Shown in pieces: positions 1-64,000 of a stretch of DNA of 64,000 bases. How positions within the stretch are numbered: the stretch's first letter is position 1; each line of letters begins with the position of its first letter. This stretch comes from Candidatus Iainarchaeum sp. GTDB taxonomy: Archaea > Iainarchaeota > Iainarchaeia > Iainarchaeales > CSSED10-239. The notes beneath the pieces were generated by a model. The model saw only the letters and a program-made list of their open reading frames with translations. It had not been told where the DNA came from and ran no database searches. The stretch is taken from the NCBI GenBank assembly GCA_037441475.1, contig JBBISB010000001.1, positions 136,163 through 200,162 on the forward strand, in the 5' to 3' direction. Both the position numbers and the translations under genes were made by a program.

Positions 1-29
1 GTTAAACAATATATTTATATATCTTACTT

Positions 30-3000
30 TTAACTACATTTTAAAGAATCTTGAGGAGAATCTATAAACTTTTGAGAGAATATCTCTGTTTGGTTATAAA
101 AGAACTCAGAGGAAGAACCATCAGAGGAGTTAACCACACATACTTTGTTCTCTCTAATCATATTAAAGACGTCAGCGATAGAGGAAACAGCAAGATTACC
201 CTCTCCTAAAGAAACACTAGAAGAATAACTAGTACCATTAGTTGAAAATCTAACATTTACGCCTTGACTAGTTCTATTTTCAAGAGAGTATGTCTGCTTT
301 TCAGGAGCATAAAAGATTGTTCTTAAATAGATCTTTCCTGTTCTATTAATCTGTGGCCAATCTATAAGGAAGGCAAAGGTTGCTCCTTCTGCGCCTGCAT
401 ATCTATCATTATAACTCATGTTATATATGCTATTACCAGAAAAGTCACAACCTGAACCTACGCCTGTCCATCTTAGAAGAGAGGTTAAAGATATAGCATT
501 ATCTGAACTATCTTTTAACCTATAGTAGACATTCAAAGGAGTGTTATTTCCTTTATCTATACTCATTAAAAGAGGTATTGGAGAGCTTGGTGTTAAAAGA
601 AGATCAATATTATTATACTGATCGTACTTAAGGCTTAATAAATTACCTCTTGTCTCTATATTTGAATTAATCTTTGAAAGATCATTTGATTTTGTAATAT
701 TTATGTTCTTTAAAGCATTTGAACCATAATCAGAGTCTGTTACAGTATAGTCATTATCAATTCTTATGGAGTCTCCTGTGTATGAAACACCATACCCTTG
801 TCTATTATACCCTGAGTTTGTTTTTCCAACAAAACCATTAAATGGCATTCTATAGAAGATACTGTCTGTTTCAGGAGAAGAGATAAACCTTAAAGTAACA
901 AAGGCATTAACATCAACATCATTTCCTTCTTTAAATTTCCAAGAAGCATTATCAAATAAGAAATCTATTCTTACTTTATATTTTCCAGGAACATTTATAT
1001 TAACATTGTTTACTTCATTTGAATATTCTTTAACAAACTTTAAATTATTTTTAAAAAGTAAAGATAAATAATCATTTGAATATACTGTAGGAGATGCCAT
1101 TATAGCATAGTTACCTGTACCTGTTCCATCTTTTTTAGATGCAAGTCCACCGTAAGCTATATCAAAGTCTTTTATAAAACTTTCATTGTATTTATCAGTT
1201 ATTAAGTATGCATCAAACTCTAAGATATTTTTAAGCTTTATAATATCTTCTTCAGGCCAACCTGAACCAACAACATTATCAGGGTACATTTGTTTATTAA
1301 GCCACATATCTAAATAACTTGTTCCATCATACCTTGCGGTTGTTGCAGGGACAAGACATTCTGATGTATTTGTATATTCATAGACAGATAAAGATAACAG
1401 AGAATTAAACACACTATGTTGTATAAAATTATTTGAAGAATTATAAACAATGTTTAAAGAAAGATTATCAGCAATTATTACTGGATTATTTTCAAAGTGA
1501 TATAGGATTGCTGTAATATCATTATCAACAATTATTATTGGAATAGTCTCTTTAATTTCAGAAACCGCTTTGAAAGATCCTAAACTTTCATCAAATATTT
1601 CTATTTTTTTAGGAGTATAGTTTGAAAGCTTTAATGATAAGGTACCGTTATCAACAACACTATTTCTGTTTTCAAGAGTAACTTTAATTATTAAAGAGTT
1701 ATTTTCAGTATTTATTCTTACTGAGTTTATACCTGATCTATTTACAGGAATCTCATTATCTAATCTTGAAGGCTCTGCAGAAACAACATACCCCCCATTT
1801 TTATTTTTGTTATCTATTTGAGAATAACTTATAGGACATTGAACTGTTTTTAAAGAAATTAATTTTTCAGCTTCATTTATTCTGTTTAAAACAACCTGTG
1901 ATAATTGTGTAGCATCACAGTATGTTTCACTACATTTAGTAGTATCTTGTAAATTCCATTTCCAATCAAGAGAGATGTTTGGAACAGCACCCTCTCCTGT
2001 CTTTCCTGATCTTCCGGTATCAGTAACACAATCTTGTAAATTAAGATCATAGTTAGGAGTTTCTTCTGGTTTTGTTAAAAAGAAACCTACTCTGTATTTT
2101 CCAAAGTCATCTGAAAATATATGGTTGTCAGAAGAACTATTTTCATTTAATGTAGGAACAATTGTATTTTCTTTAAAGAAATATTTTCTAGAATCATTAT
2201 GAACCTGAGAATATAAGGCATCATCTAAGGTGTATTTTAAAGCCTTAATACCTGCTTGCTCAGGCCATACTTCTTTATTGTTTTTACAAACAAGATAAGC
2301 ATTATGTTTTAAATTAACTTCATTTCTAGGATACCCTCCTTGACAAGAAATATTAAATTTATAAGTACCTTCTTCTTCTACAAACACATAATACATTGAA
2401 CAACCATCATACTTATCAAAGTTGTTTGTTATTGAAACAAACTCTTGATTTGAAGGGCATTTATTTATTATGTTTGTAAATGTTTTTTTCTTAATTAATT
2501 TTCCTTTAACATTTAATTCTGATTTATAGTAATTGATGTTTTTAAGACCAGTTAAGTCAACAACTGATAAACTTAAATTTTCTGAACTAAGATTATTTAA
2601 AGTAATTTCTTTATATTCTGTAGAAAAATAAGATAAATTAAAGTCAGTAGTTAAAAAATCTTGTTCAACATCATAAATATTTGTAAAAGTTGGAGCTAAT
2701 GCAGCTATAGCTAATAATGCCCCTCCTCCAATCCAACCCCATACAGGAACTACTAATAAAGCACCAACAATACCAATCTCTGCAAGTATAGATGATGCAA
2801 TTATGCCTATTGATACCCCACTTGTTGCCCATAAAAGAGGATCTGTGCCCTTACTTGAAGATAATTCATCAAAAGGAATAAAATTAATATTTCTTTGATA
2901 TGGGTTGTAGTCTTTATTAAAATTTGTAATTGTGAAATCACTTTGACTTTGGTTTAAAAAATGCCATAATGTCTTCTCTAAATTATTATTATAAAGTCTT

Positions 3001-6000
3001 GTAACTTCTGAAGTCTTATTTTCATTAATCTCAATAAAAGGATCTTCCATCCATAAACCATTTTGGTCCTTTGCATTTATTTTTAAAAGAACAAAAGAAA
3101 ATGCAAGCTCTCTTTGGAAGTTATTAACAACAGAGACTCTATTGTTTAAGATGTAAGCACCAGGTGCCTTTGTTGAATCTCTTTTTATAGTCACTGTTTT
3201 TTGAGCATCAAGTAAAGAGAAGTTTAAGATATTTCTTTCTTCATCAGTATTTAAGATTTTTAAATCTCTACAACCATCATCAAAAGCATCACAAAGATCC
3301 ATTCTAAAGGTTGCTTTTCCTACACATTTATTATTAATAGTTAAATTATTTTCTTCAATACCATTTAGAACATAAAGACCACCAGAGTTAATGGTTTTTC
3401 CTGTATTGTCAACATATCCAAAACACTCAGTTAAATCCATTAAAGAAAGATTTGCTTTTAAAATAACTTCTTTTGCTCCATTGTTTACAAAGACAAGACC
3501 TTGTTCAGTCTCTACTTGAGCATTAAGATGTATGTTTGTTTTAACTTCTGCAAACTTAGTTCCATTAGGGTTAAAGGTTAAGTCTATTTTATAAATTTCC
3601 TCAGGTCTCATTTCAGGAATAACAATTCTGTAATAGTTTTCAGATAACTGTATCTGACTTGCAGAAGCAGGCCCTATAAGCTTAAAGAAATAAACACCAA
3701 ATCTATCTCCTTGTGAAGTTATCTTAGCTTGAACATTCTTAACAGCTATTGGTGTTTTTCCTTCCTTTGAAAGACAAGTGTTAGTTATTGTTAAAGTTGT
3801 TGTTTGAGGAGAACCTGCAATTACTGTTGTCCAATCACTTACACCTTGAGTAACTATTACACAATTATCCTCTAAAATTCCACTTCCAACAGAAAGTTTA
3901 ACATTTACAGGAATATCAAACAAGTATTCATTATTGTTTAAAAGATATTTACCTGTAACTACACCTAAGATATCAACTGAAACTGGGTGGCTTCTTGCAG
4001 ACTGGGAAGGAGCAAACTTAATTACAAGTTCCTTTGAGGAGTTTGCTGGTATTATAAAACCTTCTTGAGAGGAGGTTATTTGGTTATTAAGATAATTTAC
4101 AGTTTGTTCTAAGTTTAATAAATCTGATTTATTAAAAGAAACATCATGTGTGTTAAATTGTTTTAAAGAAATATCATATGCTGTTTTATTTTCTAAAACT
4201 AAAGTATATAACTCTCCATTTAAGTTTGTCTTATGGATAGAAGCTTGAAGAGGAGAAGTTGAAGTTAATAGAGAACCTTTGCTCTTAACATCTAAAATGT
4301 TTTTAGTTATTGAAAACTCTAAAGGAGTTGCATAATATTTAGACTTAATAGCCTCTATTATAAATGTCTCTCCTGTTCTTAAAGAAGGAAGAGAAATGTT
4401 TACAACACCCTTTTCGTTTGTTGTTTTACCAGTTGAAACAGTTAAAGTATCGTTATTTACTTTTTGTAAAATATTAATATTTACACCCTCTAAAAAATTA
4501 CCTTTAGAGTCCTTTACAGTAACAGTTAAAGTGAAAGGAGTTCCAGGAACAATGTTTTGAGGCTCGTAAGAAACACTCATCTTTTCAAGTTCAGAGACAA
4601 CAAAGTTAATAGGTAAAGAATAAACTTCTTGTTGAGCAGAAATAACTCTGTTAACCAACTTAGATTGTCCAAGATTTAAAGGAATTACTTCTAAAGAATA
4701 ATCAATGTTTGAAAATGCAGAAAAGTTATCTTTTAAAAGTTCAGGAGCATTAAAAGGAATATTAAAGTTAGTTTCTCCTAAAGCTATATTACCAGATGAT
4801 ACAAACTCTCCAGATAAAGAATACTTCTTTATATTTATCATAGTTGCAGGAGTGTTATCACTCTTTAAATTTCTTGCAGAAACTCTTGCTTGAGAAAAGT
4901 TATTTGAAGAGGAGTTTGAAATTGTATATTCTAAAATATAATCTGAGTTAACCTGCATTGGAACTAATCTATTACTTCCAATATCATATCTTAAGCCCTC
5001 TAAAACATCCACATACTGACCAGAGAAACAAAAGGTGTTATTACATAAACTTGTAGCATCTACAAAGTATTGTAATTGTGAATATTGGGTATTCATAAAG
5101 TTAATAGAATTAATAGATGAAGTATAAAACAAAGATACCTTATCGTTTGTCTTAGCGTTCTTAATCCTTATAGGTATGGTTATTTCATGAACAGAGGCAG
5201 GATACCCTACTACCTGAACATTAACAAGCTTAGATTCTAAAAAGTTTCCTGAAACTGAGAATGGTTCTTTTTCATAGTAAGTAGAAACACCTAAAGAACT
5301 GCTTTGTGGCATTATAAAAACAATATCTTCAGAAACATCAACCTTTGAACCTGCTCTAAATGCAAAATTAAAGCTAGAGGAGGAAGATGGCATTATTACC
5401 TTGTACTTAAGATAGAAAACTTCATTGTTCTTTAAAGACTCAACCTTATTTTCAGAAGTATTAAAAAGACCAAAATATTCAACAGAGACTTCATCGCCCA
5501 CAAGTGCTCTTTCTAAAATAATTTCTTTAGTAACTGTTTTGTTCTTATAGATTCTAAAAAGCTCTGTAAAGTATGGAAGATAACCTGAACTTTCTATTTT
5601 AACAAAAACTCTTTTATCAGCCTTAACTTGGTTTTCTAAAAAACCATTAGCTGAGACTAAGGAAGTTCCTAAAACTTCTAAACTTTCATAGTAAAAGGTT
5701 GCTTGAGCATCTGAGATTGAATCTCCTAGTTTGTTTTTAACATTTAACTTAATTGTTCCTTTACCTATAACTATTGGTAAAGTTATGTTTGTGTCTTCTG
5801 GTGGTGCATTATGGTATACTGAAGAAATTTCTTCTAAAAAGTCATTCTTTACTTTAATAGTAAAATTAAGATCAGGAATATTTTCAAAAGTTGAAATTCC
5901 ATTTTCATCTGAAATTGAAAAACTAAATCTAGGGTCTATATACTGCCCTTGACTATCGTATATCCATGTCTTGATATTCATCATTGGTTTTAAGTCTTCA

Positions 6001-7310
6001 TCTTGTATCTTTACAACAATCTTTGAAACATTACTTATTGTTATTTTTTCTAAATTAAAAATATATGTGCTTTGTGTTTCTAAAACAGGTAAAATATTAC
6101 CTGTAATGTATCCTTCTGCTTCTGCTTTTAAAGAATAGTCTTTAGAAGTGTCTATATTAAAGATAAAGCCTTCATGTAAGTTTCTTTCTTCAATATTTTG
6201 GTTACCATCTAAAAGTAAGGTTACCTTAGGTGAAAAGGTTTCATCTAAGACTTCACCAGTAGCTTTGTCTTTTATAAAAACTGTTATTTGTTTAATATTT
6301 ATTTCTTGATTTGTATCAGGATTAATGATTGTTCCTGTGCTTGTATCAGCCATGATTATCATAGCTTCAGCTTTTTTATTTTTTATAACAATTACTTGTG
6401 TTTGGTTTTGAAGATATCTATTTTGAATATCACTTGCTTTTACAATATATTCTCCTGCTTCAACAGAATTAAAGAAACCAACACCAAAGTTAGTTTGCAC
6501 TGTTTTAATAGCAGTAACAGGATCATTAATTGAGAACAACTTTAAAGTGATTGATTCTTCAATAAATAAATCTCCTGAAAGAACAGAAACTGAGATTGAA
6601 CCAGTATCTCTTACTTCAACAAAAGGATTAATAGAAAATGTACTTTGTGTTGCTGGAATAGATATGCTTCTTTCATTATATCTATCACCAACAATTGTTG
6701 CTGATAATTTTTGACAGTTTGAAGGAACTCTAATAGCTAAAGTTCCATCTGTGGTGGATGCAGAGGAAGGCGTTATAATCTCTTGATTATCACAAACAAT
6801 TGTAATATTAAGTTCTTCTTTAATCTTTAGGTTTGTTAAAGCATCTTCAAAGTAAACTGTTTTTAAAAAATCTTTTTGAATGTTTAAAATAGGTATTATA
6901 AAGTTTAATGAAGGGGATGAAAAAGTTATTTCTTTTTCTGTATATTCATAACCTACAGAATCAATTATTAAAAGATATAGTTTCTTTCTGTCTAAGGAAA
7001 GAGTTAAAGATCCATTCTGATTTGTCCTATAACTATTTAATGTTCCTTCTGATAAGTTTCTTATCTTGAAATCAAAGTTATCTAAAACATTATTTTCAGA
7101 ATCAGCAAGCCTAATGGTTATATCAACCATATCTGCTCTTGAAGCTAATGAAGAACCTAAAATAAAGTATAGAACAACTAATATTATTAATAAAAATAAA
7201 AAAAAAGAAGTTAAAGGAAATTTCTTGTCTAAAGGTCCTGTAATTTTTTTTATTGGTATTCTGTTATCTATCTTTGTTAAAATGTTTTGCCAGGTTTCTT
7301 TAAATGACAT
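30..7310 (-). CDS. Giant membrane-anchored surface protein (2426 aa). Short cytoplasmic N-terminus, single TM signal-anchor, then an S/T/N-rich beta-sandwich-repeat ectodomain. Carries an internal ~45-aa Gly/Ala-rich hydrophobic segment.
   Basis: Uninterrupted 7.3-kb ORF with an ATG start (rc 7308-7310) and an SD-like AAGAGGG 8 nt upstream. TM helix FFLFLLIILVVLYFIL after ~35 aa. Repeated carboxypeptidase-regulatory/Ig-like segments. C-terminal modules are shared with the 964-aa paralog: WTGVGSGCDFSG..GKIYLRTIFYAP, MPFNGFVG..RQGYGVSYTGD and YCDATQLSQVVLN. Confidence 0.85.
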   Translation of the reverse strand: MSFKETWQNILTKIDNRIPIKKITGPLDKKFPLTSFFLFLLIILVVLYFILGSSLASRADMVDITIRLADSENNVLDNFDFKIRNLSEGTLNSYRTNQNGSLTLSLDRKKLYLLIIDSVGYEYTEKEITFSSPSLNFIIPILNIQKDFLKTVYFEDALTNLKIKEELNITIVCDNQEIITPSSASTTDGTLAIRVPSNCQKLSATIVGDRYNERSISIPATQSTFSINPFVEVRDTGSISVSVLSGDLFIEESITLKLFSINDPVTAIKTVQTNFGVGFFNSVEAGEYIVKASDIQNRYLQNQTQVIVIKNKKAEAMIIMADTSTGTIINPDTNQEINIKQITVFIKDKATGEVLDETFSPKVTLLLDGNQNIEERNLHEGFIFNIDTSKDYSLKAEAEGYITGNILPVLETQSTYIFNLEKITISNVSKIVVKIQDEDLKPMMNIKTWIYDSQGQYIDPRFSFSISDENGISTFENIPDLNFTIKVKNDFLEEISSVYHNAPPEDTNITLPIVIGKGTIKLNVKNKLGDSISDAQATFYYESLEVLGTSLVSANGFLENQVKADKRVFVKIESSGYLPYFTELFRIYKNKTVTKEIILERALVGDEVSVEYFGLFNTSENKVESLKNNEVFYLKYKVIMPSSSSSFNFAFRAGSKVDVSEDIVFIMPQSSSLGVSTYYEKEPFSVSGNFLESKLVNVQVVGYPASVHEITIPIRIKNAKTNDKVSLFYTSSINSINFMNTQYSQLQYFVDATSLCNNTFCFSGQYVDVLEGLRYDIGSNRLVPMQVNSDYILEYTISNSSSNNFSQARVSARNLKSDNTPATMINIKKYSLSGEFVSSGNIALGETNFNIPFNAPELLKDNFSAFSNIDYSLEVIPLNLGQSKLVNRVISAQQEVYSLPINFVVSELEKMSVSYEPQNIVPGTPFTLTVTVKDSKGNFLEGVNINILQKVNNDTLTVSTGKTTNEKGVVNISLPSLRTGETFIIEAIKSKYYATPLEFSITKNILDVKSKGSLLTSTSPLQASIHKTNLNGELYTLVLENKTAYDISLKQFNTHDVSFNKSDLLNLEQTVNYLNNQITSSQEGFIIPANSSKELVIKFAPSQSARSHPVSVDILGVVTGKYLLNNNEYLFDIPVNVKLSVGSGILEDNCVIVTQGVSDWTTVIAGSPQTTTLTITNTCLSKEGKTPIAVKNVQAKITSQGDRFGVYFFKLIGPASASQIQLSENYYRIVIPEMRPEEIYKIDLTFNPNGTKFAEVKTNIHLNAQVETEQGLVFVNNGAKEVILKANLSLMDLTECFGYVDNTGKTINSGGLYVLNGIEENNLTINNKCVGKATFRMDLCDAFDDGCRDLKILNTDEERNILNFSLLDAQKTVTIKRDSTKAPGAYILNNRVSVVNNFQRELAFSFVLLKINAKDQNGLWMEDPFIEINENKTSEVTRLYNNNLEKTLWHFLNQSQSDFTITNFNKDYNPYQRNINFIPFDELSSSKGTDPLLWATSGVSIGIIASSILAEIGIVGALLVVPVWGWIGGGALLAIAALAPTFTNIYDVEQDFLTTDFNLSYFSTEYKEITLNNLSSENLSLSVVDLTGLKNINYYKSELNVKGKLIKKKTFTNIINKCPSNQEFVSITNNFDKYDGCSMYYVFVEEEGTYKFNISCQGGYPRNEVNLKHNAYLVCKNNKEVWPEQAGIKALKYTLDDALYSQVHNDSRKYFFKENTIVPTLNENSSSDNHIFSDDFGKYRVGFFLTKPEETPNYDLNLQDCVTDTGRSGKTGEGAVPNISLDWKWNLQDTTKCSETYCDATQLSQVVLNRINEAEKLISLKTVQCPISYSQIDNKNKNGGYVVSAEPSRLDNEIPVNRSGINSVRINTENNSLIIKVTLENRNSVVDNGTLSLKLSNYTPKKIEIFDESLGSFKAVSEIKETIPIIIVDNDITAILYHFENNPVIIADNLSLNIVYNSSNNFIQHSVFNSLLSLSVYEYTNTSECLVPATTARYDGTSYLDMWLNKQMYPDNVVGSGWPEEDIIKLKNILEFDAYLITDKYNESFIKDFDIAYGGLASKKDGTGTGNYAIMASPTVYSNDYLSLLFKNNLKFVKEYSNEVNNVNINVPGKYKVRIDFLFDNASWKFKEGNDVDVNAFVTLRFISSPETDSIFYRMPFNGFVGKTNSGYNRQGYGVSYTGDSIRIDNDYTVTDSDYGSNALKNINITKSNDLSKINSNIETRGNLLSLKYDQYNNIDLLLTPSSPIPLLMSIDKGNNTPLNVYYRLKDSSDNAISLTSLLRWTGVGSGCDFSGNSIYNMSYNDRYAGAEGATFAFLIDWPQINRTGKIYLRTIFYAPEKQTYSLENRTSQGVNVRFSTNGTSYSSSVSLGEGNLAVSSIADVFNMIRENKVCVVNSSDGSSSEFFYNQTEIFSQKFIDSPQDSLKCS

Positions 7311-7327
7311 TTAATATCCCTCTTTAT

Positions 7328-10222
7328 TTAATTAACAATACATGCTCCTCTTGCATTTATCCAGCTATTTTGAGAATCTGAAGATAAATCATTACTGAAT
7401 AATGGTTCTGATACTGCAATTGGGTTGTAATATACTTTTAAGTTGTTTGCACTATAATCAATACATGCTTTCTTATCTTTTACAAGAGCAAAGATTTCTG
7501 ATACAAACTTAATATCATTTCCTAAAATATTCTTAAGTTCAACTGTCTTTGATCCATTTTTTTCTCTTGTATAGAATAATGCATCATCGTCATAAGCATC
7601 TTGGTATAATACACTTACACCATTACCGCTCTTGAAATTACTTGGTGTGTAAAAGACTGTTCTTAAATAAACATCTCCTCTTCTTGTGATGTTTCTATTT
7701 TCCCATTCAACACCGTATGAAACTCCTTGACTTGATGTTGTTGGTGCAAGTCTTGAAGATAATGCTGCAATGTCTGGTCTGTAAAGGTATACTTCTTGAA
7801 CAGAAATACCTGTAAAGTCTAAACAATTTCCAACACCTGTCCATGGAACTAAGCTTCCAGGAGTACTTGCAGGAGATCCACCTAATGCTTGTGGTGCACC
7901 TATATCAAGCTTATAGAAACTATAAGCATTGTTAGCTTGGTTTGAAACTTTTAAAACAACTGGTGTTGCTCTAGAAGGAACAAAAACTAACCTTGGATTT
8001 GTTTTTGTACTTGATAAAGAAATGTCTAAAAGCATTCCTCTTGTTGAACTGTTGTTTATAAAAGAAAAGTCAGTTGCTTCTTTTCCATATTCCTTAACAC
8101 TTATAGTATTAACTGTATTTGATTGAGTAAAAGGCTCAGTTCTTAAATATTCATTAGTTTGAAGTTGTGAGATTGTTACAATATCTCCTGTAAAGTCAAC
8201 ACCGTAACCTTGTCTTGCGTTCTCTGAATCAATACCAACAATACCATTAAATGGCATGTAGTAAAGAGGAGAATCTCTTTCAGGTGCAAGTTCTCTAGTT
8301 AAGATAACTTCAACTTTTCCAGAAACTTCTCCTGTTGTTTTATTAAATAAATTCCATTCATCATCAAATGTTACTTTTAATAAAACATTGTATCTTCCAG
8401 GTCCTTGAAGCATTAATCTACCAGGCTCTGAATCAAAGGAAGATTTAAATATTAAGTTATCTGTTGTAAAGTATTTATAGTAGCTATCCTTGTAGTAATC
8501 AGGGGCAGCTGTTATTGTGAATCTATAGTATCTATCAAAATCAGCTTTAAAGTCATTAGAATAACCATCTTTCATTAAATAAGATCTAAACTCTACTAAA
8601 GAAGTATCTATCTTGTTATTCTTTGAATAAAGGTTTATGTTTTGAGATGTTTTTTCTAAGTTACATAAATCTGAGTTTGGAGTAAATTCATTTATTAAAA
8701 TATTATCTGCTGTTGTAACCTCTAATGATTTATAAGGCTCTATTAAAGTTAAGATAGCTTGTACCTTAAACTTTGTTTCATCATCTAAGATTAAACCAAC
8801 ATTAAACTTTTCAGATCCTGAGAATTTTTTGTTTGTAAAGTCAATAACATTTATTGTTATAAGTTTAGATGTTTGTAAAACATTGTCTTTGAAAACAATT
8901 ATGTTAAGGTCACCGTATTTTGGAGTTGCTGCATTCTTATCACTTGAATTAAAGGATCCTTTTAAAGTATAATCTACTGTTACAAAGGAAGCTTCATAAT
9001 TTGAGTTTAATTGAGTTATACCTAAATTATTATTTTCTGAAATTAAGCTTTGAGTTATACCTGGTGTAGGACATGTAAATGAACCTTTGTTGTTTTGTAC
9101 AAATGTTTCTATATCTTTTAATTTATTTAAAACTTCAATTGAGAATTGTGTTGCATCACAGTAAATTGATTGTTTGTCTTTTTGACCTGTTAAGTCAGCA
9201 TCACACCAGTTCTTTCTTGAAACACTCATTCCTGAGATTGTTTCTGCGTTGTCTATACTGTATGTCCAGTCAAGAGCTATTCTTGGAAGAGCTTCTGTTC
9301 CTGTACTTCCTAAAAGAGTAGTACCATCTTCAGCTATACAGTTAACTTGATCAAGTTCAATTCCTGTAATATCGTCTCTTACATAAGAGTTAAAGATTAA
9401 TTTAAATGGTTCTAAAACAACTTCTTGTTTTTTATTTTCATCAATTTTGTTTAGAAGTTTTTTATTTGAACCGTCTAAGTATTTTGAAATTTTAATTTGA
9501 CTTGCACCTGTAAAGAAAGGTATCAACATTGAATAGCCACCCCAGATATCTTCAAAATCAAGTTCATAATCTACTTTTCCTGTATATGTTGACTTAGGAT
9601 ATCTTATTACAAAGTTTCTATATTCATATGCATTTTCAATAGTTTTGTTTGTATCTTCAAATAATATTTCTCTTTTTTGTATGTCTTTAGGTTGATTGTT
9701 TGAATCTAAAAGAGTTACTAGTTTTGTTTTTTCTGCAAGTCTGAAAAGAGGTGAGTTTTTACCATCATCTATTTCAGATAGATTTTTGGTGTTTATAAAT
9801 CTTGCATCTAAGATGTTTTCATCTGTTAAAAGCATGTTATTTTTAACTATTTTTTGATCTATTCTATTATCTAAAAGGTAATTATCATATGGCTCAAAAT
9901 AATCTATTTTATCAGTAGATATATTTACTTTGTCTCTGTCTAAGGCAAAATCAATCTCTACTTTTGAAAGTTGAGAAAAGGTATTAATAGCTGAAAAAGC
10001 ACCTGCTAGGACACCGTGCACAATTGGGTTTAGACCAAAGACTTTGTTTAAAAGTGTTTCAGCACCAGAAAACAATTGTTCAATAAGTACATTTCCTGCT
10101 TGGCTTTTGGCTTCACTAGCTAATTTATTAGCAGAGACAGGCATGCTTACAAATGAAAGCATAAGTGCCATTATTAAAAAAATTCCTAAAAATTTTATTT
10201 TATTATTTTTTATTTTTTCCAT
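7328..10222 (-). CDS. Large secreted protein (964 aa) with a Sec-type signal peptide. Paralogous to the C-terminal part of the 2426-aa giant.
   Basis: N-terminus MEKIKNNKIKFLGIFLIMALMLSFVSMPVSA|NK is a classic n/h/c signal peptide. Shares the YCDATQFS..VLN, MPFNGIVG..ARQGYGVDFTGD and WTGVGNCLDFTG..GDVYLRTVFYTP modules with CDS 30..7310. The 17-nt gap to the next gene suggests translational coupling. Confidence 0.85.
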   Translation of the reverse strand: MEKIKNNKIKFLGIFLIMALMLSFVSMPVSANKLASEAKSQAGNVLIEQLFSGAETLLNKVFGLNPIVHGVLAGAFSAINTFSQLSKVEIDFALDRDKVNISTDKIDYFEPYDNYLLDNRIDQKIVKNNMLLTDENILDARFINTKNLSEIDDGKNSPLFRLAEKTKLVTLLDSNNQPKDIQKREILFEDTNKTIENAYEYRNFVIRYPKSTYTGKVDYELDFEDIWGGYSMLIPFFTGASQIKISKYLDGSNKKLLNKIDENKKQEVVLEPFKLIFNSYVRDDITGIELDQVNCIAEDGTTLLGSTGTEALPRIALDWTYSIDNAETISGMSVSRKNWCDADLTGQKDKQSIYCDATQFSIEVLNKLKDIETFVQNNKGSFTCPTPGITQSLISENNNLGITQLNSNYEASFVTVDYTLKGSFNSSDKNAATPKYGDLNIIVFKDNVLQTSKLITINVIDFTNKKFSGSEKFNVGLILDDETKFKVQAILTLIEPYKSLEVTTADNILINEFTPNSDLCNLEKTSQNINLYSKNNKIDTSLVEFRSYLMKDGYSNDFKADFDRYYRFTITAAPDYYKDSYYKYFTTDNLIFKSSFDSEPGRLMLQGPGRYNVLLKVTFDDEWNLFNKTTGEVSGKVEVILTRELAPERDSPLYYMPFNGIVGIDSENARQGYGVDFTGDIVTISQLQTNEYLRTEPFTQSNTVNTISVKEYGKEATDFSFINNSSTRGMLLDISLSSTKTNPRLVFVPSRATPVVLKVSNQANNAYSFYKLDIGAPQALGGSPASTPGSLVPWTGVGNCLDFTGISVQEVYLYRPDIAALSSRLAPTTSSQGVSYGVEWENRNITRRGDVYLRTVFYTPSNFKSGNGVSVLYQDAYDDDALFYTREKNGSKTVELKNILGNDIKFVSEIFALVKDKKACIDYSANNLKVYYNPIAVSEPLFSNDLSSDSQNSWINARGACIVN

Positions 10223-10255
10223 ATTTTTTTACACCTTTTTTTAAAAATATAAAAA

Positions 10256-13200
10256 TTATTTAATTATTTGTATAGGGATATAACCACTTACATTAAACTC
10301 AGATAAGTTTTGAACAAGATATTGTTGTGTACTACCACTTATTCTTAATATTTTTTTACTTCCTGCTTTTTCACCTAAATAAATTGCAAAATAGCCCATA
10401 GCTCCAGAAGAACTTGGGGAAGTGTAACCTATAAAGTCACCAGGAGATAAATTATTTTCAGCGTAAGGACTACAGGTTTCATAATTACAAATAAAATTAA
10501 CAACTGTAATTTTATTTGTTTTTTGAATACCTTCTAATGCAGCTAACTTATTATACATTTCAATACCAGAACCATAGTTAGTTAAGTTAGGAGAAGTTCC
10601 ATTCAAGGAATCTAAATTAATATAATTATTTGTAACACTAGAATCTTCAGTTTCAGTAGTGGTTGCAGTTCCAGTTCCAGGAGTGGTTGCAGATCCAAGA
10701 GTAGTAATTGTAGAAGTGCCTTTTACAGCAGCTTCAAGAGCAGTTGTTGCCTCTTTTATTTTTTTCTTATCTCCACCAGCAATTGCTGCTTTTAAAGCAG
10801 TTGCAGCAGTAATAACATCAGAATCATTATTTCCCTCTACACTTTTTAATAATTTATTTGCCTTATCTTCTGCTAAAGCAAATATCTTACCTTGTAAAAA
10901 AGCAGAGATAGTTGTAGTGTATATTCCTTCTCTTAAGAAAGCAACAAAGGCCATCTTCCATTTAGCATTTTCTTTTACAGTAAACTGTCCTGTTATCTCT
11001 TGACTATAACAAAGGTTAATAATGTTTGTAACATCGTAAGCTATAGCACTCATAGAAAGACCAGTACTCTCAGATGTCTCTGATCTATAAAGATCAAACT
11101 CATATCTTTCAAGATCTAAACAATAGTCAGTAGGTCTAACATATACCTTAACTCTTTTTATTAAATCTTCATCTTGTCTTGATTCTTTCATAGCACCGTA
11201 AACGTTTAAAACATAAGCACCAGGTGTTGCGCCCATAGATGATACTGTAACAGCTTGACTTGTACCTGTAGAAGATACCTCAATATCTCCTCTAGGATCA
11301 ACTATAAGACCAATACAATCATCACATGAAAGTCTGTATACCATGCTTGTAGAGCATGCTTTATTTTCAATAGTGAAAGAGTCCCCCATTTGTCCAACAT
11401 TTAAAGTGTTCTTTGAGAATACAACACAGTCTTTTAAATTTGTAACATCAATCTCAAAAGCGATTTCAGAAACTATTTCTTGAGATCCATTACCAGTATT
11501 GTTAATAGATCTAAATTGTACCTTACCTTTAACAGTTCCTTTCATTCTTCCTATAGGTTCATACTTTAAAACAACTGGAAGAGATCTATCTCTATCAAAA
11601 GTATCAAGTAAATTTCTATAGTTACCATGTGTAAGTTCAACAGATCTATTATCTATACTTACTATAAACTTACCTTGTGGATTAGATTCAAATAATACTC
11701 TTGCTTCAAGACCATTTGATAAAGGCATGTTTGTTCCTTTTATAGAACATGTGTTTGCAATTATAAAGTTTGTTTGTACAGGTTTATTTATAGAAACATC
11801 TTTCCATAAACCATTTGAAATTGTTAAACAATTTGAATTATCAATCATACCATCAAAGCCAATATTTACTTTAATAGGAAGTTCTGTTTGCCATTTATTA
11901 TCTCCACTTGAAAGAACAATGTAAAGTGTTGAAGATAAATTTTGAAGTTCTCTAATAGTTTCAGCTCTTGGGTTTAAACTTATTGTTAAAGGTATAACTT
12001 TTGAAGCATCTTTGTTGTCAGGTAAACTTGATACTGTATCGTATCCTTTTATAACAATTCCAACACTTTCAAGAAGAGAATTATTAATTCTTGCTAAGTC
12101 AACAACCTCTAAACCATTTCCTTTAACAACTAACTCTTCAATAGTTAAGTCTATTGGAAAAATATTATTAATTGTAAAGTTTTCTGTTTTTTGTTTTTCA
12201 TTAAAGATATTTAATGAATATGCTAAGTTTCTTGGTATTATATTAAATAATCTATCAGTAGCTCTAAGCTCTATTAAAGTAGTTTCATACTCTGGAGCAG
12301 AAACATAAACATATATAACATCATTTGGACCTTGAGCAGGGATGTTTGAAACATTTAACTCTCCTGTTGAGTTAGGTATTGCAAGAGGTCCTTTTATTGT
12401 ATCTTTAAATCTATCTTTAATAGTTACAGTAGCATCTTTAACAGGAACTGAAGATTTTGAATCTTTTTGTTTTACTAAAAGATTAAAGTTTTTACCTGAA
12501 GGTATAACTTGTGGATCAGCTGTAACAATTAATGTTTTATCAGAAGCAACATCTATGAATAATTGATTAATAAATCTTACTCTTTGATCTGATATAAACT
12601 TAATAGATAAGTTTCTTGTACCTTTTAATTTAGGAGTGAAAATAATTTCACCAGTTACCTTTTGTTTAGATAACAATTGTGTTATTGAAATATCAAAAGT
12701 GTATGAAGATGGATTATTCTGTGTGAATATCTCTCCATTTGGTTTAATGATCTTAATAGTTTTAATATCAAGACCTTCATCAATATTCTCTAAAATGAAT
12801 CTTGAGGATAAATATCTTGTTTCATTTGAGTTATTGATTAATGTAAAAGTATACTTATACTCTTTGTTTGGTTTTGCACCAAAACTATCAGTAACATCGT
12901 ATCTTAAATCTTCTAAAACATCAACCATTGTTGAAGAGAAACAAAACTCTGTAGAACAGAAAAGTTCACTTCCCACACCGTATGTTATATGGTCATAAAC
13001 ATCATAATATTCTATTTTATCATTACTTCCTAAATATTGGCTAAATGTTTCATACTCTTCATCTTGGTTTAAACCAAAACCAAGATTATATATTTTTAGT
13101 TCTTCACCAAAGACAGCTGTATCTTTAACTGAAATTGTTGCTTCTATTTCATAGTTGTTATAGAAACCAATAGAACCTGTATAATCAATAGGCCATTCCT

Positions 13201-15370
13201 TTAATGTTGCTTTAGCCCATTTAAAATTTCCTTCAGTTAAGCTATCTTGATCTTTAAAGCCTTCACTTTCATGTGGAGGGTTTAAGTTATATTGAGTGTA
13301 TTTTTGTATACTATCTAAATATGGAACATCTAGATGTTTAATAAATAAAGAATCATTTTCAATCATTGAAGTTGAACCTGTTCTTAATAAGAAACCAATA
13401 TCTTCAAATCTATCATCTCCAGTTCTGTTTTGAGGAACTAAAAGATTATATCTTACTTGATAATCCATTCCAGCCTTTAAATTATCTTTAACTTCTAAAC
13501 CATCTTTAAAGATACCAATAAACTCCATTCTAGGTTTTGATGTAGAACTGTTCTTTGGATATAAAGTAACTGTTAATTTTTCTTGAGTATCTGCTCTTAA
13601 AGGAACAAATCTTGATTGTGTTTTTCCATAAAAGTCATTTAAGTAATCTGTAGCAACAACATAATAATCATTACCAGCATCAACAAAGAATTCAATTATT
13701 CCTTGTGAGTTTGTAAGATTACTTCTAAGTGGTATTGCAGGAGTAAAGCTGTAGTAACTATATCTATCGTATAAATCTATTCTTGCATCTGGAACTGGCA
13801 TGCCATCTTTATCAACAACAGAGACAAGTAAAGAACCTTCTGAAATACCCATTGGTATTATAATTTCTCCAGAAAGATCTGGAAATTTAACATTAAATTC
13901 AAATGATGAAGATTCTCCAGTGACACTTCCCTTAATAGCTTTAGCTATATATCTTCCTGATGAAATATTTATTGTAGCATTTCCATCATAGTTTGTTACA
14001 AATGGTTTATAGTCTGTTAAAAAGCCAGTCTCTGCATCATATAAAACTACTTTTGCAAACTTAAAGCCTTTTCCATCCCAAGTTGTAACTTTAACTTTTA
14101 ATGAAGCTAAAGTACCAGGAGTTATTAATGTTAATGGTATTACTATAGGTGTTGAAGGCATTTCTGCTTTTGCAGTTACGACTTGTCTTTTTATTAAATA
14201 ACCTTCAGCATCAACAACTACATTATAGTCTTTTATTTCAGGGACAGTGAAAATTACATATCCATTATCATCTGAAATTTTTGTTTCAATAGTATTATTT
14301 GAAATTGTTTTTAAACTTACTTCAGCATCTTTAACAGCACCAACTATTGGAGCTGTTACTCTTACATAGACATAACCTTTAACATCTGTTGTAAGTGTTT
14401 CTGTTTTAGTTGTATTTTCTGATAAATAATATGGTTTTGATAAAGTTCCGTATAAAGGAACTGTTCTTTGATCTGAATAGTTTGCTGTATATTCTCCTTT
14501 AGAAACTTCTTCGATTGTACATGTTCCGGTAGATATAGTTATACATGAACCAGCAGAACCGTAGTTGTTTGTTAAAGTTACCTTAATATTTGATAAGCCT
14601 TCACCTAAGGAGTTTTTAACATTAAAAACAACCTTAAATTTATCTCCTTCAAAATTAAAGTTTGTAGGTATAAGTGCAATTCTTCCTGTTGAGTTTGTAA
14701 TAGGAATATCATACTGTGAAACATACCCTGTAAAAGATATTGAAGAGATTGCTAATCTACATTCAGGGAAAGCATCAACAGTTATTTGACCATTTGAAAA
14801 ATTCATTGGTGCAGGAGCCATGCTTCCATTTAAACATTTAAAAGCAACTGAACCTGATCTATCAATAATTTGATTTGTTTCAGAGTTTACTGCATTAAAG
14901 GAATAAGTAACTGTAAGAGGTGTTACTTTAGTTGGTTCTAAAGCTAAAGGAATTATCTCAAAATTTTCTTTAGATAAAATCTCTGTTGTGAAATTATTAT
15001 AATTCTCTTCAGAAATATCTATTTTATAAAAGGAATTTTTAGGAACTTTTGATTTTTCAGTAAGACCATTTTCTGAAGTTTTAAGATATAGGTTACCTTC
15101 TGTAGTTGAAACTATTAAAGATATATTTTCAAGCAAAGCACCTGTATCTGCATCCATAACCTTAAACTGGATATCAACTCCATCTCTTACTCCACCTGAA
15201 GGTAAAAGTAAAAAGATAAGTCCAGAAATTATAATTAAGATTAAAAGAAGAAATAAAACAAATGAAGGCATAACCTTATCTATCTTATCTGTGATCTTGT
15301 AAAGACCAGTTCTTTCAACAAAACTATAGTATCTATCTTCTAGATTGTAATAAAACTTTTTAAGTCCCAT
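10256..15370 (-). CDS. Giant membrane-anchored surface protein (1704 aa). Conserved N-terminal cytoplasmic motif plus TM anchor, then a beta-rich ectodomain.
   Basis: N-terminus MGLKKFYYNLEDRYYSFVERTGLYKITDKIDKVMPSFVLFLLLILIIISGLIFLLL, with the motif shared with CDS 15411..22376 and 24515..32605. Contains the FCSTEFCFSS..VDVLEDLRYD module also present in CDS 30..7310. SD-like GAGGT upstream of the ATG. Confidence 0.85.
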   Translation of the reverse strand: MGLKKFYYNLEDRYYSFVERTGLYKITDKIDKVMPSFVLFLLLILIIISGLIFLLLPSGGVRDGVDIQFKVMDADTGALLENISLIVSTTEGNLYLKTSENGLTEKSKVPKNSFYKIDISEENYNNFTTEILSKENFEIIPLALEPTKVTPLTVTYSFNAVNSETNQIIDRSGSVAFKCLNGSMAPAPMNFSNGQITVDAFPECRLAISSISFTGYVSQYDIPITNSTGRIALIPTNFNFEGDKFKVVFNVKNSLGEGLSNIKVTLTNNYGSAGSCITISTGTCTIEEVSKGEYTANYSDQRTVPLYGTLSKPYYLSENTTKTETLTTDVKGYVYVRVTAPIVGAVKDAEVSLKTISNNTIETKISDDNGYVIFTVPEIKDYNVVVDAEGYLIKRQVVTAKAEMPSTPIVIPLTLITPGTLASLKVKVTTWDGKGFKFAKVVLYDAETGFLTDYKPFVTNYDGNATINISSGRYIAKAIKGSVTGESSSFEFNVKFPDLSGEIIIPMGISEGSLLVSVVDKDGMPVPDARIDLYDRYSYYSFTPAIPLRSNLTNSQGIIEFFVDAGNDYYVVATDYLNDFYGKTQSRFVPLRADTQEKLTVTLYPKNSSTSKPRMEFIGIFKDGLEVKDNLKAGMDYQVRYNLLVPQNRTGDDRFEDIGFLLRTGSTSMIENDSLFIKHLDVPYLDSIQKYTQYNLNPPHESEGFKDQDSLTEGNFKWAKATLKEWPIDYTGSIGFYNNYEIEATISVKDTAVFGEELKIYNLGFGLNQDEEYETFSQYLGSNDKIEYYDVYDHITYGVGSELFCSTEFCFSSTMVDVLEDLRYDVTDSFGAKPNKEYKYTFTLINNSNETRYLSSRFILENIDEGLDIKTIKIIKPNGEIFTQNNPSSYTFDISITQLLSKQKVTGEIIFTPKLKGTRNLSIKFISDQRVRFINQLFIDVASDKTLIVTADPQVIPSGKNFNLLVKQKDSKSSVPVKDATVTIKDRFKDTIKGPLAIPNSTGELNVSNIPAQGPNDVIYVYVSAPEYETTLIELRATDRLFNIIPRNLAYSLNIFNEKQKTENFTINNIFPIDLTIEELVVKGNGLEVVDLARINNSLLESVGIVIKGYDTVSSLPDNKDASKVIPLTISLNPRAETIRELQNLSSTLYIVLSSGDNKWQTELPIKVNIGFDGMIDNSNCLTISNGLWKDVSINKPVQTNFIIANTCSIKGTNMPLSNGLEARVLFESNPQGKFIVSIDNRSVELTHGNYRNLLDTFDRDRSLPVVLKYEPIGRMKGTVKGKVQFRSINNTGNGSQEIVSEIAFEIDVTNLKDCVVFSKNTLNVGQMGDSFTIENKACSTSMVYRLSCDDCIGLIVDPRGDIEVSSTGTSQAVTVSSMGATPGAYVLNVYGAMKESRQDEDLIKRVKVYVRPTDYCLDLERYEFDLYRSETSESTGLSMSAIAYDVTNIINLCYSQEITGQFTVKENAKWKMAFVAFLREGIYTTTISAFLQGKIFALAEDKANKLLKSVEGNNDSDVITAATALKAAIAGGDKKKIKEATTALEAAVKGTSTITTLGSATTPGTGTATTTETEDSSVTNNYINLDSLNGTSPNLTNYGSGIEMYNKLAALEGIQKTNKITVVNFICNYETCSPYAENNLSPGDFIGYTSPSSSGAMGYFAIYLGEKAGSKKILRISGSTQQYLVQNLSEFNVSGYIPIQIIK

Positions 15371-15410
15371 ATTTTATAACCTCTTATTTTGAAAAATTCC
15401 TTTTTTATAA

Positions 15411-18400
15411 TTATTTAAATTTATCAGGATTATGCCATAGTAATAACTCTGGGTTATTTCCTGAAATATTGAAACATACATTTCCTGTAGGTATCTCCTT
15501 AAAGACATCATTCATTGTATTGTATGTTAATTTTGGTTCTACATTATTCATTACTAAATTATAGATCATGAAATTATTACTCACTACTGTTTTTGTAAAT
15601 GCAGTTACATTCTTTGTATCTCCATTATTGATTTGTGGATTTGCATACAAAGCAACTTGTAAAGATGTTTTATCTTTAAGTAAGAATAATCTATTCATGT
15701 TGTTTAAAACCTTAAGATCAGTGTTATTGTTTGTTTGAACTATCTTAAAGTTATATGGTTTATTAAAGTAAAATGGTCTTGAGTCTATGAAAGTATAGTT
15801 TGCCATATCCTTAAAGCTAAAGATATATCCATCTTGTATTGTGTCTGTAGATGAATAATCTGTAACATTATAAATTCCACTTAAGAAAGGAGCATTATAT
15901 AATGTATTGCTTTTAGACATAGTATATCTAGGGTTAATTGGCATACTGAATAATATGTTTTTATTATATTCATCAGGAAGTGCCCTTACAAGACTTCTTA
16001 TCTTTATAACAACATTCTTACCAACACCTTGTGAAGCATGTATTAAATAAACACCTGGTTTTGAAACATTCATAGCTCTTTCATAAGTAAATTCATATGT
16101 TTTAACAACAGTACTACTGTTATATGTGTTTAAGATATTAACATTTAATGGATCATTAGTTTGTCCAAACTTCTTCAAGCTTGAAGTAAACACTTGTGGA
16201 GAAGATCCAAAGTAAACTTCCATGTTTGCGTATACTTCTGCTCTTTGGTTATCATTAGAAAATTTATTATGTAAATTATTTAAGAAATACTCAGCAGTGG
16301 TGTATTGATAGTCCCCAATTGTAACTACTGCTAAATAATCTCCGCTTGGATTATATTCAAGACCCTTTGTCTTAATAATGGTTATTTCTCTTAACTCCTG
16401 AGGAATAGAATTAAGTAATTTTACAGCTTCATCAATATAACTTTGAAGAGTCTCTTTTCCTTGCCTATTAAAGTCTTCACAAACATCTCCGTCACCACAG
16501 AAATCAACTTTTATATCTGATCTTTTTATTGTTTGCCAATCTTTTTCAAAGTAGATATCTCCAAGTTTTACATATTTTGAAGTATCTTTTAAACTATCTA
16601 AACCAACTACCTTCTTTTGTAAATAATCATAGAATTGCTCTTGATCACAGTACATGTTATCACAAGAGGTTGCAGTTATCTTTGAAGAATCATACTCAAA
16701 TAAGATTTTATCAAATCCATAATCGTTGTATGCTTCTAAGCCAGTTTGTCCAAGATTTGAAGAAAGGTCAGGAGCTAAACATTTAAGAGCACCAGTAGCT
16801 ATAGTTTCTCCATCAGCAGTTGGTGTTACAGAACCATCAATACTCCTATCACTTACAGCTGTTGAAACACCAATAGAGATATGTGATTCTAATTTTGCTT
16901 TTTGATTCTCACTAGATGCCCAAAGCTCAAATACTTTATTAATATTAGAGGTCTGACCTTCTTTGAAAAGATCATAAATTGTTATCTTACTATTAACAGC
17001 TAAAACATTATTAAATGAATCAACTGGTCTTGTAAAACATAATTTGAAAATATGTCTTGTTGGTTTTAAAAATCTAATACTTACCTTTAATGGATTATAA
17101 GTATCCTTAAGGTAATAAGTACCATTATCATTAATATAAGAGGTATCCTTAATACCGTTTAATGGAAAGTCTTTAACATAACCAAAGAAACATCTAGTAA
17201 CTTCAGTTTCTTGATCCATTCTTTTAAACTTATCAGCAGTCAATTGATTTTCAGGAACATGTATCATAACAGCTTTATTTTCAGAATCTAAGGTGTAAGT
17301 TAACTTAACAGATGTATCAACAAACATCATATCTTCATCAGTTACATTTTCATCAGTAAACTGTTTTATTAAATCCCAGTTATCCTTATTATCTAAGATA
17401 AGCCACTGGAAGTTATCTGTAAGTTGCATACCTACATTATTATAGATTAAAGAGGATTGTCCGTGTGGTGGTTGAAGACCAACTTGAAGCACAAACTTTA
17501 AGTTAACTGTATCCTCTACATCTATTAATATTTTTCTAAAGGATGAAACTATTCCTGCTGCTAAAGAATACTGTGAATATTTATTTAGATATTCCTTTGC
17601 AGAAACTGTGTTTTTAATCTCTGGATTTCTTCTTAATGCAATTTCCCAATATTCAATTGGTTTATTAGTTGTAAGTTCTGTAAAAGTATCCACCTTAATA
17701 GGCTGTATCTTACCTTGCATCTCTCCAACAGTTAAGAAAGAAACACCATCAAAATCAAGATCCATTAAATCAAGATAACTAACTTCAACTAATCTATAAC
17801 CATCAGCAAAGCAAGTGTTCATAACTTTTACCATTTGGTATTTAGGGTCAAGTATATTTGAAAAATCTAATTTTTGAGGAGTTACCTGTATACATTTTGA
17901 AGGCATAAAGCTTATTGGTAAAGTTACTGAAACAGGCACATTTCCTACAAGTCTATAATTTGCTTTATTTACTAAAGATGGCTTAACATTAACAGGTATA
18001 TTGAAAGTACCCATTGACTCTCCACCTAAGATAGTAGTTTCTTTACTTTCACCAGGCTCTAAACTAAACTCTGCATCAGAAGTAATTGTTACACCGTAAG
18101 ATGCATCAAGCTTAATTGTAACACCCTCTAAACAGTTGTTCTTAATATAGAAAGGTCTTACAGGACAGTTCATGTTGTTTGACATACCCATATTACCATA
18201 GTTATCTTGAGGGTAACCTGACATAAAATTATAACTATTATAGTTACCAAAAGTATTTTGATACTGTGCTGTTGGGAAGTTATAAGGGTTAACTGTTGAT
18301 GCTTGAGGACCAGCATAACCAAATTGTCCAACTAAATTGTAATTTGGATTTCTGTACCCTTGTTGTTGAGTAAAGTATCCTTGTCCTGCTTGATATGTAT

Positions 18401-21400
18401 TATGAGGATTAAATTGATTATTCATGTTGTATGGAGTATTAAAGTTATTTCCTCCAAAGTAAGGATTATTGTATCCTGAGGAGAAGTTATTACCACCATA
18501 ATATTGATTATAGTTATTAAATCCTGAAAACCAATTACATGCAAGAGCAGGAACTGGTTGTTTAGGCATTTCTATACATTCAGCATAGTTGTTAACAATA
18601 ACCTCTAATGGAAGTCTTGCCTTAACTTCATCAACACCATTGATATTTCCTTTCTTAGATGTGAAATATATGGTTGGAGTCTTAATATTTGATGCTATTT
18701 TATAAGCTTTAAACTTTAATTGTAAAGTTGATTTTGCATTCTTTAAAAGAGAGGATAATATAGAAACTTCTTTTAAGTCTTCTAAAATATATTCTTTACC
18801 AGAAACAACAATAGATAAAACACCAGCTTCAGATTCATTACCCCAATCTGCCATAGCGTTAATAGATGTTAAATCAATTGCAATTTGTCTTGAGGTACAT
18901 TTATTCTCTACTGTAAAATCAAAAGTAACTGTTTTATCAGCCTCTGTTCTTATGGAAGCTGAACTTGGAAGTACTTTTAAACAATCTAAGGAATCAAGAG
19001 CATTTCCTAAAACAACTCTAACTGTTACTGGTATTGTAACAAGCCATGTCTTATTCATTTCTTCGCTTCTTATCCTGATTGCAACTTCGTTTTTAATAGT
19101 TTGTTGAGTATAAAGATTCATTCCTGCTTCTGTTAATGTAGCAGTTAAGGTTATATCATTTTGAGAGTTTCCATTTATGGTATAATTTTCAATATCTAAA
19201 GCTAACTTTACATATTGATTATCTAAGCTTTGAGATACAGAAACTATAGATAAAGGAACATATGCTTCGTTAAATAAACTAAAGTTATAAACTTCTCTAA
19301 CGTTTACTGATGAGTCTAAAGTTAAAGTTATTTCCTTAGGTATTGCAGTGATTAATTGATCATCAACAACTAAGGAGATGTCTTTCATCCTATATTCATT
19401 CTTTGTAACAATTATTCTAACAACATCCCCTAAGTCAGTTGCTGGAAGAACATAACCATACAAACCTTGTGAGTTTGTAAGAGATACAACTAAAGGATTA
19501 TTGTTTAATAAAATATTAACATTCGCACCATTTACTGGCTTATTACTATGATCAGTAACAGCAATCATTAAATCATTTGCTATAAATGGAATAATTTTTC
19601 TTGGTACCATTTCAACATACATTTCTTTAGCTTCCTTAACATCTATAAAAATGTTTCTTGAAAACACTTCTTGTCCGTTTGAAACTATTGAAATTGTAAT
19701 AACATCAGAAACATCATCAATAACCTTAAAATCAATATCTCCTGAAAGAATATCATTAGAGGTTAAAGATCCAATCTCTATATTTGAAAACTCATTTCCT
19801 CTTAAAAGATTACCTGTAACTGAGTTGATCATGTATTCTTTTAAAACAACTGAGGAACCTGTTGTTATTACCATTGTTGAATTAGGAGCAATCTTTCCTT
19901 CTAAAACATTTAAGTTAAATGAAAGTCTATAATCATTATTAATCTGTGCATTATATCTATCAATTATGTTTCTTGAAAGATTTGTTTGGTTGCTTGTTAT
20001 TGTAAAAGCATAACATAAAAGTGAAGAACATTGGTTCTGTGAACCAGTAAACAACATTGCTTGCTTTGTTTGTGCATATAAATTTTGTTTTGTATTTCCA
20101 GAAGTATAAGAGGTATCAACAGGTGATCTTACTATACTTGTACCCTCATAAAACTCAGCCCTATAGTTTAAAGCTTGGTTTATAAAAGCACTCTCTAAAA
20201 CAACAACATCAGCTTCAATTAAATAACTTCCTTCTAAAGGATTGTTAATGGTTAAGTTAAACCACTTTGCATTTCTTAAAGTCTTGTTTGAAAGATCAGT
20301 TGTTTGTCCTGAACATGGAGTGTATGAAGTTGATCCAATAGTTTCAGACTTAGCGTATCTTACTTCCTTAATAAATAAAGCATCCTCTAAAACAGTATAA
20401 GTGGTTGTACCACATACTGGGTTTGGTGCATTTCCTATTCTTAAGTGTGCTACAACTTTTGAAAACTTTTTAGTAACATTTAATGAATATCTAGCAGTTA
20501 CTTGCATACCTGGAGTTACAGAGTTTATTTTTTCTCCTAAAGCATTATAGAAACCTAAAAACTCAATACCTGATGTTTGTGAAATTCTTGATGGTAAAGT
20601 AAATGAAAGATTAACAATCTCATTTGCATTAATCTCATATCTTGAAGTTATAAATTTAGAATCAAAATTATCAATAACAAAGTATACTTGCTTATCTGCT
20701 CTTATCTTTATTAAAGTAAAACCCTCTGCGTTTGTAGATGTGGTTTTATCTGCTAAGATACTATCGTTTAAAGTATCATAAACATATACGTTTCCTTGGT
20801 AGAAATCCCCAAACTCAGTTTTTAAAGTTAAGTTAAAGGTTCCTTCTCCAATTGTCATCTTTATTACTTGTTCATTTATTTGTTGTTCAACAATTCTAAA
20901 TGGATTTGTAAACTCAGAAGTAAATTGTCCTTTAGATGAATCAAGCTTATATGTTCTACTTATATCTAAGTTTGTTAAAACAGCTTTACCATAAACATCA
21001 GCAGTTATTGTTTGAAGAATAATGTTTTCTTCAGCATCCCATAGTCTAATGGTTGCAAAATCAACTGGTTTAAGTAAATTATCTTGAACTGTTATAACAA
21101 GGCTTCTTAAGTTTTCATTAGTTATTGGGTTTAAAGAGATTTGTTTTACAGAGTCACTTATTCTTAAGTTATTCTCTGTTTTTAAAATATAATTAGGATT
21201 ATTAAAAACAACCTTGTAAGTTATGTTTTCTTCAACACCGAAATTTACAAGACCTTCTTTGTTTGAGATTAATGTTTTTACAAGTGTGCTTGTTTTGTAT
21301 AAAGAAACTGAAACATTTTCAATAGCTTCTTTTGTTTTAGAATCAATTACTTTAAATTTAAGTTGACCAATATATGCCTTTGTTAAAAGAACATCTTTAT

Positions 21401-22376
21401 TTTGAAGAGCTGAATCAACAATTGTTATTTGTATATTTTCAAGTTCTGTTATTGGTCTGTATCTATCATCATTATCATATATAACAACTCTGTATGTTCC
21501 TATTGTTATGTTTTCAAAAAGAACAATACCGTTTGTGTTTGTAGTTGCTTCTCTTACAACTTGACTTTGCATATTAACAATTGAAACACTAACATTTGAA
21601 ATTGGTGTTTTTAAATCATTATCTAAAACTTTAATCGATGCATTACCTGTTTTCTTTTCTGCAAAGCTTAACTCAACATCTCCTGATAAACCATCTTCGT
21701 TTACTGCAACAGAACCAACTGCATTAACTGTGGATGATTCTATTGAAACTTGTAAGTAACCACAATCAGCAGGTATGTCTGTTAAGGTTAAAGAACCGTC
21801 GTTTGTTAAAAGATTATTTTTTCTATAATTACTGTTATTTGAACAAGTGATTGTTGAAACTGTTAAAGGAGAATTATATAGTTCGTTATTTGATTTAAAA
21901 TATATTGTTTTTGAAACTGTACTAACTGTTAATTTAAGATAAACTGGATAGTTATTCTTTTTACTAAAGTTAATAGTTAAAGGAGTCTCTATTTGGTATT
22001 TAGAACTTTTAATACCTAAAGGCATTTCCTCTTTCTTAATACCAGTAACCTCTGCTATTCCTAAAGAGTTTGTTACAAGAAGTTTTGGAGAGTTGTTAAA
22101 TAATATTTCTAAACTCTCATTTGAGATTGGTTTATTTTGGGAGTCTACAAAAGTTAAAGAATAGGTCTGATCAGTAACAACTGAAGATCCAAATAATAAG
22201 AATGCTAAAAATACTATTAATAAAAGTATTATAAGATTGAATAATAGGAAGGTTGGAATTCCGTTCTTTTCTAAAGGATCTACAATTTTATATAAATTGA
22301 TTCCCTTTTTTTCTAATCTATCAAGAAATGCAAAGTATTTCTCTTCTTGCCTGTAGTAAAAAGATTTTAGACCCAT
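15411..22376 (-). CDS. Giant membrane-anchored surface protein (2321 aa) with the same N-terminal anchor module. Contains a ~130-aa N/Q/Y/G-rich low-complexity (prion-like) segment.
   Basis: N-terminus MGLKSFYYRQEEKYFAFLDRLEKKGINLYKIVDPLEKNGIPTFLLFNLIILLLIVFLAFLLF. Internal low-complexity region CNWFSGFNNYNQYYGGNNFSSGYNNPYFGGNNF..QGYRNPNYN..NMNCP at roughly nt 18160-18545. A YCDQEQFYDYL module related to YCDATQ of the paralogs. Confidence 0.85.
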   Translation of the reverse strand: MGLKSFYYRQEEKYFAFLDRLEKKGINLYKIVDPLEKNGIPTFLLFNLIILLLIVFLAFLLFGSSVVTDQTYSLTFVDSQNKPISNESLEILFNNSPKLLVTNSLGIAEVTGIKKEEMPLGIKSSKYQIETPLTINFSKKNNYPVYLKLTVSTVSKTIYFKSNNELYNSPLTVSTITCSNNSNYRKNNLLTNDGSLTLTDIPADCGYLQVSIESSTVNAVGSVAVNEDGLSGDVELSFAEKKTGNASIKVLDNDLKTPISNVSVSIVNMQSQVVREATTNTNGIVLFENITIGTYRVVIYDNDDRYRPITELENIQITIVDSALQNKDVLLTKAYIGQLKFKVIDSKTKEAIENVSVSLYKTSTLVKTLISNKEGLVNFGVEENITYKVVFNNPNYILKTENNLRISDSVKQISLNPITNENLRSLVITVQDNLLKPVDFATIRLWDAEENIILQTITADVYGKAVLTNLDISRTYKLDSSKGQFTSEFTNPFRIVEQQINEQVIKMTIGEGTFNLTLKTEFGDFYQGNVYVYDTLNDSILADKTTSTNAEGFTLIKIRADKQVYFVIDNFDSKFITSRYEINANEIVNLSFTLPSRISQTSGIEFLGFYNALGEKINSVTPGMQVTARYSLNVTKKFSKVVAHLRIGNAPNPVCGTTTYTVLEDALFIKEVRYAKSETIGSTSYTPCSGQTTDLSNKTLRNAKWFNLTINNPLEGSYLIEADVVVLESAFINQALNYRAEFYEGTSIVRSPVDTSYTSGNTKQNLYAQTKQAMLFTGSQNQCSSLLCYAFTITSNQTNLSRNIIDRYNAQINNDYRLSFNLNVLEGKIAPNSTMVITTGSSVVLKEYMINSVTGNLLRGNEFSNIEIGSLTSNDILSGDIDFKVIDDVSDVITISIVSNGQEVFSRNIFIDVKEAKEMYVEMVPRKIIPFIANDLMIAVTDHSNKPVNGANVNILLNNNPLVVSLTNSQGLYGYVLPATDLGDVVRIIVTKNEYRMKDISLVVDDQLITAIPKEITLTLDSSVNVREVYNFSLFNEAYVPLSIVSVSQSLDNQYVKLALDIENYTINGNSQNDITLTATLTEAGMNLYTQQTIKNEVAIRIRSEEMNKTWLVTIPVTVRVVLGNALDSLDCLKVLPSSASIRTEADKTVTFDFTVENKCTSRQIAIDLTSINAMADWGNESEAGVLSIVVSGKEYILEDLKEVSILSSLLKNAKSTLQLKFKAYKIASNIKTPTIYFTSKKGNINGVDEVKARLPLEVIVNNYAECIEMPKQPVPALACNWFSGFNNYNQYYGGNNFSSGYNNPYFGGNNFNTPYNMNNQFNPHNTYQAGQGYFTQQQGYRNPNYNLVGQFGYAGPQASTVNPYNFPTAQYQNTFGNYNSYNFMSGYPQDNYGNMGMSNNMNCPVRPFYIKNNCLEGVTIKLDASYGVTITSDAEFSLEPGESKETTILGGESMGTFNIPVNVKPSLVNKANYRLVGNVPVSVTLPISFMPSKCIQVTPQKLDFSNILDPKYQMVKVMNTCFADGYRLVEVSYLDLMDLDFDGVSFLTVGEMQGKIQPIKVDTFTELTTNKPIEYWEIALRRNPEIKNTVSAKEYLNKYSQYSLAAGIVSSFRKILIDVEDTVNLKFVLQVGLQPPHGQSSLIYNNVGMQLTDNFQWLILDNKDNWDLIKQFTDENVTDEDMMFVDTSVKLTYTLDSENKAVMIHVPENQLTADKFKRMDQETEVTRCFFGYVKDFPLNGIKDTSYINDNGTYYLKDTYNPLKVSIRFLKPTRHIFKLCFTRPVDSFNNVLAVNSKITIYDLFKEGQTSNINKVFELWASSENQKAKLESHISIGVSTAVSDRSIDGSVTPTADGETIATGALKCLAPDLSSNLGQTGLEAYNDYGFDKILFEYDSSKITATSCDNMYCDQEQFYDYLQKKVVGLDSLKDTSKYVKLGDIYFEKDWQTIKRSDIKVDFCGDGDVCEDFNRQGKETLQSYIDEAVKLLNSIPQELREITIIKTKGLEYNPSGDYLAVVTIGDYQYTTAEYFLNNLHNKFSNDNQRAEVYANMEVYFGSSPQVFTSSLKKFGQTNDPLNVNILNTYNSSTVVKTYEFTYERAMNVSKPGVYLIHASQGVGKNVVIKIRSLVRALPDEYNKNILFSMPINPRYTMSKSNTLYNAPFLSGIYNVTDYSSTDTIQDGYIFSFKDMANYTFIDSRPFYFNKPYNFKIVQTNNNTDLKVLNNMNRLFLLKDKTSLQVALYANPQINNGDTKNVTAFTKTVVSNNFMIYNLVMNNVEPKLTYNTMNDVFKEIPTGNVCFNISGNNPELLLWHNPDKFK

Positions 22377-22580
22377 AATTTATCTCTCATATATATATAT
22401 TAATATATTTTTGCAGCATAATCCTTTAAAAGCTATGCTATTTAGTAAATATTAATTGTCCTTATATATTTAAATACCTTTTTATTCACCATAAAAAGTT
22501 AATATTTTTTAAATTTTAGTAAAATTACCTATTTTTTATAAATTTTCCTTATATTGTTCAAGCTTTTAAAGTTTTTTTCT

Positions 22581-24257
22581 TTATTGAGCAACACACCCTG
22601 CTGTCCCTGGTAACCCTGCTTCGTAACTTTTACATCTCCATCCTGATGTCAGAGGATTATTTAAAATTACTTGGTTTTGAAAATATCCTGGGGTTCCAAA
22701 GCTAAATGTTTGAGAAGGATTAAAAAAAGAATAACTTGCATAATCATCTTCTAATTGCACATAGATATTTTTATAATCTTCTGCAAGGATATATCTTTCA
22801 TCCTGGTCTTCAAATTTAAATAAAATATTTATTTTTTCTATTTTGCTACACTTTAAATTAAAATTTTTATTATCTTGAGAAATATTAGTAGGGTCTCTTA
22901 AAATAAAAATATTATTATCATTATTTAAAGAAAGTCCAATATTTGAAGCTTTATTATATTGTAATGGATTAAAAATTACAGGTGTTATTGATGAGTCCCC
23001 TTGAATACCTCCAGCAGAAGGTTCTGATAAAACCTCTTTTGTGACTTTTGAAACATCAATTACACTTACATTACAGATATTTAAACCATTTTGTGAAACA
23101 ACAGAGTTTCTACACACCCCAATACCATCATTTACTGATTTAAGGTTATTTCCTGCATAGATTTGTACTGGTGTTCTTGCAGAAACATTATTTTTAATAG
23201 TTGTCTTAACAAGATCTTCAAAAACAGGTTTTAAATTTTCTGATGTTTGAAGAGAATAACTATTATTTCCTGAAAGATTAATATTTGTACCAACTACAGT
23301 ATACCCTCCGCCGTTGTTTGCCTTAACTCCTGAAACTGATGTTGGTTTTGTACAAACATCCGAAAAATAATTTTTATTAGTAGTAATAAAAAGATCTTCT
23401 CTTAACCCACAACTATCAATATCACAAACCCCAAGCTTTGCACTGTTTAAAGTGTAATGGATGTATGGGTTAAAGAAACCTTGAGAGGTTGAAGAACGAT
23501 TTAATATTTCACTTTGATCTTTTTTTTCGAGCTCAGCATCAAGAGCAAAGTTTCTAACAGTCCTCATAGCTTGAAACCCTCTCCAAGGAATATATATCTT
23601 ATACTCTCTTCTTGCAAAAACTGGTCTTTGAATAACCTCATCATTTTGATTTCTTTTAACAACAATCATTGGAAGTTTTTCATAGTCCTCTGCAGATAAG
23701 TTTCTAGTGTCTATTGTAAAATATAAAGTTCCTAAACAATTTACACTATTCTGCTCACAATCAACAACTTTTAACTTATTATCTCCTGCTGCAACAAAAG
23801 AAGCTTTAATAATTCTAGATAATTCTATTTTATCATAATCAGGAACTTGAATACCATACCCTATAGGTGGGTTTGTATATAATAAACTACTTATAACGTT
23901 TTGTGCAAAGAAATTTTCAAATTGATTATCAAAAAAAATATCATCTGCATAATATTTTACAAAACTATCCCAATCAAGCATCACTTGTTCTCTTTGAATT
24001 TTAATTTGATTATCAGGGTTACTTCTAAACTTTATCCATTGTTCTCTAAAAGAAACAACAAAGTTATTAAAAGCATCAGCTCTTGAAATATCTGCAATAG
24101 TAATTAGATCAGAAGTTCTTGATTGATCATCAATTAAGGATAAATAGTTTTCTTCGGTCTGTACCATGTTATATACAAAAACAATTGTTATGGAAAGTAG
24201 CATTAAAGAGATTAATGCTGTAAAAAGATTAAATCCTTTTTTGTTTTTTATAAACAT
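22581..24257 (-). CDS. Prepilin-like protein (558 aa) with a class III (type IV pilin-type) signal peptide, embedded in the giant-protein cluster.
   Basis: N-terminus MFIKNKKG|FNLFTALISLMLLSITIVFVYNMV: short basic leader, Gly, then a ~22-aa hydrophobic helix, matching the archaeal PibD/FlaK and bacterial prepilin peptidase substrate pattern. The rest is a large Cys-containing globular region. ATG start. Flanked by 204-nt and 257-nt intergenic spacers. Confidence 0.6.
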   Translation of the reverse strand: MFIKNKKGFNLFTALISLMLLSITIVFVYNMVQTEENYLSLIDDQSRTSDLITIADISRADAFNNFVVSFREQWIKFRSNPDNQIKIQREQVMLDWDSFVKYYADDIFFDNQFENFFAQNVISSLLYTNPPIGYGIQVPDYDKIELSRIIKASFVAAGDNKLKVVDCEQNSVNCLGTLYFTIDTRNLSAEDYEKLPMIVVKRNQNDEVIQRPVFARREYKIYIPWRGFQAMRTVRNFALDAELEKKDQSEILNRSSTSQGFFNPYIHYTLNSAKLGVCDIDSCGLREDLFITTNKNYFSDVCTKPTSVSGVKANNGGGYTVVGTNINLSGNNSYSLQTSENLKPVFEDLVKTTIKNNVSARTPVQIYAGNNLKSVNDGIGVCRNSVVSQNGLNICNVSVIDVSKVTKEVLSEPSAGGIQGDSSITPVIFNPLQYNKASNIGLSLNNDNNIFILRDPTNISQDNKNFNLKCSKIEKINILFKFEDQDERYILAEDYKNIYVQLEDDYASYSFFNPSQTFSFGTPGYFQNQVILNNPLTSGWRCKSYEAGLPGTAGCVAQ

Positions 24258-24514
24258 TTTTTTTCATTACCAGTATTTTTTTATATTTTTCAAAATAAAA
24301 ATATTTTTCTTTTAAAAAAATAAAAATTATTCTTTTAAAAAATATTTTAAAAGTTAAATAACATTCTAAAAGAAAAATATTATTATTCTTAATATAATAT
24401 ATTAATATTTTTTATATTAAATACTATTATTAGAAGATGTTTATATTTTTATATATTTCTGTTTTATAAAAAAAATAAAAAAAGAAGAGAAAAAGAAATA
24501 TTTTCCCTATATTC

Positions 24515-27500
24515 TTAATTTGCTTTAACAGGGTCAATACATTTGTCAACTCTTAAAACATCTGTTAAAGCTATTATTGAAGGAGCTTGAGAGTTGTAAG
24601 GTCTTACATCAACAATATATCTTGACTTATACTCTTGTGAACTTTCAGGAGCAAGATAATCTACCTCTGTTATATAGAAGATATTCTTTTCAAAGACAAT
24701 AGGTGTTTTAATCTCAATTGAGCTATTAAGACCAGTCATACCTTTATCTCTTAAACCATTAATACCAACTATGTTACCCGCAATTCCACAACCAAGTCCT
24801 CTTAAAAATCCACCAGCACCTCTAACCCACTTTAGTTTACTTGAAGCAGTTGGTACTTTTGAACCGCTTATCTTTGTAAAGTCATCTATAACTTCGTCAG
24901 GAACTAAATAATTTCCAGCACCATCAGGAGCTAAACTACTTATCTTAATACTCATTGCTTCTAATGAAGCTTTTTGTGCTTTTGCATCAGCTAGTTTAGT
25001 TTTTAATGAAGCTAAGTCTGATGATGCTTTTCTAGATGCTCTGTCCACAGCAGTAATTTTATTAGGGTCTGATTTTACTTTTTTAGGATTAAAAGAAGAT
25101 CTTGCATTATTTTTTTCAAGATCAGTAATCTTTCTTTCTAAAACTTTAATTGAGTCATCTGCTTCTTTTATTAAACCTTTCTTAGAATCACCTATTGTGT
25201 CTAAAAGATTATTTAGTGAAGCGTCATCAATTACATTAACTGTACTTGTAGTTGTTGTTCCAGGTCCAGCTCCTGCTGCAACACTTCTGTCATAACCTTG
25301 TAACTTAGATAAATAGCCATTATTTTTGGTTAGACTATTAACTGCATCAACTTGACTTAAATGTCCTGATGGATAAACTCCAGAATGAGGAAATTGACTT
25401 CTTGAAACAACTTGTAATAAATCATCTAATTGAGCACTAGTTATTTTTGAATAATTAATTTTTGCGTTTGCACCACTTCCTGATATTACATCTGGATTAT
25501 TCATCAAAGCCTCAATTACATTATCTGCTATTCCAGTAGTATTAGTAAAGGATGTCGGAACTTGATTAAAATATATTCCTGCTGATTGAACATTATTTAC
25601 TGTAACCATTTGAGGGGATGAAAGATAATTATTTGAAATAACTTTAATATAATCATCTAAAAAATTTATTGCCTTTTCAGAAGGTGCTCTAGGTCTTACT
25701 AAATTAGGGGTTGTTCCAGGTGTTGTAGTTGTTACTGTTTGAGATACAAAAGGATCATCACCTAAACTTATTGTTGCCTCTCCAAGATTTAATGGAGTTG
25801 CAGCAGCAGAAGATCCTGCCTTAAAAGAACCTGCCATTACAGATCCAACAATTCCTGTAAACCACTCTTCAACCTCTCCAAACAAAGGACCTAAAAACTT
25901 AAGTTCAGGTTCATTAAATAACCATCCTAAAAACTTATCAATAAGCCATCCTAAACCGCCCTCTCCACCTGTTAAAGCAGATGCAAAGATTTGAAGAGCA
26001 GGAAGACCACATGAAAAGCCTAAACAATCAATTCCAATACCTGCAATAGATACTGGCATTAAAACTGCTGACAAACCATAACAACCAGCACAAGTTGCAG
26101 AACATCTTAAGAAATACTGTCCAGCATTGTTTAAGCCTTTATTTATTTTCGAGGTTGTCTTTTGTTCAGGGTCCTTTAAATCACAACCAAGTTGTTCATA
26201 GTTATAAAAGAAATCTCCATTATACTTTCCAGAGTCCATAACCTTTTGTAAAGTAGAACACATCTCTTCTTTTTCAGCAGCATTATACTCTTTCTTCCAA
26301 TCAACTAAGGCAGTGATGTTAAGAGGAAGATTTTTATCTTCATCTTTTTTATTATTCTCTAAAAGAATATTATTATAAACTTCTAAAAGATATTCAGAAG
26401 GAGTTATAGCACATGAAGCTAAAGTAACCTCTGCAATTGCACTCCTGTTACCAATAGTACCATCAGAAGAATAAATACTTGTAGCTGTAACAGTTGCTTT
26501 TTGACCAACCAAAGTATTCATTTCAGAGGGTGTTAATGGAGTTACACACATAAAAAAATTATTATCTTGGTTTTGAAGAACAGAAAGGCTAAGAGGCTCT
26601 TGAACACCATCATCTTTATTTTTCTTAAAACCAATAGTGCCACCAGGAACTTGTGTTGATGAAATTTTTAAAGTCTCATCCATTGATGATTTTATTTTCA
26701 TTAAAGTACAAGAAGATGTTTCTTGTAAAGTTAAAGAAACTTCCTTTTCAGTAAAAGCTAAATCTCCAGCCTTAACTAAATCAAGGATAAGCATATATGT
26801 TTGATCTTTAGAAACACAAACCTTTGCACTATAATCGTTCTTTGTTATCATTGAGCTTATAACATTTACAAACTCTCTTCTTACCTTGTCAGGAGTTAAG
26901 CCATCTGCTGTTTGATATTGACTATTAAGAAGAACATTTATTTGTTCAGGGTTTGCTTTTTCATAAACTTGTTTATCATTAAAAGATATTTTTGCAAGAG
27001 CATTTTTATTTTCAGAAATAACACCTGAAGAAACATTTAAGGTACTGTTTCTTGTAGATAAAACATCTCTATTGTAAACATATCTTAAATCTACTTGATC
27101 TGTCTTAAACTTACCTACACCCTTGATTAAGTCTTTTGAAATATTTTCATCACCAGTAAACAAAGTAAGCCATGTTCCTTGTCTATTGTTTTTATCTAAA
27201 GTTAAATCCCATGGAAGGAAGTTTAAATAATTCATTATCTTTTTATCACAGTGAGAAGTTTTTTCATACTTTAAAACATTTATGAAATAATATGCTCTCT
27301 CTGGATAAATATAATCAGGAGAAGCTGCTATAAAACCATCAAGCTCAATTGTGTACTTACCACAACCACTCAATTGATTTGAAACAAACACTTTATTTCC
27401 ACCAGCATAAACACCTAAAGAAGTATTCCCTGCACTATTAAATGGATTTGTTTCAACAAAGTAATTTTTAAAACCATAATTTGATTTTGAAAGAATAGCT

Positions 27501-30500
27501 CTTACAAGCTCAGTAGAGACTACATCATTTTGCATATAGAAAGTAAACTCAATTGGCTCAACATCTCCACCAAGCTCTGATATCTTACAATACCCTCTTG
27601 CAGCATCAACTAGAGGACATCCTGTGTTCATTGTCTTTGCTTGTGCTTGAGAAGACATTTGTTTTATTTGGTTTTGAAGTTCACTTACCTTCTTTAAAAT
27701 ATACTCTGTTGAAGAAACAGCATCACAGTAACCTGATTCTTCAGAACATGCACCAATTGAGATTAAAGGTCTACTTAAGGTTGTTGTTTCTTTTAAGTCT
27801 TCACAAACTGGAAGAGAAGAATTTATTGTAACAATATTATCTTTAGCTTGATCTTCAAAGACATCTTTGATATTTATAGAAACTGTAAAGTCCTCTGAAG
27901 TTACAGGATTACCAGAGTTAAGTAATCTTCCTATTATTACCATTGGCATTTTAGGAGAGCCACCTAAAGAGCTTGCTGTAAGCTCTAAGCTATAGGTTGC
28001 TGATTGATTAGGGTATATTAAATTATTACCAGAGGTTGGAATTATTCTAAAAGGATTAGCACCAAAAGTCTCTGTATAACCATCTTGTTTTTTATCAATA
28101 CCAACAACAGAAACTGGTTCTGCACAGTAGTTTGTTAAGGTAATGTTTCTTGCTCTCTTTTCTCCAACCTTTAAAGTATAATCTAAATTTTTATTACTTA
28201 CCTTCAAACAGTTAGGAGAGGAGATTGTAAAAATAATCTGGGTGGTTGCTGTTATTGGGTTATTAATACCAGCAGCTTTTCCAGTAACTAAAATAAATGC
28301 ATTATCAGCAGTTGATTTATTTATATTAACTGTAAACTGTAAATCAATAGGTATTGATGCACCAGGCTCTAAAACAGATACCTCTCTAGGATATTCTTTA
28401 ATACCTATGTTTGAAGATACCATCTTAGGATATTGACTTATCTGTATATCTGTTATTGGAACTGTTCCTATATTTTTAATCATGAACCTTGTTGCATTAA
28501 CAGCAGATTGCTGAGGATGAAGTTGTGAGATTGGAACCTGTATTAATGTAGGCATTATCCATAAAGCCTTACTTAGATCTAAAAGATCAACATTTAAAGT
28601 TGATGGGGAAACAGAGTATAAGCTGTTATGCCATAGGATATTATAAGTAAATTTTCTTTGTTGTTTAAGGTTTGATTTATTTTTAATAATAACATCATAA
28701 ACCTTCTCTTCTCCTGGAAGAACAGTTACATGAGCAAGGGAAAGCTCTAAACCATTGTTTGAAGCTGAGGAGGTTAACACTGATTGTGGAGTAAAGGTTA
28801 TAGCTTGTGAACAGTTGTTTTTAATAATAAAGAAAGTAGTATTTTCTGTACTCTCTGTTGTTGAATCTACTTTTGAAGAATAGTAGGTATAATAGTTAGG
28901 ATCTGTATAGTTTACAGTATTCCTTGAAGAAGAATAATTTTGAGTATAGTTTTGAGATGCTAAATAATCTGAGTAATTGGAGTAGGTTTGAGAAGGTGCA
29001 AGTAAAAGATTACTTCTTTGTGTATTTCCAGCATAATTGTAGTTTGTGAAAGGAGTGTTATACACATTTGGTGCAGTATACTTAAGGTTTAAACCTACAA
29101 AGGAGTTAACTGCATTTGGAGTTATCTCAATACAGTCGCTAACCAAAAGACCTTTGTTTATCCTAATAGGGACAATCTTTGTAATCTCTCTAGGACCAAT
29201 GGTTGCATAGATAGGAACATTTGCAAATGCTGTTTCAAACAATATATCTTTTGATACAGTGATTACAACCTCGTAGTTTTGAGAGGAATTTTTATTAATA
29301 AAAGGATTACCTCTAATATCTATAAAGATTTTATCAGATCCATCAACCCAGACTGGTTCTCCAAACCTGATGTTAGTTGCTTGGTAAACACCGTTGTTTT
29401 GTAAAGTAAATCTTGAAGAGGAGGTTATCTGGTCAAGACCAAGATTGATTAATACCTCAGGAGGTGTTAATGTTAATAAAGAATCATCAACTATGAAAAT
29501 TTGTTTTTTATAAGGAACATAACCATAACTTTCAACTAAGACGTTTACAGAGGAGACATTAAATTTATTTTCAATAGTATAGTTTCCATTTCTACCATTA
29601 CTTCCCTCTCCCTTAACTGAGGAAATAAAGGCTCCTCTATCATCATAGAAAGAGATGAATGCATTTTCAATAGGTTTTAAAGAAACTGAATCAATAACCT
29701 CTATATTAAACTTAGAACCGTATGAAACAAAGATATCAGGTGTAAAAATAACCTTCATTTCTTTTTTATCAAAAACATTAAAGCTTAGTCTATCATTAAA
29801 GACTTGAGAACCTAAGATAGCATCTGTTCCCTTAAGATCAATGTATGCTGTTCCTATCTCCTTTGAAATAAATGTTAAATAAATTTTCTTTAAACTGTTT
29901 TGGTTTATTGAAAGATTATCCCTTACTGCTTCAAAGTTTGAAGAATCATAAGTTGTGCTTTGGTTATTTAGAGTATCTGTAAAAAGATTAAAGGAGATTA
30001 AAGGAAAGCTCTTTGAAGTTTCAGCTAAAAGATTTAACTGTGAGTTTTTTAAAGAATAGATGCTTGTTTCAAGAGAGTAGTTTTCTCCTTTAATAGCATA
30101 AAAGTCTTCAATATTAAACTCATTATCTTTTGAGTCAATTATCTTATAAGAAACACAAACATCACCAGAACAATTTAAAGGAACATTGAAAAGATCAATT
30201 GAAACTTCTTTTGTTTGTGCATAAAGAGCTCCCTTAAGATTATTTGAATAGTTTTGTTTTAAAGTTGTATCAATAGGATCTCTATAGTAAAGTTTATTTT
30301 CTTCAATCAATGCCCTGTACTTAAAGATTAGTTTTGTAACAGACATATCAACTGCATTAACCTTAACCTTTATTTGTTTGTTTCCTAAAGGAACATCTGA
30401 AGCCCATTTAAGCTCAAGCCATTTATTTATTATCTGTGAAGAACCTTCATTAAGAGAGTCAATACCTTGCATTCCCGGGGCAGGCTCACTATTATAAGTT

Positions 30501-32605
30501 GTCCCATATTTAAAGTTAGTTATGTCCATTGCAGAGAAACCAGTAATACCGTAACTCATTAGTTCTGAATCTGTTTGAGTATCATCACCAGCTCTGATAT
30601 GCACTTCTCCTTTATATGTTTTTTCAGGGAAAAGAACATCAAAAACTAAATAGTATTCTTTGTCTGTTGTTAAGTAGTTTGTTTTAATACCTTTAGAGTC
30701 AACCACACCTGCAAACTCAATTACAGGGTAATCAGAGTAGTTAACTTGTTTGTTTAAATCAAGTCTTAAGTAACCACCATTATCTGCTTGGTCTGCTGAA
30801 AAGTTAATAACAGATTTATTTCCATTCTCGTCTGTATATTCAGCAATTAAGTCCTTGTAACCTTCTGTGTTAAATATTATTTCTTCACCTAAAGAAATAT
30901 TTCCATCAAAAAGAACAGTTCCATCTTTTGTTCTTATTAAAAGATTTCCTGAAGTTATTTTCATTCCGTTTTCATCATAAAAATCAAGTTTTATCATTTT
31001 TGAAGCATTATCAACAACAAAGATGATTTTATTTTCTCTTAAAGGATTTATTTTTATATTTTCAAAAACTTCTGTTTCTCCAACCATGGCATAAACCCTG
31101 TAGTCCTTGTTTACTCTTAAAGGTAAAGCAAAAGAACCTGTTATGTCTGTTTGAAGAGAGGTGTTGTAAGGAACTTCTACTTCTGTTTCTGGATTGAAGT
31201 TTATAAGTTCATAGATTTTTAAAAAAGCTTTTGTTACTGGAAGATTTTTTTCATCAACAACAAAGATATTAAGTATTGCACTATTTGAAACATCTATTCT
31301 TTCTAAGATAAACTCAGCTTTTGTTGTTTGTCGTAAATCTACTGTTTGATTTTCACAAAAATAATCTACTTTACATGCTGTTATTAAGATTGGTTTTTCA
31401 GAGGTTATTCCTTTAAAGCTTATTTGACCTAAAGCATCTGTTTTTCCAGAATCAATAACTGTGTTATCTTTATTATATAATGTTATTAAAACATCCTCTA
31501 AAGAAAAGAAATTTGTTTTTGATTTAGTTGAAATATCAATAAAGTTTCCACCAAGCTCTAAGACAACAATAAATGTTTCTTCAGAGTTGATTATTCTTAA
31601 GGAAATGTTTTCATCACTTATAGCTGTTCTGTAACCTTCCTTTTTAACCCTGTAAGAGATTGTTTCTCCAGTGTCTATGTATGCTAAGGCCTTACCATCT
31701 ATTGTTTTTTGATTTGCAACCTCTTCTCCACCTAAATTAAAGATTAAAACTTCTGCATTATCAATTACTTTTTGAGAAGTGTCTAAGACAACAAAGGTAA
31801 CTATGCTTTTTCCTTCAAAGGAAAGTGAAGAGATATCCATCTCAATAACTTTCTCTTGTTCTTTTGAAGTTATTCTATAGTTTGTTTCTCTATAGTCTTC
31901 ATAACCATCTGCCTTTATTAAAATTTCTAAATCTTTGTTTAAAGGTACTTCTAAGGTTATAAAATGATTTTGATATTGATTTACAATTCCTTCTTTACTT
32001 TCTTGTCTATTGTTAATAGAGAAGTTAACTTTTGCAGAGCCTGCAGGAATTGTTTTTCTATTTTCTCTATCTATTAGTTTAATTTTTAAAACTCCATACT
32101 CTATTGATTCTGTAAAAACAATTGAGATGTTTTGTTTCTTCTCTGTAATGGTTATAACTTTTGTAAAGTCAGGGTGTCCTGCTTTTGTTGAATAAAAGGT
32201 ATATGATTCTCCTAACTTAAGTTTTATTTTTTTAGAAAAACCATTTTCAATAGTTCCTTTAAAAACATCTTTATCTTTGCTTGATATTTTTAAGTAAACA
32301 TCAGATAATGAGTTTCCTTGATAATCAGTAACTGAAAAAGTCAAGGTTGATTGGTTTGAGAAAGAAAAGAAAATTAAAAAGATTATTATGAAAAGTAATA
32401 ATAGTAAAATAGATGCAACAATTGCAAAGGCAGGTAAACCTTTTTCTTCTAAGTAATTATTAAAATCGTTTAGAGGGATTCCTTTTTCTGAAAGCCAGTT
32501 TGAGGTGCTTGCATATTTATCTTCAAGATAATTATAGACCCTTGAGAAAATATTTTGTGAACTGCTTTCTTCTGATGACGCCATATTTTTCTTTTCTTTA
32601 ACCAT
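24515..32605 (-). CDS. Giant membrane-anchored surface protein (2696 aa) and first gene of the cluster. The C-terminal ~600 aa combine glycine-zipper-like hydrophobic segments with a coiled coil.
   Basis: N-terminus ..FSRVYNYLEDKYASTSNWLSEKGIPLNDFNNYLEEKGLPAFAIVASILLLLLFIIIFLIFF (conserved motif plus TM). Ectodomain of carboxypeptidase-regulatory-like beta repeats and Y/N-rich stretches. C-terminal region has CSATCAGCYGLSAVLMPVSIAGIGIDCLGFSCGLPALQIFASALTGGEGGLGWLIDKFLGWLF, a heptad-like stretch IKEADDSIKVLERKITDLEKNN..LASLKTKLADAKAQKASLEAM, and WVRGAGGFLRGLGCGIAGNIVGINGL. Confidence 0.85.
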   Translation of the reverse strand: MVKEKKNMASSEESSSQNIFSRVYNYLEDKYASTSNWLSEKGIPLNDFNNYLEEKGLPAFAIVASILLLLLFIIIFLIFFSFSNQSTLTFSVTDYQGNSLSDVYLKISSKDKDVFKGTIENGFSKKIKLKLGESYTFYSTKAGHPDFTKVITITEKKQNISIVFTESIEYGVLKIKLIDRENRKTIPAGSAKVNFSINNRQESKEGIVNQYQNHFITLEVPLNKDLEILIKADGYEDYRETNYRITSKEQEKVIEMDISSLSFEGKSIVTFVVLDTSQKVIDNAEVLIFNLGGEEVANQKTIDGKALAYIDTGETISYRVKKEGYRTAISDENISLRIINSEETFIVVLELGGNFIDISTKSKTNFFSLEDVLITLYNKDNTVIDSGKTDALGQISFKGITSEKPILITACKVDYFCENQTVDLRQTTKAEFILERIDVSNSAILNIFVVDEKNLPVTKAFLKIYELINFNPETEVEVPYNTSLQTDITGSFALPLRVNKDYRVYAMVGETEVFENIKINPLRENKIIFVVDNASKMIKLDFYDENGMKITSGNLLIRTKDGTVLFDGNISLGEEIIFNTEGYKDLIAEYTDENGNKSVINFSADQADNGGYLRLDLNKQVNYSDYPVIEFAGVVDSKGIKTNYLTTDKEYYLVFDVLFPEKTYKGEVHIRAGDDTQTDSELMSYGITGFSAMDITNFKYGTTYNSEPAPGMQGIDSLNEGSSQIINKWLELKWASDVPLGNKQIKVKVNAVDMSVTKLIFKYRALIEENKLYYRDPIDTTLKQNYSNNLKGALYAQTKEVSIDLFNVPLNCSGDVCVSYKIIDSKDNEFNIEDFYAIKGENYSLETSIYSLKNSQLNLLAETSKSFPLISFNLFTDTLNNQSTTYDSSNFEAVRDNLSINQNSLKKIYLTFISKEIGTAYIDLKGTDAILGSQVFNDRLSFNVFDKKEMKVIFTPDIFVSYGSKFNIEVIDSVSLKPIENAFISFYDDRGAFISSVKGEGSNGRNGNYTIENKFNVSSVNVLVESYGYVPYKKQIFIVDDSLLTLTPPEVLINLGLDQITSSSRFTLQNNGVYQATNIRFGEPVWVDGSDKIFIDIRGNPFINKNSSQNYEVVITVSKDILFETAFANVPIYATIGPREITKIVPIRINKGLLVSDCIEITPNAVNSFVGLNLKYTAPNVYNTPFTNYNYAGNTQRSNLLLAPSQTYSNYSDYLASQNYTQNYSSSRNTVNYTDPNYYTYYSSKVDSTTESTENTTFFIIKNNCSQAITFTPQSVLTSSASNNGLELSLAHVTVLPGEEKVYDVIIKNKSNLKQQRKFTYNILWHNSLYSVSPSTLNVDLLDLSKALWIMPTLIQVPISQLHPQQSAVNATRFMIKNIGTVPITDIQISQYPKMVSSNIGIKEYPREVSVLEPGASIPIDLQFTVNINKSTADNAFILVTGKAAGINNPITATTQIIFTISSPNCLKVSNKNLDYTLKVGEKRARNITLTNYCAEPVSVVGIDKKQDGYTETFGANPFRIIPTSGNNLIYPNQSATYSLELTASSLGGSPKMPMVIIGRLLNSGNPVTSEDFTVSINIKDVFEDQAKDNIVTINSSLPVCEDLKETTTLSRPLISIGACSEESGYCDAVSSTEYILKKVSELQNQIKQMSSQAQAKTMNTGCPLVDAARGYCKISELGGDVEPIEFTFYMQNDVVSTELVRAILSKSNYGFKNYFVETNPFNSAGNTSLGVYAGGNKVFVSNQLSGCGKYTIELDGFIAASPDYIYPERAYYFINVLKYEKTSHCDKKIMNYLNFLPWDLTLDKNNRQGTWLTLFTGDENISKDLIKGVGKFKTDQVDLRYVYNRDVLSTRNSTLNVSSGVISENKNALAKISFNDKQVYEKANPEQINVLLNSQYQTADGLTPDKVRREFVNVISSMITKNDYSAKVCVSKDQTYMLILDLVKAGDLAFTEKEVSLTLQETSSCTLMKIKSSMDETLKISSTQVPGGTIGFKKNKDDGVQEPLSLSVLQNQDNNFFMCVTPLTPSEMNTLVGQKATVTATSIYSSDGTIGNRSAIAEVTLASCAITPSEYLLEVYNNILLENNKKDEDKNLPLNITALVDWKKEYNAAEKEEMCSTLQKVMDSGKYNGDFFYNYEQLGCDLKDPEQKTTSKINKGLNNAGQYFLRCSATCAGCYGLSAVLMPVSIAGIGIDCLGFSCGLPALQIFASALTGGEGGLGWLIDKFLGWLFNEPELKFLGPLFGEVEEWFTGIVGSVMAGSFKAGSSAAATPLNLGEATISLGDDPFVSQTVTTTTPGTTPNLVRPRAPSEKAINFLDDYIKVISNNYLSSPQMVTVNNVQSAGIYFNQVPTSFTNTTGIADNVIEALMNNPDVISGSGANAKINYSKITSAQLDDLLQVVSRSQFPHSGVYPSGHLSQVDAVNSLTKNNGYLSKLQGYDRSVAAGAGPGTTTTSTVNVIDDASLNNLLDTIGDSKKGLIKEADDSIKVLERKITDLEKNNARSSFNPKKVKSDPNKITAVDRASRKASSDLASLKTKLADAKAQKASLEAMSIKISSLAPDGAGNYLVPDEVIDDFTKISGSKVPTASSKLKWVRGAGGFLRGLGCGIAGNIVGINGLRDKGMTGLNSSIEIKTPIVFEKNIFYITEVDYLAPESSQEYKSRYIVDVRPYNSQAPSIIALTDVLRVDKCIDPVKAN

Positions 32606-32660
32606 ATTTATTCTTTTTATATTTTTTTTATAAATATCAGATATATGATATTATATATAA
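32606..32660 (-). promoter_or_regulatory. Putative archaeal TATA/BRE promoter region for the giant-protein operon (leaderless or short leader)
   Basis: On the coding strand, TTTATATTTTTTTTATAAATAT elements lie 15-40 nt upstream of the ATG at 32605. The region is very AT-rich, so specificity is low. Confidence 0.2.
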
Positions 32661-32823
32661 TATATTGGTAAGATATATAAAGATTTGTATCTTTAGGTAA
32701 ATATATTATTTATAGAAATGTTTATATATTAATTTTTTCCCTATAAACAATTTATATGTTTTCTTTTAAAGAAGAAATTTTTAAAAAATATTTTAAAAAA
32801 TAATTAAAAAAAGAAGAAAACAA

Positions 32824-33159
32824 TTATTTAGAGTTTGAAACTCTAATAATTGCAACTATTGAAACAATTAATGCTGCTGGTGCTACAAAGTAAACAAGGT
32901 TTACTAAGATCCCTCTTAAGACATCTCCCACAACAGGAATTGCATTAATTGAGTTACTGGTTGCTATAAATGTTATTGAGGCTATTAAGAAAAGAGAGAT
33001 ATTTCTATCTTCAATGTTTAAAAGACCAATAACAAGACCTAATACTATTAAAACAGTTGAAAGCCATACAGGGTGACTTATACCATAGATAAGTCCAAAA
33101 ATAATTGAAAGTAAGATACCACCAAGGAAAGCAAAAGCTCCTATTTTTTCAAGTTTCAT
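32824..33159 (-). CDS. Small integral membrane protein (111 aa, 3-4 TM)
   Basis: Hydrophobic throughout (FAFLGGILLSIIFGLIYG.., VLIVLGLVIGLL.., AALIVSIVAIIRV). No recognisable family. Confidence 0.5.
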   Translation of the reverse strand: MKLEKIGAFAFLGGILLSIIFGLIYGISHPVWLSTVLIVLGLVIGLLNIEDRNISLFLIASITFIATSNSINAIPVVGDVLRGILVNLVYFVAPAALIVSIVAIIRVSNSK

Positions 33160-33307
33160 ATTTTATCTTTAACTCCATTTTTTGTAATTAAGTTATTTTC
33201 TTCTAATATCATAATTACATGTTACCTATATTATTTTTAATACAAAATATTTAAAAAGCCTGCATAAAAATGAAAATAAGGACTTTTAGGTAGAAAATAT
33301 TAAATAA

Positions 33308-33386
33308 GGGCAGAAAAGAAGAAGGGAGATTATTTATTAAAATCAACCTTTTCTTTTTTAAAATAAGTAGGCAGAAAAGAAGAAGG
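33308..33386. repeat. Direct repeat of AAATAAG..GGCAGAAAAGAAGAAGG (two copies 62 nt apart) in the intergenic region between the wHTH regulator and the surface cluster. The region also holds two AAAAAGGGG boxes at 33531-33566.
   Basis: Copy 1 at 33308-33324 (gggcagaaaagaagaagg) and copy 2 at 33370-33386 (ggcagaaaagaagaagg), both preceded by aaataag. These G-containing islands stand out in an otherwise A/T-only spacer. Confidence 0.4.
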
Positions 33387-33587
33387 TTAGAGATTAAACA
33401 TACTCTTTTACCTAACATTCTTTTTTATTAGTTTAGATTTGTTTTAAACAGACTTTTTTTGTTAAAAGGAAAAAATTACTTTTTAAAAATAAAAACAAAG
33501 AAGAAAGGTATAAAAGATGTAAAAAGGGGTTATTTACATTTTTTTAAAAAAGGGGATTTTTATTTAAAATGATTTTTTATAAAAAAA

Positions 33588-34049
33588 TCATCTAACAATA
33601 AAGTATACCTTTCTTCCTGCTTGAATCTTTTTTAAGTATCCTTCTTTTACAAGTCTATTTAATCTTTGAGAAGCTGCATTTGATCCCTTGTAATTAAACT
33701 CAGTCTGTACTTCTTCTGCATCAACCTTTTGCTTTGTTCTTATAAAAGAAATTATCTTATCATCAATCTCTGCTAAAATATTAATTGTATCTAAATTACT
33801 AGTATCTTCTGACTCTTTCTTTTGCTTAAATGCAAACTGAAGAGAATCATACTTTTCATAAAGATCTTTTAATATTGAGTTTGTCTTTTTTCTTTCTTCT
33901 AAAAGCTGATGTAGAATGACTGAGAGGATTAATGGATCATTAAACTTCTCCTGGATCTGAATAAGATCACTCAAACCCATTTCTTGAGAATCTTCTTTTA
34001 GTAACTGTTCTAAAAACAATTGCTTTGTGAGATTGTCATTTTTAGTCAT
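33588..34049 (-). CDS. Winged-helix DNA-binding transcriptional regulator (153 aa)
   Basis: C-terminal QTEFNYKGSNAASQRLNRLVKEGYLKKIQAGRKVYFIVR is a typical wHTH recognition helix plus wing, as in the TrmB/MarR/ArsR-like archaeal regulators. Positioned directly upstream of the surface cluster. Confidence 0.55.
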   Translation of the reverse strand: MTKNDNLTKQLFLEQLLKEDSQEMGLSDLIQIQEKFNDPLILSVILHQLLEERKKTNSILKDLYEKYDSLQFAFKQKKESEDTSNLDTINILAEIDDKIISFIRTKQKVDAEEVQTEFNYKGSNAASQRLNRLVKEGYLKKIQAGRKVYFIVR

Positions 34050-34403
34050 AATATATCATGATAATGTCACGAAAGTATTAAAAGAACTTCGGTTTCTAAA
34101 ACCTATAAGAAATAGTTTTTTTGGTTTGAAAATCAAACTTCTTTATGTAGTTTAACTTTTAAGCCTTAGTAAATAACATATTTTTCTTTAAAAGTAATGT
34201 TTTTCTTTAAAAGAAAATATAATGCTCTTAAACAAATATATCTTTCTTTAGGATAAAACAATTATCTTTCTTTAAAAAGATAATATATTATTTATGATAT
34301 AATATAGACCTTAGTATTTAAAAAGCTTTTTAGTTAAGAAAACAAAATAAAAAAAAGAAAAAGAAGAAAATCTTCTAAAAAAGAAGATTTATAATTTACT
34401 TAC

Positions 34404-35621
34404 CTATGTAGCACAATTAGGTGATGGAGGTGATGATACTGTAAATGTTTTTGAACTTGTGCCTGTTAATTCACCGAAAGGACTATTTTGTGGATATCTA
34501 ATTGTTACAATCCATGTATTTTGTCCTGTATTTAACATTGCAACTGAAACAATAGTTTCTATAATATTTCCATTTCCACTAAAAGAACCTTGATCTATTG
34601 TAGTACCATTTAAATTTATAGTATAGTTACAAGAACCAATACAATTATTACCAGTAACTCTAAGTATATAAGAACATTCTTCTAAAGTTTCAGTCATATT
34701 AGCTCCAACTTGAGGTTGACAACCAGTTGTAGGTACTTGATTAAAACCTAATCTTATTTTTTCTGCTGATAATCCTGTTGCAGATTGAGATAACTTATAT
34801 TTTACATCATAAGATAATTTATATAAATTATTTGAAGCAGCATTAAAAGTAAATGTTCTATTTCCTGAAATATTATTTACAGTTTGAGCATTAGAATCAC
34901 TACCCCCACTTCTAAAGATTGACCATTCTTCAAGACATGGTGAGCCTGAACAAGAAGTTCCTGTTACAGTATGGGTTACGCTTTGTATACATTGGTTAAA
35001 AGGAGATGCAAAATTTATTGTAGATCTTCGAGATTCAATATATCCACTAATCCCCATAGTTGAACTACAATCCATGGAATTTGACCATTCAAGTCTATTA
35101 TTTCTATAAATAATTGTAGCTCCATTTGCAGGACATTTATCTAAAGGATGAACTTCAAGTCTTGCATGATCAACTGATTTAACTGCAATTTTTTCTTTAG
35201 TAACTGCACCATCTGCTATCTTTGAATTTATTACTGCTGAATTTGCTATTTTAAAAGCTGTAACTGAATAATCTTTAATATTTTCTGTTAAAACACCATC
35301 TATTTGAATCTTTCTAGTATCAACAGATGCATCTGCAAGCTTTGAATTTGTTACTGCGTTGTCTGCAAGCTTTGAATAAGTTACAGCATTGTTTGCAATC
35401 TTACTTGAAGAAACTGCTAAAGCTCTTATTGAACTTTCATATACTGAATTTGGATTTGCAATATTTGAATAATCAGAAACAATTACCCCGTAATACGGAT
35501 TTGGTAATTTAATTGTTACTTCAAATATTTTATCTTGCCATAAATTATTATTTGGTGTTGCTGCAAAAATAAAGCCTGAAAATAATAATATTGATAATAT
35601 TATAAATATAAATTTTTTCAT
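34404..35621 (-). CDS. Secreted protein (405 aa) with tandem ~11-aa repeats resembling phage tail-fibre repeats, plus a Cys-rich C-terminal domain
   Basis: Signal peptide MKKFIFIILSILLFSGFIFA. Repeats IANNAVTYSKLADNAVTNSKLADASVDTRKIQIDGVLTENIKDYSVTAFKIANSAVINSKIADGAVTKEKIAVKSV (periodic [IL]A[DN]xAVTxSK). C-terminal region has >10 Cys. Confidence 0.6.
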   Translation of the reverse strand: MKKFIFIILSILLFSGFIFAATPNNNLWQDKIFEVTIKLPNPYYGVIVSDYSNIANPNSVYESSIRALAVSSSKIANNAVTYSKLADNAVTNSKLADASVDTRKIQIDGVLTENIKDYSVTAFKIANSAVINSKIADGAVTKEKIAVKSVDHARLEVHPLDKCPANGATIIYRNNRLEWSNSMDCSSTMGISGYIESRRSTINFASPFNQCIQSVTHTVTGTSCSGSPCLEEWSIFRSGGSDSNAQTVNNISGNRTFTFNAASNNLYKLSYDVKYKLSQSATGLSAEKIRLGFNQVPTTGCQPQVGANMTETLEECSYILRVTGNNCIGSCNYTINLNGTTIDQGSFSGNGNIIETIVSVAMLNTGQNTWIVTIRYPQNSPFGELTGTSSKTFTVSSPPSPNCAT

Positions 35622-35635
35622 ATCCTAAAACCCCC

Positions 35636-36058
35636 TTAATTACTTGCTCCACCTATTGATGTTACTACAGGACCTTCATTTATTATTACAACATTATTTG
35701 CTGCAGCACAATAAGATGAAGATGGATATTGTTTCAAAATTAATCTTAAATCAAAATTCTTAGAAGTATGCCCTACAATACTTGATGGAATTGGACCTAT
35801 GAAAATACCATTTGTAAGTTGTGTTTGCATTCCTTCATAATTATAACAACCTGATTTTCCAACAGCATAATTTTGTACAGCAGCTACTAAAAAATAAGAA
35901 TTATTGCCTGGATTTGTAAGATTTAAATCTCCTGTAACCTTATAGATTGTTGGAAGACTTCTTGTTGTTACATTAGCAGAAACATTAAAACTAATTAAAA
36001 TAACTAAAGCCAATGTTAAAAATATAAAACTTAATTTATTAAATTTCAATTTAATCAC
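35636..36058 (-). CDS. Small secreted protein (140 aa)
   Basis: Signal peptide MIKLKFNKLSFIFLTLALVILISFNVSA, 4 Cys, no recognisable family. Confidence 0.5.
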   Translation of the reverse strand: MIKLKFNKLSFIFLTLALVILISFNVSANVTTRSLPTIYKVTGDLNLTNPGNNSYFLVAAVQNYAVGKSGCYNYEGMQTQLTNGIFIGPIPSSIVGHTSKNFDLRLILKQYPSSSYCAAANNVVIINEGPVVTSIGGASN

Positions 36059-36129
36059 CCTTTTTTTTAAAAAAATAATAATAAAATATATTAAATATAA
36101 TGAGAGAATATCTTTATAAACCTTAACTT

Positions 36130-36911
36130 TTATCTGTTTTTATTATATTTATCCACAAAAGAAGAATAACTTTCAGGAGGTAAAACAAAAATAGGGTCTG
36201 AAAAGTATAATTTATATGGTTTTTTAGAAGTATCAATAAATACGTTATTTGGTTCAATATCCCACATATTATGCCCTTTATCTTTCATTTTATGTAAAAC
36301 CTCTTCTAATTTACCTTTTAATATCCTAAATTCTTTATCACTAATCATTTTATTTGCATGCGCAACATCGCAAGTAATTAAGTTTGTAAAATCAAGTAAA
36401 AGAAAGGTTTTTTCAGATTTTCCAAAAACATGACTTGCAAAATGAGGTTTAATAATATTTATACCATTACTTTCTAGAAGTTTAAGAGCTAAAAACTCAT
36501 TTACTCCCCCCCGATTATTTTTAATAAATGCACTAGAGGATACTTCTTTTAGAAAATATCTTTTAACTATCTCTTTACCATTAAATATTTTAATATCAAA
36601 ACCATTTGAAAGAGTATTTCCTCTTTTCTTTCCAATAATATCTTTAGAAGTTACAAAAGAGGTTATTCTTTTTATAAAATAATTTTCTCTTGAAATTTTA
36701 TTTATACCTTCTTGAGAAACAATTTTAAAAACGTCTTGTTGTAAACCTCTATTTTTTTTATAAGTTCTAAAAAAACATTATCATATACTATGAAGCTTGG
36801 AGAGTTAGTTTTTCTATTAATAGATTTAATATTATGTTCTTTTTTAAAACTTACAGATAAATCAAAAACAGATTTATTTGTTTTTTGAGAAGGATTTTTT
36901 TTAAAAACCAT
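36130..36911 (-). pseudogene. Protein-kinase-like (RIO/Bud32/Kdo-kinase-like fold) gene interrupted by a frameshift at an A8 homopolymer
   Basis: ORF 36702..36911 (MVFKKNPSQ...LIKKIEVYNKTFLKLFLKKV*) and the downstream open frame 36130..36777 (..KKNRGLQQDVFKIVSQEGINKISRENYFIKRITSFVTSKDIIGKKRGNTLSNGFDIKIFNGKEIVKRYFLKEV...LLLDFTNLITCDVAHANKMISDKEF..DKGHNMWDIEPNNVFIDTSKKPYKLYF..) would fuse with one extra A in the coding-strand A8 run (plus-strand T8 at 36752-36759). The downstream frame has no ATG until 36348. The WDIEPNNVFID segment matches the kinase catalytic-loop pattern xD[IL]xPxN[IV][LF][IV]D. A C7 run also lies at 36506-36512. Confidence 0.5.
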
Positions 36912-36914
36912 ATT

Positions 36915-37988
36915 TTAAAACGCCCTTGATTCTCTTCTTGGAAGACGAAGACCAACTCTTTTTGTCTTTTCTAAAACATTTCTAACAATTAAATCTATTT
37001 CTTGTATTTTTAATCTACTTTGAAGATCACTCTCTATTAAAGGAGCAGGGTAGATATATCTTTTGTTAAACGAAGAAACTGAAGAGATGTTTGAAACAAT
37101 AAAGTCAGTATACTCCTTTAAAGACAAACCAAACTCCTTAAAGTAAATAAACTCTATCCTTAAAGGATAGTCCTCTTCTGAAAGCTTTAAGTAACAAACA
37201 TAAAGGTTTTCATAAATCTCTTTTGGAAAATCCTTTAATATAGGGTGCTCCTTTAAGTCCTCTGCATACTTAAAAACACATGTTCTTTGATTTTTAGAAA
37301 GTAAAGAGAAAACTAAAAATGAATCAGATAAGTTATACTCAATCTCCTCTTTTATATAATTATTTTTTAAAATATTAAAGAAACGATCAGCTCTAGAGTC
37401 TTCAATACATCCTACAAGAAAAATCTTTCTTTCTTTAAATATATTATATAAAGAAATAAATAACTCTATTAAAGAAGAATAATCTTTAAAAAATTTAGAA
37501 TCCTTTGAAGGTTTTGAAAGATACTGTGGGATAATAGATCCATCCATTAACATAAAGTCTAATTTTTTTGTTTTTTCAATAATCTCTTTTGAAAGAGATA
37601 GTTCTTTTTTAAGTCTTAAAATAGAGGTGTTCCAAATAATCTCTTCAACCTCTAAAGAAGAAGTGGTTAAGTATGGTTTTGGAAGGTTATAGGTTTTTGG
37701 AAAGTATTTAACAGAAGAAAGTTTTGAGTCCTTGTAATTAAAAACAGCACCTGCTTCTTTAATGATTATTAGGTTTGCAAAATTAAATTGCTTGTTTACA
37801 AAACCAGAATCAACTCCTGCAAAACTTAGGTTTTGATTTTTTTCAATGGTTATTGGGTTTACTATTTTTTCTTCTTTGTTATAAGGAGATTGATTGATAA
37901 AAAGATTATTCTTTTTAAAGATAGAAACAATCTTTTGATTTCTTTCATGTGTCTTTAAAATCAAGTTAATAATATTTTCTTCAATCAT
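36915..37988 (-). CDS. nurA: NurA-like 5'-3' nuclease (357 aa)
   Basis: Two DGS-type motifs as remembered for NurA (SFAGVDSGFV.. and FMLMDGSIIPQYL). Size and C-terminal acidic and basic residues are compatible. Archaeal context. Not adjacent to the HerA-like ATPase at 51521. Confidence 0.45.
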   Translation of the reverse strand: MIEENIINLILKTHERNQKIVSIFKKNNLFINQSPYNKEEKIVNPITIEKNQNLSFAGVDSGFVNKQFNFANLIIIKEAGAVFNYKDSKLSSVKYFPKTYNLPKPYLTTSSLEVEEIIWNTSILRLKKELSLSKEIIEKTKKLDFMLMDGSIIPQYLSKPSKDSKFFKDYSSLIELFISLYNIFKERKIFLVGCIEDSRADRFFNILKNNYIKEEIEYNLSDSFLVFSLLSKNQRTCVFKYAEDLKEHPILKDFPKEIYENLYVCYLKLSEEDYPLRIEFIYFKEFGLSLKEYTDFIVSNISSVSSFNKRYIYPAPLIESDLQSRLKIQEIDLIVRNVLEKTKRVGLRLPRRESRAF

Positions 37989-38099
37989 TTTTTTATACCT
38001 TATAAATTATTTAAAGTAACTTTTCTTTTTAAAAAATATTAACGTCCATTTAAACAAATTATTTTATCATAAACATTTTTTTAAAAGAAAGATTATAAT

Positions 38100-39005
38100 C
38101 TACATTGCTTCAAGTCTTTTAATTCTTTCTTCAATTGGAGGATGTGTTGCAAACATTCCTGAAAGACCTCTTCCTCTAAAAGGATTTGCTATGTAAAGAT
38201 GAGCTGTTCCTCTTGATGCTGCCTGTACAGGGACATTAACACCAGATATTTTTCTTAAAGCATTTGCAAGACCTTTAGGGTATCTTGTCATCTCAGCTCC
38301 AAAAGCATCAGCTAAATACTCTCTTTTTCTTGAAATTGACATCTGTATCATTGCCCCAATTATTGGAGAAAGAATAACAAAGATAACAGCAATGATTAAG
38401 AGAACAGGACTTCTATTATCATTTCCTCCTCTTGCACCACCAAAAATAATACCTCTTAAAGCAATATCTGAAACCATCATTACAAGTCCAAAAAGAACAG
38501 TTGCCATTGTCATAACCTTAATATCTCTGTTTTTAATGTGGGATAGTTCATGAGCAATAACACCTTCAAGCTCCTCTCTGTTTAAAACTTCTAAAAGACC
38601 AAAGGTTACTGCAACTGAAGAGTGTTTAGGATTTCTTCCTGTTGCAAAGGCATTAGGAGATTTATCCTCAATTATATACACTTTTGGTTTTGGAAGACCA
38701 GAAGCCATTGAAAGACCTTCAACTAAGTTATCTAAAAATTTATGTTTTGGATATTTATCAGGCTCTATTGGTTTTGCTCTTGAAGTTGCTAGAACAATCT
38801 TATCTCCTGCGTAGTAACCTACCAAAGCATAGATTATTGCAAAGAAACCAGCAAAGAAAAGTATACCTACCCCAAAGTCTGAAAAGATATAGTTTAAGGC
38901 AACACCAATAATACCTATGAAAACAAAAAAGAAGAAAAATAACATATATGTCTTTAAATTATTATTTCTTACTTCTCTATAAAAATCAGTTTTGTAACCA
39001 GTCAT
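38100..39005 (-). CDS. htpX: Zn-metalloprotease HtpX (peptidase M48)
   Basis: HEXXH motif VIAHELSHIKNRD, N-terminal TM helices, C-terminal ..ATHPPIEERIKRL typical of HtpX. Confidence 0.85.
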   Translation of the reverse strand: MTGYKTDFYREVRNNNLKTYMLFFFFFVFIGIIGVALNYIFSDFGVGILFFAGFFAIIYALVGYYAGDKIVLATSRAKPIEPDKYPKHKFLDNLVEGLSMASGLPKPKVYIIEDKSPNAFATGRNPKHSSVAVTFGLLEVLNREELEGVIAHELSHIKNRDIKVMTMATVLFGLVMMVSDIALRGIIFGGARGGNDNRSPVLLIIAVIFVILSPIIGAMIQMSISRKREYLADAFGAEMTRYPKGLANALRKISGVNVPVQAASRGTAHLYIANPFRGRGLSGMFATHPPIEERIKRLEAM

Positions 39006-39105
39006 TTATCATCACGTTTTTTCGTTATTTTTTTATAAACCTTTTTTTTAAACACATATAATTAGTACATATAATATATATGTAAACAAATATAAAAAGA
39101 TATTC

Positions 39106-40095
39106 TTATTTTAAAAGAGTTGAATTTAGGGAGCTAACACAGTTTGCATCAATTCCTAACTTCATTTCAATACTTTTTGCAAAGTCCTTTGTAAACCCAT
39201 GTATGGTAAACACCTTTTTAGGGTTAACCTGGTTTATAAAATCAAGAAGAGAATTATAGTCACAATGATCAGAGACAGGCACAAGGTTTGCACCAATTGA
39301 GTATTTCCAACCTGTTAAGACATAGGAGGATATTTTTTTAAAGATTTGATGTTCTAAACTTTTTATTAAATTAGGGCTCATTAAAGATAAAGGCATAACT
39401 AAGACATCTGAAGAATGTATGTTGTAATCAAGAAGAGTAAACTTAAGATTATTAGAATGGTTATTGTATACTTGAGAATATCTAAAAGTATCTTTATCAA
39501 CCAAAGGTGTAACTTTTAAGTATTCGTTTAGAAAAGAAATAATCTCTTGATTTTTACCTAAGGAATAACCTGCAAGGATTACAAACTTGTTTTCAAAAAG
39601 ATCTTGTTTTATTTTTTTAAAAAGATCATCATAAACTAAACTTCTTTCAGGAAAACTAAACTCCTCTCTTCCAAAGGTTGAATCAATAACTAAAATATCT
39701 GCATTAACTGGTTTTGCACCTTTTAAAAGTAAAGAGGTTTTTGTGTTAAAGTCTCCTGTATAAAGTAGAGATTTTTTTTCATCTTCAAATAAAAACATTG
39801 AGCTTCCTAAAATATGTCCAGCATTTAAAGCAGTTACTTTTAAGTTATCTGTTATAGAGACTTGTTCATTATACTTTACTTCTTGAAAATTAAATTTATT
39901 ATTATCATACCTTCCCTCTAAAAGATCAATTGTTTCTTTAGTTGCAAATGTCTTTTGAGAGGTATTACAAACATGATCTGTATGTGCATGTGTTAAAAAT
40001 AAATATTCGTCTATTGAACATGCTTTTGTTTGATCTAAATTTATTTTTAGGTTATCTTTTAGGATACTAAAAAAGGAAGAATATTCAAATTTCAT
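39106..40095 (-). CDS. Metallo-beta-lactamase-fold hydrolase (beta-CASP-like nuclease candidate)
   Basis: HxHxDH motif LFLTHAHTDHV, downstream NAGHILGSS and TGDF motifs, C-terminal ..VSDHCDYNSLLDFINQVNPKKVFTIHG reminiscent of beta-CASP motif C. Confidence 0.6.
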   Translation of the reverse strand: MKFEYSSFFSILKDNLKINLDQTKACSIDEYLFLTHAHTDHVCNTSQKTFATKETIDLLEGRYDNNKFNFQEVKYNEQVSITDNLKVTALNAGHILGSSMFLFEDEKKSLLYTGDFNTKTSLLLKGAKPVNADILVIDSTFGREEFSFPERSLVYDDLFKKIKQDLFENKFVILAGYSLGKNQEIISFLNEYLKVTPLVDKDTFRYSQVYNNHSNNLKFTLLDYNIHSSDVLVMPLSLMSPNLIKSLEHQIFKKISSYVLTGWKYSIGANLVPVSDHCDYNSLLDFINQVNPKKVFTIHGFTKDFAKSIEMKLGIDANCVSSLNSTLLK

Positions 40096-40142
40096 ATTTA
40101 GATCATTTTTGTCTATATTTTTTAATAAAAATAGATATTAAA

Positions 40143-40351
40143 TGGGGACACCGGGATTCGAACCCGGGTCTACAGGTTTCTCCTATTCTAATTTCACTTC
40201 TCTAAATTTAATTAGATTAAAATAAAATTAAACAAACCTGTAAGCTATCAATCATCTGTTTTTTTTAAAAAAACATCTTGCGATCCAGATTAATTATCAA
40301 AGATAAAAATATCTGGAGCCTGTAAGGTTAACCTGGCTACCCCATGTCCCC
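40143..40351 (-). tRNA. tRNA-Trp (anticodon CCA) interrupted by a 135-nt intron at the canonical 37/38 position
   Basis: Reverse complement gives 5' exon GGGGACATGGGGTAGCCAGGTTAACCTTACAGGCTCCAG (40351..40313). Intron ~40312..40178. 3' exon ACCTGTAGACCCGGGTTCGAATCCCGGTGTCCCCA (40177..40143). 7-bp acceptor stem GGGGACA/TGTCCCC, T-arm CCGGG-TTCGAAT-CCCGG, anticodon stem ACAGG/CCTGT with loop CUCCAGA. No encoded CCA. Confidence 0.8.
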
Positions 40352-40431
40352 CATTTAATAAATATATACAATAAAGTATTTATATGTTTGTGAAAAATAA
40401 AAAATAAATAGAAAAAGAAAAAAAAGAAAAA

Positions 40432-40989
40432 TTAGAAAGAAACCTTAACGTTCTTTCTTTCTTCTGCTGGAGCCTCAAAGAATACTTCCTTCTTGAAATT
40501 AAACATACTTGCAAAGATGTTTGATGGAAACATTTCTATCTTGTTGTTATATAACATAACAGAGTCATTATAGAATTGTCTTGCGTATGCTATTTTGTTT
40601 TCAATACCTGCAAGCTCTTCTTGAAGCATTAAAAAGTTTTGACTTGCTTTTAAGTCAGGATAGTTTTCAACAGCAATGTTAAGTCCTGATAAAGCTCTTG
40701 AAAGTTCGTTGTTTGCTTTAGCTTTCATTGTCATATCAGTAGCACTCATTGCTTGTGATCTTAGTTGAGTAATCTTTGTAAAAGTCTCTTTTTCATGTTT
40801 CATGTATCCTTTAACAGTCTCAATTAAGTTTGGAACAAGATCGTATCTTTTCTTTAATTGAACATCGATCTGACTCCATGAGTTTTTAACTCTGTTTCTT
40901 AATCTTACAAGACTATTGTAGATACCAAAGACAATTAAAAAAAGAACACCAACTATGATTAAAATTATTATCCAAGTTGCCATAGTCAT
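40432..40989 (-). CDS. lemA: LemA family membrane protein
   Basis: N-terminal TM helix followed by ..RLRNRVKNSWSQIDVQLKKRYDLVPNLIETVKGYMKHEKETF.. characteristic of LemA. Confidence 0.8.
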   Translation of the reverse strand: MTMATWIIILIIVGVLFLIVFGIYNSLVRLRNRVKNSWSQIDVQLKKRYDLVPNLIETVKGYMKHEKETFTKITQLRSQAMSATDMTMKAKANNELSRALSGLNIAVENYPDLKASQNFLMLQEELAGIENKIAYARQFYNDSVMLYNNKIEMFPSNIFASMFNFKKEVFFEAPAEERKNVKVSF

Positions 40990-41174
40990 TCTCCCCCGTT
41001 TAGATACCTATTTTACTTTATAAAAAGTCTTTTGTTTTTGTTAATATTATATATTATAGATAAAAAAGAATAAAAACAAATGTTTTTTGTAACGTACAAT
41101 TATTTTTTGTAAAGTGCTATTTTTCCTTGTTATTTTTAAGATGTTTATATATTAAAAAAGAAAAAGAAGAAAAA

Positions 41175-41447
41175 TTATCCAAGATAACAATCTTCTGGAC
41201 AATTTAATGGTGTTTCTCCGATAGCATAGTTACAGTCTAAGTCTCCACAATAAGGGGCAACTGAAAACTGTTTCTTTGCACTATACATGCTACCATTTAC
41301 ATAATAATTTTCTTTTAAATCCTTACTACTTAAGGAAACAAAGAAGATATTTGTAAAGATAAAGATAGCAATTGTAGCTACGGATATTAAAACCATTCCT
41401 TTCTGTCTGTTGTTAGGCATATTTATTCCTCCACTGTATGAAATCAA
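41175..41447 (-). CDS. Small membrane-anchored Cys-rich protein (90 aa)
   Basis: One TM helix (MVLISVATIAIFIFTNIFFV) and a C-terminal CGDLDCNYAIGETPLNCPEDC motif. Confidence 0.4.
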   Translation of the reverse strand: MISYSGGINMPNNRQKGMVLISVATIAIFIFTNIFFVSLSSKDLKENYYVNGSMYSAKKQFSVAPYCGDLDCNYAIGETPLNCPEDCYLG

Positions 41448-41804
41448 GTTTTTGAAAGTTTTTTTAAATTACAAAGGGTATTTATCTGTATGAACATTTT
41501 GTTTGTAATTTAAACTTTGGTTTTCTAAAAAAAGTCTTTTTTAGGAATTAAAGAGTAAATCAAATATATTATAAAAAGAACTGCTTTAGTTATCAAACCA
41601 TTTTCTCGTAATGGTTTACAAATCAAAAAATAATTATGTAAAGATAAATTATAAAAAATTAAAAAGTTATTTTTTAGTTATGTAAAAAAAGTCTTTTTAA
41701 TTATATTTAATATTTAAAGAGAAATAAAATATTAAATTTTTTTAAAAATAAAATTTATTTTTTGTAGAAAATTTAAAAAATATTTATTTTTTTAAAAAAA
41801 AGAA

Positions 41805-41852
41805 GAATTTAAAAAAAAGAAAAAGAGAAAAAAAATCTATTTTCTAGATTTT
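41805..41852 (-). terminator. Hairpin plus T-tract terminator-like element at the 3' end of CDS 41837..42082
   Basis: On the minus-strand transcript: AAAATCTA-GAAAA-TAGATTTT (perfect 8-bp stem at 41832-41852) followed by TTTTTCTCTTTTTCTTTTTTTT. Confidence 0.4.
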
Positions 41853-42082
41853 TTAATTAACTTTGGGAATATAGACTTATTCTTTGGTTTTTCTTTTAAA
41901 GCATCCTTTGGTTTATTTCCTATTGCTCTACTCAGCCTTACAAAACCACTACTTTTACCTTTTGTAACACCAACCTCAGCATACATAGAAAATTTTCCAT
42001 TAACATTTGGTTTTAAGAAAAAACCAACATTAACATCAGGAGCTTTTTTACCCTTTTGACCAAAGACACCTATGTAAGGCAC
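41837..42082 (-). CDS. Lys-rich small protein (81 aa), or the C-terminal continuation of the upstream ORF across an in-frame TAA
   Basis: Apparent GTG start. It is in the same reading frame as CDS 42101..42784, separated only by TAA (42101-42103) plus 18 nt (..KDIWI*VKKIIFVPYIGVFGQ..). Confidence 0.35.
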   Translation of the reverse strand: MPYIGVFGQKGKKAPDVNVGFFLKPNVNGKFSMYAEVGVTKGKSSGFVRLSRAIGNKPKDALKEKPKNKSIFPKLIKKSRK

Positions 42083-42100
42083 AAAAATTATCTTTTTTAC

Positions 42101-42784
42101 TTAAATCCATATATCCTTGTAAACCAAATAAGCATTCTTTAATTTAGCATTACTTTGATTAACAACTCTTAAAGAGCCAGTTAATTTTTTAGATAACTTA
42201 AACTCTTGAATTATATCATACTGAGATAATTTTTTACCATCTGGGAAAGTTAAAGAAATACCAGTAGAAGTATTCTTAGTAGAAGCAGTTGCTTGTAAAA
42301 CCACATCAGAAAGAACAAAAGAATTAAGTTTTTGATTATAGCCAAGCCTTAAGTCTATAGGTGTGTTTAAAACCTTTGAAAGATTCATAGCTAAATATAT
42401 CTGTTCATATGCTTTCTTACTTACAGGTTTATTATCTATTATATAGTTATTACTGCCTACCTCAACACCTACATTATAAGTTCCAGAAAAAAGTTTATTT
42501 GAAATATCTCTACCATATCTATATTCAAAATTTGACATTAAAAAATCTAAAGAACTTTTATCTATATTCTGTATTAAAAAAGTATTTGAGTGAATAGAAT
42601 GTCCAGCACCTTCAACAATAGGAGTTATTGATTTATCTCTAATTCCTGATAGCTCTTGACCAGACAATTTACTTGAACCAACAGAAATAGTTCCTAAAGC
42701 AACAGCTGTTGCTGTTACTTTTCTAGGATCTTGTAGAAATGATTTTATAAAAGATATTTTATCTTTGAAATTAATAATAATCAC
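42101..42784 (-). CDS. Hypothetical protein (227 aa); start overlaps the ppsA stop (ATGA overlap)
   Basis: ORF is 4-nt coupled to the end of PEP synthase. No recognisable motifs. Confidence 0.5.
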   Translation of the reverse strand: MIIINFKDKISFIKSFLQDPRKVTATAVALGTISVGSSKLSGQELSGIRDKSITPIVEGAGHSIHSNTFLIQNIDKSSLDFLMSNFEYRYGRDISNKLFSGTYNVGVEVGSNNYIIDNKPVSKKAYEQIYLAMNLSKVLNTPIDLRLGYNQKLNSFVLSDVVLQATASTKNTSTGISLTFPDGKKLSQYDIIQEFKLSKKLTGSLRVVNQSNAKLKNAYLVYKDIWI

Positions 42785-45183
42785 CTTTTCTTTTCTTTAT
42801 TTGAAACTAAGATCTTTGTCTTAATTAAAGTATCTGGGTTTAGACTCATAGAATCAATGCCAATAGATACTAAAAATTCAGCAAAGTCAGGATAATCAGA
42901 TGGAGCTTGACCACAGATACCTATATACTTGTTCTTCTTCTTTGCAATCTTTACAACATTTGTTATAAGCTCTTTAACAGCTGGATTTCTTTCATCATAA
43001 ATACTTGCAACAATCTCTGAGTTTCTATCAAGACCTAAAGTTAACTGTGTTAAGTCATTTGAACCTATGGAAAAACCATCAAAGACATCTAAAAACTCAT
43101 CAGCTAAAATAACATTTGAAGGAATCTCACACATACCAATAACTTTTAAACCATTCTTACCTTTTTCTAAACCATTCTTCTTAAGTTCAGCAATTACTTT
43201 TTTAGCTTCCTCAACAGTTCTACAAAAAGGTATCATAACCTCTAGATTTACAAGACCCATCTCCTCTCTTACCTTTTTTATAGCCCTACACTCTAAAGCA
43301 AAACCTTCTCTGTAGTTACCTTGGTAATATTTTGAAGCTCCTCTCCACCCTATCATTGGATTAGATTCAATTGGTTCATATTCTTTTCCACCAATTAAAT
43401 TTGCATACTCATCAGACTTAAAGTCAGAGGTTCTTAAGATAACTTTCTTAGGGTAGAAGGCAGCTGCTATTCTTGCTATACCTTGAGCTAATTTATCTAC
43501 AAAGTACTCAACCTTATCATCATAACCTAAAGTAAGTTTATCAATTTCTTCTTTAACAGCTCTATCTTTTATTTTATTATAATTGATTAAAGCTAAAGGG
43601 TGTATCTTTATCCAAGAATCAATAATAAACTCCTCTCTTGCAAGACCAACACCATCTGAAGATAAGAAAGATTGTTCAAAGGCTTGTTCAGGGTTTCCAA
43701 TATTTAACATTATTTTTGTTTTTGTTGTTGGTATCTTTTCAATATCTTGAACCTCTTTTTTAAACTTTAAGGTGCCTTGGTAAACATAACCATAATCTCC
43801 TGAAGAACAGTCAATGGTTATTAAAGATTTATCTTTTATTTTTAAGGTAGAATCTATTGTTCCAACAATACATGGTATACCTAATTCTCTTGCGATGATT
43901 GCGGCATGACAAGTTTTTCCACCTTTGTTTGTAACAATACCTGCTGCTATTTTCATAATAGGTACCCAATCAGGGTCTGTCATTTCTGTTATTAAGATAT
44001 CTCCTTTCTTAAACTTATTAATATCTTTAACATCTTTGATAATTGAGGCAGTTCCTGTTGCTATCTTTTGGCCTATTGAAATACCAGAAACAATTGGTTC
44101 TTTCTTATCTAAGATTGAGTATGTTTCTATTTTGTTTAAATTTTTATTAGATTGTACTGTTTCTGGTCTTGCTTGAACAATGTATAGTTTCTTTGTTAAA
44201 CCATCAATTGCCCATTCCATGTCCATTGGTTTATAGTAGCCAGCTTTCTCTGAATAATAGTCTTCTATAATGCATGCCCATTTTGCTAAAGTTAAAACAT
44301 CTTTGTCACTTACACAGTATTTGTTTCTTTCTGCAATCTCAACGTTTATGTTTTTAACAGGTTTATTACCTTGAGTATCATAAACCATTCTTATTGCTTT
44401 TTCTCCAAGTCTTTTTGAAATAATTGCATTTTTACCTTGCTTTAATGTAGGCTTAAAAATCATGAATTCATCAGGGTTAACAGCACCTTGAACAACATTC
44501 TCTCCTAAACCATAAGCACCGTTAATAACAACAACATCTTTAAAACCAGTTTCAGTATCTATTGAAAACATTACACCTGAAGAAGCTACATCACTTCTTA
44601 CCATTTTTTGAACAGTTATTGAAAGTGCAACTTTTGTGTGATCAAATTTCTTTTCAACCCTGTAAGCTATTGCTCTGTTTGTGAAAAGAGAGGCAAAACA
44701 TTTTCTGCAGGCATCAAGAAGTTCCTCTGGACCTTTGATGTTAAGATATGTTTCTTGTTGTCCAGCAAATGAAGCATCAGGTAAGTCTTCAGCAGTAGCT
44801 GAGGATCTTACAGCAACATCAAGTTCTTTTGTGTTTTCAGATTTTGAAAGTTTATGATAAGCATCAATTATTTGTTTTTCAAGATCTTTTGGTATCTCTG
44901 CATTTCTTATTAATTTTCTTATGTGTGAGCCTTTTTCTGCAAGAGAAGTTAAGTTATTTACATCTAAGTTCTTTAAAGAAGAGGTTATTACTTGTGAGAT
45001 TTTGTCTTTTTCAAGTAGGTATCTATAAGCATCAGCTGTTATTGCAAAACCATTAGGAATAGCTACACCTTTTTTAGTTAAATTTCTATACATCTCTCCT
45101 AAAGATGCGTTTTTTCCTCCAACTACAGGAACATCTTCAATTGAGATTTCTGAAAACCATAAAATATATTTTTCTTTATTCAT
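42781..45183 (-). CDS. ppsA: Phosphoenolpyruvate synthase (pyruvate, water dikinase)
   Basis: 800 aa. N-terminal ..VPVVGGKNASLGEMYRNL.., central phosphohistidine domain ..GGKTCHAAIIARELGIPCIVG.., C-terminal PEP-utilising TIM-barrel motifs. Confidence 0.9.
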   Translation of the reverse strand: MNKEKYILWFSEISIEDVPVVGGKNASLGEMYRNLTKKGVAIPNGFAITADAYRYLLEKDKISQVITSSLKNLDVNNLTSLAEKGSHIRKLIRNAEIPKDLEKQIIDAYHKLSKSENTKELDVAVRSSATAEDLPDASFAGQQETYLNIKGPEELLDACRKCFASLFTNRAIAYRVEKKFDHTKVALSITVQKMVRSDVASSGVMFSIDTETGFKDVVVINGAYGLGENVVQGAVNPDEFMIFKPTLKQGKNAIISKRLGEKAIRMVYDTQGNKPVKNINVEIAERNKYCVSDKDVLTLAKWACIIEDYYSEKAGYYKPMDMEWAIDGLTKKLYIVQARPETVQSNKNLNKIETYSILDKKEPIVSGISIGQKIATGTASIIKDVKDINKFKKGDILITEMTDPDWVPIMKIAAGIVTNKGGKTCHAAIIARELGIPCIVGTIDSTLKIKDKSLITIDCSSGDYGYVYQGTLKFKKEVQDIEKIPTTKTKIMLNIGNPEQAFEQSFLSSDGVGLAREEFIIDSWIKIHPLALINYNKIKDRAVKEEIDKLTLGYDDKVEYFVDKLAQGIARIAAAFYPKKVILRTSDFKSDEYANLIGGKEYEPIESNPMIGWRGASKYYQGNYREGFALECRAIKKVREEMGLVNLEVMIPFCRTVEEAKKVIAELKKNGLEKGKNGLKVIGMCEIPSNVILADEFLDVFDGFSIGSNDLTQLTLGLDRNSEIVASIYDERNPAVKELITNVVKIAKKKNKYIGICGQAPSDYPDFAEFLVSIGIDSMSLNPDTLIKTKILVSNKEKKR

Positions 45184-45242
45184 ATCTTTATCACACCATT
45201 TATTATTTTTAATAATATAATATACCTTCTATTTTAAAAGGT

Positions 45243-46421
45243 TTATCTTCCACCGGCACCACCGCCGCCTCCACCACCACCAAAGCCTCCACCTGAACCT
45301 GAAGAGCTTGTTGATGAAAGATTTGAAAAACTATTTGAGAGTGCAAATGAAGAATAAACTGCAAGTCTTTTATTATTTTCAAAGTCTTTTGGGTTTAATA
45401 TTTTAATATTTTTTAAAACTTCCTTTGCAACTCCAAAAGCAGTTGCATATACTAAATATTCTTCCCAAAGAATAACATGCTTTGGAGGGTGGTTTTTAAT
45501 ATCTGAAAAGTCAGTAATGTATTTTTTAAATCCTTTCCACTTAAGGTTAATTACTCTTCCTTCTTTTGTAAACCTTCCAAAATATTTAGAATTAACAAGA
45601 GCTAATGATGTAAATAAGATTATTCCAAAAAACATAAAGATGAAAGGCATTCTTTCAACAAGAACCATAGTTAAAATAAATAGAAAAATTAAATAAATAA
45701 TTGAACAAATTAAACCATATTTCTTTCCTTTTCTATCATACATTTCTTTATTTTTAAAAAACTTTTTATCATAAGACTCTTTTATTTCTTTTGACATTAA
45801 TGAAAAGTCTTTTCTAAAATCACTTATTTTTTTCATTTGATCAAAAATATTTTCTTTAAAGTTATAATTTCCTTTTAATATTCTTGAAATTTCTTTTATA
45901 TTAAATTTTTCGTACTTAAAATACTTAAATAATAATTGATCAATTTTAGAAATATATTCTGGAAGTTGTAAATTAAGATTATTTCTAATTAAAAAGTAAT
46001 CATCTTCTTCTTTTTCTAAAAAATAAACATTTTTCCATACCAAGTACATTATAGCTGATGAAAACCAACTTTCAGAAAATTTTTCATTAAGAAAGTAATT
46101 TGCAAGAAGGGGGTCTTTATTATCTGGAAGCTCTCTGTAATATTCTTCAAAAAAACTAACCTCTTCTCTTGATAATTCTCTTGAATACTTTCTCCAAATA
46201 AAAAATAAAAATGGAATTATTAACATAATTGCAATAATTATAAGTTGTGTTGACAAAGATAAAGGAGTTATTGATTTTAGATATTTATTATAATCCTTTT
46301 CCCAATCTTTTTCAAGTTCTCTCATTTGCTGTGAAGAATACTCGCTTCCTGAAATATATTGAAAATTTGTAAACCATTCTCTTGGCATTAAAAGATTAAT
46401 CTCAGCAGGTTCTTTTGGCAT
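45243..46421 (-). CDS. DUF2207-like membrane protein with a C-terminal poly-Gly tail
   Basis: TM segments, ..WEEYLVYATAFGVAKEVLK.. and the C-terminal SSSGSGGGFGGGGGGGGAGGR typical of DUF2207. This family is often genomically linked to LemA. Confidence 0.6.
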   Translation of the reverse strand: MPKEPAEINLLMPREWFTNFQYISGSEYSSQQMRELEKDWEKDYNKYLKSITPLSLSTQLIIIAIMLIIPFLFFIWRKYSRELSREEVSFFEEYYRELPDNKDPLLANYFLNEKFSESWFSSAIMYLVWKNVYFLEKEEDDYFLIRNNLNLQLPEYISKIDQLLFKYFKYEKFNIKEISRILKGNYNFKENIFDQMKKISDFRKDFSLMSKEIKESYDKKFFKNKEMYDRKGKKYGLICSIIYLIFLFILTMVLVERMPFIFMFFGIILFTSLALVNSKYFGRFTKEGRVINLKWKGFKKYITDFSDIKNHPPKHVILWEEYLVYATAFGVAKEVLKNIKILNPKDFENNKRLAVYSSFALSNSFSNLSSTSSSGSGGGFGGGGGGGGAGGR

Positions 46422-46533
46422 TACTTTTTTTGCAAAAAGTCATTTAGATTTTTATGATATTATAAATGAAATTCTAACTAATTATGGTAATTTAATATTA
46501 AGTAAAAAAGTTGGAATTGTAGTTGATTTATTC

Positions 46534-47061
46534 ATGCCTCCCAAAAGTTTTTTAATAGAAAATAAAAATTATACAGTTCCTTTAAATGTTTTTGGAAATA
46601 TTGAATATAATGTTCTAGATTTACTTGATGAAGAAATAATTGTAGGACTTCAAAATAATTCTAGAATAAGTTTTGTTGATTTAGCTAAAAAGTTAAATTC
46701 TACTGTTGATATTATTAAAGGTAGAATTAAAAAGTTAGAAGATAAAAAGATTATTTTAAGATATAGTATTGATATTAACTATAGTTTGTTAGATTATGAG
46801 CTTTATAAGACTTTCAAATATTTTAAAGTTTTTTCAAAAGAAACAGAATTAAGATTATTTAATTATTGTAACCAGAATCCTAATATTATTAATTACATAC
46901 ATCAAATTTTTTATTTTGATATTGCTTTTGAAGTAGTTGCAGAAAATTTTAAGCAATATAATTTAATTATACAAAATATAAAACGAGAATTTTCAGATGA
47001 TATAATAAAAATAGAAACTTCTATTTTAAGTGATTATTATGCATTTTCTCATAACTATTAA
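46534..47061 (+). CDS. Lrp/AsnC-family transcriptional regulator
   Basis: N-terminal HTH (..NSRISFVDLAKKLNSTVDIIKGRIKKLEDKKII) followed by a RAM-like alpha/beta domain. Size 175 aa. Confidence 0.6.
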   Translation: MPPKSFLIENKNYTVPLNVFGNIEYNVLDLLDEEIIVGLQNNSRISFVDLAKKLNSTVDIIKGRIKKLEDKKIILRYSIDINYSLLDYELYKTFKYFKVFSKETELRLFNYCNQNPNIINYIHQIFYFDIAFEVVAENFKQYNLIIQNIKREFSDDIIKIETSILSDYYAFSHNY

Positions 47062-47130
47062 ATGTAAATAAATTTTACAAAACTATTTAATGTAAAATAG
47101 ATTTTAATAAATAAAAAAAAGAAAAGAAAA

Positions 47131-47415
47131 CTATTCTGCTTTAATTTCAGTTTTCTTCATTCTCTTTGGTATAACAAAGTAACTCTTTGCTTTACACACT
47201 AAACATTCTGCTGTATAAACAGGTTTTTTATTCTGCTTTTTAACAGGCTTTATTAATTTAGCTTTTCCACCATAACCAGACTTATGCTTTGCTTCATTTT
47301 TTCTAGTTCCAATAGACATAGCTCTTGCTTTCTTAGGCTTATATGCCTTTAATTTTTGTTCTGAATGTTTTTTACATTTTTTACAATATCTTTTTACTGT
47401 TTTTGGAAGGTTCAT
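47131..47415 (-). CDS. rpl44e: Ribosomal protein eL42 (L44e)
   Basis: MNLPKTVKRYCKKCKKHSEQKL...TAECLVCKAKSYFVIPKRMKK: C4 zinc ribbon and basic composition diagnostic of archaeal/eukaryotic L44e. Confidence 0.9.
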   Translation of the reverse strand: MNLPKTVKRYCKKCKKHSEQKLKAYKPKKARAMSIGTRKNEAKHKSGYGGKAKLIKPVKKQNKKPVYTAECLVCKAKSYFVIPKRMKKTEIKAE

Positions 47416-47523
47416 ATCATTTCACTCTTTTTATAAATTTTAATTTTTTTAAATAAGTTGTTCACTCTTACTTTTATATAATATATATGAGCAAGCTTTA
47501 AAAACAAATTGTTTTTTAAACTT

Positions 47524-49428
47524 TTAAGAAAAAAACTTAAAAATCTCCTCTTTATATTCCTTAGTTTTAATAAACTTAATACTTCTTGGAAGATGACGCC
47601 TGTAGTTATCCCATTCATACCTTGAGTCAAGATAAACAATTACTCCTTTATCCTTCTCACTTCTAATAACCCTACCAGCACTCTGTACAACTTTTTGTAA
47701 AGCCGGTTGAATATAAGCATACTGCCATCCTTTCTTATAGATCTTTTCATAATAATCTATTCTTGCCTTTGTATATATCTCTAATTTAGATAAAGGAATA
47801 CCAATAATAACAGCTCCTAAAAGTAAATTTCCAGGCAGGTCAATTCCTTCAGAGGCCTTTCCTCCCATAACAGCAAACAAACAAGAACCTAGAAGTCTTG
47901 AAGAGTCCTTAAATTCTGCAATCATTTTTTCAAAGTCTTCAGTTGTGCTTTCTTCCTGTTGGTATATCTTAGGCTTACTAATCTTAATATGCTTTTCAAT
48001 ATCCCTCATCATCTCAAAACTTGGGAAAAAAACAACAGTGTTTCCTGGTATGGAGTTTACAACATCAGAGGCAATGCCTGCAATCTTTTTATACTCGTCA
48101 TGGTTTCTATTAGTAAACTTAGTTGTTACACTGTTTATTAAAATATCAAGTCTATTTTCCTTAATGAAAGGAGAGTCATATTCTTTTAAAACAGCATTTC
48201 CCTTAAGTCCATATATCTCTTCATACATGGAAAGAGGGGTTAAGGTTCCTGACATTAAAACTGATGAAAAACAGTTTTTAAAAACATCTTTGGTTATTTT
48301 AGACACATCAAGTGCGTTGTTTTTAAGAGCTATAATGTTATTTTCAATCTTTATATACTTTACAAAATCCTCTTCCTTTATTAAAAACCAACTTTCTAAA
48401 AATAAAGCTAAGGTTACAAGAGAGGATCTAGTTTCACTTTTCTTTTCAACATAAGATATACCAGCTTCTTCAATCTCCATTATCCTTTCTTCAATATCTT
48501 CAAGATATTTAGAAGGAATAATCTCATTTTCTTTAACAAACTCTTCCTTTTCATAAAGACTTTTTTTATCCTTAAACTTAAGGTGAGCTATCTCTTCTAT
48601 TTTTTTAACAAAGTCTTTTAAGAAACTAACAACGTTCTTTTCATCAATCTCTTCTGCTTCCTTAATAGCTCTGTTTATTATGTTTGTGTTTATTGTTTTT
48701 GAAATAAGCTTAATTATTCTTTCTTCTAAGTTATGTGCTTCATCAACAATAACAATTGTTTCTTTAATATCCATGTTTATTTCAGCAAGGAAGGTTGAGG
48801 ATATTCTTTTTGAGAATAAATGGTTATAGTCTGCAATAACCAATTGACATTCTCTTGCAAATATCTTTGAAAATTCATAAGGGCATAATGGCATTGGTTT
48901 TCCTTTTAAGGACTTAAACTCATAGGAGATGTTTTTTGAGTTTTCTGAGGTTAGAATGGTTAAGCCTCTATTCTCTCTCTCTATCAATTGTTCTGTAATC
49001 TCTCTTTCTGTTTTGTTAATAGGTTTTACATTCATAAAGAAAGGGCATTGTTTATTTAGGCATGCATTTTTACAAACTTCATAAAAACCAGTCTTTACTT
49101 GTGAGATTCCAGGTTCAATACAAAGGTTTCTTTTCCCTACAAAATCAATTGCTTTTATTTTTAAGTTATACTTAAAGTTAAGTTCTCTAATAACTTCTAA
49201 GGCTATCTTATGTTGTGAGGTTTTAGGTGTTAAAAAAAGTATTTTTTTATTATTTTCAAGAGCATAACTTATGGCTGCTGAAAGAGAGGCATCTGTTTTT
49301 CCTGTTCCTGTAGGTGCATGTAATATTATGTTTTTTCTATTTTCAAAGGCTTCAAGTATGTCTATAATGATTTGTTTCTGTCCTTCTCTAAAGGAAGAAT
49401 GTCTGAAGTATATTTTCTTAAGTGGCAT
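47524..49428 (-). CDS. xpd: XPD/Rad3 (DinG-family) Fe-S DNA helicase
   Basis: Walker A LHAPTGTGKT, DEAH box VIVDEAHNL, four-Cys Fe-S domain (CIEPG..C.NAC..KQCPF..CPYEF), C-terminal helicase motifs ..QSAGRVIRSEKDKGVIVYLD. Confidence 0.8.
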   Translation of the reverse strand: MPLKKIYFRHSSFREGQKQIIIDILEAFENRKNIILHAPTGTGKTDASLSAAISYALENNKKILFLTPKTSQHKIALEVIRELNFKYNLKIKAIDFVGKRNLCIEPGISQVKTGFYEVCKNACLNKQCPFFMNVKPINKTEREITEQLIERENRGLTILTSENSKNISYEFKSLKGKPMPLCPYEFSKIFARECQLVIADYNHLFSKRISSTFLAEINMDIKETIVIVDEAHNLEERIIKLISKTINTNIINRAIKEAEEIDEKNVVSFLKDFVKKIEEIAHLKFKDKKSLYEKEEFVKENEIIPSKYLEDIEERIMEIEEAGISYVEKKSETRSSLVTLALFLESWFLIKEEDFVKYIKIENNIIALKNNALDVSKITKDVFKNCFSSVLMSGTLTPLSMYEEIYGLKGNAVLKEYDSPFIKENRLDILINSVTTKFTNRNHDEYKKIAGIASDVVNSIPGNTVVFFPSFEMMRDIEKHIKISKPKIYQQEESTTEDFEKMIAEFKDSSRLLGSCLFAVMGGKASEGIDLPGNLLLGAVIIGIPLSKLEIYTKARIDYYEKIYKKGWQYAYIQPALQKVVQSAGRVIRSEKDKGVIVYLDSRYEWDNYRRHLPRSIKFIKTKEYKEEIFKFFS

Positions 49429-49600
49429 GTGTTTTCTTATAATCTTTATTTGTTTTCTTTATGTTTTTTTAAAAGAAGATATAATATATTGTTTCTAAAG
49501 TAATATATACCTTTTGTAGGTTTCTGTCTTTGATAAAATAGTTTATAAAGCTTTCTTAGGTAATATATTGATCATATATTTATAATGCGTGTGAAAAAAT

Positions 49601-50413
49601 ATGGACTTTAAAAAAATAAAATCTTTAGCTATTTATTACTTTTCAGGAACAGGAAATACCTTCTTTATCTCTGATCTTTATAAAAAGAACTTCCTGCTTA
49701 AAAGCATCTCAGTTGATTTTCTTCCAATAGAAAGTATAGAGGTTGTTTCAAGCCAAGGAAAGTATGATATGCTTGTAATAGCTTTTCCTGTCCATGCTTT
49801 TAAAGCGCCTAAGATGGTTGAGGATTTTGTAAAATCACTTCCTTTAACAACCACTAATAAACCAGTTTTGCTTCTTGCAAGCTGTGGGGGTATGCCAGGC
49901 TCTTCTTTTAGTTTTTTAAGAAAGATTCTTTTAAAGAAAGGGTATCATGTAGCCTCTATCTTTTACTATTCAATGCCAAACAATGTTTCTTTCATGTTTT
50001 CAAAAGACTTAATACCTGAAGAAGAGATTAAACAAAAAATATATCTTGCAAAAGAAAAAATAGAAAATGACTTTAATAAGCTTTACAAGGGAGAGGAGGA
50101 GATTATTAAGTCTAATATCTTTGTAAAAGCCTTTTCAAATATTGTTTTTTATTTTTTAAAAAAATCTTTAAAAAAGAACAAATGGGTTGTTGACATGAAC
50201 AAATGTACTTTATGTGAAATTTGTTCTAAAAACTGTCCAACTCAAAACATCACTGTTAAAAAACAAAAAAATGAGGTTAAGTTTTCTGATAAGTGTATAA
50301 TGTGCACTAAATGTTATAACTTCTGTCCAGTTAATGCCATTAACTATAAGTCTGAAAAAACAAAAGATTATAGAAGATATTTTCTTTTTAGAAAGGATAC
50401 TATAAAAAAATAA
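49601..50413 (+). CDS. Flavodoxin-like domain fused to a 2x[4Fe-4S] ferredoxin domain
   Basis: N-terminal YYFSGTGNT flavodoxin-like motif. C-terminal CTLCEICSKNCP and CIMCTKCYNFCP cluster-binding motifs. Confidence 0.65.
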   Translation: MDFKKIKSLAIYYFSGTGNTFFISDLYKKNFLLKSISVDFLPIESIEVVSSQGKYDMLVIAFPVHAFKAPKMVEDFVKSLPLTTTNKPVLLLASCGGMPGSSFSFLRKILLKKGYHVASIFYYSMPNNVSFMFSKDLIPEEEIKQKIYLAKEKIENDFNKLYKGEEEIIKSNIFVKAFSNIVFYFLKKSLKKNKWVVDMNKCTLCEICSKNCPTQNITVKKQKNEVKFSDKCIMCTKCYNFCPVNAINYKSEKTKDYRRYFLFRKDTIKK

Positions 50414-50429
50414 AAAGAATGATTTATTA

Positions 50430-50720
50430 ATGAGAAAGATATTGTTAATATTATTATTACTAATAATGCTACTGCCTTCCTTTACCTTTGCAAGGGCTTT
50501 ATCCATTGATTCTTACAACATAGATTATACTTTAAACAAAGATGGAATTGTAAATGTTTCTGAAAAATTACAGTATACCTTAAATGGATGTTACACAGAA
50601 CTTTACCTTCAAAAACCAACTTCCTTAAAGATATTAAATGCAAGTGGTTTTTGTGAAGATAAAGAGTGTACCTTTAGGCATGACTTAACAAACACACCTA
50701 GAAGTAAGTTGTGTTTTTAA
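50430..50720 (+). CDS. Small secreted protein (96 aa), DUF2207 N-terminal-like
   Basis: Signal peptide MRKILLILLLLIMLLPSFTFA, then SIDSYNIDYTLNKDGIVNVSEKLQYTL resembling the start of DUF2207 ectodomains. Confidence 0.35.
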   Translation: MRKILLILLLLIMLLPSFTFARALSIDSYNIDYTLNKDGIVNVSEKLQYTLNGCYTELYLQKPTSLKILNASGFCEDKECTFRHDLTNTPRSKLCF

Positions 50721-50842
50721 AAGTTATGTTTAAAGAGAAAAAAGAAGATAAAAGATAAAAACCTTAGAGTAAAAAAGAAAAACAAAGATTAAAAAGAAAA
50801 ACAAAGTATTTATAAATCAATTTCATAAATATATTTAGTATT

Positions 50843-51517
50843 ATGGTAAAGATAGATAACTATTATAAAGTAGTTGCTTCAACTTTTGGTATTGCATACG
50901 TTATTGGTGTAATCATTGCTTTAATCTATGCATATAGAGGAGAACTAGTTGTAGAGACAAGTAAAAGCTTTATTCAAAATCTAACACTTACAAACGCCAT
51001 ATATTTCAAACAAACCTTATATGAAATATTTAACAACTCCTTAGATCTTTTTGTAACACCATTTGCATACCTTGTTGCAGCTATACAGTATGCATACGTT
51101 CATGTAGATCTTTTAACATCCTCCTTTTTAGGACAAATAAAGTTATTGGTTGAACTAATACCACAGTTTCTTTTCTTTATATCCTATATCATCTTTTCAA
51201 CCTTAGGTCTTAAAACCATTTTATTAATAGTTAAAACATTTTTAAACAACTTAATAATTAAAGAAAATAAATATAAAATAAAACAGAAGTTTTTTACAAA
51301 AGAAGATATTAAGCTATTGTATATAGCTTTACTTTCAATAGTTATAGGAACAACAATACAAACACACTTGATAAAGGTGTTGTTTATTTTCTTTATAAAC
51401 TTAAAATCAATTGCTTTTATCTTAATTGGTATTATATATTTGTTAATAGTCCTTCTTTCAGTATATATAACCTTTAAGATAGTTAGTGAATACTTAAAAA
51501 CATATAAAAAAGAATAA
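50843..51517 (+). CDS. Integral membrane protein (224 aa, ~6 TM), unknown function
   Basis: Hydrophobic segments throughout. ATG start with AT-rich upstream. Confidence 0.45.
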   Translation: MVKIDNYYKVVASTFGIAYVIGVIIALIYAYRGELVVETSKSFIQNLTLTNAIYFKQTLYEIFNNSLDLFVTPFAYLVAAIQYAYVHVDLLTSSFLGQIKLLVELIPQFLFFISYIIFSTLGLKTILLIVKTFLNNLIIKENKYKIKQKFFTKEDIKLLYIALLSIVIGTTIQTHLIKVLFIFFINLKSIAFILIGIIYLLIVLLSVYITFKIVSEYLKTYKKE

Positions 51518-51520
51518 AAT

Positions 51521-54043
51521 ATGAGTCTTGACTTTACAGATAACATTGTTGTTGGAAGAAAACAAAGCGATATTGATAAATACGCAGAAAAAGCAACAGG
51601 GTATTTAGGAAAAGTAGTTGTCTCTGGTGGAGATGATCCTGTTTTAGGTAAAAAAGTATTAATGGATCTTTCAAGATCACATGTTATGATAATCTGTGGT
51701 AAGCGTGGTGGAGGAAAGTGCGTAACTGGAGACACTTTAATAGCCTTAGAAGATGGTAGAGAGATACCTATAAAAGACTTAGAAAAAGAAAAAACAAAAA
51801 TAATCTCTTTAAATCAAAATCTAAAAATAGAAAAAGGAAAAGTAGAAAAATTTTTAAAAAGAAAAGTAAATGAAATAATTGAAATTAAGCTTAGAAGTGG
51901 AAAAGAAATAAAACTTACACCAGAACACCCTCTTTTAACAGTTGAAGGATGGAAAGAAGCAAAGGAACTTAAAGTTAAATCAAGAGTAGCAACCCCTAGA
52001 AAATTAAATAACATAGGAACAGAAAAAATAGAGATTGAAAAAATAAAAATAATAGCATACCTTCTTGCAGAAGGGCATCTTTCAAACAAAGTAGTTCTTT
52101 TTTGTAATAGTGATGAAAAAATAGTTGATGACTTTAAAAAAGCAGTAAAAGACTTTGATAAAGAACTTGACTTTACAGAAATTGGAAAATACAACTATAA
52201 GGTTATATGGGATAAAGCAAAAAAAGAACATTTTCAAAAAGGGACTTTAAAAGAATACCTTAAGAAAATTGGTATGTATGGTAAGCTTGCATACGAAAAA
52301 GAAATACCAGAAATGATATTTAAACAAACAAAAGAAAGACTTTCACTTTTCTTAAACAGACTATTTAGCTGTGATGGAGGCATATACTTTGAAGAAAAGA
52401 ACAGGTGTAGGATAAGCTACTCCTCTTCCTCTAAGAAAATGATTTTACAGGTACAAGGGTTATTATTAAAGCTTGATATACTATCTAAAATAAGAAGAAA
52501 AAAGACTCTAAGAAGAGATAACTATGAGCTTGAAATATTAGAACAAGATGTTAATAAATATATATCAGATATAGGGTTTATTGGAGACAAAGAAGAAAAG
52601 GCAAAAAAGTTTAAACTAAAAATTAAAAATCCAAATATAGATACTGTGCCAAAAGAAATATGGAAAGACTTTAAGCCTAATAAAAGTTGGAAAGAAATTG
52701 GAATTGAGTTCAATTACAAACAACCAAAGGCCTTGAGAAGTTCTATAAACTACTCTCCTTCAAGAGATAAACTTTTAATAATTGCAAAGAAAGAAAATAA
52801 CAAATATTTAGAACAACTTGCAACCTCAGATATATTCTGGGATGAAATTAAAGAGATTAATGTTGTTAAAAGAAAGGTTGAAGTGTATGATATTAGTGTT
52901 TTAAAAAATCATAACTTTGTTGCAAACAACATAATAATACACAACAGTTACACTTTATCTGTTGTTATGGAAGAATTTGCAAGACAACCCTTTGAAGTTA
53001 AAGATAGACTCTCTGTTATTGTTATTGACACTGTTGGCATTTTCTGGACCATGAACTACCCTAACAAAGAAGTACCTAAATCTCTTCTTTATAAATGGGA
53101 TATAAAGGCAGAAGGTATAAACATTAGAAACATGATACCAACAGGAAAGCAAGAGTTTTATAAAGAAAAAGAAATACCATTTGATGCACCTTTCTCAATA
53201 AGGACATCCCAAGTAGACTTAGAAGACTGGCTTGGGTTATTTAGGCTTACATGGAGAGATCCTGAGTCTGGTCTTCTATCAAGAACAATAGATACTTTAA
53301 AACAAAAGTTAGGAACTCTTTATGATATTGATGATATTATTAAGATAGCCTCAACAGATACAGATACAACAAAAGAAATAATTGACTCACTTATAAACAG
53401 AATGAAGGTTGCAAAGTCCTGGGGACTATTCTCAAAATCAGGAACAACCATGAAGGAGTTTGCAAAATCAGGAACCATAACAACCATTGATGTTTCAACA
53501 TATAAGCAAGCTATTGGTATGGAATCTGTTCAAGAACTTATAGTTGGGCTTTTAGGAAAGAGACTATATGAAGAAAGAATGCTTTATAGAAAAGAAGAAG
53601 AAAAAAATCTTTTAGAAGTAAAAAGAAAAACTAGTGAAATGCCAATCATATGGATGGTAATAGATGAAGCACACATGTTCATGCCACAGGATAGGCCAAG
53701 CATGGCTTTAGATGTTTTATTACAATGGATAAGGGTTGGAAGGCAACCTGGACTTTCCTTAATCTTAGCAACACAAAGACCAAACAAACTACACTCTGAA
53801 ACCATCTCACAATGTGATTTATTTTTAAGTATGAGGATGACAGCTCAAGAGGATATTCAAGCAGTTTCCTCAATAAGACCAAGCTACCTTAACATACCAA
53901 TGGATAAATACTATGCACAAATGCCAAAAGAACAAGGGTACGCTATAATGATTGATGACAACTCTGAAAAAGTAATACTCTTAAAGATAAGACCAAGAAT
54001 AACATGGGATGGAGGAAAAACAGCTAATGTTTTTTCTGATTAA
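51521..54043 (+). CDS. HerA/DUF87-type (FtsK-HerA superfamily) ATPase whose P-loop is interrupted by an intein
   Basis: Exteins: ..HVMIICGKRGGGK|[intein]|SYTLSVVMEEF.. restore the Walker A motif GKRGGGKSYTL. Downstream Walker B IIWMVIDEAHMF and ..LILATQRPNKL.. typical of HerA/VirB4-like ATPases. Spliced size ~431 aa. Confidence 0.7.
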   Translation: MSLDFTDNIVVGRKQSDIDKYAEKATGYLGKVVVSGGDDPVLGKKVLMDLSRSHVMIICGKRGGGKCVTGDTLIALEDGREIPIKDLEKEKTKIISLNQNLKIEKGKVEKFLKRKVNEIIEIKLRSGKEIKLTPEHPLLTVEGWKEAKELKVKSRVATPRKLNNIGTEKIEIEKIKIIAYLLAEGHLSNKVVLFCNSDEKIVDDFKKAVKDFDKELDFTEIGKYNYKVIWDKAKKEHFQKGTLKEYLKKIGMYGKLAYEKEIPEMIFKQTKERLSLFLNRLFSCDGGIYFEEKNRCRISYSSSSKKMILQVQGLLLKLDILSKIRRKKTLRRDNYELEILEQDVNKYISDIGFIGDKEEKAKKFKLKIKNPNIDTVPKEIWKDFKPNKSWKEIGIEFNYKQPKALRSSINYSPSRDKLLIIAKKENNKYLEQLATSDIFWDEIKEINVVKRKVEVYDISVLKNHNFVANNIIIHNSYTLSVVMEEFARQPFEVKDRLSVIVIDTVGIFWTMNYPNKEVPKSLLYKWDIKAEGINIRNMIPTGKQEFYKEKEIPFDAPFSIRTSQVDLEDWLGLFRLTWRDPESGLLSRTIDTLKQKLGTLYDIDDIIKIASTDTDTTKEIIDSLINRMKVAKSWGLFSKSGTTMKEFAKSGTITTIDVSTYKQAIGMESVQELIVGLLGKRLYEERMLYRKEEEKNLLEVKRKTSEMPIIWMVIDEAHMFMPQDRPSMALDVLLQWIRVGRQPGLSLILATQRPNKLHSETISQCDLFLSMRMTAQEDIQAVSSIRPSYLNIPMDKYYAQMPKEQGYAIMIDDNSEKVILLKIRPRITWDGGKTANVFSD
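51719..52945 (+). mobile_element. Intein (409 aa) with a LAGLIDADG homing-endonuclease domain inserted in the ATPase P-loop
   Basis: Block A CVTGDTLIALEDG immediately after GKRGGGK. LAGLIDADG-like motifs IIAYLLAEGHLS and LNRLFSCDGGIY. Terminal block G ..NNIIIHN followed by the +1 nucleophile Ser. Confidence 0.75.
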
Positions 54044-55469
54044 AAAACTTAACCTTAGGTTTTAGTTTCTCTAAAACCTCTTTTTTTAATTTTAAATCTA
54101 AAAGCATTTTCTTTTCCTCATGGGAGAGAGAAGTAAACTCTAAAAGCCCATAAAAGACTGGTCTTTGGAAAAGAACATATTTAAAGAACCTTAAGTCTCT
54201 TCTCTCTAAAGAAGCAAGCTTTAAAGAGTAAAGGAAAGCAAACAACCTAAAGCACATTGTAAAAATAAATAAAAAGATTAAGGCTTTAAACTCAGTTCCA
54301 TAATACTTGGTTGCTAAGTTAATTATTAATGCACCTAAAAGAGTACCTATTAGGATTGCTGAAGACTGTATTATTAGGTAAAAAGAACTATGCCCTATTA
54401 AATCTCTTTTAATATTTTTATAAAGATAATTAATTAAGGAAAGATTAAAGGCACCAAAAATAACACCAAAAACAAAAATTGAATAGATCATTAAGGCATA
54501 GTTGTTATAAAGGAAAGCTGGAACTACTAAAAAGAAAGGTAAAAACAAACTACTTATCTGTAAGACCTTTGAAGGAGAGTACTTATCTGAAACATAACCC
54601 CAATAGCTTAAGCCTAAAACAGTTCCTAAAATAAAAGAGATTCTCCACCAGATATACTCAACAGTCGTATACTTTAAGTGCTCTAGAATAAAGTAAGTTA
54701 CATATGAGGTTGCAAGATGTATACCAATAAAAGAGATTACTACGAAGATTAAAAAATGCATGAAAGCCTTGTCTTTGAAAACTGCTTTTTTAAAAAAATG
54801 AAAGGTATTTTCAGTTTTCTTTTCATCAACAAGCTTTAAGATATACTCTTTATCCTCTGTTTGGTTCATTTTGTTTAGGTATCTTGAAGAGATAAGCCTA
54901 AAGATTGCTGCAAAAACAAAGATTATTGTAAAACCTAAAAAATCATTCTTGGTTTTCATAAAATCTAAAAAATAACCAATTATGAAGACTGGGATAATTG
55001 ATATAAGCTCAATTACTATGTTCTTTCTTGCTATGAAAAAACCCATCTTTGAGGTTGGAAAAAGCTTTCTTATCCAGTCCATGTAGATTGGGGTAACTAT
55101 CATTCCTGAACCTACTATTAAGGTGTAGATTAGGATTACAAGCCAGATTGTTATTTGATTTGTAAAAAAATAATTAGCAAGAGCTAAAGGTATCCATAAA
55201 AGAGCTTGAAGAGTTATAAAAGTTACAACAGCATGCTTCTTTGAATCAAATAACTTTAGTATCCTGTAAGAAATTAAAACTAGAAAGGAAGTTATGAAGA
55301 AAGGGAAGGCCTGTACTAAACCTACTTGAAAAGCATTTGCTCCTAAAGAGATTAAGTAAGGTATTAAGAAGGTTACAGCTATTGAGTTCATTAGAACCCA
55401 GAAGATACCGTCCTTTATTGAAAAAGAAAAGTCCTTTTTTATTTGGTTTTCTGATCTTCTAAACAGCAT
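54024..55469 (-). CDS. MFS-type transporter (~12 TM)
   Basis: 481 aa, two sets of six hydrophobic helices separated by a charged loop. No substrate assignment possible. Confidence 0.55.
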   Translation of the reverse strand: MLFRRSENQIKKDFSFSIKDGIFWVLMNSIAVTFLIPYLISLGANAFQVGLVQAFPFFITSFLVLISYRILKLFDSKKHAVVTFITLQALLWIPLALANYFFTNQITIWLVILIYTLIVGSGMIVTPIYMDWIRKLFPTSKMGFFIARKNIVIELISIIPVFIIGYFLDFMKTKNDFLGFTIIFVFAAIFRLISSRYLNKMNQTEDKEYILKLVDEKKTENTFHFFKKAVFKDKAFMHFLIFVVISFIGIHLATSYVTYFILEHLKYTTVEYIWWRISFILGTVLGLSYWGYVSDKYSPSKVLQISSLFLPFFLVVPAFLYNNYALMIYSIFVFGVIFGAFNLSLINYLYKNIKRDLIGHSSFYLIIQSSAILIGTLLGALIINLATKYYGTEFKALIFLFIFTMCFRLFAFLYSLKLASLERRDLRFFKYVLFQRPVFYGLLEFTSLSHEEKKMLLDLKLKKEVLEKLKPKVKFFNQKKH

Positions 55470-55543
55470 ATTAAAACACTTAAATATTTAACAAATAGTT
55501 TTTTTTGTAAAATAGATTTTCTTTTTTAAAAAAAATAAAGAAA

Positions 55544-55617
55544 GTGCTCGAAGGGGGATTCGAACCCCCGTTATCAGAGTGAGAGTCTGATGTGATTACC
55601 GGGCTACACTATTCGAG
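55544..55617 (-). tRNA. tRNA-Glu (anticodon CUC)
   Basis: rc: GCTCGAA-TA-GTGT-AGCCCGGTAATC-ACA-TCAGA-CUCUCAC-TCTGA-TAAC-GGGGG-TTCGAAT-CCCCC-TTCGAGC-A. Good acceptor, anticodon and T arms. No encoded CCA. Confidence 0.8.
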
Positions 55618-55645
55618 CTTTTTTTATTTTATTGTGAAAGGTATG

Positions 55646-55727
55646 CAAGGGACAGGATTCGAACCTGCGAAGCACTAAGCACACGGTTCTTAGCCGTGCC
55701 CCTTTGACCACTCGGGAACCCCTGCTT
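55646..55727 (-). tRNA. Class II (long variable arm) tRNA, Leu-like. Anticodon loop reads CUAAGAA, giving an apparent anticodon AAG (atypical).
   Basis: rc: GCAGGGG-TT-CCC-GAGTGGTCAAA-GGG-G-CACGG-CTAAGAA-CCGTG-TGCTTAGTGCTTCG-CAGG..TTCGAAT-CCTG-TCCCTTGC-A. 7-bp acceptor stem with a G-U pair, 14-nt variable arm, canonical T-loop. Confidence 0.65.
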
Positions 55728-55813
55728 TTTTTTATAAAGATTAAAACCTTAAAAACAAAAAGTAATATTATGATTACTATATATAATATAGAAACAAAAA
55801 GAATATAAACAAA

Positions 55814-56392
55814 TTATTTTTTTGATTTTCTTTGTTTTTTAGGTTTTTTTTCAATAACCTCTTCTTCTTCTAAAAAATCCTCTTCTTCTGAAAAGTTTTC
55901 ATCTTCTTCTGGAAAATCATCCTCTTCTGAATCTAAAGAATCTTCTTCTAGGATAGGGTTTTCATCCTCTTCTTCTGTGAAATTCTCTTCATCAGGAAAC
56001 TCCTCTTCTTCATCTAAAAACTCATCTTCTTCTTGATTTTTCTTAACACCAAGAATGTTTGTAGAAAAGCTTTGTGTGTTTGAGAAAGATATAAAGTAAA
56101 CTACTAAAAAGAAAGCACCTAAGACATAGGTTAAAACCTTATAGTAGATGTTAACATCAAACAATAAAAAAACCTTAATAAATAACAAAATTGAAAAGAA
56201 AAGTTCAAGCTTTGATAAATATCTATTCTTTTTAAAAAGTTCTAAAAAATTAATCTTAAAGAAAGCTAAAAAAGCAATTGTTACTAAACCTAAAAGAATG
56301 TATTCATTTTCAGTAAAGATAAAAGAAAGTAAGGTAAAGATAAATAAGATATATGATGCAAACTTTCTAAATAAAGAAACTATCTTATTCAT
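55814..56392 (-). CDS. Membrane protein with a highly acidic repetitive C-terminal tail
   Basis: N-terminal TM helices, then EEDEFLDEEEEFPDEENFTEEEDENPILEEDSLDSEEDDFPEEDENFSEEEDFLEEEEV followed by KKPKKQRKSKK. Confidence 0.5.
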   Translation of the reverse strand: MNKIVSLFRKFASYILFIFTLLSFIFTENEYILLGLVTIAFLAFFKINFLELFKKNRYLSKLELFFSILLFIKVFLLFDVNIYYKVLTYVLGAFFLVVYFISFSNTQSFSTNILGVKKNQEEDEFLDEEEEFPDEENFTEEEDENPILEEDSLDSEEDDFPEEDENFSEEEDFLEEEEVIEKKPKKQRKSKK

Positions 56393-56419
56393 AATCTATT
56401 TTTTACCTTATTTTTATAA

Positions 56420-57040
56420 TTAATGCTTATGTCCGCAACCGCATGAATGAGAGTGGCCTTCTTCTGAATCATCTTCATCATCTGAGTCGCAATCATCGCA
56501 TTCACAGTCATCACCGCACTCTCCATCTTCACAACCGCATTTTGAGTGGTCGTGGTGTTCGTGGTGGTGGGCATGCTCGTGAGCCATTACTTCTGCTTCA
56601 TAAGCCTTAGCTTCATCTTCTGATAATATCTTAACAAGCTTAATATCAAAAGTTAAGTCTTCTCCAGCTAAAGGATGATTAATAGTTGCTTTTATCATAT
56701 CATCTAAGATATCTTCAACATCTATCTTTATAGGACCCATATCTGTAATAAAGTTATAGCTTTTACCCTTCTCTAAAGTATCTATATCTTTAAAAGAAGT
56801 TTTTGGTATCTCTACAGCCTCTGTGTTTTTAGGACCATAAGCTTCTATAAAAGGTATTGTAAAACTTTTATTATTATTTAGATCCATACCAATAACTGAA
56901 GCATCAAAACCAGGAATAACCATACCTGCTCCAACCTTAAATCTTAAAGGTTCTCTTCCTTTTGAAGTATCAAAAACATCACCGTTTTTAAGTTTTCCAG
57001 TGTAATCTACTTCAATCCAATCATTTTGTTTAACAGTCAT
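56420..57040 (-). CDS. slyD: FKBP-type peptidyl-prolyl cis-trans isomerase (SlyD-like) with a His/Cys-rich metal-binding tail
   Basis: N-terminal ..WIEVDYTGKLKNGDVFDTS..GREPLRFKVGAGMVIPGFD.. FKBP fold with an IF-domain insertion. C-terminal HEHAHHHEHHDHSKCGCEDGECGDDCECDDC..HSHSCGCGHKH. Confidence 0.8.
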   Translation of the reverse strand: MTVKQNDWIEVDYTGKLKNGDVFDTSKGREPLRFKVGAGMVIPGFDASVIGMDLNNNKSFTIPFIEAYGPKNTEAVEIPKTSFKDIDTLEKGKSYNFITDMGPIKIDVEDILDDMIKATINHPLAGEDLTFDIKLVKILSEDEAKAYEAEVMAHEHAHHHEHHDHSKCGCEDGECGDDCECDDCDSDDEDDSEEGHSHSCGCGHKH

Positions 57041-57178
57041 AAAATATCAACTTCATCTTTGTAAATATTATTATTTCTAAAGGTTTTTAAATAGATTCTG
57101 TCCAAGAAAAATAGAATATTTTACCAACAATATAAATTTAAAAACTATTCGTTTATATATTATCTATAGGGATTAAAT

Positions 57179-58042
57179 ATGAGTAAAAAAAACATAATTT
57201 CAAAGATATCAGAAAGTATTAATAATCATCAAAGAGGATTGGATAGACTAATCTTTATATTTGGTGGAATCCTTGCCTTATTTATCACATTAATTGTTGT
57301 TGATAACTATGAACTCATATCATTTTCAAAAACAATAATAAATGTCTTAAAAACATTGGCTGTTATTGTTAGCTCCTATTTCATTGCATCAGTTATTATT
57401 AGGTTTACAAGCTCATGGTCAGTTAGGTTTATTAGAGAAGAAGATATTGAAACAAAGCTTATAATGTCAAAAGTATATAGTTTTATGATATATTTACTGG
57501 CAACAGCTTTTGTTCTTTGGAAAATTGGTGTAACTATTCAAAATATTGCATTAATTTCAGGACTTATTGCAACTGGTCTTGCCTTTGCCTTAAGAGAAGT
57601 TTTACTTTCTTTCTTTGTATGGCTTATACTTTTAGTTAAAAAACCATTCAGGATAGGGGATAATATTAAGATAGGGGAAGAAGAGGGGGTTGTTAAACAT
57701 ATCGGTATATTTTATGTACATGTAGATAATACCCCTGAAAGTTATGATGATTATGTTAAAGTTCCAAATAAAATATTTATTGATAAGGCAATATATAATT
57801 ATGGTAAAAAACCAGTACCTATAAAGATATCAATGAATATTAATGCTGCAACTAAAGATATTTATAAGAAAATTAAATTACTTACAGAAAAAATGGATTT
57901 TGTTGAGATATATAAAAAACCTTATCTTGAAAACCCAAAAGATAACTTTTTATATATTACAACCATTGTTTATTCTGAGTATCATAAGAGAACAGAAAAT
58001 AGAACAAAGATAACTGAACTGATTATTGAGATTTTTAAATAA
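57179..58042 (+). CDS. Small-conductance mechanosensitive channel (MscS family)
   Basis: Three N-terminal TM helices, then the ..KKPFRIGDNIKIGEEEGVVKHIGIFYVHVDNTPESYDDYVKVPN.. beta-domain signature. Confidence 0.7.
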   Translation: MSKKNIISKISESINNHQRGLDRLIFIFGGILALFITLIVVDNYELISFSKTIINVLKTLAVIVSSYFIASVIIRFTSSWSVRFIREEDIETKLIMSKVYSFMIYLLATAFVLWKIGVTIQNIALISGLIATGLAFALREVLLSFFVWLILLVKKPFRIGDNIKIGEEEGVVKHIGIFYVHVDNTPESYDDYVKVPNKIFIDKAIYNYGKKPVPIKISMNINAATKDIYKKIKLLTEKMDFVEIYKKPYLENPKDNFLYITTIVYSEYHKRTENRTKITELIIEIFK

Positions 58043-58059
58043 ATAAAAAAAAGAAAAAA

Positions 58060-58428
58060 TTACTTATAGGAAAGATATCCTACAAGTATGTATGTTGAAC
58101 CTAAAGCTAGATGCTGTATCATGCTTTGATAGTTTCCAAATGCTGTTGTAAAAGTTATTACAAGCATTATGAAAGCTGGTACTAGAACAACATATTTTTT
58201 ATAAAGACCAGTGAAAAGCATTATTCCTGAACCTATTTCTGCTATAACTAAAACCCATGCAAGGAAAACTGGTAAGAAAAAACCTGCTCCTGTAAGCATA
58301 TTTATAACACCATCTATTCCTCTTATGAATAGTTTGTTAATACCTGCATAAAGCATTAAAGCAGCTAAAAGATAAGTGCTTATCCTTATTAGGTAAAAGT
58401 TTGTTTGTTGTTGTTTTGTTAAACTCAT
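58060..58428 (-). CDS. DoxX-family small membrane protein
   Basis: 122 aa, 4 TM, ..LAALMLYAGINKLF.. pattern typical of DoxX. Confidence 0.5.
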   Translation of the reverse strand: MSLTKQQQTNFYLIRISTYLLAALMLYAGINKLFIRGIDGVINMLTGAGFFLPVFLAWVLVIAEIGSGIMLFTGLYKKYVVLVPAFIMLVITFTTAFGNYQSMIQHLALGSTYILVGYLSYK

Positions 58429-58709
58429 AAATTTTCAAACCCTTTTTTTTAAAAAGTTTTAATGTATATATATTTATAAAAAGTAAAGTTTATAAATAAA
58501 TTGTATATCATATATGCTTTTTGTTTTTAAAAAAGAAAGAAAAGGAAATAACCTTACTAAAAAATAGGCTTTATATTTGTTTTAGGTCATAAGTTACTTA
58601 GTTAACCATTATCATAAAATTACAGTTAAAAAAGAATAATGGGTGTAAAACATTAATAATTATGGTATATTTTAAAAAAAACAATTACTTAAGAAGGTGA
58701 AAAAAAACT

Positions 58710-60911
58710 ATGAAAAATAAAACAAACTTATTTTTAGGTATAATAATACTTGTTCTTGCAATTGTAGTTGTAGGACTTGTAATAAATCAAAATAATTTAA
58801 GAGAAAGGATGATAAATGAAAATAAAGATCCTTTACAAAAATTTCAAAGCTTAGAAGAAAAGTATGGTAACTTAACATACAGTAACTTTGAAACTAAAAA
58901 AGACGGACCATTTATGGAGATTACTCCTGATGAACTGTTAACACTTTTAACAACCACAAACTCAAGTTCTAGTTATGGGACAAGAGGAAATATGACAAAA
59001 GGCTTGGCAATGACAGATGCTGTTATGTCGTCAATGCCAATGGATAGATCTCAGAGTGAAGCTGGAGCAGGAAGTAATGATTACTCTCAAACAAACGTTC
59101 AAGTTTCAGGTATTGATGAAGGAGATATTATTAAGACTAATGGAGAAAAAATATTTATTGCAAAAGACAAAACAATAACTGTAATAAATAAAGTAGATGT
59201 ACCTATTTTAGAAGAAGATAAATATATTTTAACCATAGAAGATCCTACTGCAGAATACCTTAACATAAAAGCAATGTTTGTTGATACAGAGAAAAAACTT
59301 CTATATGTTATATTTGAGAAAAATCTTGTAGAAAGTAAATTTACTCAATATTCATTACTTTATCCTGAAATGAACTATATACCTTTTACTGTTATAAAGA
59401 CATATAAGATAGAGACAGAAGCACTTACAGAAGTTAGTAGTATTGAAACTAAAGGAAACTACTTCCAGTCAAGGATGAAGGATGGAATTGTGTATACTAT
59501 TACATTAGATTACTTAAACAACTTTAGACCTGTTCTTTATTACGATACTGTTATGATACCTGTTATGGAGACAAAGAACGGAGTTGTTGAAAACTTCCAA
59601 CCAAAGATCATTGTTCCAAGAGATGTTACTGAGGAAAATAAAGTAATGTACAATTTAACATCATTAAGATATTCAGAAAATACCTCCTCTTTAATAGACA
59701 GTATTGATCTTATACTTAATAGTTCAAACACAGTGTATATGAGTAGTAATAACTTATATATTGCAACAGAAAAGAACAACTACTTTCCTTTCTTTAGATT
59801 TGGATGGTATAATGAGTCAAGAGAGGTTGTTTTTGAAGAGATATACTCAAAAATATATCCTACAAACGTTTCAAGTGAGATTAAGAAGAACTTAAAAGAT
59901 CAAAAAAAGTTAGTTGAGATATTAAACAACTACTACCAAACACTTGATAGTGATCAAAAAGAAGAACTTTATAATAAGATACAAGAAGAAACAAACAGAT
60001 ATTATGAAGAAAGAAGAAATGAGAATGATAAGACATACATTAACAGAATAGAACTTCTTAATAATGGTTACTTTGGAGATGTTTTACAAGGAGAAGTTAA
60101 AGGAAGACTATTGAATCAATTTTCATTAGATGAAAGTGAAGGATATTTAAGAGTTGCAACAACATATCAAGATTACAATGGGTATAGATCAACTAATAAA
60201 AATGCAGTTACTATACTTAATAGCTCTTTAAAACAAGTTGGTCTTGTTGATGGGATTGCACCTGATGAAACTATCTATAGTGCGAGGTTTATGAAAGATA
60301 AACTTTATTTAGTAACATATAGATTAGTTGATCCTTTCTTTGTTATTGATCTTTCATCCCCTACAAAACCTAAGATATTAGGAGAGTTAAAGATTTCAGG
60401 ATACTCTGATTATCTTCATCCAATCTCAGATACCTTGATATTAGGTATTGGTCAAGAGACTGAAGTTAATCAATGGGGTGGAGAAAACAGAATTGGGGTT
60501 AAGGTTGCTTTATTTGATGTAAGTGATTTTTCAAACCCTAAGGAAATTGGTAAATGGGTATCAAGTGCAAGTTACTCAAACACACAAGTTTCATATGATC
60601 ATAAGGCATTCTTGTATATTGCAAAGAATGATTTAGTGGTAATTCCTATTTCAGAATCATTTAACACTAGAAATCCTGCATTTGGGTTTGTTGTTTTAAA
60701 GGTTGATGAGGATGGAATTGAAAAGATTACAACTATTGATCATTCTAAAAATAGTCAATACTACTATTACTCAACAATGGCTAGAAGCTTATATATTGGA
60801 GATGAATTGTATACTATTTCAGATAATCTATTAAAGACATATAACTTTACAAGTCAAGAAGAAACAGAAGTTGTTTTAGGTTTTAAGGATGTTTCTAATA
60901 TATACAGGTAA
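58710..60911 (+). CDS. Membrane-anchored secreted beta-propeller-domain protein (733 aa)
   Basis: N-terminal TM/signal anchor. C-terminal half (..VDGIAPDETIYSARFMKDKLYLVTYRLVDPFFVIDLSSPTKPKILGELKISGYSDYLHPI..) resembles the archaeal/Firmicutes 'beta propeller domain' family. Confidence 0.5.
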   Translation: MKNKTNLFLGIIILVLAIVVVGLVINQNNLRERMINENKDPLQKFQSLEEKYGNLTYSNFETKKDGPFMEITPDELLTLLTTTNSSSSYGTRGNMTKGLAMTDAVMSSMPMDRSQSEAGAGSNDYSQTNVQVSGIDEGDIIKTNGEKIFIAKDKTITVINKVDVPILEEDKYILTIEDPTAEYLNIKAMFVDTEKKLLYVIFEKNLVESKFTQYSLLYPEMNYIPFTVIKTYKIETEALTEVSSIETKGNYFQSRMKDGIVYTITLDYLNNFRPVLYYDTVMIPVMETKNGVVENFQPKIIVPRDVTEENKVMYNLTSLRYSENTSSLIDSIDLILNSSNTVYMSSNNLYIATEKNNYFPFFRFGWYNESREVVFEEIYSKIYPTNVSSEIKKNLKDQKKLVEILNNYYQTLDSDQKEELYNKIQEETNRYYEERRNENDKTYINRIELLNNGYFGDVLQGEVKGRLLNQFSLDESEGYLRVATTYQDYNGYRSTNKNAVTILNSSLKQVGLVDGIAPDETIYSARFMKDKLYLVTYRLVDPFFVIDLSSPTKPKILGELKISGYSDYLHPISDTLILGIGQETEVNQWGGENRIGVKVALFDVSDFSNPKEIGKWVSSASYSNTQVSYDHKAFLYIAKNDLVVIPISESFNTRNPAFGFVVLKVDEDGIEKITTIDHSKNSQYYYYSTMARSLYIGDELYTISDNLLKTYNFTSQEETEVVLGFKDVSNIYR

Positions 60912-61018
60912 ATGATAGGGAAAAAACGTTTTTTTCCTTTTTCTTTCTTTTTTTTAAAATAACTAGCAATAAGAATATTTAACTAACATATAAATATCTT
61001 TTGGTTTAATAAATAATT

Positions 61019-61786
61019 ATGAATTTTATATTTAGAAAAATATCTGTAGCTTTAGTCTATGTAATAATGATTTTTGTTAATTATTTAGCTAATGCTTTAC
61101 CAATAAATAATATTGATACTGGAGCAGTTTCTGACCTGTATCCTAACTTATTTGCACCTGCAGGAATTACTTTTTCTATATGGGGTATAATTTATTTGTT
61201 ATTAGGATTGTTTGTTTTATATCAATTTGGAACTTTTAAAAAAATTAGTTTAAAAGAAGATAAATTATTAAACAAGATAAGTATTTATTTTATTACAAGT
61301 TCTATTTTTAATGCATTATGGATTTTTTCTTGGCATTATGGGTTATTATGGATGTCTATAATCTTTATGCTAGGTATATTGTTTTGTTTAATTAAAATTA
61401 ATTTATTAATAAGAGAAAATAATTCTAAAGAATTTTTCTTTTTATCCCTTCCATTCAGTATTTACTTTGGGTGGATAACAGTTGCAACAATTGCAAATAT
61501 TACTGCTTTACTTGTTAGTGTTGGTTGGAATGGTTTTGGAATAAGTGAAAGTATTTGGGCAATTGGTATTCTTTTAGTAGGATCTATTATTGGTATTTTA
61601 ACAAGTGTTAAAAGTAAAGATATTGCTTATATTTTAGTTTTTGCATGGGCGTATATTGGGATTATTATTAAACATACAAGTTCTGTTGGTTTTAATAATC
61701 AATATCCAGAAATAATTACTGCTTCATCTCTTTGTATTGTTTTATTTTTAATAACAATTTGGTTTTTATTGTATAAGAAAGCTTAA
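61019..61786 (+). CDS. TspO/MBR-like (tryptophan-rich sensory protein family) integral membrane protein
   Basis: ..LANALPINNIDTGAVSDLYPNLFAPAGITFSIWGIIYLLLG.. plus Trp-rich helices. Family call is from memory of similar annotated sequences. Confidence 0.4.
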   Translation: MNFIFRKISVALVYVIMIFVNYLANALPINNIDTGAVSDLYPNLFAPAGITFSIWGIIYLLLGLFVLYQFGTFKKISLKEDKLLNKISIYFITSSIFNALWIFSWHYGLLWMSIIFMLGILFCLIKINLLIRENNSKEFFFLSLPFSIYFGWITVATIANITALLVSVGWNGFGISESIWAIGILLVGSIIGILTSVKSKDIAYILVFAWAYIGIIIKHTSSVGFNNQYPEIITASSLCIVLFLITIWFLLYKKA

Positions 61787-62027
61787 TTTATTTTTTAAAA
61801 AACATTAGGTGCAATCTTTGACTAGAACCAAATTAGATTAAGGTTAAAAGTACTCATTTTTAAAAAATTATTTTACTGCAATATATCTACTTCTACTTTT
61901 AAGGCCCTAAGATTTTAACTAACACAACAAGTTTAGACCCTATAACTATAAGCAGGTGTATTACAATAAATTTATTTCCTACAAATACGAATAAAGGAAA
62001 ATTAAAACCAAACAAGAAAGATAAAAT

Positions 62028-62411
62028 TTGGCAAGACATAAGGAAGTAATTGATATTGATTATAATAAAAAAATGAATCAATATATAGGGTCAGTTCTAA
62101 GTAGATTACCTGCGTTATTCAAAAAAGATAGACAATTTGATGGGATTAAGTATTGGATAACTCCAGAAAATATTAGAAAATATATGGATATAAAGAACTA
62201 TCCTTATGACTCAGAACATTCAGAGGGTTCATTAGATACATTATACATTAAGGGAAACAAGATTACTAAATTAAAAGAACCAATTATAGATGTTTGTAAA
62301 AGTTATAATTTACAAAAATATGTTAGTTATACATGTACAGAAAAAATAGGTGTAAACTATTGTGAAGAGTGTGTAGCTTATGAAGGCACCCACCTAATTA
62401 GATTATATTAA
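62028..62411 (+). CDS. Hypothetical protein (127 aa by TTG start). The real start may be the internal ATG (MNQYIGS..).
   Basis: ORF with a non-ATG first codon. C-terminal CxxC..C..C (CTEKIGVNYCEECVAYEG). Confidence 0.3.
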   Translation: MARHKEVIDIDYNKKMNQYIGSVLSRLPALFKKDRQFDGIKYWITPENIRKYMDIKNYPYDSEHSEGSLDTLYIKGNKITKLKEPIIDVCKSYNLQKYVSYTCTEKIGVNYCEECVAYEGTHLIRLY

Positions 62412-63375
62412 ATGGTTCATTATTCCATTACCTGTATTAATAAAAGCAATTAAATCATATTTTGTATTAGTTATTTTATTTAATCTTGGTAATATTGCTA
62501 ATCCAGCAGCACCGCTTGGCTCAGCATCTATATTTAAATTCTTAAATATATTTAATGCATTTAATATTTCTTGTTCTTCAATATTATATATTTTATTTTT
62601 TATATTTTTTGCAATAGTATATCCTTTTTCTCTTAAATCAATAATACTTTCCTGCCAAGTTTCTGAACTATCGCAAATCTTATCTGCAATTGTATTTAAG
62701 TTTCCTGTACTTACTGCTAATATATCTATGGCAAATTACTTTCTTTTATTACTTCTTTAGAGTCATCATATAACATTCCAGCACCAAATTGAATAACTAC
62801 TAATGTTTTTGGAAAAGTAGAATGATAATGCTCTTTAATTTGTTCAATAAATTCTTGCATAACTTGTTTATAAGTAGGATTAAAACCTTCTGTGATATCT
62901 ACTGAATTATCTTTAGTTACATTTAACCCTAATTCATTCATTTTATCAATACAAGGCTTCCAAACCAATATTGTTCTTTAAAATCAACTTGTACTAATAT
63001 GCCAGACTTATATTTTTGCATATCTTCTCTAAATATTTTACCATTAGTAAATCTACCTTTACTATCTGGTCCTAATTCTTTAAAATCATAATGAAGTGGA
63101 TAAAAGTTTACTACTTTTATTTTTTGCTCACTTAATAAATCATTTAACATATCTGCATAAAGAAAATCAGCAATTCCTGCATTACCAGTAGAACCTAAGT
63201 AATAAATATAATTATTTGGATATATATTTGTTAAATAATGAAGACCCATCATCCACCCATGCTTATCTTTATATGTATTTGTAATATTTTTACTTTCATC
63301 TTTAATTACTATATCTTGATTATTAATAGTTGTAAATATTACAGGTGTATTTTTTGGTCTTTTTTCATTCCACAT
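62398..63375 (-). pseudogene. Threonine-synthase-like fold-type II PLP enzyme gene split into three reading frames (two frameshifts)
   Basis: Segment A 62938..63375 (..ITNTYKDKHGWMMG.. PLP-Lys region; ..YLGSTGNAGIADFLYADML.. phosphate-binding loop). Segment B 62726..62968 in the +1 frame. Segment C ~62398..62725 in the -1 frame (..NIDAEPSGAAGLAIL..DLIAFINTGNG..). The combined length is ~320 aa. Confidence 0.5.
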
Positions 63376-63407
63376 TTTAATTAATTCTTCTTTATTCGTA
63401 TTAACAC

Positions 63408-64000
63408 CTATTTTTTACAAGCTAAAAATAATCCATTATCTATATTTAAATAATAGGTAAATATTCTTTTATCTTTTTTTAATTTATCAGTGAATTTATT
63501 AATTTCTTTCATTACCCTATCATTAACCTTTGGTCCGTGAGTTAATTTATACTTTCCCGTATTATCAATAACAAGTAATCCACCTTTTTTTAATAAAGGT
63601 AAAAATAATTTATAATACTTTTCATAATTGTCTTTATCTGCATCAAGAAAAATAAAATCTATCTTTTTATTTTTATCCCAATTTTTAAGAACATCCATAA
63701 TATTATCTTCTATTAATGTAATCTTTTTATCTAATTTTGCTTTTTTAAAGTTATTTTTTGCAAGTCTAATCTTTGTAGTTAATATTTCAGTAGTATATAT
63801 GTGTCCTTTTTTTAGTCCATTTGCTAAAAACAAAGTTGAATACCCAACAGAACAACCTAACTCTAAAACTATCTGAGGGTTTATTAATTCTATTAAAAAT
63901 TGAAGAAATTCTCCTGTTGTTCTTGGAACTGACCACAAACCAACTTTCTTACCATCTTCTGGAACTCTTCCATAACTATATAATTTATCCTCTTTATCTG
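63408..64000 (-). CDS. Class I SAM-dependent O-methyltransferase (caffeoyl-CoA OMT-like); N-terminus runs off the window
   Basis: ..PQIVLELGCSVGYSTLFLA.. SAM motif I and ..IDFIFLDADKDNYEKYYKL.. motif. The listed start at 63938 is a TTG. The frame stays open to nt 64000 (..YSYGRVPEDGKKVG..). Confidence 0.7.
   Translation of the reverse strand, partial: DKEDKLYSYGRVPEDGKKVGLWSVPRTTGEFLQFLIELINPQIVLELGCSVGYSTLFLANGLKKGHIYTTEILTTKIRLAKNNFKKAKLDKKITLIEDNIMDVLKNWDKNKKIDFIFLDADKDNYEKYYKLFLPLLKKGGLLVIDNTGKYKLTHGPKVNDRVMKEINKFTDKLKKDKRIFTYYLNIDNGLFLACKK

Follow-up and report, generated by a model that had tools for sequence, protein, structure and literature searches.

The window analyzed here, a stretch of 64,000 nucleotides from a Diapherotrites (DPANN) relative of Ca. 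Forterrea, encodes a giant surface protein of 2426 aa that is anchored near its N terminus and carries a second, long hydrophobic segment deep within its ectodomain. This arrangement raises the question of whether the segment enters a membrane and, if it does, whose membrane that is and on which side it leaves the distal half of the protein. The cell bearing the protein is a tiny DPANN archaeon, probably with a symbiotic lifestyle.

A long internal hydrophobic segment in a giant surface protein

The protein and its main parts, all on the minus strand, are as follows.

30..7310, minus strand: giant surface protein ORF, 2426 aa; relatives are named "hypothetical" or "carboxypeptidase-like regulatory domain-containing protein" at NCBI
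7215..7310, minus strand: conserved basic N-terminal tail, aa 1-32 (MSFKETWQNILTKIDNRIPIKKITGPLDKKFP), putatively cytoplasmic
7155..7214, minus strand: N-terminal signal-anchor transmembrane (TM) helix, aa 33-52; Kyte-Doolittle 2.99, Wimley-White 19-aa sum -19.9 kcal/mol
2832..7154, minus strand: N-module, aa 53-1493, with Ig-like/prealbumin-like domains (Big_1, CarboxypepD_reg)
135..2048, minus strand: conserved C-terminal region of the C-module, aa 1755-2392, common to a 964-aa paralog and hundreds of giants elsewhere

The neighboring 1704-aa and 2321-aa giants have N-modules paralogous to that of the 2426-aa protein, and relatives keep the order of the gene cluster (2321-1704-964-2426-125-816-2129-120-120 aa). 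C-module homology was found neither in the other giants of the window (2696, 2321, and 1704 aa) nor in the downstream 2129-aa giant of locus L001.

The initial annotation had reported a Gly/Ala/Ile-rich hydrophobic segment at positions 2690-2835. This segment is real, and the coordinates were right to about 5 nt at the low end: the internal hydrophobic stretch covers aa 1494-1542 (49 residues; window 2685-2831, minus strand). The peptide originally quoted, SGVSIGIIASSILAEIGIVGALLVVPVWGWIGGGALLAIAALAPTF, corresponds to aa 1497-1542 (2685-2822, minus strand), and the uncharged stretch begins at W1494. A plus-strand reading of 2690-2835 was rejected: both frame-1 translations are meaningless, and the feature sits in another minus-strand frame.

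Apart from the N-terminal anchor, the segment contains the sole 19-aa window of the 2426-aa protein with a Kyte-Doolittle value above 1.6 (maximum, 2.42). Gly, Ala, Ile, Leu, and Val together make up 76% of its residues, compared to 34% in the remaining ectodomain, and Gly plus Ala alone account for 35%, against a family background of 14%. When this one protein was shuffled, a 19-aa peak of 2.42 was not unusual, being reached in 434/5000 shuffles, whereas a 45-aa mean of 1.83 was reached in 10/5000 (shuffle mean, 1.13; standard deviation, 0.20). Within its own protein, the segment is distinguished by its length rather than its peak height. Local GC content rises to as much as 0.41 at 2700-2839 because of the Gly/Ala codons, relative to 28.6% for the window. 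We ruled out base composition as the source of the Gly/Ala richness, since a homolog from a genome of 54% GC has the same feature.

The 2426-aa protein and its near orthologs have a segment of marginal hydrophobicity, which falls far short of the N-terminal anchor. Wimley-White 19-aa sums were -6.6 for the segment, -19.9 for the anchor, and -4.2 for the next-best ectodomain stretch, and a crude Hessa-scale sum came to +0.6 to +2 per hairpin arm (see below); both scales were applied with literature values and carry no position or length corrections, so that these sums serve only for rough comparison with the protein's own anchor.

The segment has the layout of a helical hairpin

Two hydrophobic stretches of bilayer length are joined by a short Pro/Gly/Trp turn, with aromatic residues at the stretch ends and at most one charge. 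As originally suggested, the segment thus has the length needed for a helical hairpin, and its parts can be assigned as follows.

2748..2831, minus strand: hairpin arm 1, aa 1494-1521 (WATSGVSIGIIASSILAEIGIVGALLVV), 28 aa; small-xxx-small motifs at 1498, 1502, 1506, and 1513
2733..2747, minus strand: turn, aa 1522-1526 (PVWGW); family consensus (I/L)(P/G)(P/V)(W/Y/F)G(W)
2685..2732, minus strand: hairpin arm 2, aa 1527-1542 (IGGGALLAIAALAPTF), 16 aa (20 including WGW); a low-confidence AF2 helix spans aa 1525-1542
2655..2684, minus strand: acidic/aromatic motif after the hairpin, aa 1543-1552 (TNIYDVEQDF); family consensus F/W-x-N-D/E-Y/F-D, with beta-rich domains starting beyond

The PVWGW turn is the best-conserved part, and the sequence of the remaining segment is almost unconserved. 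In most orthologs the turn or loop lacks Lys and Arg; two orthologs have a single Lys, and the 2426-aa protein has a Glu near the middle. Because this residue, E1511 of arm 1, aligns with Lys in two orthologs, the turn can be given only an approximate register. The turn or loop of P0005 and L013 is expanded into a low-complexity Ala/Thr/Gly tract of 30 to 50 aa.

The hairpin is widespread in the family yet dispensable

Full-length homologs of the 2426-aa protein numbered eight, at 36 to 100% identity and with a conserved gene neighborhood, and an exhaustive HMMER profile search returned 566 related cluster representatives. No family relatives were found in viral contigs. Among eight aligned full-length family proteins, one from the window and seven others, seven have a segment of the same kind at an equivalent position, and it is present in 9/10 full-length genomic orthologs. 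Across giants of 2200 to 2800 aa, 57/96 have the segment 650 to 1050 aa from the C terminus, compared to 2/96 for control zones. In 48 of these 57 proteins the hydrophobic span reaches 36 aa or more, enough for two helices, and in the other 9 it measures 19 to 35 aa; a few distant relatives, such as P0022, have one clear hydrophobic stretch only. Segments of TM grade occur in some relatives (Kyte-Doolittle up to 3.0; Wimley-White -12 to -17 kcal/mol in four proteins). Segment length ranges from ∼40 to ∼105 aa across orthologs. This family comparison is stronger evidence for the segment than the statistics of the single protein.

At least four orthologs have no proper hairpin. In P0004 (59% identical, same synteny) the segment is absent at the DNA level through an in-frame deletion or replacement; a hidden frameshift was ruled out, as the other two frames are filled with stops and the DNA alignment stays in frame. 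P0011, P0013, and the L012 ortholog retain only a degenerate amphipathic remnant. Wherever arm 1 is missing (P0004, P0011, P0013, L012), arm 2 is charged or amphipathic, so that the membrane character of both arms is lost together. Because of these four proteins, the hairpin, although conserved in kind across the family and widespread, is dispensable. Absence of the segment from orthologs had been named at the outset as an observation that would refute the membrane reading; it is borne out in part, through loss in P0004 and degeneration in the other three.

The hairpin lies within the most variable, recombining part of the 2426-aa protein.

2142..2960, minus strand: hypervariable recombining cassette 1, aa ∼1451-1723, holding the hairpin and the ∼180-aa domain after it

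Identity in this cassette is 16 to 48% between proteins that are 97 to 100% identical elsewhere, and it has been swapped between such pairs (P0002/P0003; P0015/L011). A second cassette, cassette 2, lies at aa ∼1875-2015.

Both halves of the protein are likely extracellular

A TM hairpin, according to the initial annotation, would give the distal half of the protein an unexpected topology. The comparison with a neighboring gene does not bear this out.

7328..10222, minus strand: stand-alone C-module paralog, 964 aa, with a typical N-terminal signal peptide (aa 7-32)
9977..10093, minus strand: amphipathic helix-NP-helix of this paralog, aa 44-82 (NVLIEQLFSGAETLLNKVFGLNPIVHGVLAGAFSAINTF), the hairpin's positional counterpart just after the signal peptide

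The 964-aa paralog aligns end to end with the distal half (C-module) of the 2426-aa protein. In addition, the C-module has 11 Cys that are invariant in 8 aligned orthologs, each half of the protein contains 24 N-x-S/T sequons, with a density in the C-module as high as in the N-module, and the segment has acidic flanks on both sides, as the positive-inside rule would predict for an outer location. These features support an extracellular C-module, like the N-module, and place the parts flanking the segment on the same putative outer side. On these grounds the segment would cross the membrane either zero or two times, with both halves outside. An odd number of spans (for example, one), which would leave the distal 880-aa half cytoplasmic, finds some encouragement in the 9/57 relatives with one clear stretch of 19 to 35 aa (e.g., P0022). 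We consider it very improbable, given the homology of the whole C-module to a protein with a signal peptide, its Cys and sequons, the acidic residues at both ends of the segment, and the 48/57 spans of at least 36 aa.

Structure models do not confidently place the segment in a folded domain

We modeled aa 1425-2426 with AF2 from 19 sequences. The model is mostly beta, with a longest helix of 20 aa, and strands begin at about aa 1545, in line with the earlier description of beta-rich sequence after the segment. Over the hairpin (model residues 60-115) pLDDT is <50, compared to 70 to 90 in neighboring domains, and the overall pTM is 0.38. The model assigns the segment to no folded domain with confidence, and it neither confirms the predicted hairpin nor buries it. 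For the 964-aa paralog, mean pLDDT is 52 and the N-terminal 289 aa fall below 50.

A buried core element of a folded domain would be in keeping with the AF2 helix for arm 2, which adjoins the first beta domain. However, the pLDDT there is <50, P0004 has lost the segment and three other orthologs keep it only in degenerate form, all with the flanking domains retained, the segment's length varies from ∼40 to ∼105 aa, and its sequence is nearly unconserved except for the turn; taken together, these observations make such burial highly unlikely.

Neither the hairpin (87 aa) nor the C-module matched Pfam at E values up to 10, the ortholog profile likewise matched no PDB sequence, and neither part had a specific fold match. 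Foldseek against PDB and BFVD, a weak test given the C-module model's pTM of only 0.38, detected no similarity to viral or cellular fusogens (class I/II/III, fusexins); the matches were generic Ig-like, adhesin, tail-fiber, and beta-sandwich folds, with query-normalized TM-scores of ≤0.10.

Two sorting functions were considered and rejected. A C-terminal sorting signal (PGF-CTERM/archaeosortase and similar) does not fit a segment that is internal and has neither a PGF motif nor a basic tail. Nor does a signal peptide cleaved internally: the A-L-A of the segment is followed by Pro (ALA|PTF), with A-P-x-F kept in several orthologs, and a +1 Pro prevents cleavage by type I signal peptidase.

A second anchor in the cell's own membrane is the favored reading

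The proposal that the segment is a second site of membrane interaction remains the most reasonable one, considering the hairpin layout, its conservation in the family, and the lack of a confident fold placement by AF2, with a role like that of a fusion peptide as a live rival. Specifically, we tentatively favor, as plausible but somewhat short of probable, a membrane-inserting out-in-out helical hairpin that serves as an accessory second anchor in the cell's own membrane with both flanks outside. The basic tail (seven K+R and three D+E within aa 1-33) and the strongly hydrophobic helix after it suggest that the signal anchor leaves the N-terminal tail in the cytoplasm and the N-module outside. 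The hairpin would be an autonomous, marginally hydrophobic, Gly/Ala-rich unit (∼20 to 28 aa, a tight P-x-W-G-W turn, and ∼16 to 20 aa) at the joint of a stalk-like N-module and the C-module. At the translocon, arm 1 would stop transfer and arm 2 would restart it, so that the pair inserts out-in-out. The C-module would likewise end up outside, its base tethered by the hairpin, giving three membrane helices and two large extracellular parts. Such a hairpin would be topology-neutral and, being accessory, could be lost, but only as a pair.

Several observations argue for this second anchor: the paired stretches with their conserved Pro/Gly/Trp turn, end aromatics, and at most one charge; conservation in kind at the same position, including in the homolog from the 54% GC genome; the parity argument from the 48/57 spans of two-helix length; and the joint loss of membrane character by both arms. 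The C-module appears to be extracellular, and the segment is variable in length, deletable, and not confidently assigned to a domain. Moreover, the TM-grade segments of some relatives should be integrated by Sec. Other observations argue against it. Hydrophobicity is marginal in the 2426-aa protein and near orthologs, the supposedly cytoplasmic turn lacks Lys and Arg, the P0005/L013 tract is more like an extracellular linker, a membrane-proximal anchor would not be expected in the most variable, recombining cassette, and the AF2 hairpin is not confident.

Some of these points suit an element acting in trans, like a fusion loop, in which a kinked helical hairpin would insert into the membrane of a host or partner. 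We regard this as unlikely but worth serious attention. Marginal hydrophobicity would let the segment pass its own translocon; it would then be shielded at the joint of stalk and head and insert once the adjacent variable domain had bound, with the symbiont tethered to the host bilayer or that bilayer perturbed as the outcome. The internal fusion peptides of ASLV Env, Ebola GP2, and paramyxovirus F0 are Gly/Ala-rich and marginally hydrophobic with a central Pro/Gly kink. The present segment is also Gly/Ala-rich, far less hydrophobic than the protein's own TM anchor, and kinked by Pro/Gly at its center, and it occupies the boundary between N-module and C-module, where the distal part begins and a fusion peptide would be expected. 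The ∼1440 aa with Ig-like domain matches that precede it could form a stalk, the loops lack K/R and are sometimes Thr/Ala-rich, and a hypervariable cassette exchanged between P0002 and P0003 and between P0015 and L011 is what a host-specificity determinant would look like. For the related Ca. Forterrea, which cannot synthesize lipids, a role of the large proteins in cell-cell interaction has been proposed (PMC5905446). Weighing on the other side, no conserved protease site was found upstream, where 40 to 70 aa are unconserved and share no basic motif; no long heptad-repeat helix follows, the longest helix of the C-module model being 20 aa; and structural similarity to viral or cellular fusogens was not detected. 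Insertion in trans requires neither the bias toward two-helix length nor the joint loss of the arms, relatives with TM-grade segments should be trapped by Sec in cis, and several orthologs manage without the segment.

Extreme variability in length and sequence, Ala/Gly/Thr expansions, and marginal hydrophobicity could also mark a hydrophobic low-complexity linker between modules, outside any membrane, or a self-association element, for example, a glycine zipper for oligomerization of the giant proteins or docking to cluster partners. The several small-xxx-small motifs would suit a zipper, the low AF2 confidence resembles that of disordered linkers, and the stand-alone paralogs have an amphipathic helix-NP-helix without TM character at the equivalent place after the signal peptide, of which the segment would be the counterpart. 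On the other hand, a water-exposed run of 45 to 60 nearly uncharged residues (76% G/A/I/L/V here) would be prone to aggregation, arm 2 of many relatives matches a true TM helix in hydrophobicity, and end aromatics with a Pro/Gly turn are typical of membrane hairpins. We therefore find a linker or self-association role doubtful.

Relation to known systems and significance

Helical-hairpin anchors and glycine-zipper TM hairpins of polytopic membrane proteins, such as that of the ATPase c/K-subunit, resemble the segment: two antiparallel Gly/Ala-rich helices bear small-xxx-small motifs and are linked by a tight turn, so that both ends share one side and topology is unaffected. Unlike these, the hairpin described here has no sequence homology to them (Pfam and PDB searches were empty), is much less hydrophobic, has no positive charges in its turn, and lies within a 2,400-aa adhesin-like ectodomain rather than a compact membrane protein. 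Class I viral internal fusion peptides likewise lie inside a large surface glycoprotein, where its distal module begins, and are Gly/Ala-rich, marginally hydrophobic, and kinked centrally by Pro/Gly. However, the present protein differs in having no conserved cleavage site, heptad-repeat core, or fold similarity, a segment about twice as long, an anchor that is N-terminal rather than C-terminal, and a hairpin that some orthologs do without.

Two further systems share aspects of layout. CdiA of contact-dependent inhibition is a giant filamentous surface protein, exported by bacterial two-partner secretion, which carries its variable specificity domain and its membrane-interacting region mid-chain rather than at an end; the likeness is one of layout only, with no homology and no toxin domain seen in the 2426-aa protein. 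Phage tape-measure proteins carry Gly/Ala-rich predicted TM hairpins in a very long extended protein and are thought to enter the target membrane, but here there is no homology, no relative in viral contigs, and the gene belongs to a cluster for cellular surface proteins. Ca. Forterrea and similar DPANN archaea can make neither lipids nor nucleotides and depend on hosts for both.

A cluster of large membrane-anchored proteins, with a proposed role in cell-cell interaction, was described in Ca. Forterrea multitransposorum, an organism reported in the same study to lack lipid synthesis (Probst & Banfield 2018, PMC5905446). It represents the same protein family and gene cluster as studied here: P0002, as well as the ortholog on locus L003 (CP045477), is 61% identical to the 2426-aa protein over its full length and has the hairpin. 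Neither the passages of that report examined here nor the other literature found describes the internal hydrophobic segment, the module structure, or the variable cassettes.

The present analysis defines the module structure of a widespread giant surface protein family (566 cluster representatives) and identifies a recurrent Gly/Ala-rich hydrophobic hairpin at the module joint, within a cassette swapped between otherwise identical proteins. Hairpin and cassette together are a concrete candidate for an element that confers membrane contact and specificity on these cells. Should the hairpin merely anchor the protein a second time in the membrane of its own cell, the result is a useful but ordinary topology annotation. 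A bolder version of the trans reading, to which we give slightly less credence than to insertion in trans itself, is that a lipid-auxotrophic DPANN symbiont uses a host-membrane insertion device, in which a kinked hairpin between a ∼1,400-aa stalk and a head, inside a hypervariable specificity cassette, would be a non-viral counterpart of the internal fusion loop and the neighboring 1704-aa and 964-aa genes its split version. If the hairpin does enter host membranes, it would be the first candidate, for any DPANN symbiont, of an element that inserts into membranes.

A long hydrophobic segment in a 2426-aa surface protein

The initial annotation placed a hydrophobic segment, hairpin- or fusion-peptide-like, at window positions 2690-2835. 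The peptide it quoted corresponds to aa 1497-1542 of a 2426-aa ORF (window 2685-2822), and the uncharged stretch begins earlier, at W1494 (window 2831). The sequence, W-ATSGVSIGIIASSILAEIGIVGALLVV / PVWGW / IGGGALLAIAALAPTF / TNIYDVEQDF, contains two hydrophobic arms (arm 1, aa 1494-1521; arm 2, aa 1527-1542), a Pro-Trp-Gly-Trp turn, six small-xxx-small motifs, and one Glu, with acidic flanks on both sides. In 19-aa Kyte-Doolittle windows, the segment (maximum, 2.42) is the only part of the protein above 1.6 besides the N-terminal signal anchor (aa 33-52; 2.99). Shuffling the ectodomain 5,000 times commonly produced a 19-aa peak as high as that of the segment (434/5000), but rarely a 45-aa mean of 1.83 (10/5000). 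The segment is therefore real, as had been noted, and its unusual trait is its length.

Module structure and topology

The window has a GC content of 28.6% and includes archaeal housekeeping genes (XPD helicase, an intein-bearing HerA-like ATPase, NurA, and PPDK). On its minus strand lies a tandem array of giant genes encoding 2696, 558, 2321, 1704, 964, and 2426 aa. Features discussed here are as follows:

30..7310, minus strand: 2426-aa ORF carrying the segment
7328-15370, in the minus-strand array: 964-aa and 1704-aa genes, adjoining the 2426-aa gene
22581-24257, minus strand: 558-aa protein within the array, N-terminus KGFNLFTALISLMLL...
24515-32605, minus strand: 2696-aa giant with a weaker internal hydrophobic stretch at aa 2172-2199, CAGCYGLSAVLMPVSIAGIGIDCLGFSC
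51521-54043, plus strand: 840-aa HerA/DUF87-type ATPase, split by an intein that carries a LAGLIDADG homing-endonuclease domain

Pfam assigned the intein to Intein_splicing (1.3e-32) and LAGLIDADG_3 (5.3e-13). The 558-aa protein had no Pfam match; its N-terminus resembles a type IV pilin or class III signal peptide. The 2696-aa giant lacks the C-module (the segment plus the distal half of the 2426-aa protein), and cysteines flank its hydrophobic stretch.

BLASTP among the window's proteins revealed that the 2426-aa protein is composite: aa 349-1439 match the 1704-aa giant, aa 150-1183 match the 2321-aa giant, and aa 1755-2392 match aa 289-921 of the 964-aa neighbor, which begins with a typical signal peptide. 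Global profile-profile alignment extended the last relationship across the whole C-module. Taken together, these blocks place the hairpin, as we call the segment here, at the N-terminal end of the C-module, exactly at its joint with the N-module (aa 53-1493). With modest confidence, its counterpart in the 964-aa paralog is predicted to be an amphipathic helix-NP-helix (aa 44-82) after the signal peptide. The neighboring 1704-aa and 964-aa proteins, homologous to the N-module and the C-module respectively and the latter with a signal peptide of its own, look like the fused architecture divided between two genes.

An unexpected topology of the distal half, raised initially, is not supported. The C-module is homologous throughout to the signal-peptide-bearing paralog, carries 11 cysteines invariant in eight orthologs, and holds 24 N-x-S/T sequons, equal to the longer N-module; together with the acidic flanks, these properties indicate that it is extracellular. 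The segment thus crosses a membrane twice or not at all, and a single membrane span is highly improbable.

A conserved basic tail motif, MSFKExWQxxLxKIDNRIPIKKITxPLDKK, precedes the anchors (window 7215-7310; L001, an ortholog locus, 20213-26602), and the N-termini of the paralogs bear a related motif, ...IDK..P(S/L)F.... Such a tail may serve as a recognition signal in targeting or assembly.

Distribution, conservation, and loss of the segment

Eight full-length homologs were found (36-100% identity), with the gene order 2321-1704-964-2426-125-816-2129-120-120 aa kept around them. When each species was represented by a single genome, scanning gave 12 loci. Every one lay in a DPANN or unclassified archaeal MAG; among these were the Ca. 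Forterrea multitransposorum complete genome, Ca. Diapherotrites, and Ca. Iainarchaeum. NCBI names these relatives "hypothetical protein" or "carboxypeptidase-like regulatory domain-containing protein." From the same C-module alignment, exhaustive HMMER search recovered 566 cluster representatives at E up to 0.001 (270 at E up to 1e-30), versus 0 proteins by word-indexed search; the word prefilter seems to fail on this low-complexity, AT-biased sequence. The 150 matches listed of the 566 were mostly giants of 2300-2600 aa with the profile match at the C-terminus. Conserved synteny downstream of the 2426-aa gene takes in two ~120-aa multi-TM proteins, two secreted proteins (125-130 aa and 816-835 aa), and a 2129-aa giant; they may be membrane partners of the giants. 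The small-gene region beyond the window's first gene is found in two loci:

L001, 26650-27281
L002, 26740-27179

The family and its cluster have been noted once in the literature, and the matched passages of PMC5905446 add no detail; neither there nor elsewhere in the literature searched did we find a description of the hairpin, of the fused and split module layouts, or of cassette swapping (below).

Conservation among orthologs, a point left to comparison by the initial annotation, held in large part. A comparable segment occurs in 7 of 8 aligned full-length family proteins (the window's own counted) and in 9/10 full-length genomic orthologs. Among 96 representatives of 2200-2800 aa, Kyte-Doolittle values exceeded 1.6 in a zone 650-1050 aa from the C-terminus in 57/96, versus 2/96 anywhere in control zones (42 versus 0 at a threshold of 2.0). 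The hydrophobic span was at least 36 aa in 48 of these 57. The longest uncharged internal run lies at a relative position of ~0.61-0.65 in most of 104 giants, with 30-45% G+A in these runs versus 14% background. A distant member encoded on a groundwater contig of 54% GC shares the feature (Kyte-Doolittle, 2.88), which rules out a base-composition artifact as the source of the Gly/Ala richness.

Literature values of the Wimley-White and Hessa scales were applied without positional terms, so the following numbers are only relative: the 19-aa Wimley-White sum is -6.6 kcal/mol for the segment, -19.9 for the N-anchor, and -4.2 for the next-best ectodomain stretch; family medians are -14.9 (anchor), -5.3 (zone), and -3.3 (rest of protein); sums of -8 or lower occur in the zone of 21/96 proteins versus 1/96 for controls, and of -12 or lower in 4/96; and a crude Hessa-type sum comes to +0.6 to +2 for each arm. 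Hydrophobicity is marginal in most members and clearly TM-grade in a minority.

Conservation did not extend to every ortholog. In P0004, a syntenic ortholog at 59% identity, arm 1 and the turn are missing through an in-frame deletion or replacement, a hidden frame being ruled out at the DNA level, and arm 2 is reduced to an amphipathic, charged remnant in P0011, P0013, and a Ca. Iainarchaeum ortholog (L012). The hairpin is thus dispensable, and the joint loss of hydrophobic character in both arms fits parity mattering. As a sequence, the segment is poorly conserved except for the turn, (I/L)(P/G)(P/V)(W/Y/F)G(W), and a motif after arm 2. One subfamily of distant members (P0034, P0036, P0048, P0053, P0067, P0085, and P0118) has a CPxC motif at the turn (CPPC, CPVC, or CPAC), and D/E-D-P-C follows arm 2 in P0067 and P0118 and also in P0058, P0063, and P0076; these may mark a metal or redox site at the hairpin, or a disulfide there. 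In L013 (~aa 1590-1690) and P0005 (aa 1508-1585), an expanded, uncharged region of 50-100 aa, low in complexity and made up of Ala/Thr/Gly (e.g., AATTTTTIVATAAATATTTVATTAG), separates the two hydrophobic arms.

Hypervariable cassettes

Between the homologs P0002 and P0003, identity is 94-100% throughout save for two blocks (16-46%):

2142-2960 (aa ~1451-1723), minus strand: cassette 1, hairpin and next domain
~1266-1688 (aa ~1875-2015), minus strand: cassette 2, variable block

Likewise, P0015 matches the L011 ortholog at 97-100% identity everywhere but in the domain that follows the hairpin (48%), with the difference confined to cassette 1; their hairpins are unrelated in sequence, and both are still hydrophobic two-arm segments. 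The protein closest to the P0002 cassette, P0008, is 46% identical there versus 35% in the N-module. These comparisons place the hairpin inside a recombining hypervariable cassette, and each cassette type retains the hairpin's physical character but not the hairpin's sequence. Such swaps between near-identical proteins suggest recombination-driven diversification of a specificity region.

Candidate roles of the hairpin

AlphaFold2 modeling of aa 1425-2426 (19 aligned sequences) gave a mean pLDDT of 70 and a pTM of 0.38, with beta-rich domains downstream of the hairpin at 70-90. Over model residues 60-115 (aa 1484-1539) pLDDT fell below 50, with coil for arm 1 and helix for arm 2 (aa 1525-1542). 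In this model the segment has no confident place in any folded domain, and a buried core element is very hard to credit; the hairpin is likewise not established by the model. The 964-aa paralog was modeled poorly (pLDDT 52; below 50 in the N-terminal 289 aa).

We tentatively favor a membrane-inserting helical hairpin that most likely acts as a second, topology-neutral anchor in the membrane of the cell itself. Both arms would enter that membrane, leaving the flanking N- and C-modules outside. Two arms joined by a tight turn, lengths biased to two helices, joint loss of both arms, the extracellular C-module, and TM-grade relatives, whose segments would be expected to be integrated by Sec, all speak for this reading. 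Against it stand the marginal hydrophobicity, a supposed cytoplasmic turn without Lys/Arg, and the position of the hairpin in the protein's most variable part; the Ala/Thr/Gly tracts of L013 and P0005 are also hard to reconcile with a cytoplasmic loop. The main rival, which we consider serious but less probable, is a fusion-loop-like element that would evade the cell's own translocon and enter the host membrane beside a specificity domain. It offers an explanation for composition, kink, and cassette alike; the testable hallmarks of class I fusion proteins (priming site, heptad repeats, and fusogen fold), however, were not found in the 2426-aa protein, and Foldseek against PDB and BFVD returned no fusogens, only generic Ig-like, adhesin, and tail-fiber matches (query-normalized TM-score, ≤0.10). 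A non-membrane role as a glycine zipper or linker is less probable still.

Helical hairpin anchors and internal fusion loops are mechanistically known kinds of element. What is new is the recurrence of such an element midway along giant, adhesin-like DPANN proteins, within a recombining cassette.

Follow-up and report, generated by a model that had tools for sequence, protein, structure and literature searches.

The class III signal of type IV pilin-like proteins consists of a short hydrophilic leader ending in Gly, or in Gly or Ala in archaea, followed after the cut site by about 21 mainly hydrophobic residues that begin a long α1 helix; a Glu at +5, a dedicated prepilin peptidase on the cytoplasmic face and a pilin fold, in which α1-C packs on an antiparallel β-sheet, complete the description (PMC4471445). 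In pilins, α1-N is both the substrate of the peptidase and the assembly interface, and strong N-terminal conservation is expected of them (PMC4471445). Large, modular minor pilins are well documented, with ComZ and GspK carrying an extra domain inserted in the pilin sheet (PMC8179133; PMC4858521), and a tip model for GspIJK has been summarised (PMC4471445).

DPANN archaea are believed to spend their lives in attachment to other cells, and the molecules that make this contact are largely unknown. For Candidatus Forterrea multitransposorum, the genome report describes five membrane-anchored proteins of >1,800 aa encoded within 42 kb, a cluster that takes up ~5% of the genome and is proposed to mediate cell-cell contact (Probst and Banfield 2018, PMC5905446). 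The same conserved cluster occurs in the window, by which we mean the whole 64-kb stretch of DNA analysed here, and in both genomes it includes a gene for a prepilin-like protein. The text searched for Ca. Forterrea makes no mention of this 559-aa pilin-like gene or of a link to prepilin processing (PMC5905446). The window's own copy encodes 558 aa and is the subject of this report.

A prepilin-like gene between giant-protein genes

The 558-aa ORF occupies 22581..24257 of the minus strand, with an ATG start and its stop codon at 22583-22581, as given by the ORF list and the translation. A first-pass annotation of this DNA had placed the ORF at the same coordinates, leaving the strand unstated, and had quoted an N-terminus identical to the one read from our translation (MFIKNKKGFNLFTALISLMLLSITIVFVYNMVQTEE). 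An identical protein is encoded on a second contig in NCBI, CAZGHU010000001.1. The 558-aa protein is a member of a DPANN-restricted, previously unannotated family of extracellular proteins of 333-792 aa. This family comprises at least 217 clusters at 50% identity (representatives, E≤1e-3), and all of its named records are from DPANN archaea (Diapherotrites/Iainarchaeum), the complete Ca. Forterrea genome included. The Ca. Forterrea orthologue, at 559 aa, is 56% identical to the protein studied here.

The cluster genes given with coordinates here lie on the minus strand. Upstream of the prepilin-like gene is Giant A (2,696 aa, 24515..32605; Pfam CarboxypepD_reg and bMG3), which is built of a cytoplasmic segment at the N-terminus, a single TM helix and Ig-like repeats. 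Giant B follows downstream (2,321 aa, 15411..22376; Pfam CarboxypepD_reg, SdrD_B, SpaA and bMG3), and then Giant C (1,704 aa, 10256..15370), which takes third place among the large genes at every locus that extends far enough to reveal it. Beyond these lie a 964-aa secreted protein with a Sec-type signal peptide (7328..10222) and a further giant of 2,426 aa (30..7310), after which genes for proteins of 125, 816 and 2,129 aa carry the cluster on beyond the edge of the window. Sec-type signals are carried by the cluster proteins of 964, 405, 125 and 816 aa; the giants are anchored N-terminally and have a conserved juxtamembrane motif. We considered whether the giants might be prepilin-like themselves, given a KG[IL]P-x-F motif at the start of the TM helix. 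This idea was rejected on four counts: the Gly is not kept in giants B and C of distant loci, +2 is Pro, the motif stands 45-110 residues from the N-terminus, and a pilin model is matched by only 2 of 47 such segments.

The head of the cluster is formed by a 111-aa polytopic membrane protein (32824..33159, minus strand), which has orthologues in loci L001, L004 and L009-L011. Just upstream of the cluster, a 153-aa protein (33588..34049, minus strand) has a winged-helix-like C-terminal part with weak, sub-cut-off matches to DNA-binding domains. An orthologue of the latter was read in L004, and 154-aa ORFs in L009 and L010 are matched to it by size and position only; their presence suggests a possible regulator.

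The placement between giant anchors, already pointed out in the first-pass annotation, turns out to be deeply conserved. In related loci the prepilin-like gene lies between giants of 2,362-3,116 aa upstream and 2,188-2,719 aa downstream, an arrangement that holds wherever the contig allows, down to family members at E ~1e-22. In Ca. Forterrea the flanking ORFs are of 2,671 and 2,323 aa. The gene is single-copy in the cluster, and its neighbours at 23 of 27 related loci, those examined for this purpose, are giants, the 111-aa membrane protein, the small weak-winged-helix protein, LemA, NurA and the like; L006 alone has two small pilin-like ORFs upstream.

The spacers on either side of the gene differ in how well they keep their length. 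The AT-rich upstream spacer (24258..24514, minus strand) does measure 257 nt, the length first reported for it, but among 11 related loci this length ranges from 40 to 658 nt with a median of 75 nt. An unconserved length carries little information on independent expression of the prepilin-like gene, and we have dropped the spacer as a sign of an independent promoter. The downstream spacer (22377..22580, minus strand) is 204 nt long and steadier in relatives, staying within 111-209 nt with a median of 171 nt over the same number of loci.

The N-terminus and its conservation

The predicted leader peptide comprises residues 1-8 (MFIKNKKG; 24234..24257, minus strand), and prepilin-peptidase cleavage is predicted from the sequence to fall after Gly8, between nt 24234 and 24233. 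Residues 9-32 (FNLFTALISLMLLSITIVFVYNMV; 24162..24233, minus strand) make up the hydrophobic α1-N, an uncharged run that is predicted to be helical and that draws the pilin-model matches described below, at positions 1 to ~30 of the ComGF, ComGE, ComGD, GspG and PilV models. The exposed part of the same helix, residues 33-78 (QTEENYLSLIDDQS...FVVSFREQWIKFR; 24024..24161, minus strand), is helical in the AlphaFold2 models and very conserved. The first charged residue after F9 is E35, which leaves 26 uncharged residues past the putative cut site.

Across the family, a [KR][GA]F[TNS][LM]F[TS] motif is present in 147 of 179 sequences, and most of the 32 that lack it are gene calls truncated at the 5' end, fragments or near variants. 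Within the motif-bearing sequences, position -2 is Lys in 93 and Arg in 52 (145/147), position -1 is Gly in 109 and Ala in 38 with nothing else seen, and position +1 is Phe in every one (147/147), down to ~25-30% identity. Leaders in these members are mostly 4-15 aa long. The uncharged run counted from F+1 is 26 residues long in 94 of 143 members and 24 in another 38 (132/143 together). By block scores, conservation peaks over residues 1-60 (0.74-0.78, the mean being 0.50), and M31, E35, S49, D50, T53, D61 and R71 are invariant in an alignment of 31 sequences.

These features can be set against the description of class III signals given above. The leader, MFIKNKKG, is short, hydrophilic and ends in Gly, with G or A at -1 in the family; the hydrophobic part extends over 24-26 uncharged residues and belongs to a single predicted helix. 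The Glu at +5 of type IV pilin-like proteins is found neither in the 558-aa protein, where its absence had been noted before and where the residue is Thr, nor in the family, where it is Thr or Ser throughout and never Glu. The first-pass annotation had called this the archaeal pattern, a description that holds for G/A at -1 and for the missing Glu5; beyond that, the N-terminus resembles bacterial-type GFTL prepilins, and no archaeal pilin or archaellin model was matched. The FlaFind rule reportedly looks for [KRDE][GA][ALIFQMVED][ILMVTAS]x3 near the N-terminus together with a TM helix. KGFNLF would break such a rule at +2 (Asn), and the commoner KGFTLF would break it at +4 (Phe).

All six frames of the 64-kb window were scanned for [KR][GA] within the first 32 aa followed by 20 residues at least 60% apolar, with no charged residue, His or Pro among the first 18 and an ORF length of at least 50 aa. 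The scan returned 2 ORFs only, the 558-aa ORF and an 81-aa ORF at 41175-41420 (minus strand), so the prepilin pattern is not common background in this AT-rich genome. We judge it quite probable that the N-terminus of the 558-aa protein is of the class III type. That it acts like a prepilin signal family-wide, and not in this one sequence only, is supported by the conservation data.

Profile-model matches

When 57 family N-termini were scanned against 18,950 NCBIfam models, ComGF was matched by 50 of them, with a best E of 9.5e-5 that is weak and lies below the cut-off of the model. Further matches were to ComGE (24), ComGD (20), ComGC (10), PilV (7), XpsI (6), GspG (5) and GspH (4), and Pfam N_methyl was matched by 9 of the 57. 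In those pilin-model matches whose coordinates were shown, the first 28-49 positions of the model were covered. As controls, the same N-termini reversed gave 0/57 pilin-model matches, and the TM anchors of the neighbouring giants gave 2/47. The sub-threshold matches are thus specific, and together with the motif (147/179) and the conservation of the region they support the prepilin-like N-terminus that the first reading of this DNA had proposed.

None of the curated pilin models reaches its cut-off. Relatives score 14.8 bits against 21.2 for N_methyl (PF07963), and at most 23.4 bits against 80 for ComGF; no archaeal pilin, archaellin or Class_IIIsignal model is matched. For the 558-aa protein itself, the N-terminal fragment gives sub-threshold ComGE/ComGF matches in NCBIfam (15.4 bits) and no Pfam pilin match, and the whole protein has no match in Pfam or NCBIfam. 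Among PDB sequences, a search with the N-terminus profile found no pilin sequence, and an hmmsearch with the family profile returned nothing relevant.

Predicted structure

Two AlphaFold2 models (pLDDT 84.9 and 84.7) place one continuous helix at residues 8-78 or 11-78, followed by an α/β head. The conserved head spans residues 79-245 (23523..24023, minus strand) and contains a C167/C174 pair and a YIPWRGFQA motif. It is the core common to the wider family (profile positions 4-242), and the model that covers it has a pLDDT of 84.7. Residues 246-465 (22863..23522, minus strand) form a middle region that is less conserved by block scores. Conservation is lowest (0.28-0.46) in blocks 301-480; a conserved stretch at 261-300, with block 261-280 at 0.73, carries C278/C283. 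Family members of 333-400 aa seem to do without most of this middle region, as read from their unaligned sequences. The C-terminal part (22584..22862, minus strand) comprises a β-hairpin (F482, E484, Y489) and a terminal loop, W540-x-C542...C555, both marked by invariant columns of the 31-sequence alignment; strands near the C-terminus are predicted in the AlphaFold2 model at 469-483, 497-505, 541-545 and 554-557. Under a strict pattern search of 143 full-length members, 64 had the hairpin motif and 71 had the W-x-C...C tail.

The protein had been described as Cys-rich. Its 10 Cys (1.8%, against 0.8-1.0% in the giants) are a modest enrichment; in the 31-sequence alignment, 7 of them are invariant and 1 more is at least 90% conserved. 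Invariant Cys fit an extracellular protein.

Foldseek searches of the PDB with the full model and with residues 1-245 found no solved structure alike (best E 0.55-0.8), and no pilin fold is detectable in the head by this comparison. The pseudopilins XcpK and XcpW appear at non-significant ranks, 6 (E=1.6) and 26. Against viral structures the full model gave nothing with E below 0.2. A viral or mobile origin was rejected, given this lack of a viral structural match and the synteny of the gene across lineages.

Search for pilus machinery

No A24 peptidase, FlaI/PilB ATPase or FlaJ/PilC was found in the 64-kb window plus 10 kb beyond each edge (~84 kb), or in the neighbourhoods of 23 related loci (≤10 kb per side). 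Type IV filament genes are recognised by their position beside further pilin genes and those for an assembly ATPase and a platform protein, and the prepilin-like gene does not have this setting at the 23 loci. A search seeded with the FlaK of M. maripaludis, its sequence verified against 3S0X, and aimed at a prepilin peptidase on a 671,531-bp contig reached Methanococcales only. Searching for small pilins with the N-terminus profile returned only seven short fragments of the same family, a result that is uninformative on a major pilin. Type IV pili have been reported for reference genomes of Diapherotrites (PMC8561730), and a secretion-related ATPase is present in Ca. Forterrea (PMC5905446).

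Discussion

We consider it somewhat likely that the 558-aa protein is a large minor-pilin-like partner of a giant-protein surface complex, with a class III-type start. By analogy with known type IV pilins, the basic leader MFIKNKKG would stay cytoplasmic and the hydrophobic helix of 24-26 residues would insert via Sec/SRP. A PibD/FlaK-type aspartyl peptidase, encoded elsewhere in the genome, could then cut after Gly8 to leave Phe9 as the N-terminus; judging from the sequence, we give actual cleavage a slightly better than even chance. The mature protein would be held in, or lifted from, the membrane by its N-terminal helix, again as in pilins. That helix would extend as a conserved exposed stalk of ~45 residues bearing the α/β head, the poorly conserved middle and the C-terminal hairpin, whose two conserved cysteines probably form a disulfide. 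The gene is single-copy, always lies between giants and has no small major pilin or assembly gene adjacent, which argues for a low-copy, minor-pilin-like structural partner of the giants over a fibre-forming pilin. In such a role the protein may serve as adaptor, organiser or cap, like GspK, ComZ, CofB and the modular pilins. Whether protein and giants are physical partners, for which synteny is the sole link, we regard as an even call.

Several other readings of the same data were weighed. The N-terminal helix could be the uncleaved signal anchor of a type II membrane protein, with a convergent resemblance to prepilins and with its conservation owed to intramembrane packing against the one TM helix that each neighbouring giant has. 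The absence of a prepilin peptidase or pilus machinery from the ~84 kb and from the surroundings of the 23 related loci agrees with this reading, as do pilin HMM matches that all stay below threshold and a head with no pilin-like structural match; the N-terminal anchoring of the giants, with their conserved juxtamembrane motif, makes partnering within the membrane plausible. Nonetheless, hydrophobicity with positive charge beside it is all that a plain anchor requires, yet -1 is G/A and +1 is F in all 147 motif-bearing sequences, and this restriction is the exact requirement of a prepilin peptidase site (PMC4471445). The pilin-model likeness also depends on residue order, since it vanishes on reversal (0/57), and it is nearly missing from the giants' anchors in the same genomes (2/47). 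We hold a signal anchor to be doubtful. A minor pilin that forms the tip of a type IV-like fibre or initiates it, the ATPase and platform being encoded elsewhere, is in our estimate unlikely. Such a pilin would display or recruit the giants where the fibre ends, much like the presentation of PilY1 by minor pilins in bacteria, and the class III-like N-terminus, the long α1 helix and a poorly conserved middle region suited to an exposed position would all be in keeping with it. The absent Glu5 has a parallel in the tip pseudopilin GspK. Korotkov and Hol reportedly described GspK as lacking this residue in 2008, but Glu5 is often missing in archaeal pilins anyway. A tip position is the presumed one for modular pilins (PMC8179133), and the secretion-related ATPase of Ca. 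Forterrea (PMC5905446) would be compatible with a fibre. Against a fibre, the cluster yielded no major pilin sharing this N-terminus in what was an uninformative search, and the giants have membrane anchors of their own and so need no fibre to stay on the cell.

An ordinary Sec-secreted protein, which would lose its signal peptide to signal peptidase I at the outer membrane face, would likewise begin with a basic n-region and a hydrophobic stretch, and Sec-type signals are at hand in the cluster (964, 405, 125 and 816 aa). Here, however, the hydrophobic stretch of 24-26 residues is about twice as long as h-regions normally are and leads directly into a predicted helix of 70 residues, no small-x-small cleavage motif is seen after it, and no other part of the protein is as conserved as the N-terminus, which is the opposite of usual class I signal peptides; we regard ordinary secretion as very improbable. 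Hardly any weight is given to a bindosome-type substrate-binding protein with a class III signal, like the sugar-binding proteins of Sulfolobus. Large (500-600 aa) non-pilus proteins with class III signals are known and are reported to be widespread in archaea (10.64898/2026.04.22.720090; PMC4471445), but the 558-aa protein has no substrate-binding domain in Pfam or NCBIfam and no structural match to binding proteins in Foldseek. Its gene has no ABC transporter genes adjacent, its neighbours always being giant Ig-repeat proteins.

A bolder extension of the minor-pilin-like reading is that the protein and the giants make up a new kind of DPANN attachment organelle, a stalk or bundle that projects the giants towards the host, which we think improbable. 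The prepilin-type helix would in that case nucleate or cap a short type IV-like stalk or an ATPase-free helical bundle; this structure would gather the N-terminal anchors of the giants, and their conserved cytoplasmic motif would dock machinery. If true, adhesins of several megadaltons would be scaffolded by a pilin-based organelle, for which no counterpart has been described.

One strongly conserved prepilin-like protein is an obligatory member of the giant cluster across a broad Diapherotrites/Iainarchaeota-type DPANN group. It is a candidate part of the apparatus that DPANN cells may use to hold other cells. It also offers a small, tractable handle on an unwieldy giant-protein system, with an N-terminus that predicts a specific processing event and a conserved stalk helix that is an obvious candidate interface with the giants. 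The archaeal class III-signal repertoire would gain a family whose GFTL-type N-terminus looks bacterial and whose head has a fold that is not recognised.

Comparison with known systems

The best sub-threshold matches, over residues ~3-45, are to ComGF, ComGE and ComGD (NF041002, NF041013 and NF040982) and to N_methyl (PF07963). The likeness lies in K-G-F-T-L followed by a hydrophobic helix and scores 14-23 bits against cut-offs of 21-80. Unlike in these models, +5 is Thr and not Glu, and the remainder of the 558-aa protein bears no relation to them and has four to five times the length. Among archaeal proteins, the bindosome proteins of Sulfolobus and the large minor pilins of the arCOG02911 type (250-550 aa) come close: they fall within 250-600 aa, have G/A at -1, are often without Glu5, and depend on a PibD encoded elsewhere in the genome (PMC4858521; PMC4471445). 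In contrast to these, the 558-aa protein shows no binding-protein or Ig-like all-β fold and no archaeal pilin HMM match, and it is encoded beside giant Ig-repeat proteins where these have transporters or pilus genes.

Large or modular minor pilins are close as well, with differences of setting. The present family is archaeal (DPANN) and, unlike GspK, ComZ and CofB, is not encoded with pilus or secretion machinery; its gene lies inside a giant-protein operon, and its head has no detectable similarity to their solved structures. Tip complexes of the GspK/PilX kind include two or three small minor pilins, and the giant cluster has none. GspK and ComZ insert their extra domain within the pilin module; here a poorly conserved middle lies between the head and a C-terminal hairpin that is kept in part of the family. 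A class III-type signal, a long α1 helix and a bulky extra part are nonetheless likewise found in GspK, ComZ, CofB/TcpB of ETEC/Vibrio and PilB/PilC of S. sanguinis, and these large minor pilins (GspK, ComZ, CofB, PilB and PilC) are low-copy accessory subunits, not fibre builders.

The prepilin-like gene and its surroundings

The first-pass annotation singled out a 558-aa protein with a prepilin-type (class III) leader. Its coordinates contain a real ORF (22581-24257, minus strand) with an ATG start, 558 codons and a stop in the ORF listing and translation, and the N-terminus, MFIKNKKGFNLFTALISLMLLSITIVFVYNMVQTEE, reads as originally written. The window has a G+C content of ~29% and contains archaeal genes for NurA, an XPD-type helicase, PEP synthase and an intein-bearing HerA/DUF87-type ATPase. 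The neighbours on the same strand are a 2,696-aa ORF upstream (giant A, 24515-32605) and a 2,321-aa ORF downstream (giant B, 15411-22376), followed by ORFs of 1,704, 964, and 2,426 aa; Ig-like CarboxypepD_reg, Big_1, and bMG3 domains occur in the large ORFs around the gene. The surface-protein cluster continues past the left edge of the window with genes of 125, 816, and 2,129 aa. In this adjoining stretch (L008, 17352-27281), the 125-aa and 816-aa products are Cys-rich with Sec-type signals, the N-terminal region of the further giant (2,129 aa) is long and charged, and the stretch also encodes two small membrane proteins, both polytopic.

A six-frame scan for [KR][GA] followed by 20 largely apolar residues, the first 18 uncharged, near an ORF start returned only two ORFs in the 64 kb. 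Besides the 558-aa protein, the rule selects an 81-aa ORF (41175-41420, minus strand) that begins at an internal ATG of a listed TTG ORF and reads MPNNRQKG followed by MVLISVATIAIFIFTNIFFV. Its tail, CGDLDCNYAIGETPLNCPEDCYLG, is Cys-rich; the ORF adjoins a LemA gene, and a search for a family match found none. Elsewhere, the 840-aa HerA/DUF87-type ATPase (51521-54043, plus strand) is split by an intein carrying a LAGLIDADG endonuclease and is immediately preceded by a polytopic membrane protein of 224 aa that matches no family (50843-51517, plus strand). The NurA gene (36915-37988) lies 14 kb from this ATPase. Approximately 3 kb past the right edge (L029, 6095-7552), a RuBisCO large-subunit gene adjoins HSP20 and a phage-type integrase, in agreement with the report of a nucleotide-salvage RuBisCO in Ca. 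Forterrea, a related archaeon.

A DPANN-restricted family with a conserved N-terminal site

The protein belongs to a real, conserved, DPANN-restricted family. A word-indexed search recovered 36 relatives of ~480-610 aa, and an exhaustive profile search recovered 217 representative clusters at E<=1e-3 (186 of them at E<=1e-10), with a common core at profile positions 4-242 and member lengths of 333-792 aa. All records are named 'hypothetical protein', and all are from DPANN (Candidatus Diapherotrites archaeon, Candidatus Iainarchaeum, 'Candidatus ainarchaeum sp.', or 'archaeon'), including a member with 56% identity in the complete genome of Ca. Forterrea multitransposorum (CP045477.1).

The family-wide signature is a [KR][GA]/F site followed by an apolar helix of 24-26 residues, specifically resembling prepilin N-termini. 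The motif [KR][GA]F[TNS][LM]F[TS] is present in 147 of the 179 collected sequences; the remaining 32 are mostly internal-Met gene calls, contig-end fragments, or near variants. Among the motif carriers, position -2 is K (93) or R (52), -1 is exclusively G (109) or A (38), and +1 is F in all 147. Leaders are mostly 4-15 residues long. Of 143 full-length members, 94 have an uncharged run of 26 residues from F+1, and another 38 have one of 24. In a 31-sequence alignment, conservation is highest at residues 1-60 (0.74-0.78 vs a mean of 0.50). This is the pattern expected for type IV pilins, in which the peptidase acts on the conserved N-terminal segment and assembly uses it as an interface (PMC4471445), and the reverse of that of ordinary signal peptides or anchors.

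Individually, the matches to known prepilins are faint. None of the curated pilin models attains its cut-off, the whole protein matches nothing in Pfam or NCBIfam, and its N-terminal fragment matches no Pfam pilin model and only ComGE and ComGF in NCBIfam, below threshold (15.4 bits); a relative with KGFTLF scores 14.8 bits against the N_methyl cut-off of 21.2. When 57 diverse family N-termini (41 aa each) were scanned against all 18,950 NCBIfam models, matches were obtained to ComGF (50; best E 9.5e-5), ComGE (24), ComGD (20), ComGC (10), PilV (7), XpsI (6), GspG (5), and GspH (4), and those with coordinates shown cover model positions 1 to 28-49. Pfam N_methyl was matched by 9 of the 57. The same N-termini reversed, with composition and hydrophobic run unchanged, gave no pilin matches (0/57), and the TM anchors of adjacent giants from the same genomes gave 2/47, which together indicate a prepilin signal that is weak per sequence, yet specific and dependent on residue order.

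By sequence, the family N-termini point to a likeness with bacterial-type 'GFTL' prepilins, and none matches archaeal pilin or archaellin models. The 'archaeal pattern' proposed earlier fits the family in its lack of Glu5 and in having G or A at -1; the overall sequence does not follow it. Under the FlaFind rule, the family would presumably fail at +2 or +4.

Obligatory synteny with giant proteins

The prepilin-like gene and the giants are in obligatory synteny. In the 23 related loci checked, out of 27, every contig of sufficient length places the gene between an ORF of 2,362-3,116 aa upstream and one of 2,188-2,719 aa downstream, with another giant after the latter, and the arrangement extends to members scoring only E ~1e-22 with the profile (P0173). 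The first gene of the cluster often encodes a polytopic membrane protein of 111 aa, in some loci just downstream of a small protein of ~150 aa, whose copy in the window has only a weak winged-helix match. The 257-nt upstream spacer noted in the first-pass annotation is present here, but its length varies across loci (median 75 nt, range 40-658). The spacer before giant B (22377-22580 in the window) is steadier, at 111-209 nt in 11 loci, and could contain a conserved element, promoter or RNA, that serves giant B.

The giants themselves (N-termini of 24515-32605, 15411-22376, and 10256-15370; orthologues in L001-L028) have in common a cytoplasmic segment of 45-110 aa that precedes a single TM helix and is strongly conserved, with the motif Y-x-x-[LM]-E-[DE]-[KR]-[YW]-[YF] and then KGI-x-L-[YN]-K-[IL]-[VI]-D-P-[LF]-E-K-x-G-I-P-[TS]-F at the TM start. 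The segment matches no Pfam family at E<=1 and could serve to dock a cytoplasmic partner. In one lineage only (L007, 9336-9964), ORFs of 92 and 117 aa lie between giant A and the prepilin-like gene; their 4-nt overlap suggests a two-gene small module, perhaps a toxin-antitoxin pair that landed inside the cluster.

Predicted structure

An AlphaFold2 model built on the family alignment (pLDDT 84.9, pTM 0.81) predicts a single unbroken helix at residues 8-78, then an alpha/beta head ending near residue 240, a long beta-hairpin at 469-505, and a terminal hairpin with invariant W540, C542, and C555; the middle region, ~300-465, is poorly conserved. A separate model covering residues 1-245 is consistent with this (pLDDT 84.7). 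The long predicted alpha1 helix fits a pilin, and on present evidence the modelled head cannot be called a pilin fold.

Interpretation and comparison with known systems

The earlier observation stands, and its interpretation is upheld in part. Our preferred reading, of modest confidence, is that the protein resembles a minor pilin, is present in low copy, and serves as an adaptor or organiser of the surface complex formed by the giants. Cleavage after Gly8 would be the work of a PibD/FlaK-type enzyme whose gene lies elsewhere in the genome; the conserved cysteines and the topology of the protein suggest an extracellular location, where it may act as a structural partner of the giants. Searches of the window, of 10 kb past either edge, and of 23 related loci found no A24 peptidase, no FlaI/PilB-type ATPase, and no FlaJ/PilC platform, and a FlaK-seeded peptidase search reached Methanococcales only.

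The main rival, distinctly less probable, is a signal anchor that stays uncleaved, its helix pairing with the TM helices of the giants; the lack of a peptidase gene in the stretches searched is compatible with it, and the conservation peak at the N-terminus and the near-silent giant anchors speak for a prepilin. That same peak makes a Sec/SPase I-secreted protein unlikely. It is doubtful that the protein is a true tip or initiator pilin in a fibre made by distant machinery; this is a narrower version of the favoured adaptor reading, and as the two overlap their likelihoods are not additive. Small pilin-like ORFs upstream of the cluster occur in only one related locus, a distant one (L006), where ORFs of 148 aa (17-463; MQKG followed by YFWPF) and 199 aa (588-1187; MMNSKG followed by QAFSTFQLLISAII) and a 210-aa membrane protein with a weak Exosortase_EpsH match (1202-1834) lie just upstream of giant A. 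The KGQ start of the 199-aa ORF resembles EppA substrates.

Type IV pili are reported in reference Diapherotrites genomes (PMC8561730). The part of the Ca. Forterrea text searched (PMC5905446) reports a secretion-related ATPase and does not mention a prepilin-like gene within the giant-protein region. Large archaeal proteins with class III signals include the binding proteins of bindosomes, the arCOG02911 minor pilins of 250-550 aa, and widespread SPIII binding proteins (10.64898/2026.04.22.720090; PMC4858521; PMC4471445); a bindosome-type binding protein is an unlikely identity for this family, which is tied to the giants. Modular minor pilins are widespread in bacteria, and in ComZ and GspK the extra domain sits inserted in the pilin sheet (PMC8179133). 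The protein family described here is new; its N-terminal signal is of a known type, and its genomic context is both unusual and conserved.

Follow-up and report, generated by a model that had tools for sequence, protein, structure and literature searches.

A giant N-anchored surface protein of Iainarchaeota ends in a conserved orphan module whose apolar helical hairpin may contact partner cells

The Iainarchaeota are DPANN archaea, and the organism studied here, Candidatus Iainarchaeum sp., is a tiny archaeon of the symbiotic type. The Iainarchaeota operon described here bears on how DPANN members attach to other cells and draw resources from them. In other DPANN archaea, giant surface proteins were proposed to act in host attachment or invasion (PMC6642349), and both cell-wall degradation and a 'vampiristic' lifestyle were proposed as well (PMC9723730). 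The SPEARE proteins of Nanohaloarchaeota are a case in point: host attachment and possibly pore formation were suggested for them, and one variant is N-terminally anchored (PMC6642349). The giant protein of the present study resembles SPEARE in several ways, as it would be mostly extracytoplasmic, has one TM helix, stems from a small-genome archaeon and takes up several percent of the genome. In contrast, the serine protease, laminin-G, BC-toxin-like and restriction-enzyme domains of SPEARE were not detected here, the C-terminal module of the giant is without counterpart in SPEARE, and the family is a different one, confined to Iainarchaeota. This study defines an operon for giant surface proteins that is conserved as part of the core genome, and within it a precisely bounded orphan module.

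The window, i.e., the whole stretch of 64,000 nucleotides that was analyzed, contains the gene as a complete ORF of 2,696 aa (24515..32605, minus strand, stop codon 24515-24517). Its last 591 aa (2106-2696) and the stop codon correspond to 24515-26290 on the same strand and constitute the C-terminal module, which an initial annotation had interpreted as a possible membrane-active, pore- or fusion-like domain. Our analysis supports this interpretation in part. The motifs on which it was built are all present (CSATCAGC... at aa 2168, FTGIVGSV... at 2249, IKEADDSIK... at 2479, and WVRGAGGF... at 2593), and the protein comprises the following parts:

32357..32605, minus strand: aa 1-83, conserved cytoplasmic motif of the N-terminus, then the TM-grade anchor at aa ~57-83
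25961..26290, minus strand: Unit 1, aa 2106-2215, helical Cys-rich domain, from family alignments and AF2
25970..26116, minus strand: apolar helical hairpin within Unit 1, aa 2164-2212, uniformly apolar, five invariant Cys
25760..25960, minus strand: Unit 2, aa 2216-2282, amphipathic aromatic-rich helices GWLIDKFLGWLF and LKFLGPLFGEVEEWF and a Gly/Ala/Ser segment FTGIVGSVMAGSFKAGSSAAATPL
25226..25759, minus strand: hypervariable Thr/Pro/Gly-rich linker, aa 2283-2460, with small structured islands
24932..25225, minus strand: Unit 3, aa 2461-2558, two ~45-aa helices and a loop, coiled-coil-like helical hairpin
24830..24931, minus strand: connector, aa 2559-2592, semi-conserved (V)PD(E/D)V(I)DDF element
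24740..24829, minus strand: Gly-rich helix, aa 2593-2622, family consensus GFxRGxGCGILGNxxG
24518..24739, minus strand: small beta tail, aa 2623-2696, three predicted strands

The N-terminal cytoplasmic motif (NIFSRxYNxLExKY...W(L)xEKGIPLN...EEKGLPAF) is common to the family members and to the neighboring giants of the window. It precedes the only TM-grade segment of the giant, with a KD of 3.48 and a Hessa sum of -7.5 kcal/mol, where hydrophobicity is expressed as a simple Hessa-scale sum over 19-mers, without position terms. By this measure, 0 of the ~1,980 windows of the ectodomain reach a sum <=8. The ectodomain had been described as beta-rich, a view that rests on matches of the 2,696-aa protein to beta-sandwich families below the Pfam threshold; the adjoining paralogous giants have matches above it. 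At its extreme C-terminus the protein reads ...RVDKCIDPVKAN and is without a terminal apolar helix; a PGF-CTERM/archaeosortase sorting signal (motif, TM helix, basic tail) was not found there, and NCBIfam gave no match. The module shows no enrichment in N-glycosylation sequons, of which it has 3 vs 5.7 +/- 2.2 expected, and sequon density was rejected as an uninformative topology marker. No tandem DNA repeats were seen in the region.

An unindexed HMMER search of 1.84 billion (1.84e9) representatives returned 12 matches to the giant's family, all named 'hypothetical' and all from Iainarchaeota MAGs, while one orthologue is found in a 'Candidatus (I)ainarchaeum' MAG. Judged by sequence comparison, the giant represents an orphan, lineage-specific family of Iainarchaeota (P0001-P0012, L001). 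Most full-length members possess the N-terminal motif, the TM anchor and the C-terminal module, and the orthologues in L001 and L003 are 56-60% identical to the giant over its full length. That the module is real and conserved is evident from its three segments with sums <=8 (both halves of the Cys stretch and the Gly segment), which occupy the same aligned positions in relatives of only 20-40% identity. Its family signature consists of a Cx3Cx2C...DCGxFxCGxP hairpin, a helical hairpin, a GCxxxGxxxG helix and an F..N..Y...D.C tail. P0002 and P0004 were rejected as stand-alone module genes because both are fragments, one derived from a split gene and the other from a contig of 1.6 kb. A metagenome scan with the hairpin pattern hit the contigs of P0005 and P0007 only, and a scan with the tail pattern gave no match. 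All 28 Cys of the protein, an even number that includes the five of the hairpin and the C2606/C2689 pair, are near-invariant across the family (0.97 vs <=0.66 for any other residue), and for this reason we infer an extracytoplasmic, disulfide-bonded protein. An extra domain of ~240 aa after the module occurs in P0007 and P0011 only. In P0007 it is a NlpC/P60 cell-wall hydrolase directly following the module (PF00877, E 2e-11, above cut-off). The P0011 extension looked CHAP/NlpC-like by eye (QCADF...SHIVLYVG), a guess for which neither Pfam and PDB nor a BLAST comparison with the P0007 extension gave support.

Unit 1 carries seven family-conserved Cys (2116, 2141, 2168, 2172, 2175, 2194, and 2199). 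AF2 predicts helices at aa 2109-2124, 2147-2182, and 2187-2212, and five helices around the hairpin as a whole, in a low-confidence model with block-mean pLDDT of 43-74 and residues 2177-2191 below 50. The first hairpin helix bears Cx3Cx2C, while the second begins with D-C-x-G-F-x-C-G-x-P. The claim of a Cys-bracketed hydrophobic stretch was borne out: the hairpin helices are the greasiest non-anchor segments in every member that covers the region (+2 to +7 vs -6 to -8 for the anchor), and of the five top-ranking Wimley-White interfacial windows in the entire protein, three fall within aa 2164-2230. With a family-mean <H> of 0.43 and a muH of 0.07-0.08 the helices are non-amphipathic. Their sums of +3.9 and +4.9 kcal/mol, compared to -7.5 for the N-terminal anchor, are far from TM grade. 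The same sum, applied to comparator sequences, amounts to +2.2 for the HIV fusion peptide, +3.2 for VacA and +8.9 for the Ebola loop. The hydrophobicity of the hairpin is thus in the range of membrane-inserting and fusion peptides and not in that of a constitutive TM helix.

Stapled helical folds such as alpha-hairpinins (CxxxC...CxxxC), thionins and saposin-like proteins share with the hairpin a helix-loop-helix in which Cys at i/i+4(/i+7) face other Cys. They are extracellular, as the hairpin would be, and may contact lipid without being TM proteins. However, the hairpin pattern Cx3Cx2C...(18-26)...Cx4C is not canonical for any of them and matched nothing in Pfam or PDB, and NK-lysin has much less apolar helices than the hairpin. 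The invariant Cys and the many small residues would equally fit a tightly packed, purely structural mini-domain. A radical SAM or Fe-S site was considered as well; although the Cx3Cx2C spacing is invariant, no such domain matched, and the context is helical, apolar and presumably extracytoplasmic. A thioester (Cys...Gln), suggested by the 'GQ' that most relatives carry in the loop of the hairpin, was dropped because the window protein and its closest orthologue are without the 'GQ' loop.

Unit 2 is predicted to be helical at pLDDT <50 and shows weak family conservation. Its aromatic helices have a muH of 0.28-0.46. The segment at aa 2249, taken by the initial annotation for a second amphipathic Gly/Ala element, does exist but is weakly amphipathic (muH 0.20) and poorly conserved. 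The linker is only 18-38% identical to that of the closest orthologue, compared to ~60% for the whole protein, and varies in length and content across the family; its pLDDT is mostly <50, with islands of 50-70 at about aa 2316-2325 and 2356-2405. Unit 3 had been read as a heptad stalk of ~90 aa. AF2 predicts helices at aa 2461-2505 and 2514-2558, which correspond to residues 356-400 and 409-453 of the module. Between them lies the loop NPKKVKSDPN, strongly conserved in close relatives. Since this loop splits two ~45-aa helices, a helical hairpin is more likely than a stalk. Heptad regularity is moderate, with hydrophobic a/d positions in 7/13 cases for helix A, which has a 3.6-residue periodicity, and in 9/12 for helix B. 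In the profile search of the PDB, Unit 3 matched coiled-coil chains only, namely SMC3 (E 3e-4), ClpB and M protein, to E 0.02.

The Gly-rich helix has three invariant residues, C2606, G2610, and G2614, with a Hessa sum of +6.4 and a pLDDT of 47-56. Close relatives keep GxxxGxxxG (G2599/2603/2607), while divergent members retain GCxxxGxxxG alone and are polar here (P0008, P0009). TM glycine zippers such as the VacA N-terminus are comparable insofar as G2599xxxG2603xxxG2607 and G2610xxxG2614 lie in a predicted helix in close relatives. The Gly-rich helix differs from them in the conserved Arg, Asn and Cys inside the motif, its polarity in P0008 and P0009, and its Hessa sum. An apolar helix with (G/A/S)xxxGxxxG is not conserved family-wide, Pfam gave no Gly-zipper match at E <=0.1, and a Lactococcin G-beta match on the segment (E 0.27) was rejected as compositional. 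Because of its polarity in divergent members, its conserved Arg/Asn/Cys and its contiguity with the conserved beta tail, the GxxxG segment is probably part of a terminal cap domain and not an insertion element. Within the tail, F2638, Y2644, and D2687 are invariant and C2689 is near-invariant.

To our mind the module is best explained, at a probability of roughly 0.38, as the membrane-distal end-piece of giant N-anchored, disulfide-rich surface proteins, whose apolar hairpin engages a lipid or a receptor of a partner cell. The near-invariant 28 Cys, the Thr/Pro-rich linkers and the NlpC/P60 fusion in one homologue make an extracytoplasmic, membrane-distal position the most likely one. The N-terminal signal-anchor would hold the giant in the archaeon's own membrane, and the ~2,000-residue ectodomain would project the C-terminus outward. 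Its tip may be a compact helical domain, at the core of which an apolar helix-loop-helix would be stapled by invariant Cys and flanked by amphipathic helices. Too weakly hydrophobic for a stop in the Sec translocon, yet similar to viral fusion peptides or the VacA N-terminus, the hairpin could act as a wedge that engages the lipid surface or a hydrophobic receptor on the partner cell. The Thr/Pro-rich linker might give reach, and the ~45+45-aa helical hairpin together with the terminal Gly-helix/beta cap might serve as a docking or oligomerizing end structure, to which some relatives would attach a cell-wall hydrolase, as seen in one homologue (P0007). The operon would co-produce the giant with other beta-sandwich-rich giants and a pilin-like protein. 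Among the elements of the module, membrane engagement is plausible for the hairpin alone. We know of no host of Iainarchaeota, which counts against a partner-cell function. A membrane-active hairpin would represent a contact or penetration element of a new class; should it prove inactive, the module would still be a useful marker of the surface apparatus. A fragment of ~185 aa (2106-2290) offers an expressible unit for lipid-binding tests, and the epitope-rich tail could be used to locate the tip in cells.

One might also imagine that the module serves assembly. The genomic setting that bears on this point is:

32824..33159, minus strand: small multi-pass membrane protein of 111 aa, directly upstream of the giant, partner gene in most loci
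22581..24257, minus strand: 558-aa protein, directly downstream of the giant, conserved partner gene
30..22376, minus strand: four more operon genes for large to giant surface proteins (2,321, 1,704, 964, and 2,426 aa)

Gaps among the four large genes measure 17-40 bp, those around the 558-aa and 2,696-aa genes 204-257 bp. The orthologous gene order recurs in L003, L002, L007, and L008: the giant, preceded in most loci by the 111-aa membrane protein, is followed by the pilin-like protein of 558-605 aa and then by other giants. The 111-aa protein, which matched no family in Pfam, NCBIfam or PHROGs, is 92% identical in L001 and 63% in L002; L008 has a 112-aa gene in its position, and in L007 the gene is absent. 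The N-terminus of the 558-aa protein is invariant and pilin-like, (K/R)GFNLFTA(M/L). Orthologues of its gene follow the giant in L001, L002, L003, and L005, and genes of 605 and 592 aa occupy its place in L007 and L008, as compared by position and not by similarity. The operon is flanked by housekeeping genes (an MBL-fold RNase, an M48 peptidase and NurA), the same ones even in a distant member, and is a core chromosomal feature. The end of the 1,704-aa neighbor was considered as a degenerate NlpC/P60 domain, for which Pfam gave no support.

Under the assembly explanation, hairpin, amphipathic helices and coiled-coil-like hairpin would be protein-protein interfaces with buried, never lipid-facing hydrophobic surfaces, which bundle copies of the giant or join the operon giants and the pilin-like protein into a sheath, fiber or S-layer-like coat. 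It gains from the conserved, tightly spaced operon with its retained partner genes, and from a locus that belongs to the chromosomal core and is not a variable weapon island. Furthermore, the invariant Cys and small-residue-rich helices suit close helix packing, the coiled-coil-like region matches structural coiled coils only, and the Gly helix is polar in divergent members. However, the four other large surface proteins of the window are without the C-terminal module and have no segment like those of the giant, nor an obvious complement to them. Soluble interfaces seldom consist of two helices that are apolar throughout, and the NlpC/P60 fusion in P0007 suggests that the wall of another cell is the target. 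We thus consider assembly a credible, though rather unlikely, role.

Alternatively, aa 2164-2212 might insert into the archaeon's own membrane as a TM or re-entrant hairpin with both ends outside. The 2,000-aa ectodomain would then be a loop held at either end, and the final ~480 aa would extend to the outside. Hairpins of marginal hydrophobicity are able to enter membranes cooperatively, and the region does consist of two consecutive apolar helices of ~20 residues with a short loop (KD means 1.66 and 1.45), whose sums drop to +2.1 to +3.7 in some members. The adjoining gene for the small, highly conserved multi-pass membrane protein might even provide a partner. Yet each hairpin helix is 11-12 kcal/mol less favorable than the real anchor on the same scale. 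In addition, the five invariant Cys speak more for disulfide staples outside the membrane than for helices embedded in lipid, and the second helix holds a conserved Pro and an Asp, invariant in closer members and replaced by Gly in P0008 and P0009. A second anchor is therefore unlikely.

The resemblance to toxin translocation domains and fusogens that the initial annotation had noted was not confirmed, as neither sequence nor fold matched any pore-forming toxin, translocation domain or fusogen. Pfam returned nothing at E <=0.1 for the module of the window protein, and for the 12 members the 25 most frequent of 42 families at E <=1 included neither toxins nor fusogens. Pfam, NCBIfam and PHROGs gave only sub-threshold coiled-coil or compositional matches to the protein and the 12 family modules, and sequence and profile searches of the PDB with the module yielded generic coiled coils only. 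AF2, whose two models are of low confidence (pLDDT 48.5 and 58.8), predicts the module segments as helical, not as buried beta-strands. Foldseek with such a model gave no significant match (E >=0.25, TM-score <=0.16 on query), although chains of the alpha-pore-formers YaxA, XaxA, AhlC, and IpaB were among the top rows at a non-significant E of 0.6-1.3. Homology to a non-membrane-active fold, which would speak against the membrane reading, was not found by Pfam, PDB or Foldseek either.

Class I viral fusion glycoproteins such as Ebola GP2 nevertheless offer a parallel: a Cys-bracketed Gly/Ala-rich apolar segment followed by helix, loop and helix recalls the order fusion peptide-HR1-loop-HR2, and the hydrophobicity is in the same range. 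The module differs from them in lacking sequence or fold similarity, in the ~170-aa linker between loop and helices, in its hydrophilic beta tail instead of a C-terminal TM anchor, and in helices of only ~45 aa each with moderate heptad regularity. Alpha-helical pore-forming toxins (ClyA/YaxAB/XaxAB/AhlC; colicin) likewise combine long helical hairpins with an apolar one, whereas the module, instead of being secreted, is attached to an anchored ectodomain of 2,000 aa, and it has no Pfam match. A new lineage-specific envelope-penetration device of Iainarchaeota, an archaeal fusogen or translocon without kinship to viral fusion proteins, fusexins or known toxins, in which the stapled, fusion-loop-like hairpin and the helical hairpin at the tip of a ~2,700-aa anchored filament insert into the host membrane and open or fuse it locally, with the help of a cell-wall hydrolase in some lineages, appears improbable. 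Least probable is a genuine pore former or fusogen, working in the manner of class I fusion proteins or alpha-pore toxins, that opens a host membrane or bridges cytoplasms: the fusion-like layout, the apolarity of the hairpin and the NlpC/P60 domain at the tip of one homologue would suit it, but the matches are non-significant, the linker between hairpin and helices is hypervariable, the sole anchor is N-terminal and 2,000 residues off, oligomerization is without evidence, the Gly segment is not conserved as an apolar element, and the module is conserved and not diversifying, unlike most weapons.

With regard to filamentous delivery systems, phage tape-measure proteins (T5 Pb2) and CdiA/Rhs filaments resemble the giant as long, extended proteins with apolar segments and a coiled coil, and the cell-wall hydrolase at the far end of P0007 adds to the likeness. 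In contrast to tape-measure proteins, the giant does not resemble phage proteins: none of 50,697 phage records was matched by tblastn, and PHROGs matched at E >=0.038 only. Unlike the CdiA/Rhs polymorphic toxins, with their variable toxin and immunity gene, all members have a conserved C-terminus, no consistent immunity-type gene lies downstream, and it is the same conserved gene of 558-605 aa that follows the giant. As to the remaining gene content, the window also encodes NurA, XPD and an intein-bearing HerA, which together with the orthologue in the 'Candidatus (I)ainarchaeum' MAG support its archaeal origin.

The last 591 aa (aa 2106-2696, window positions 24515-26290) of the 2,696-aa giant, which is encoded by a minus-strand ORF (24515..32605), constitute a new orphan domain combination inside a giant DPANN surface protein, a kind of protein already known. 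At a probability of roughly 0.38, we tentatively read this module, the interval singled out by the initial annotation, as a distal contact module. A stapled apolar hairpin would engage a lipid surface or a hydrophobic receptor of another cell, a helical hairpin together with a Gly-helix/beta cap would make up an end structure for docking or oligomerising, and in some lineages a wall hydrolase would be hung on this end structure. As a small, well-bounded and testable fragment, the module is useful for asking how these archaea make contact with other cells.

Candidatus Iainarchaeum is placed in the Iainarchaeota, kingdom Nanobdellati (DPANN). The G+C content is ~29% across the window, and the genes for NurA, an XPD-type helicase, an intein-bearing HerA-like ATPase, PEP synthase and LemA identify it as archaeal. 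The HerA-like ATPase gene (51521-54043, plus strand), which does not lie next to the NurA gene (36915-37988), is broken by an intein (Intein_splicing, E 1e-32) that carries a LAGLIDADG homing endonuclease domain. The giant's gene is part of a six-gene minus-strand run (2,696, 558, 2,321, 1,704, 964 and 2,426 aa) with intergenic gaps of 17-257 bp. The order [wHTH protein, 111-aa membrane protein]-giant-[558-605-aa protein]-giant-giant was found again in 5 or 6 other contigs, and at the locus of a distant family member an MBL-fold RNase, an M48 peptidase and NurA flank the giant as in the window. Because of this recurrent gene order and these flanking genes, the locus is read as a vertically inherited core locus rather than a mobile island. 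Neither tandem DNA repeats nor a competing overlapping ORF of at least 80 aa was found in the module region.

Features accompanying the giant (window positions)
32824-33159, minus strand: 111-aa protein directly upstream of the giant, about four apolar helices
32357-32605, minus strand: N-terminal start of the 2,696-aa giant
22581-24257, minus strand: 558-aa protein downstream of the giant, N-terminus (K/R)GFNLFTA(M/L)(I/V)(S/A)L.L
22200-22376, minus strand: N-terminal start of the 2,321-aa giant
15200-15370, minus strand: N-terminal start of the 1,704-aa giant
7150-7310, minus strand: N-terminal start of the 2,426-aa giant

The four giants have related cytoplasmic motifs of ~50 aa at their N-termini, ..F(S/Y)..Y..LE.KY....KGI(P/N)L...., ahead of a single transmembrane helix, and this suggests that they share a cytoplasmic partner or are inserted by a dedicated route. 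The 2,321-, 1,704- and 2,426-aa neighbours have ~1,000-1,400 aa of N-terminal region in common, contain CarboxypepD_reg, SdrD_B, SpaA and Big_1 beta-sandwich domains above threshold and lack the C-terminal module. The N-terminus of the 558-aa protein, which varies by conservative substitutions only across the four orthologues examined, resembles a class III (type IV pilin-like) signal peptide; the protein has no family match in Pfam, NCBIfam or PHROGs. The 111-aa protein shows 92% and 63% identity at two related loci, a conservation far above that of the giant, and is absent at one locus (L007); a role as membrane partner of the surface apparatus is possible.

Searched with the 591-aa module by unindexed HMMER, 1.84 billion cluster representatives yielded 12 proteins, seven of them at E < 1e-10; a word-indexed protein search returned no family members, although they are present in the same collection. 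Full-length members comprise 2,362-2,855 aa and have the N-terminal motif and anchor in common, the short matches are gene fragments, and all named members are annotated 'hypothetical protein [Candidatus ainarchaeum sp.]'. The only module relative in a set of 185,579 species-representative genomes lies on a contig of 'Candidatus (I)ainarchaeum sp.' STF1_257, and none was found in phage records, PHROG, Pfam, NCBIfam or PDB. The partial member P0010 (MFA7132582.1), on a 5.8-kb contig, was deposited as 'Bacteroidales bacterium', which is probably a mis-binning in the public record. Two members continue beyond the module: P0011 by an unassigned stretch of ~240 aa, and P0007 by an NlpC/P60 cell-wall peptidase domain (PF00877, E 2e-11, 44 bits vs. 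a cut-off of 23). The P0007 gene (locus L002, 4643-13788, contig Ga0172374_1000806) is followed by two small ORFs of 81 and 191 aa without Pfam match, which are missing from the window and the other loci.

All 28 Cys of the giant are kept in 5-7 of the seven other full-length members, with a mean conservation of 0.97 vs. 0.19-0.66 for each other residue type, and most sit in closely spaced pairs. From such an even count of near-invariant, mostly paired Cys we infer a disulfide-bonded extracytoplasmic protein, and the Thr/Pro-rich linkers point in this direction too. Since seven K+R precede the anchor helix vs. two in the 30 residues after it, the anchor is read as an N-in signal-anchor. Together with the Cys, the linkers and the peptidase domain of P0007, this orientation argues that the module is most likely the distal end of a long extracellular protein. 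Five of the conserved Cys lie in the hairpin (aa 2164-2212), at i, i+4 and i+7 on helix 1 facing a Cx4C that starts helix 2. The Cx3Cx2C on helix 1 (aa 2168-2175, window 26083-26104, minus strand) is invariant in the family, lies within an apolar helix and has a spacing typical of radical SAM proteins; no radical SAM domain was found around it, and this identity was rejected. A metal or Fe-S site may take the place of disulfides here.

The module's anatomy was read from the family alignment and AlphaFold2 models of low mean pLDDT (48.5 and 58.8). Unit 1 (aa 2106-2215) is helical, with the consensus YN..D.E..C...K....FF......CD...K..N..YF..C...C..C-(apolar ~20)-I..DCG.F.CGxP, and contains the predicted hairpin (helices aa 2147-2182 and 2187-2212). 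Unit 2 (aa 2216-2282), weakly conserved, combines aromatic amphipathic helices with a Gly/Ala/Ser stretch, and the Thr/Pro/Gly-rich linker (aa 2283-2460) is only 18-38% identical to that of the closest orthologue, vs. ~60% overall. Unit 3 (aa 2461-2558) comprises two ~45-aa helices joined by the loop NPKKVKxDPNK, which is strongly conserved in close relatives. Heptad a/d sites are hydrophobic at 7/13 and 9/12 positions in the two helices, and PDB matches of the family profile at Unit 3 are coiled-coil chains only (SMC3 at E 3e-4, ClpB, M protein). Rather than the 90-aa stalk originally proposed, Unit 3 more likely forms a helical hairpin some 6-7 nm long. Unit 4 (aa 2593-2696) consists of a Gly-rich helix, GFxRGxGCGILGNxxG, and a three-stranded tail (pLDDT 70-80 for the strands, only 47-56 for the helix). 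C2606, G2610, G2614, F2638, Y2644 and D2687 are invariant and C2689 nearly so; a C2606/C2689 pair would connect the end of the beta tail with the Gly helix.

The peptides quoted in the initial annotation are all present, starting at aa 2168, 2249, 2479 and 2593. A Kyte-Doolittle scan detected one strong apolar segment, N-terminal aa ~57-83 (mean 3.48), and outside this anchor peaks >1.4 occur at aa 2170-2212 only. Of the five best Wimley-White interfacial windows in the complete giant, three fall within aa 2164-2230. With a family-averaged hydrophobicity of 0.43 and a hydrophobic moment near none (0.07-0.08), the hairpin helices are therefore apolar on all sides rather than amphipathic.

Hessa-type sums over 19-mers (scale without position terms)
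N-terminal anchor: -7.5 kcal/mol
Cys stretch, first half: +3.9 kcal/mol
Cys stretch, second half: +4.9 kcal/mol
Gly segment: +6.4 kcal/mol
FTGIVG segment: +7.7 kcal/mol
Best of ~1,980 ectodomain windows: +8.1 kcal/mol

The Cys-stretch, Gly and FTGIVG segments lie below every ectodomain window and are therefore true outliers within the giant; they still fall 11-15 kcal/mol short of its genuine transmembrane helix. Comparator sequences gave +2.2 (HIV-1 fusion peptide), +3.2 (VacA N-terminus), +8.9 (Ebola fusion loop) and +12.0 (influenza fusion peptide). The hairpin ranks with known membrane-inserting, non-constitutive peptides, which is compatible with a lipid-engaging wedge and is no proof of one; the hydrophobicity picture of a small disulfide-knotted helical core would be the same. 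Foremost among the rivals, and a doubtful one, is the module as assembly interface of a multi-giant surface structure. Ranked second, and improbable, is a further anchor in the cell's own membrane.

Third and very improbable is a true pore-former or fusogen, the direction in which the initial annotation had taken the glycine zippers and coiled coil. The succession of elements, a Cys-bracketed apolar loop and then helix, loop and helix, is reminiscent of class I fusion subunits, and the stapled helix-loop-helix recalls alpha-hairpinin, thionin and saposin-type lipid-active folds. The Foldseek list includes chains of the alpha-pore-formers YaxA, XaxA, AhlC and IpaB at E 0.6-1.3, values at which any long helical hairpin would retrieve them. 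Sequence models, fold, a C-terminal anchor and a conserved glycine zipper all failed to establish membership; as for the zipper as membrane segment, the Gly-rich helix of the divergent members P0008 and P0009, KIGCHILGQYEGQKAF, is polar and keeps only GCxxxGxxxG. Neither buried strands nor homology to a non-membrane fold, either of which would have counted against the initial annotation, emerged; this reflects limited resolving power and lends no positive support. The original observation is confirmed, and its membrane-active interpretation is supported in part. A sorting signal, a polymorphic toxin tip (the module is conserved, and no immunity-type gene lies consistently beside it) and a phage tail-like protein were rejected.

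By function, the giant has its nearest described counterparts in the SPEARE giants of Nanohaloarchaeota, for which host attachment and perforation have been proposed without proof (PMC6642349). Genomic proposals of cell-wall-degrading, 'vampiristic' DPANN (PMC9723730) are relevant to the module as well.

The 2,426-aa (30-7310, minus strand) and 964-aa (7328-10222, minus strand) proteins have a ~640-aa C-terminal region in common (24% identity, E 5e-36), and in the latter a Sec-type signal peptide replaces the N-terminal anchor motif. The C-terminus of the 1,704-aa protein (10256-10700, minus strand) reads ...PGDFIGYTSPSSSGAMGYFAIYLGEKAG...; its visual likeness to the latter half of an NlpC/P60 domain lacking the catalytic His was unsupported by Pfam and dropped. 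The tail comes after an apolar helix, a helical stretch and a linker rich in Thr and Gly, which follow the same grammar as the giant's module.
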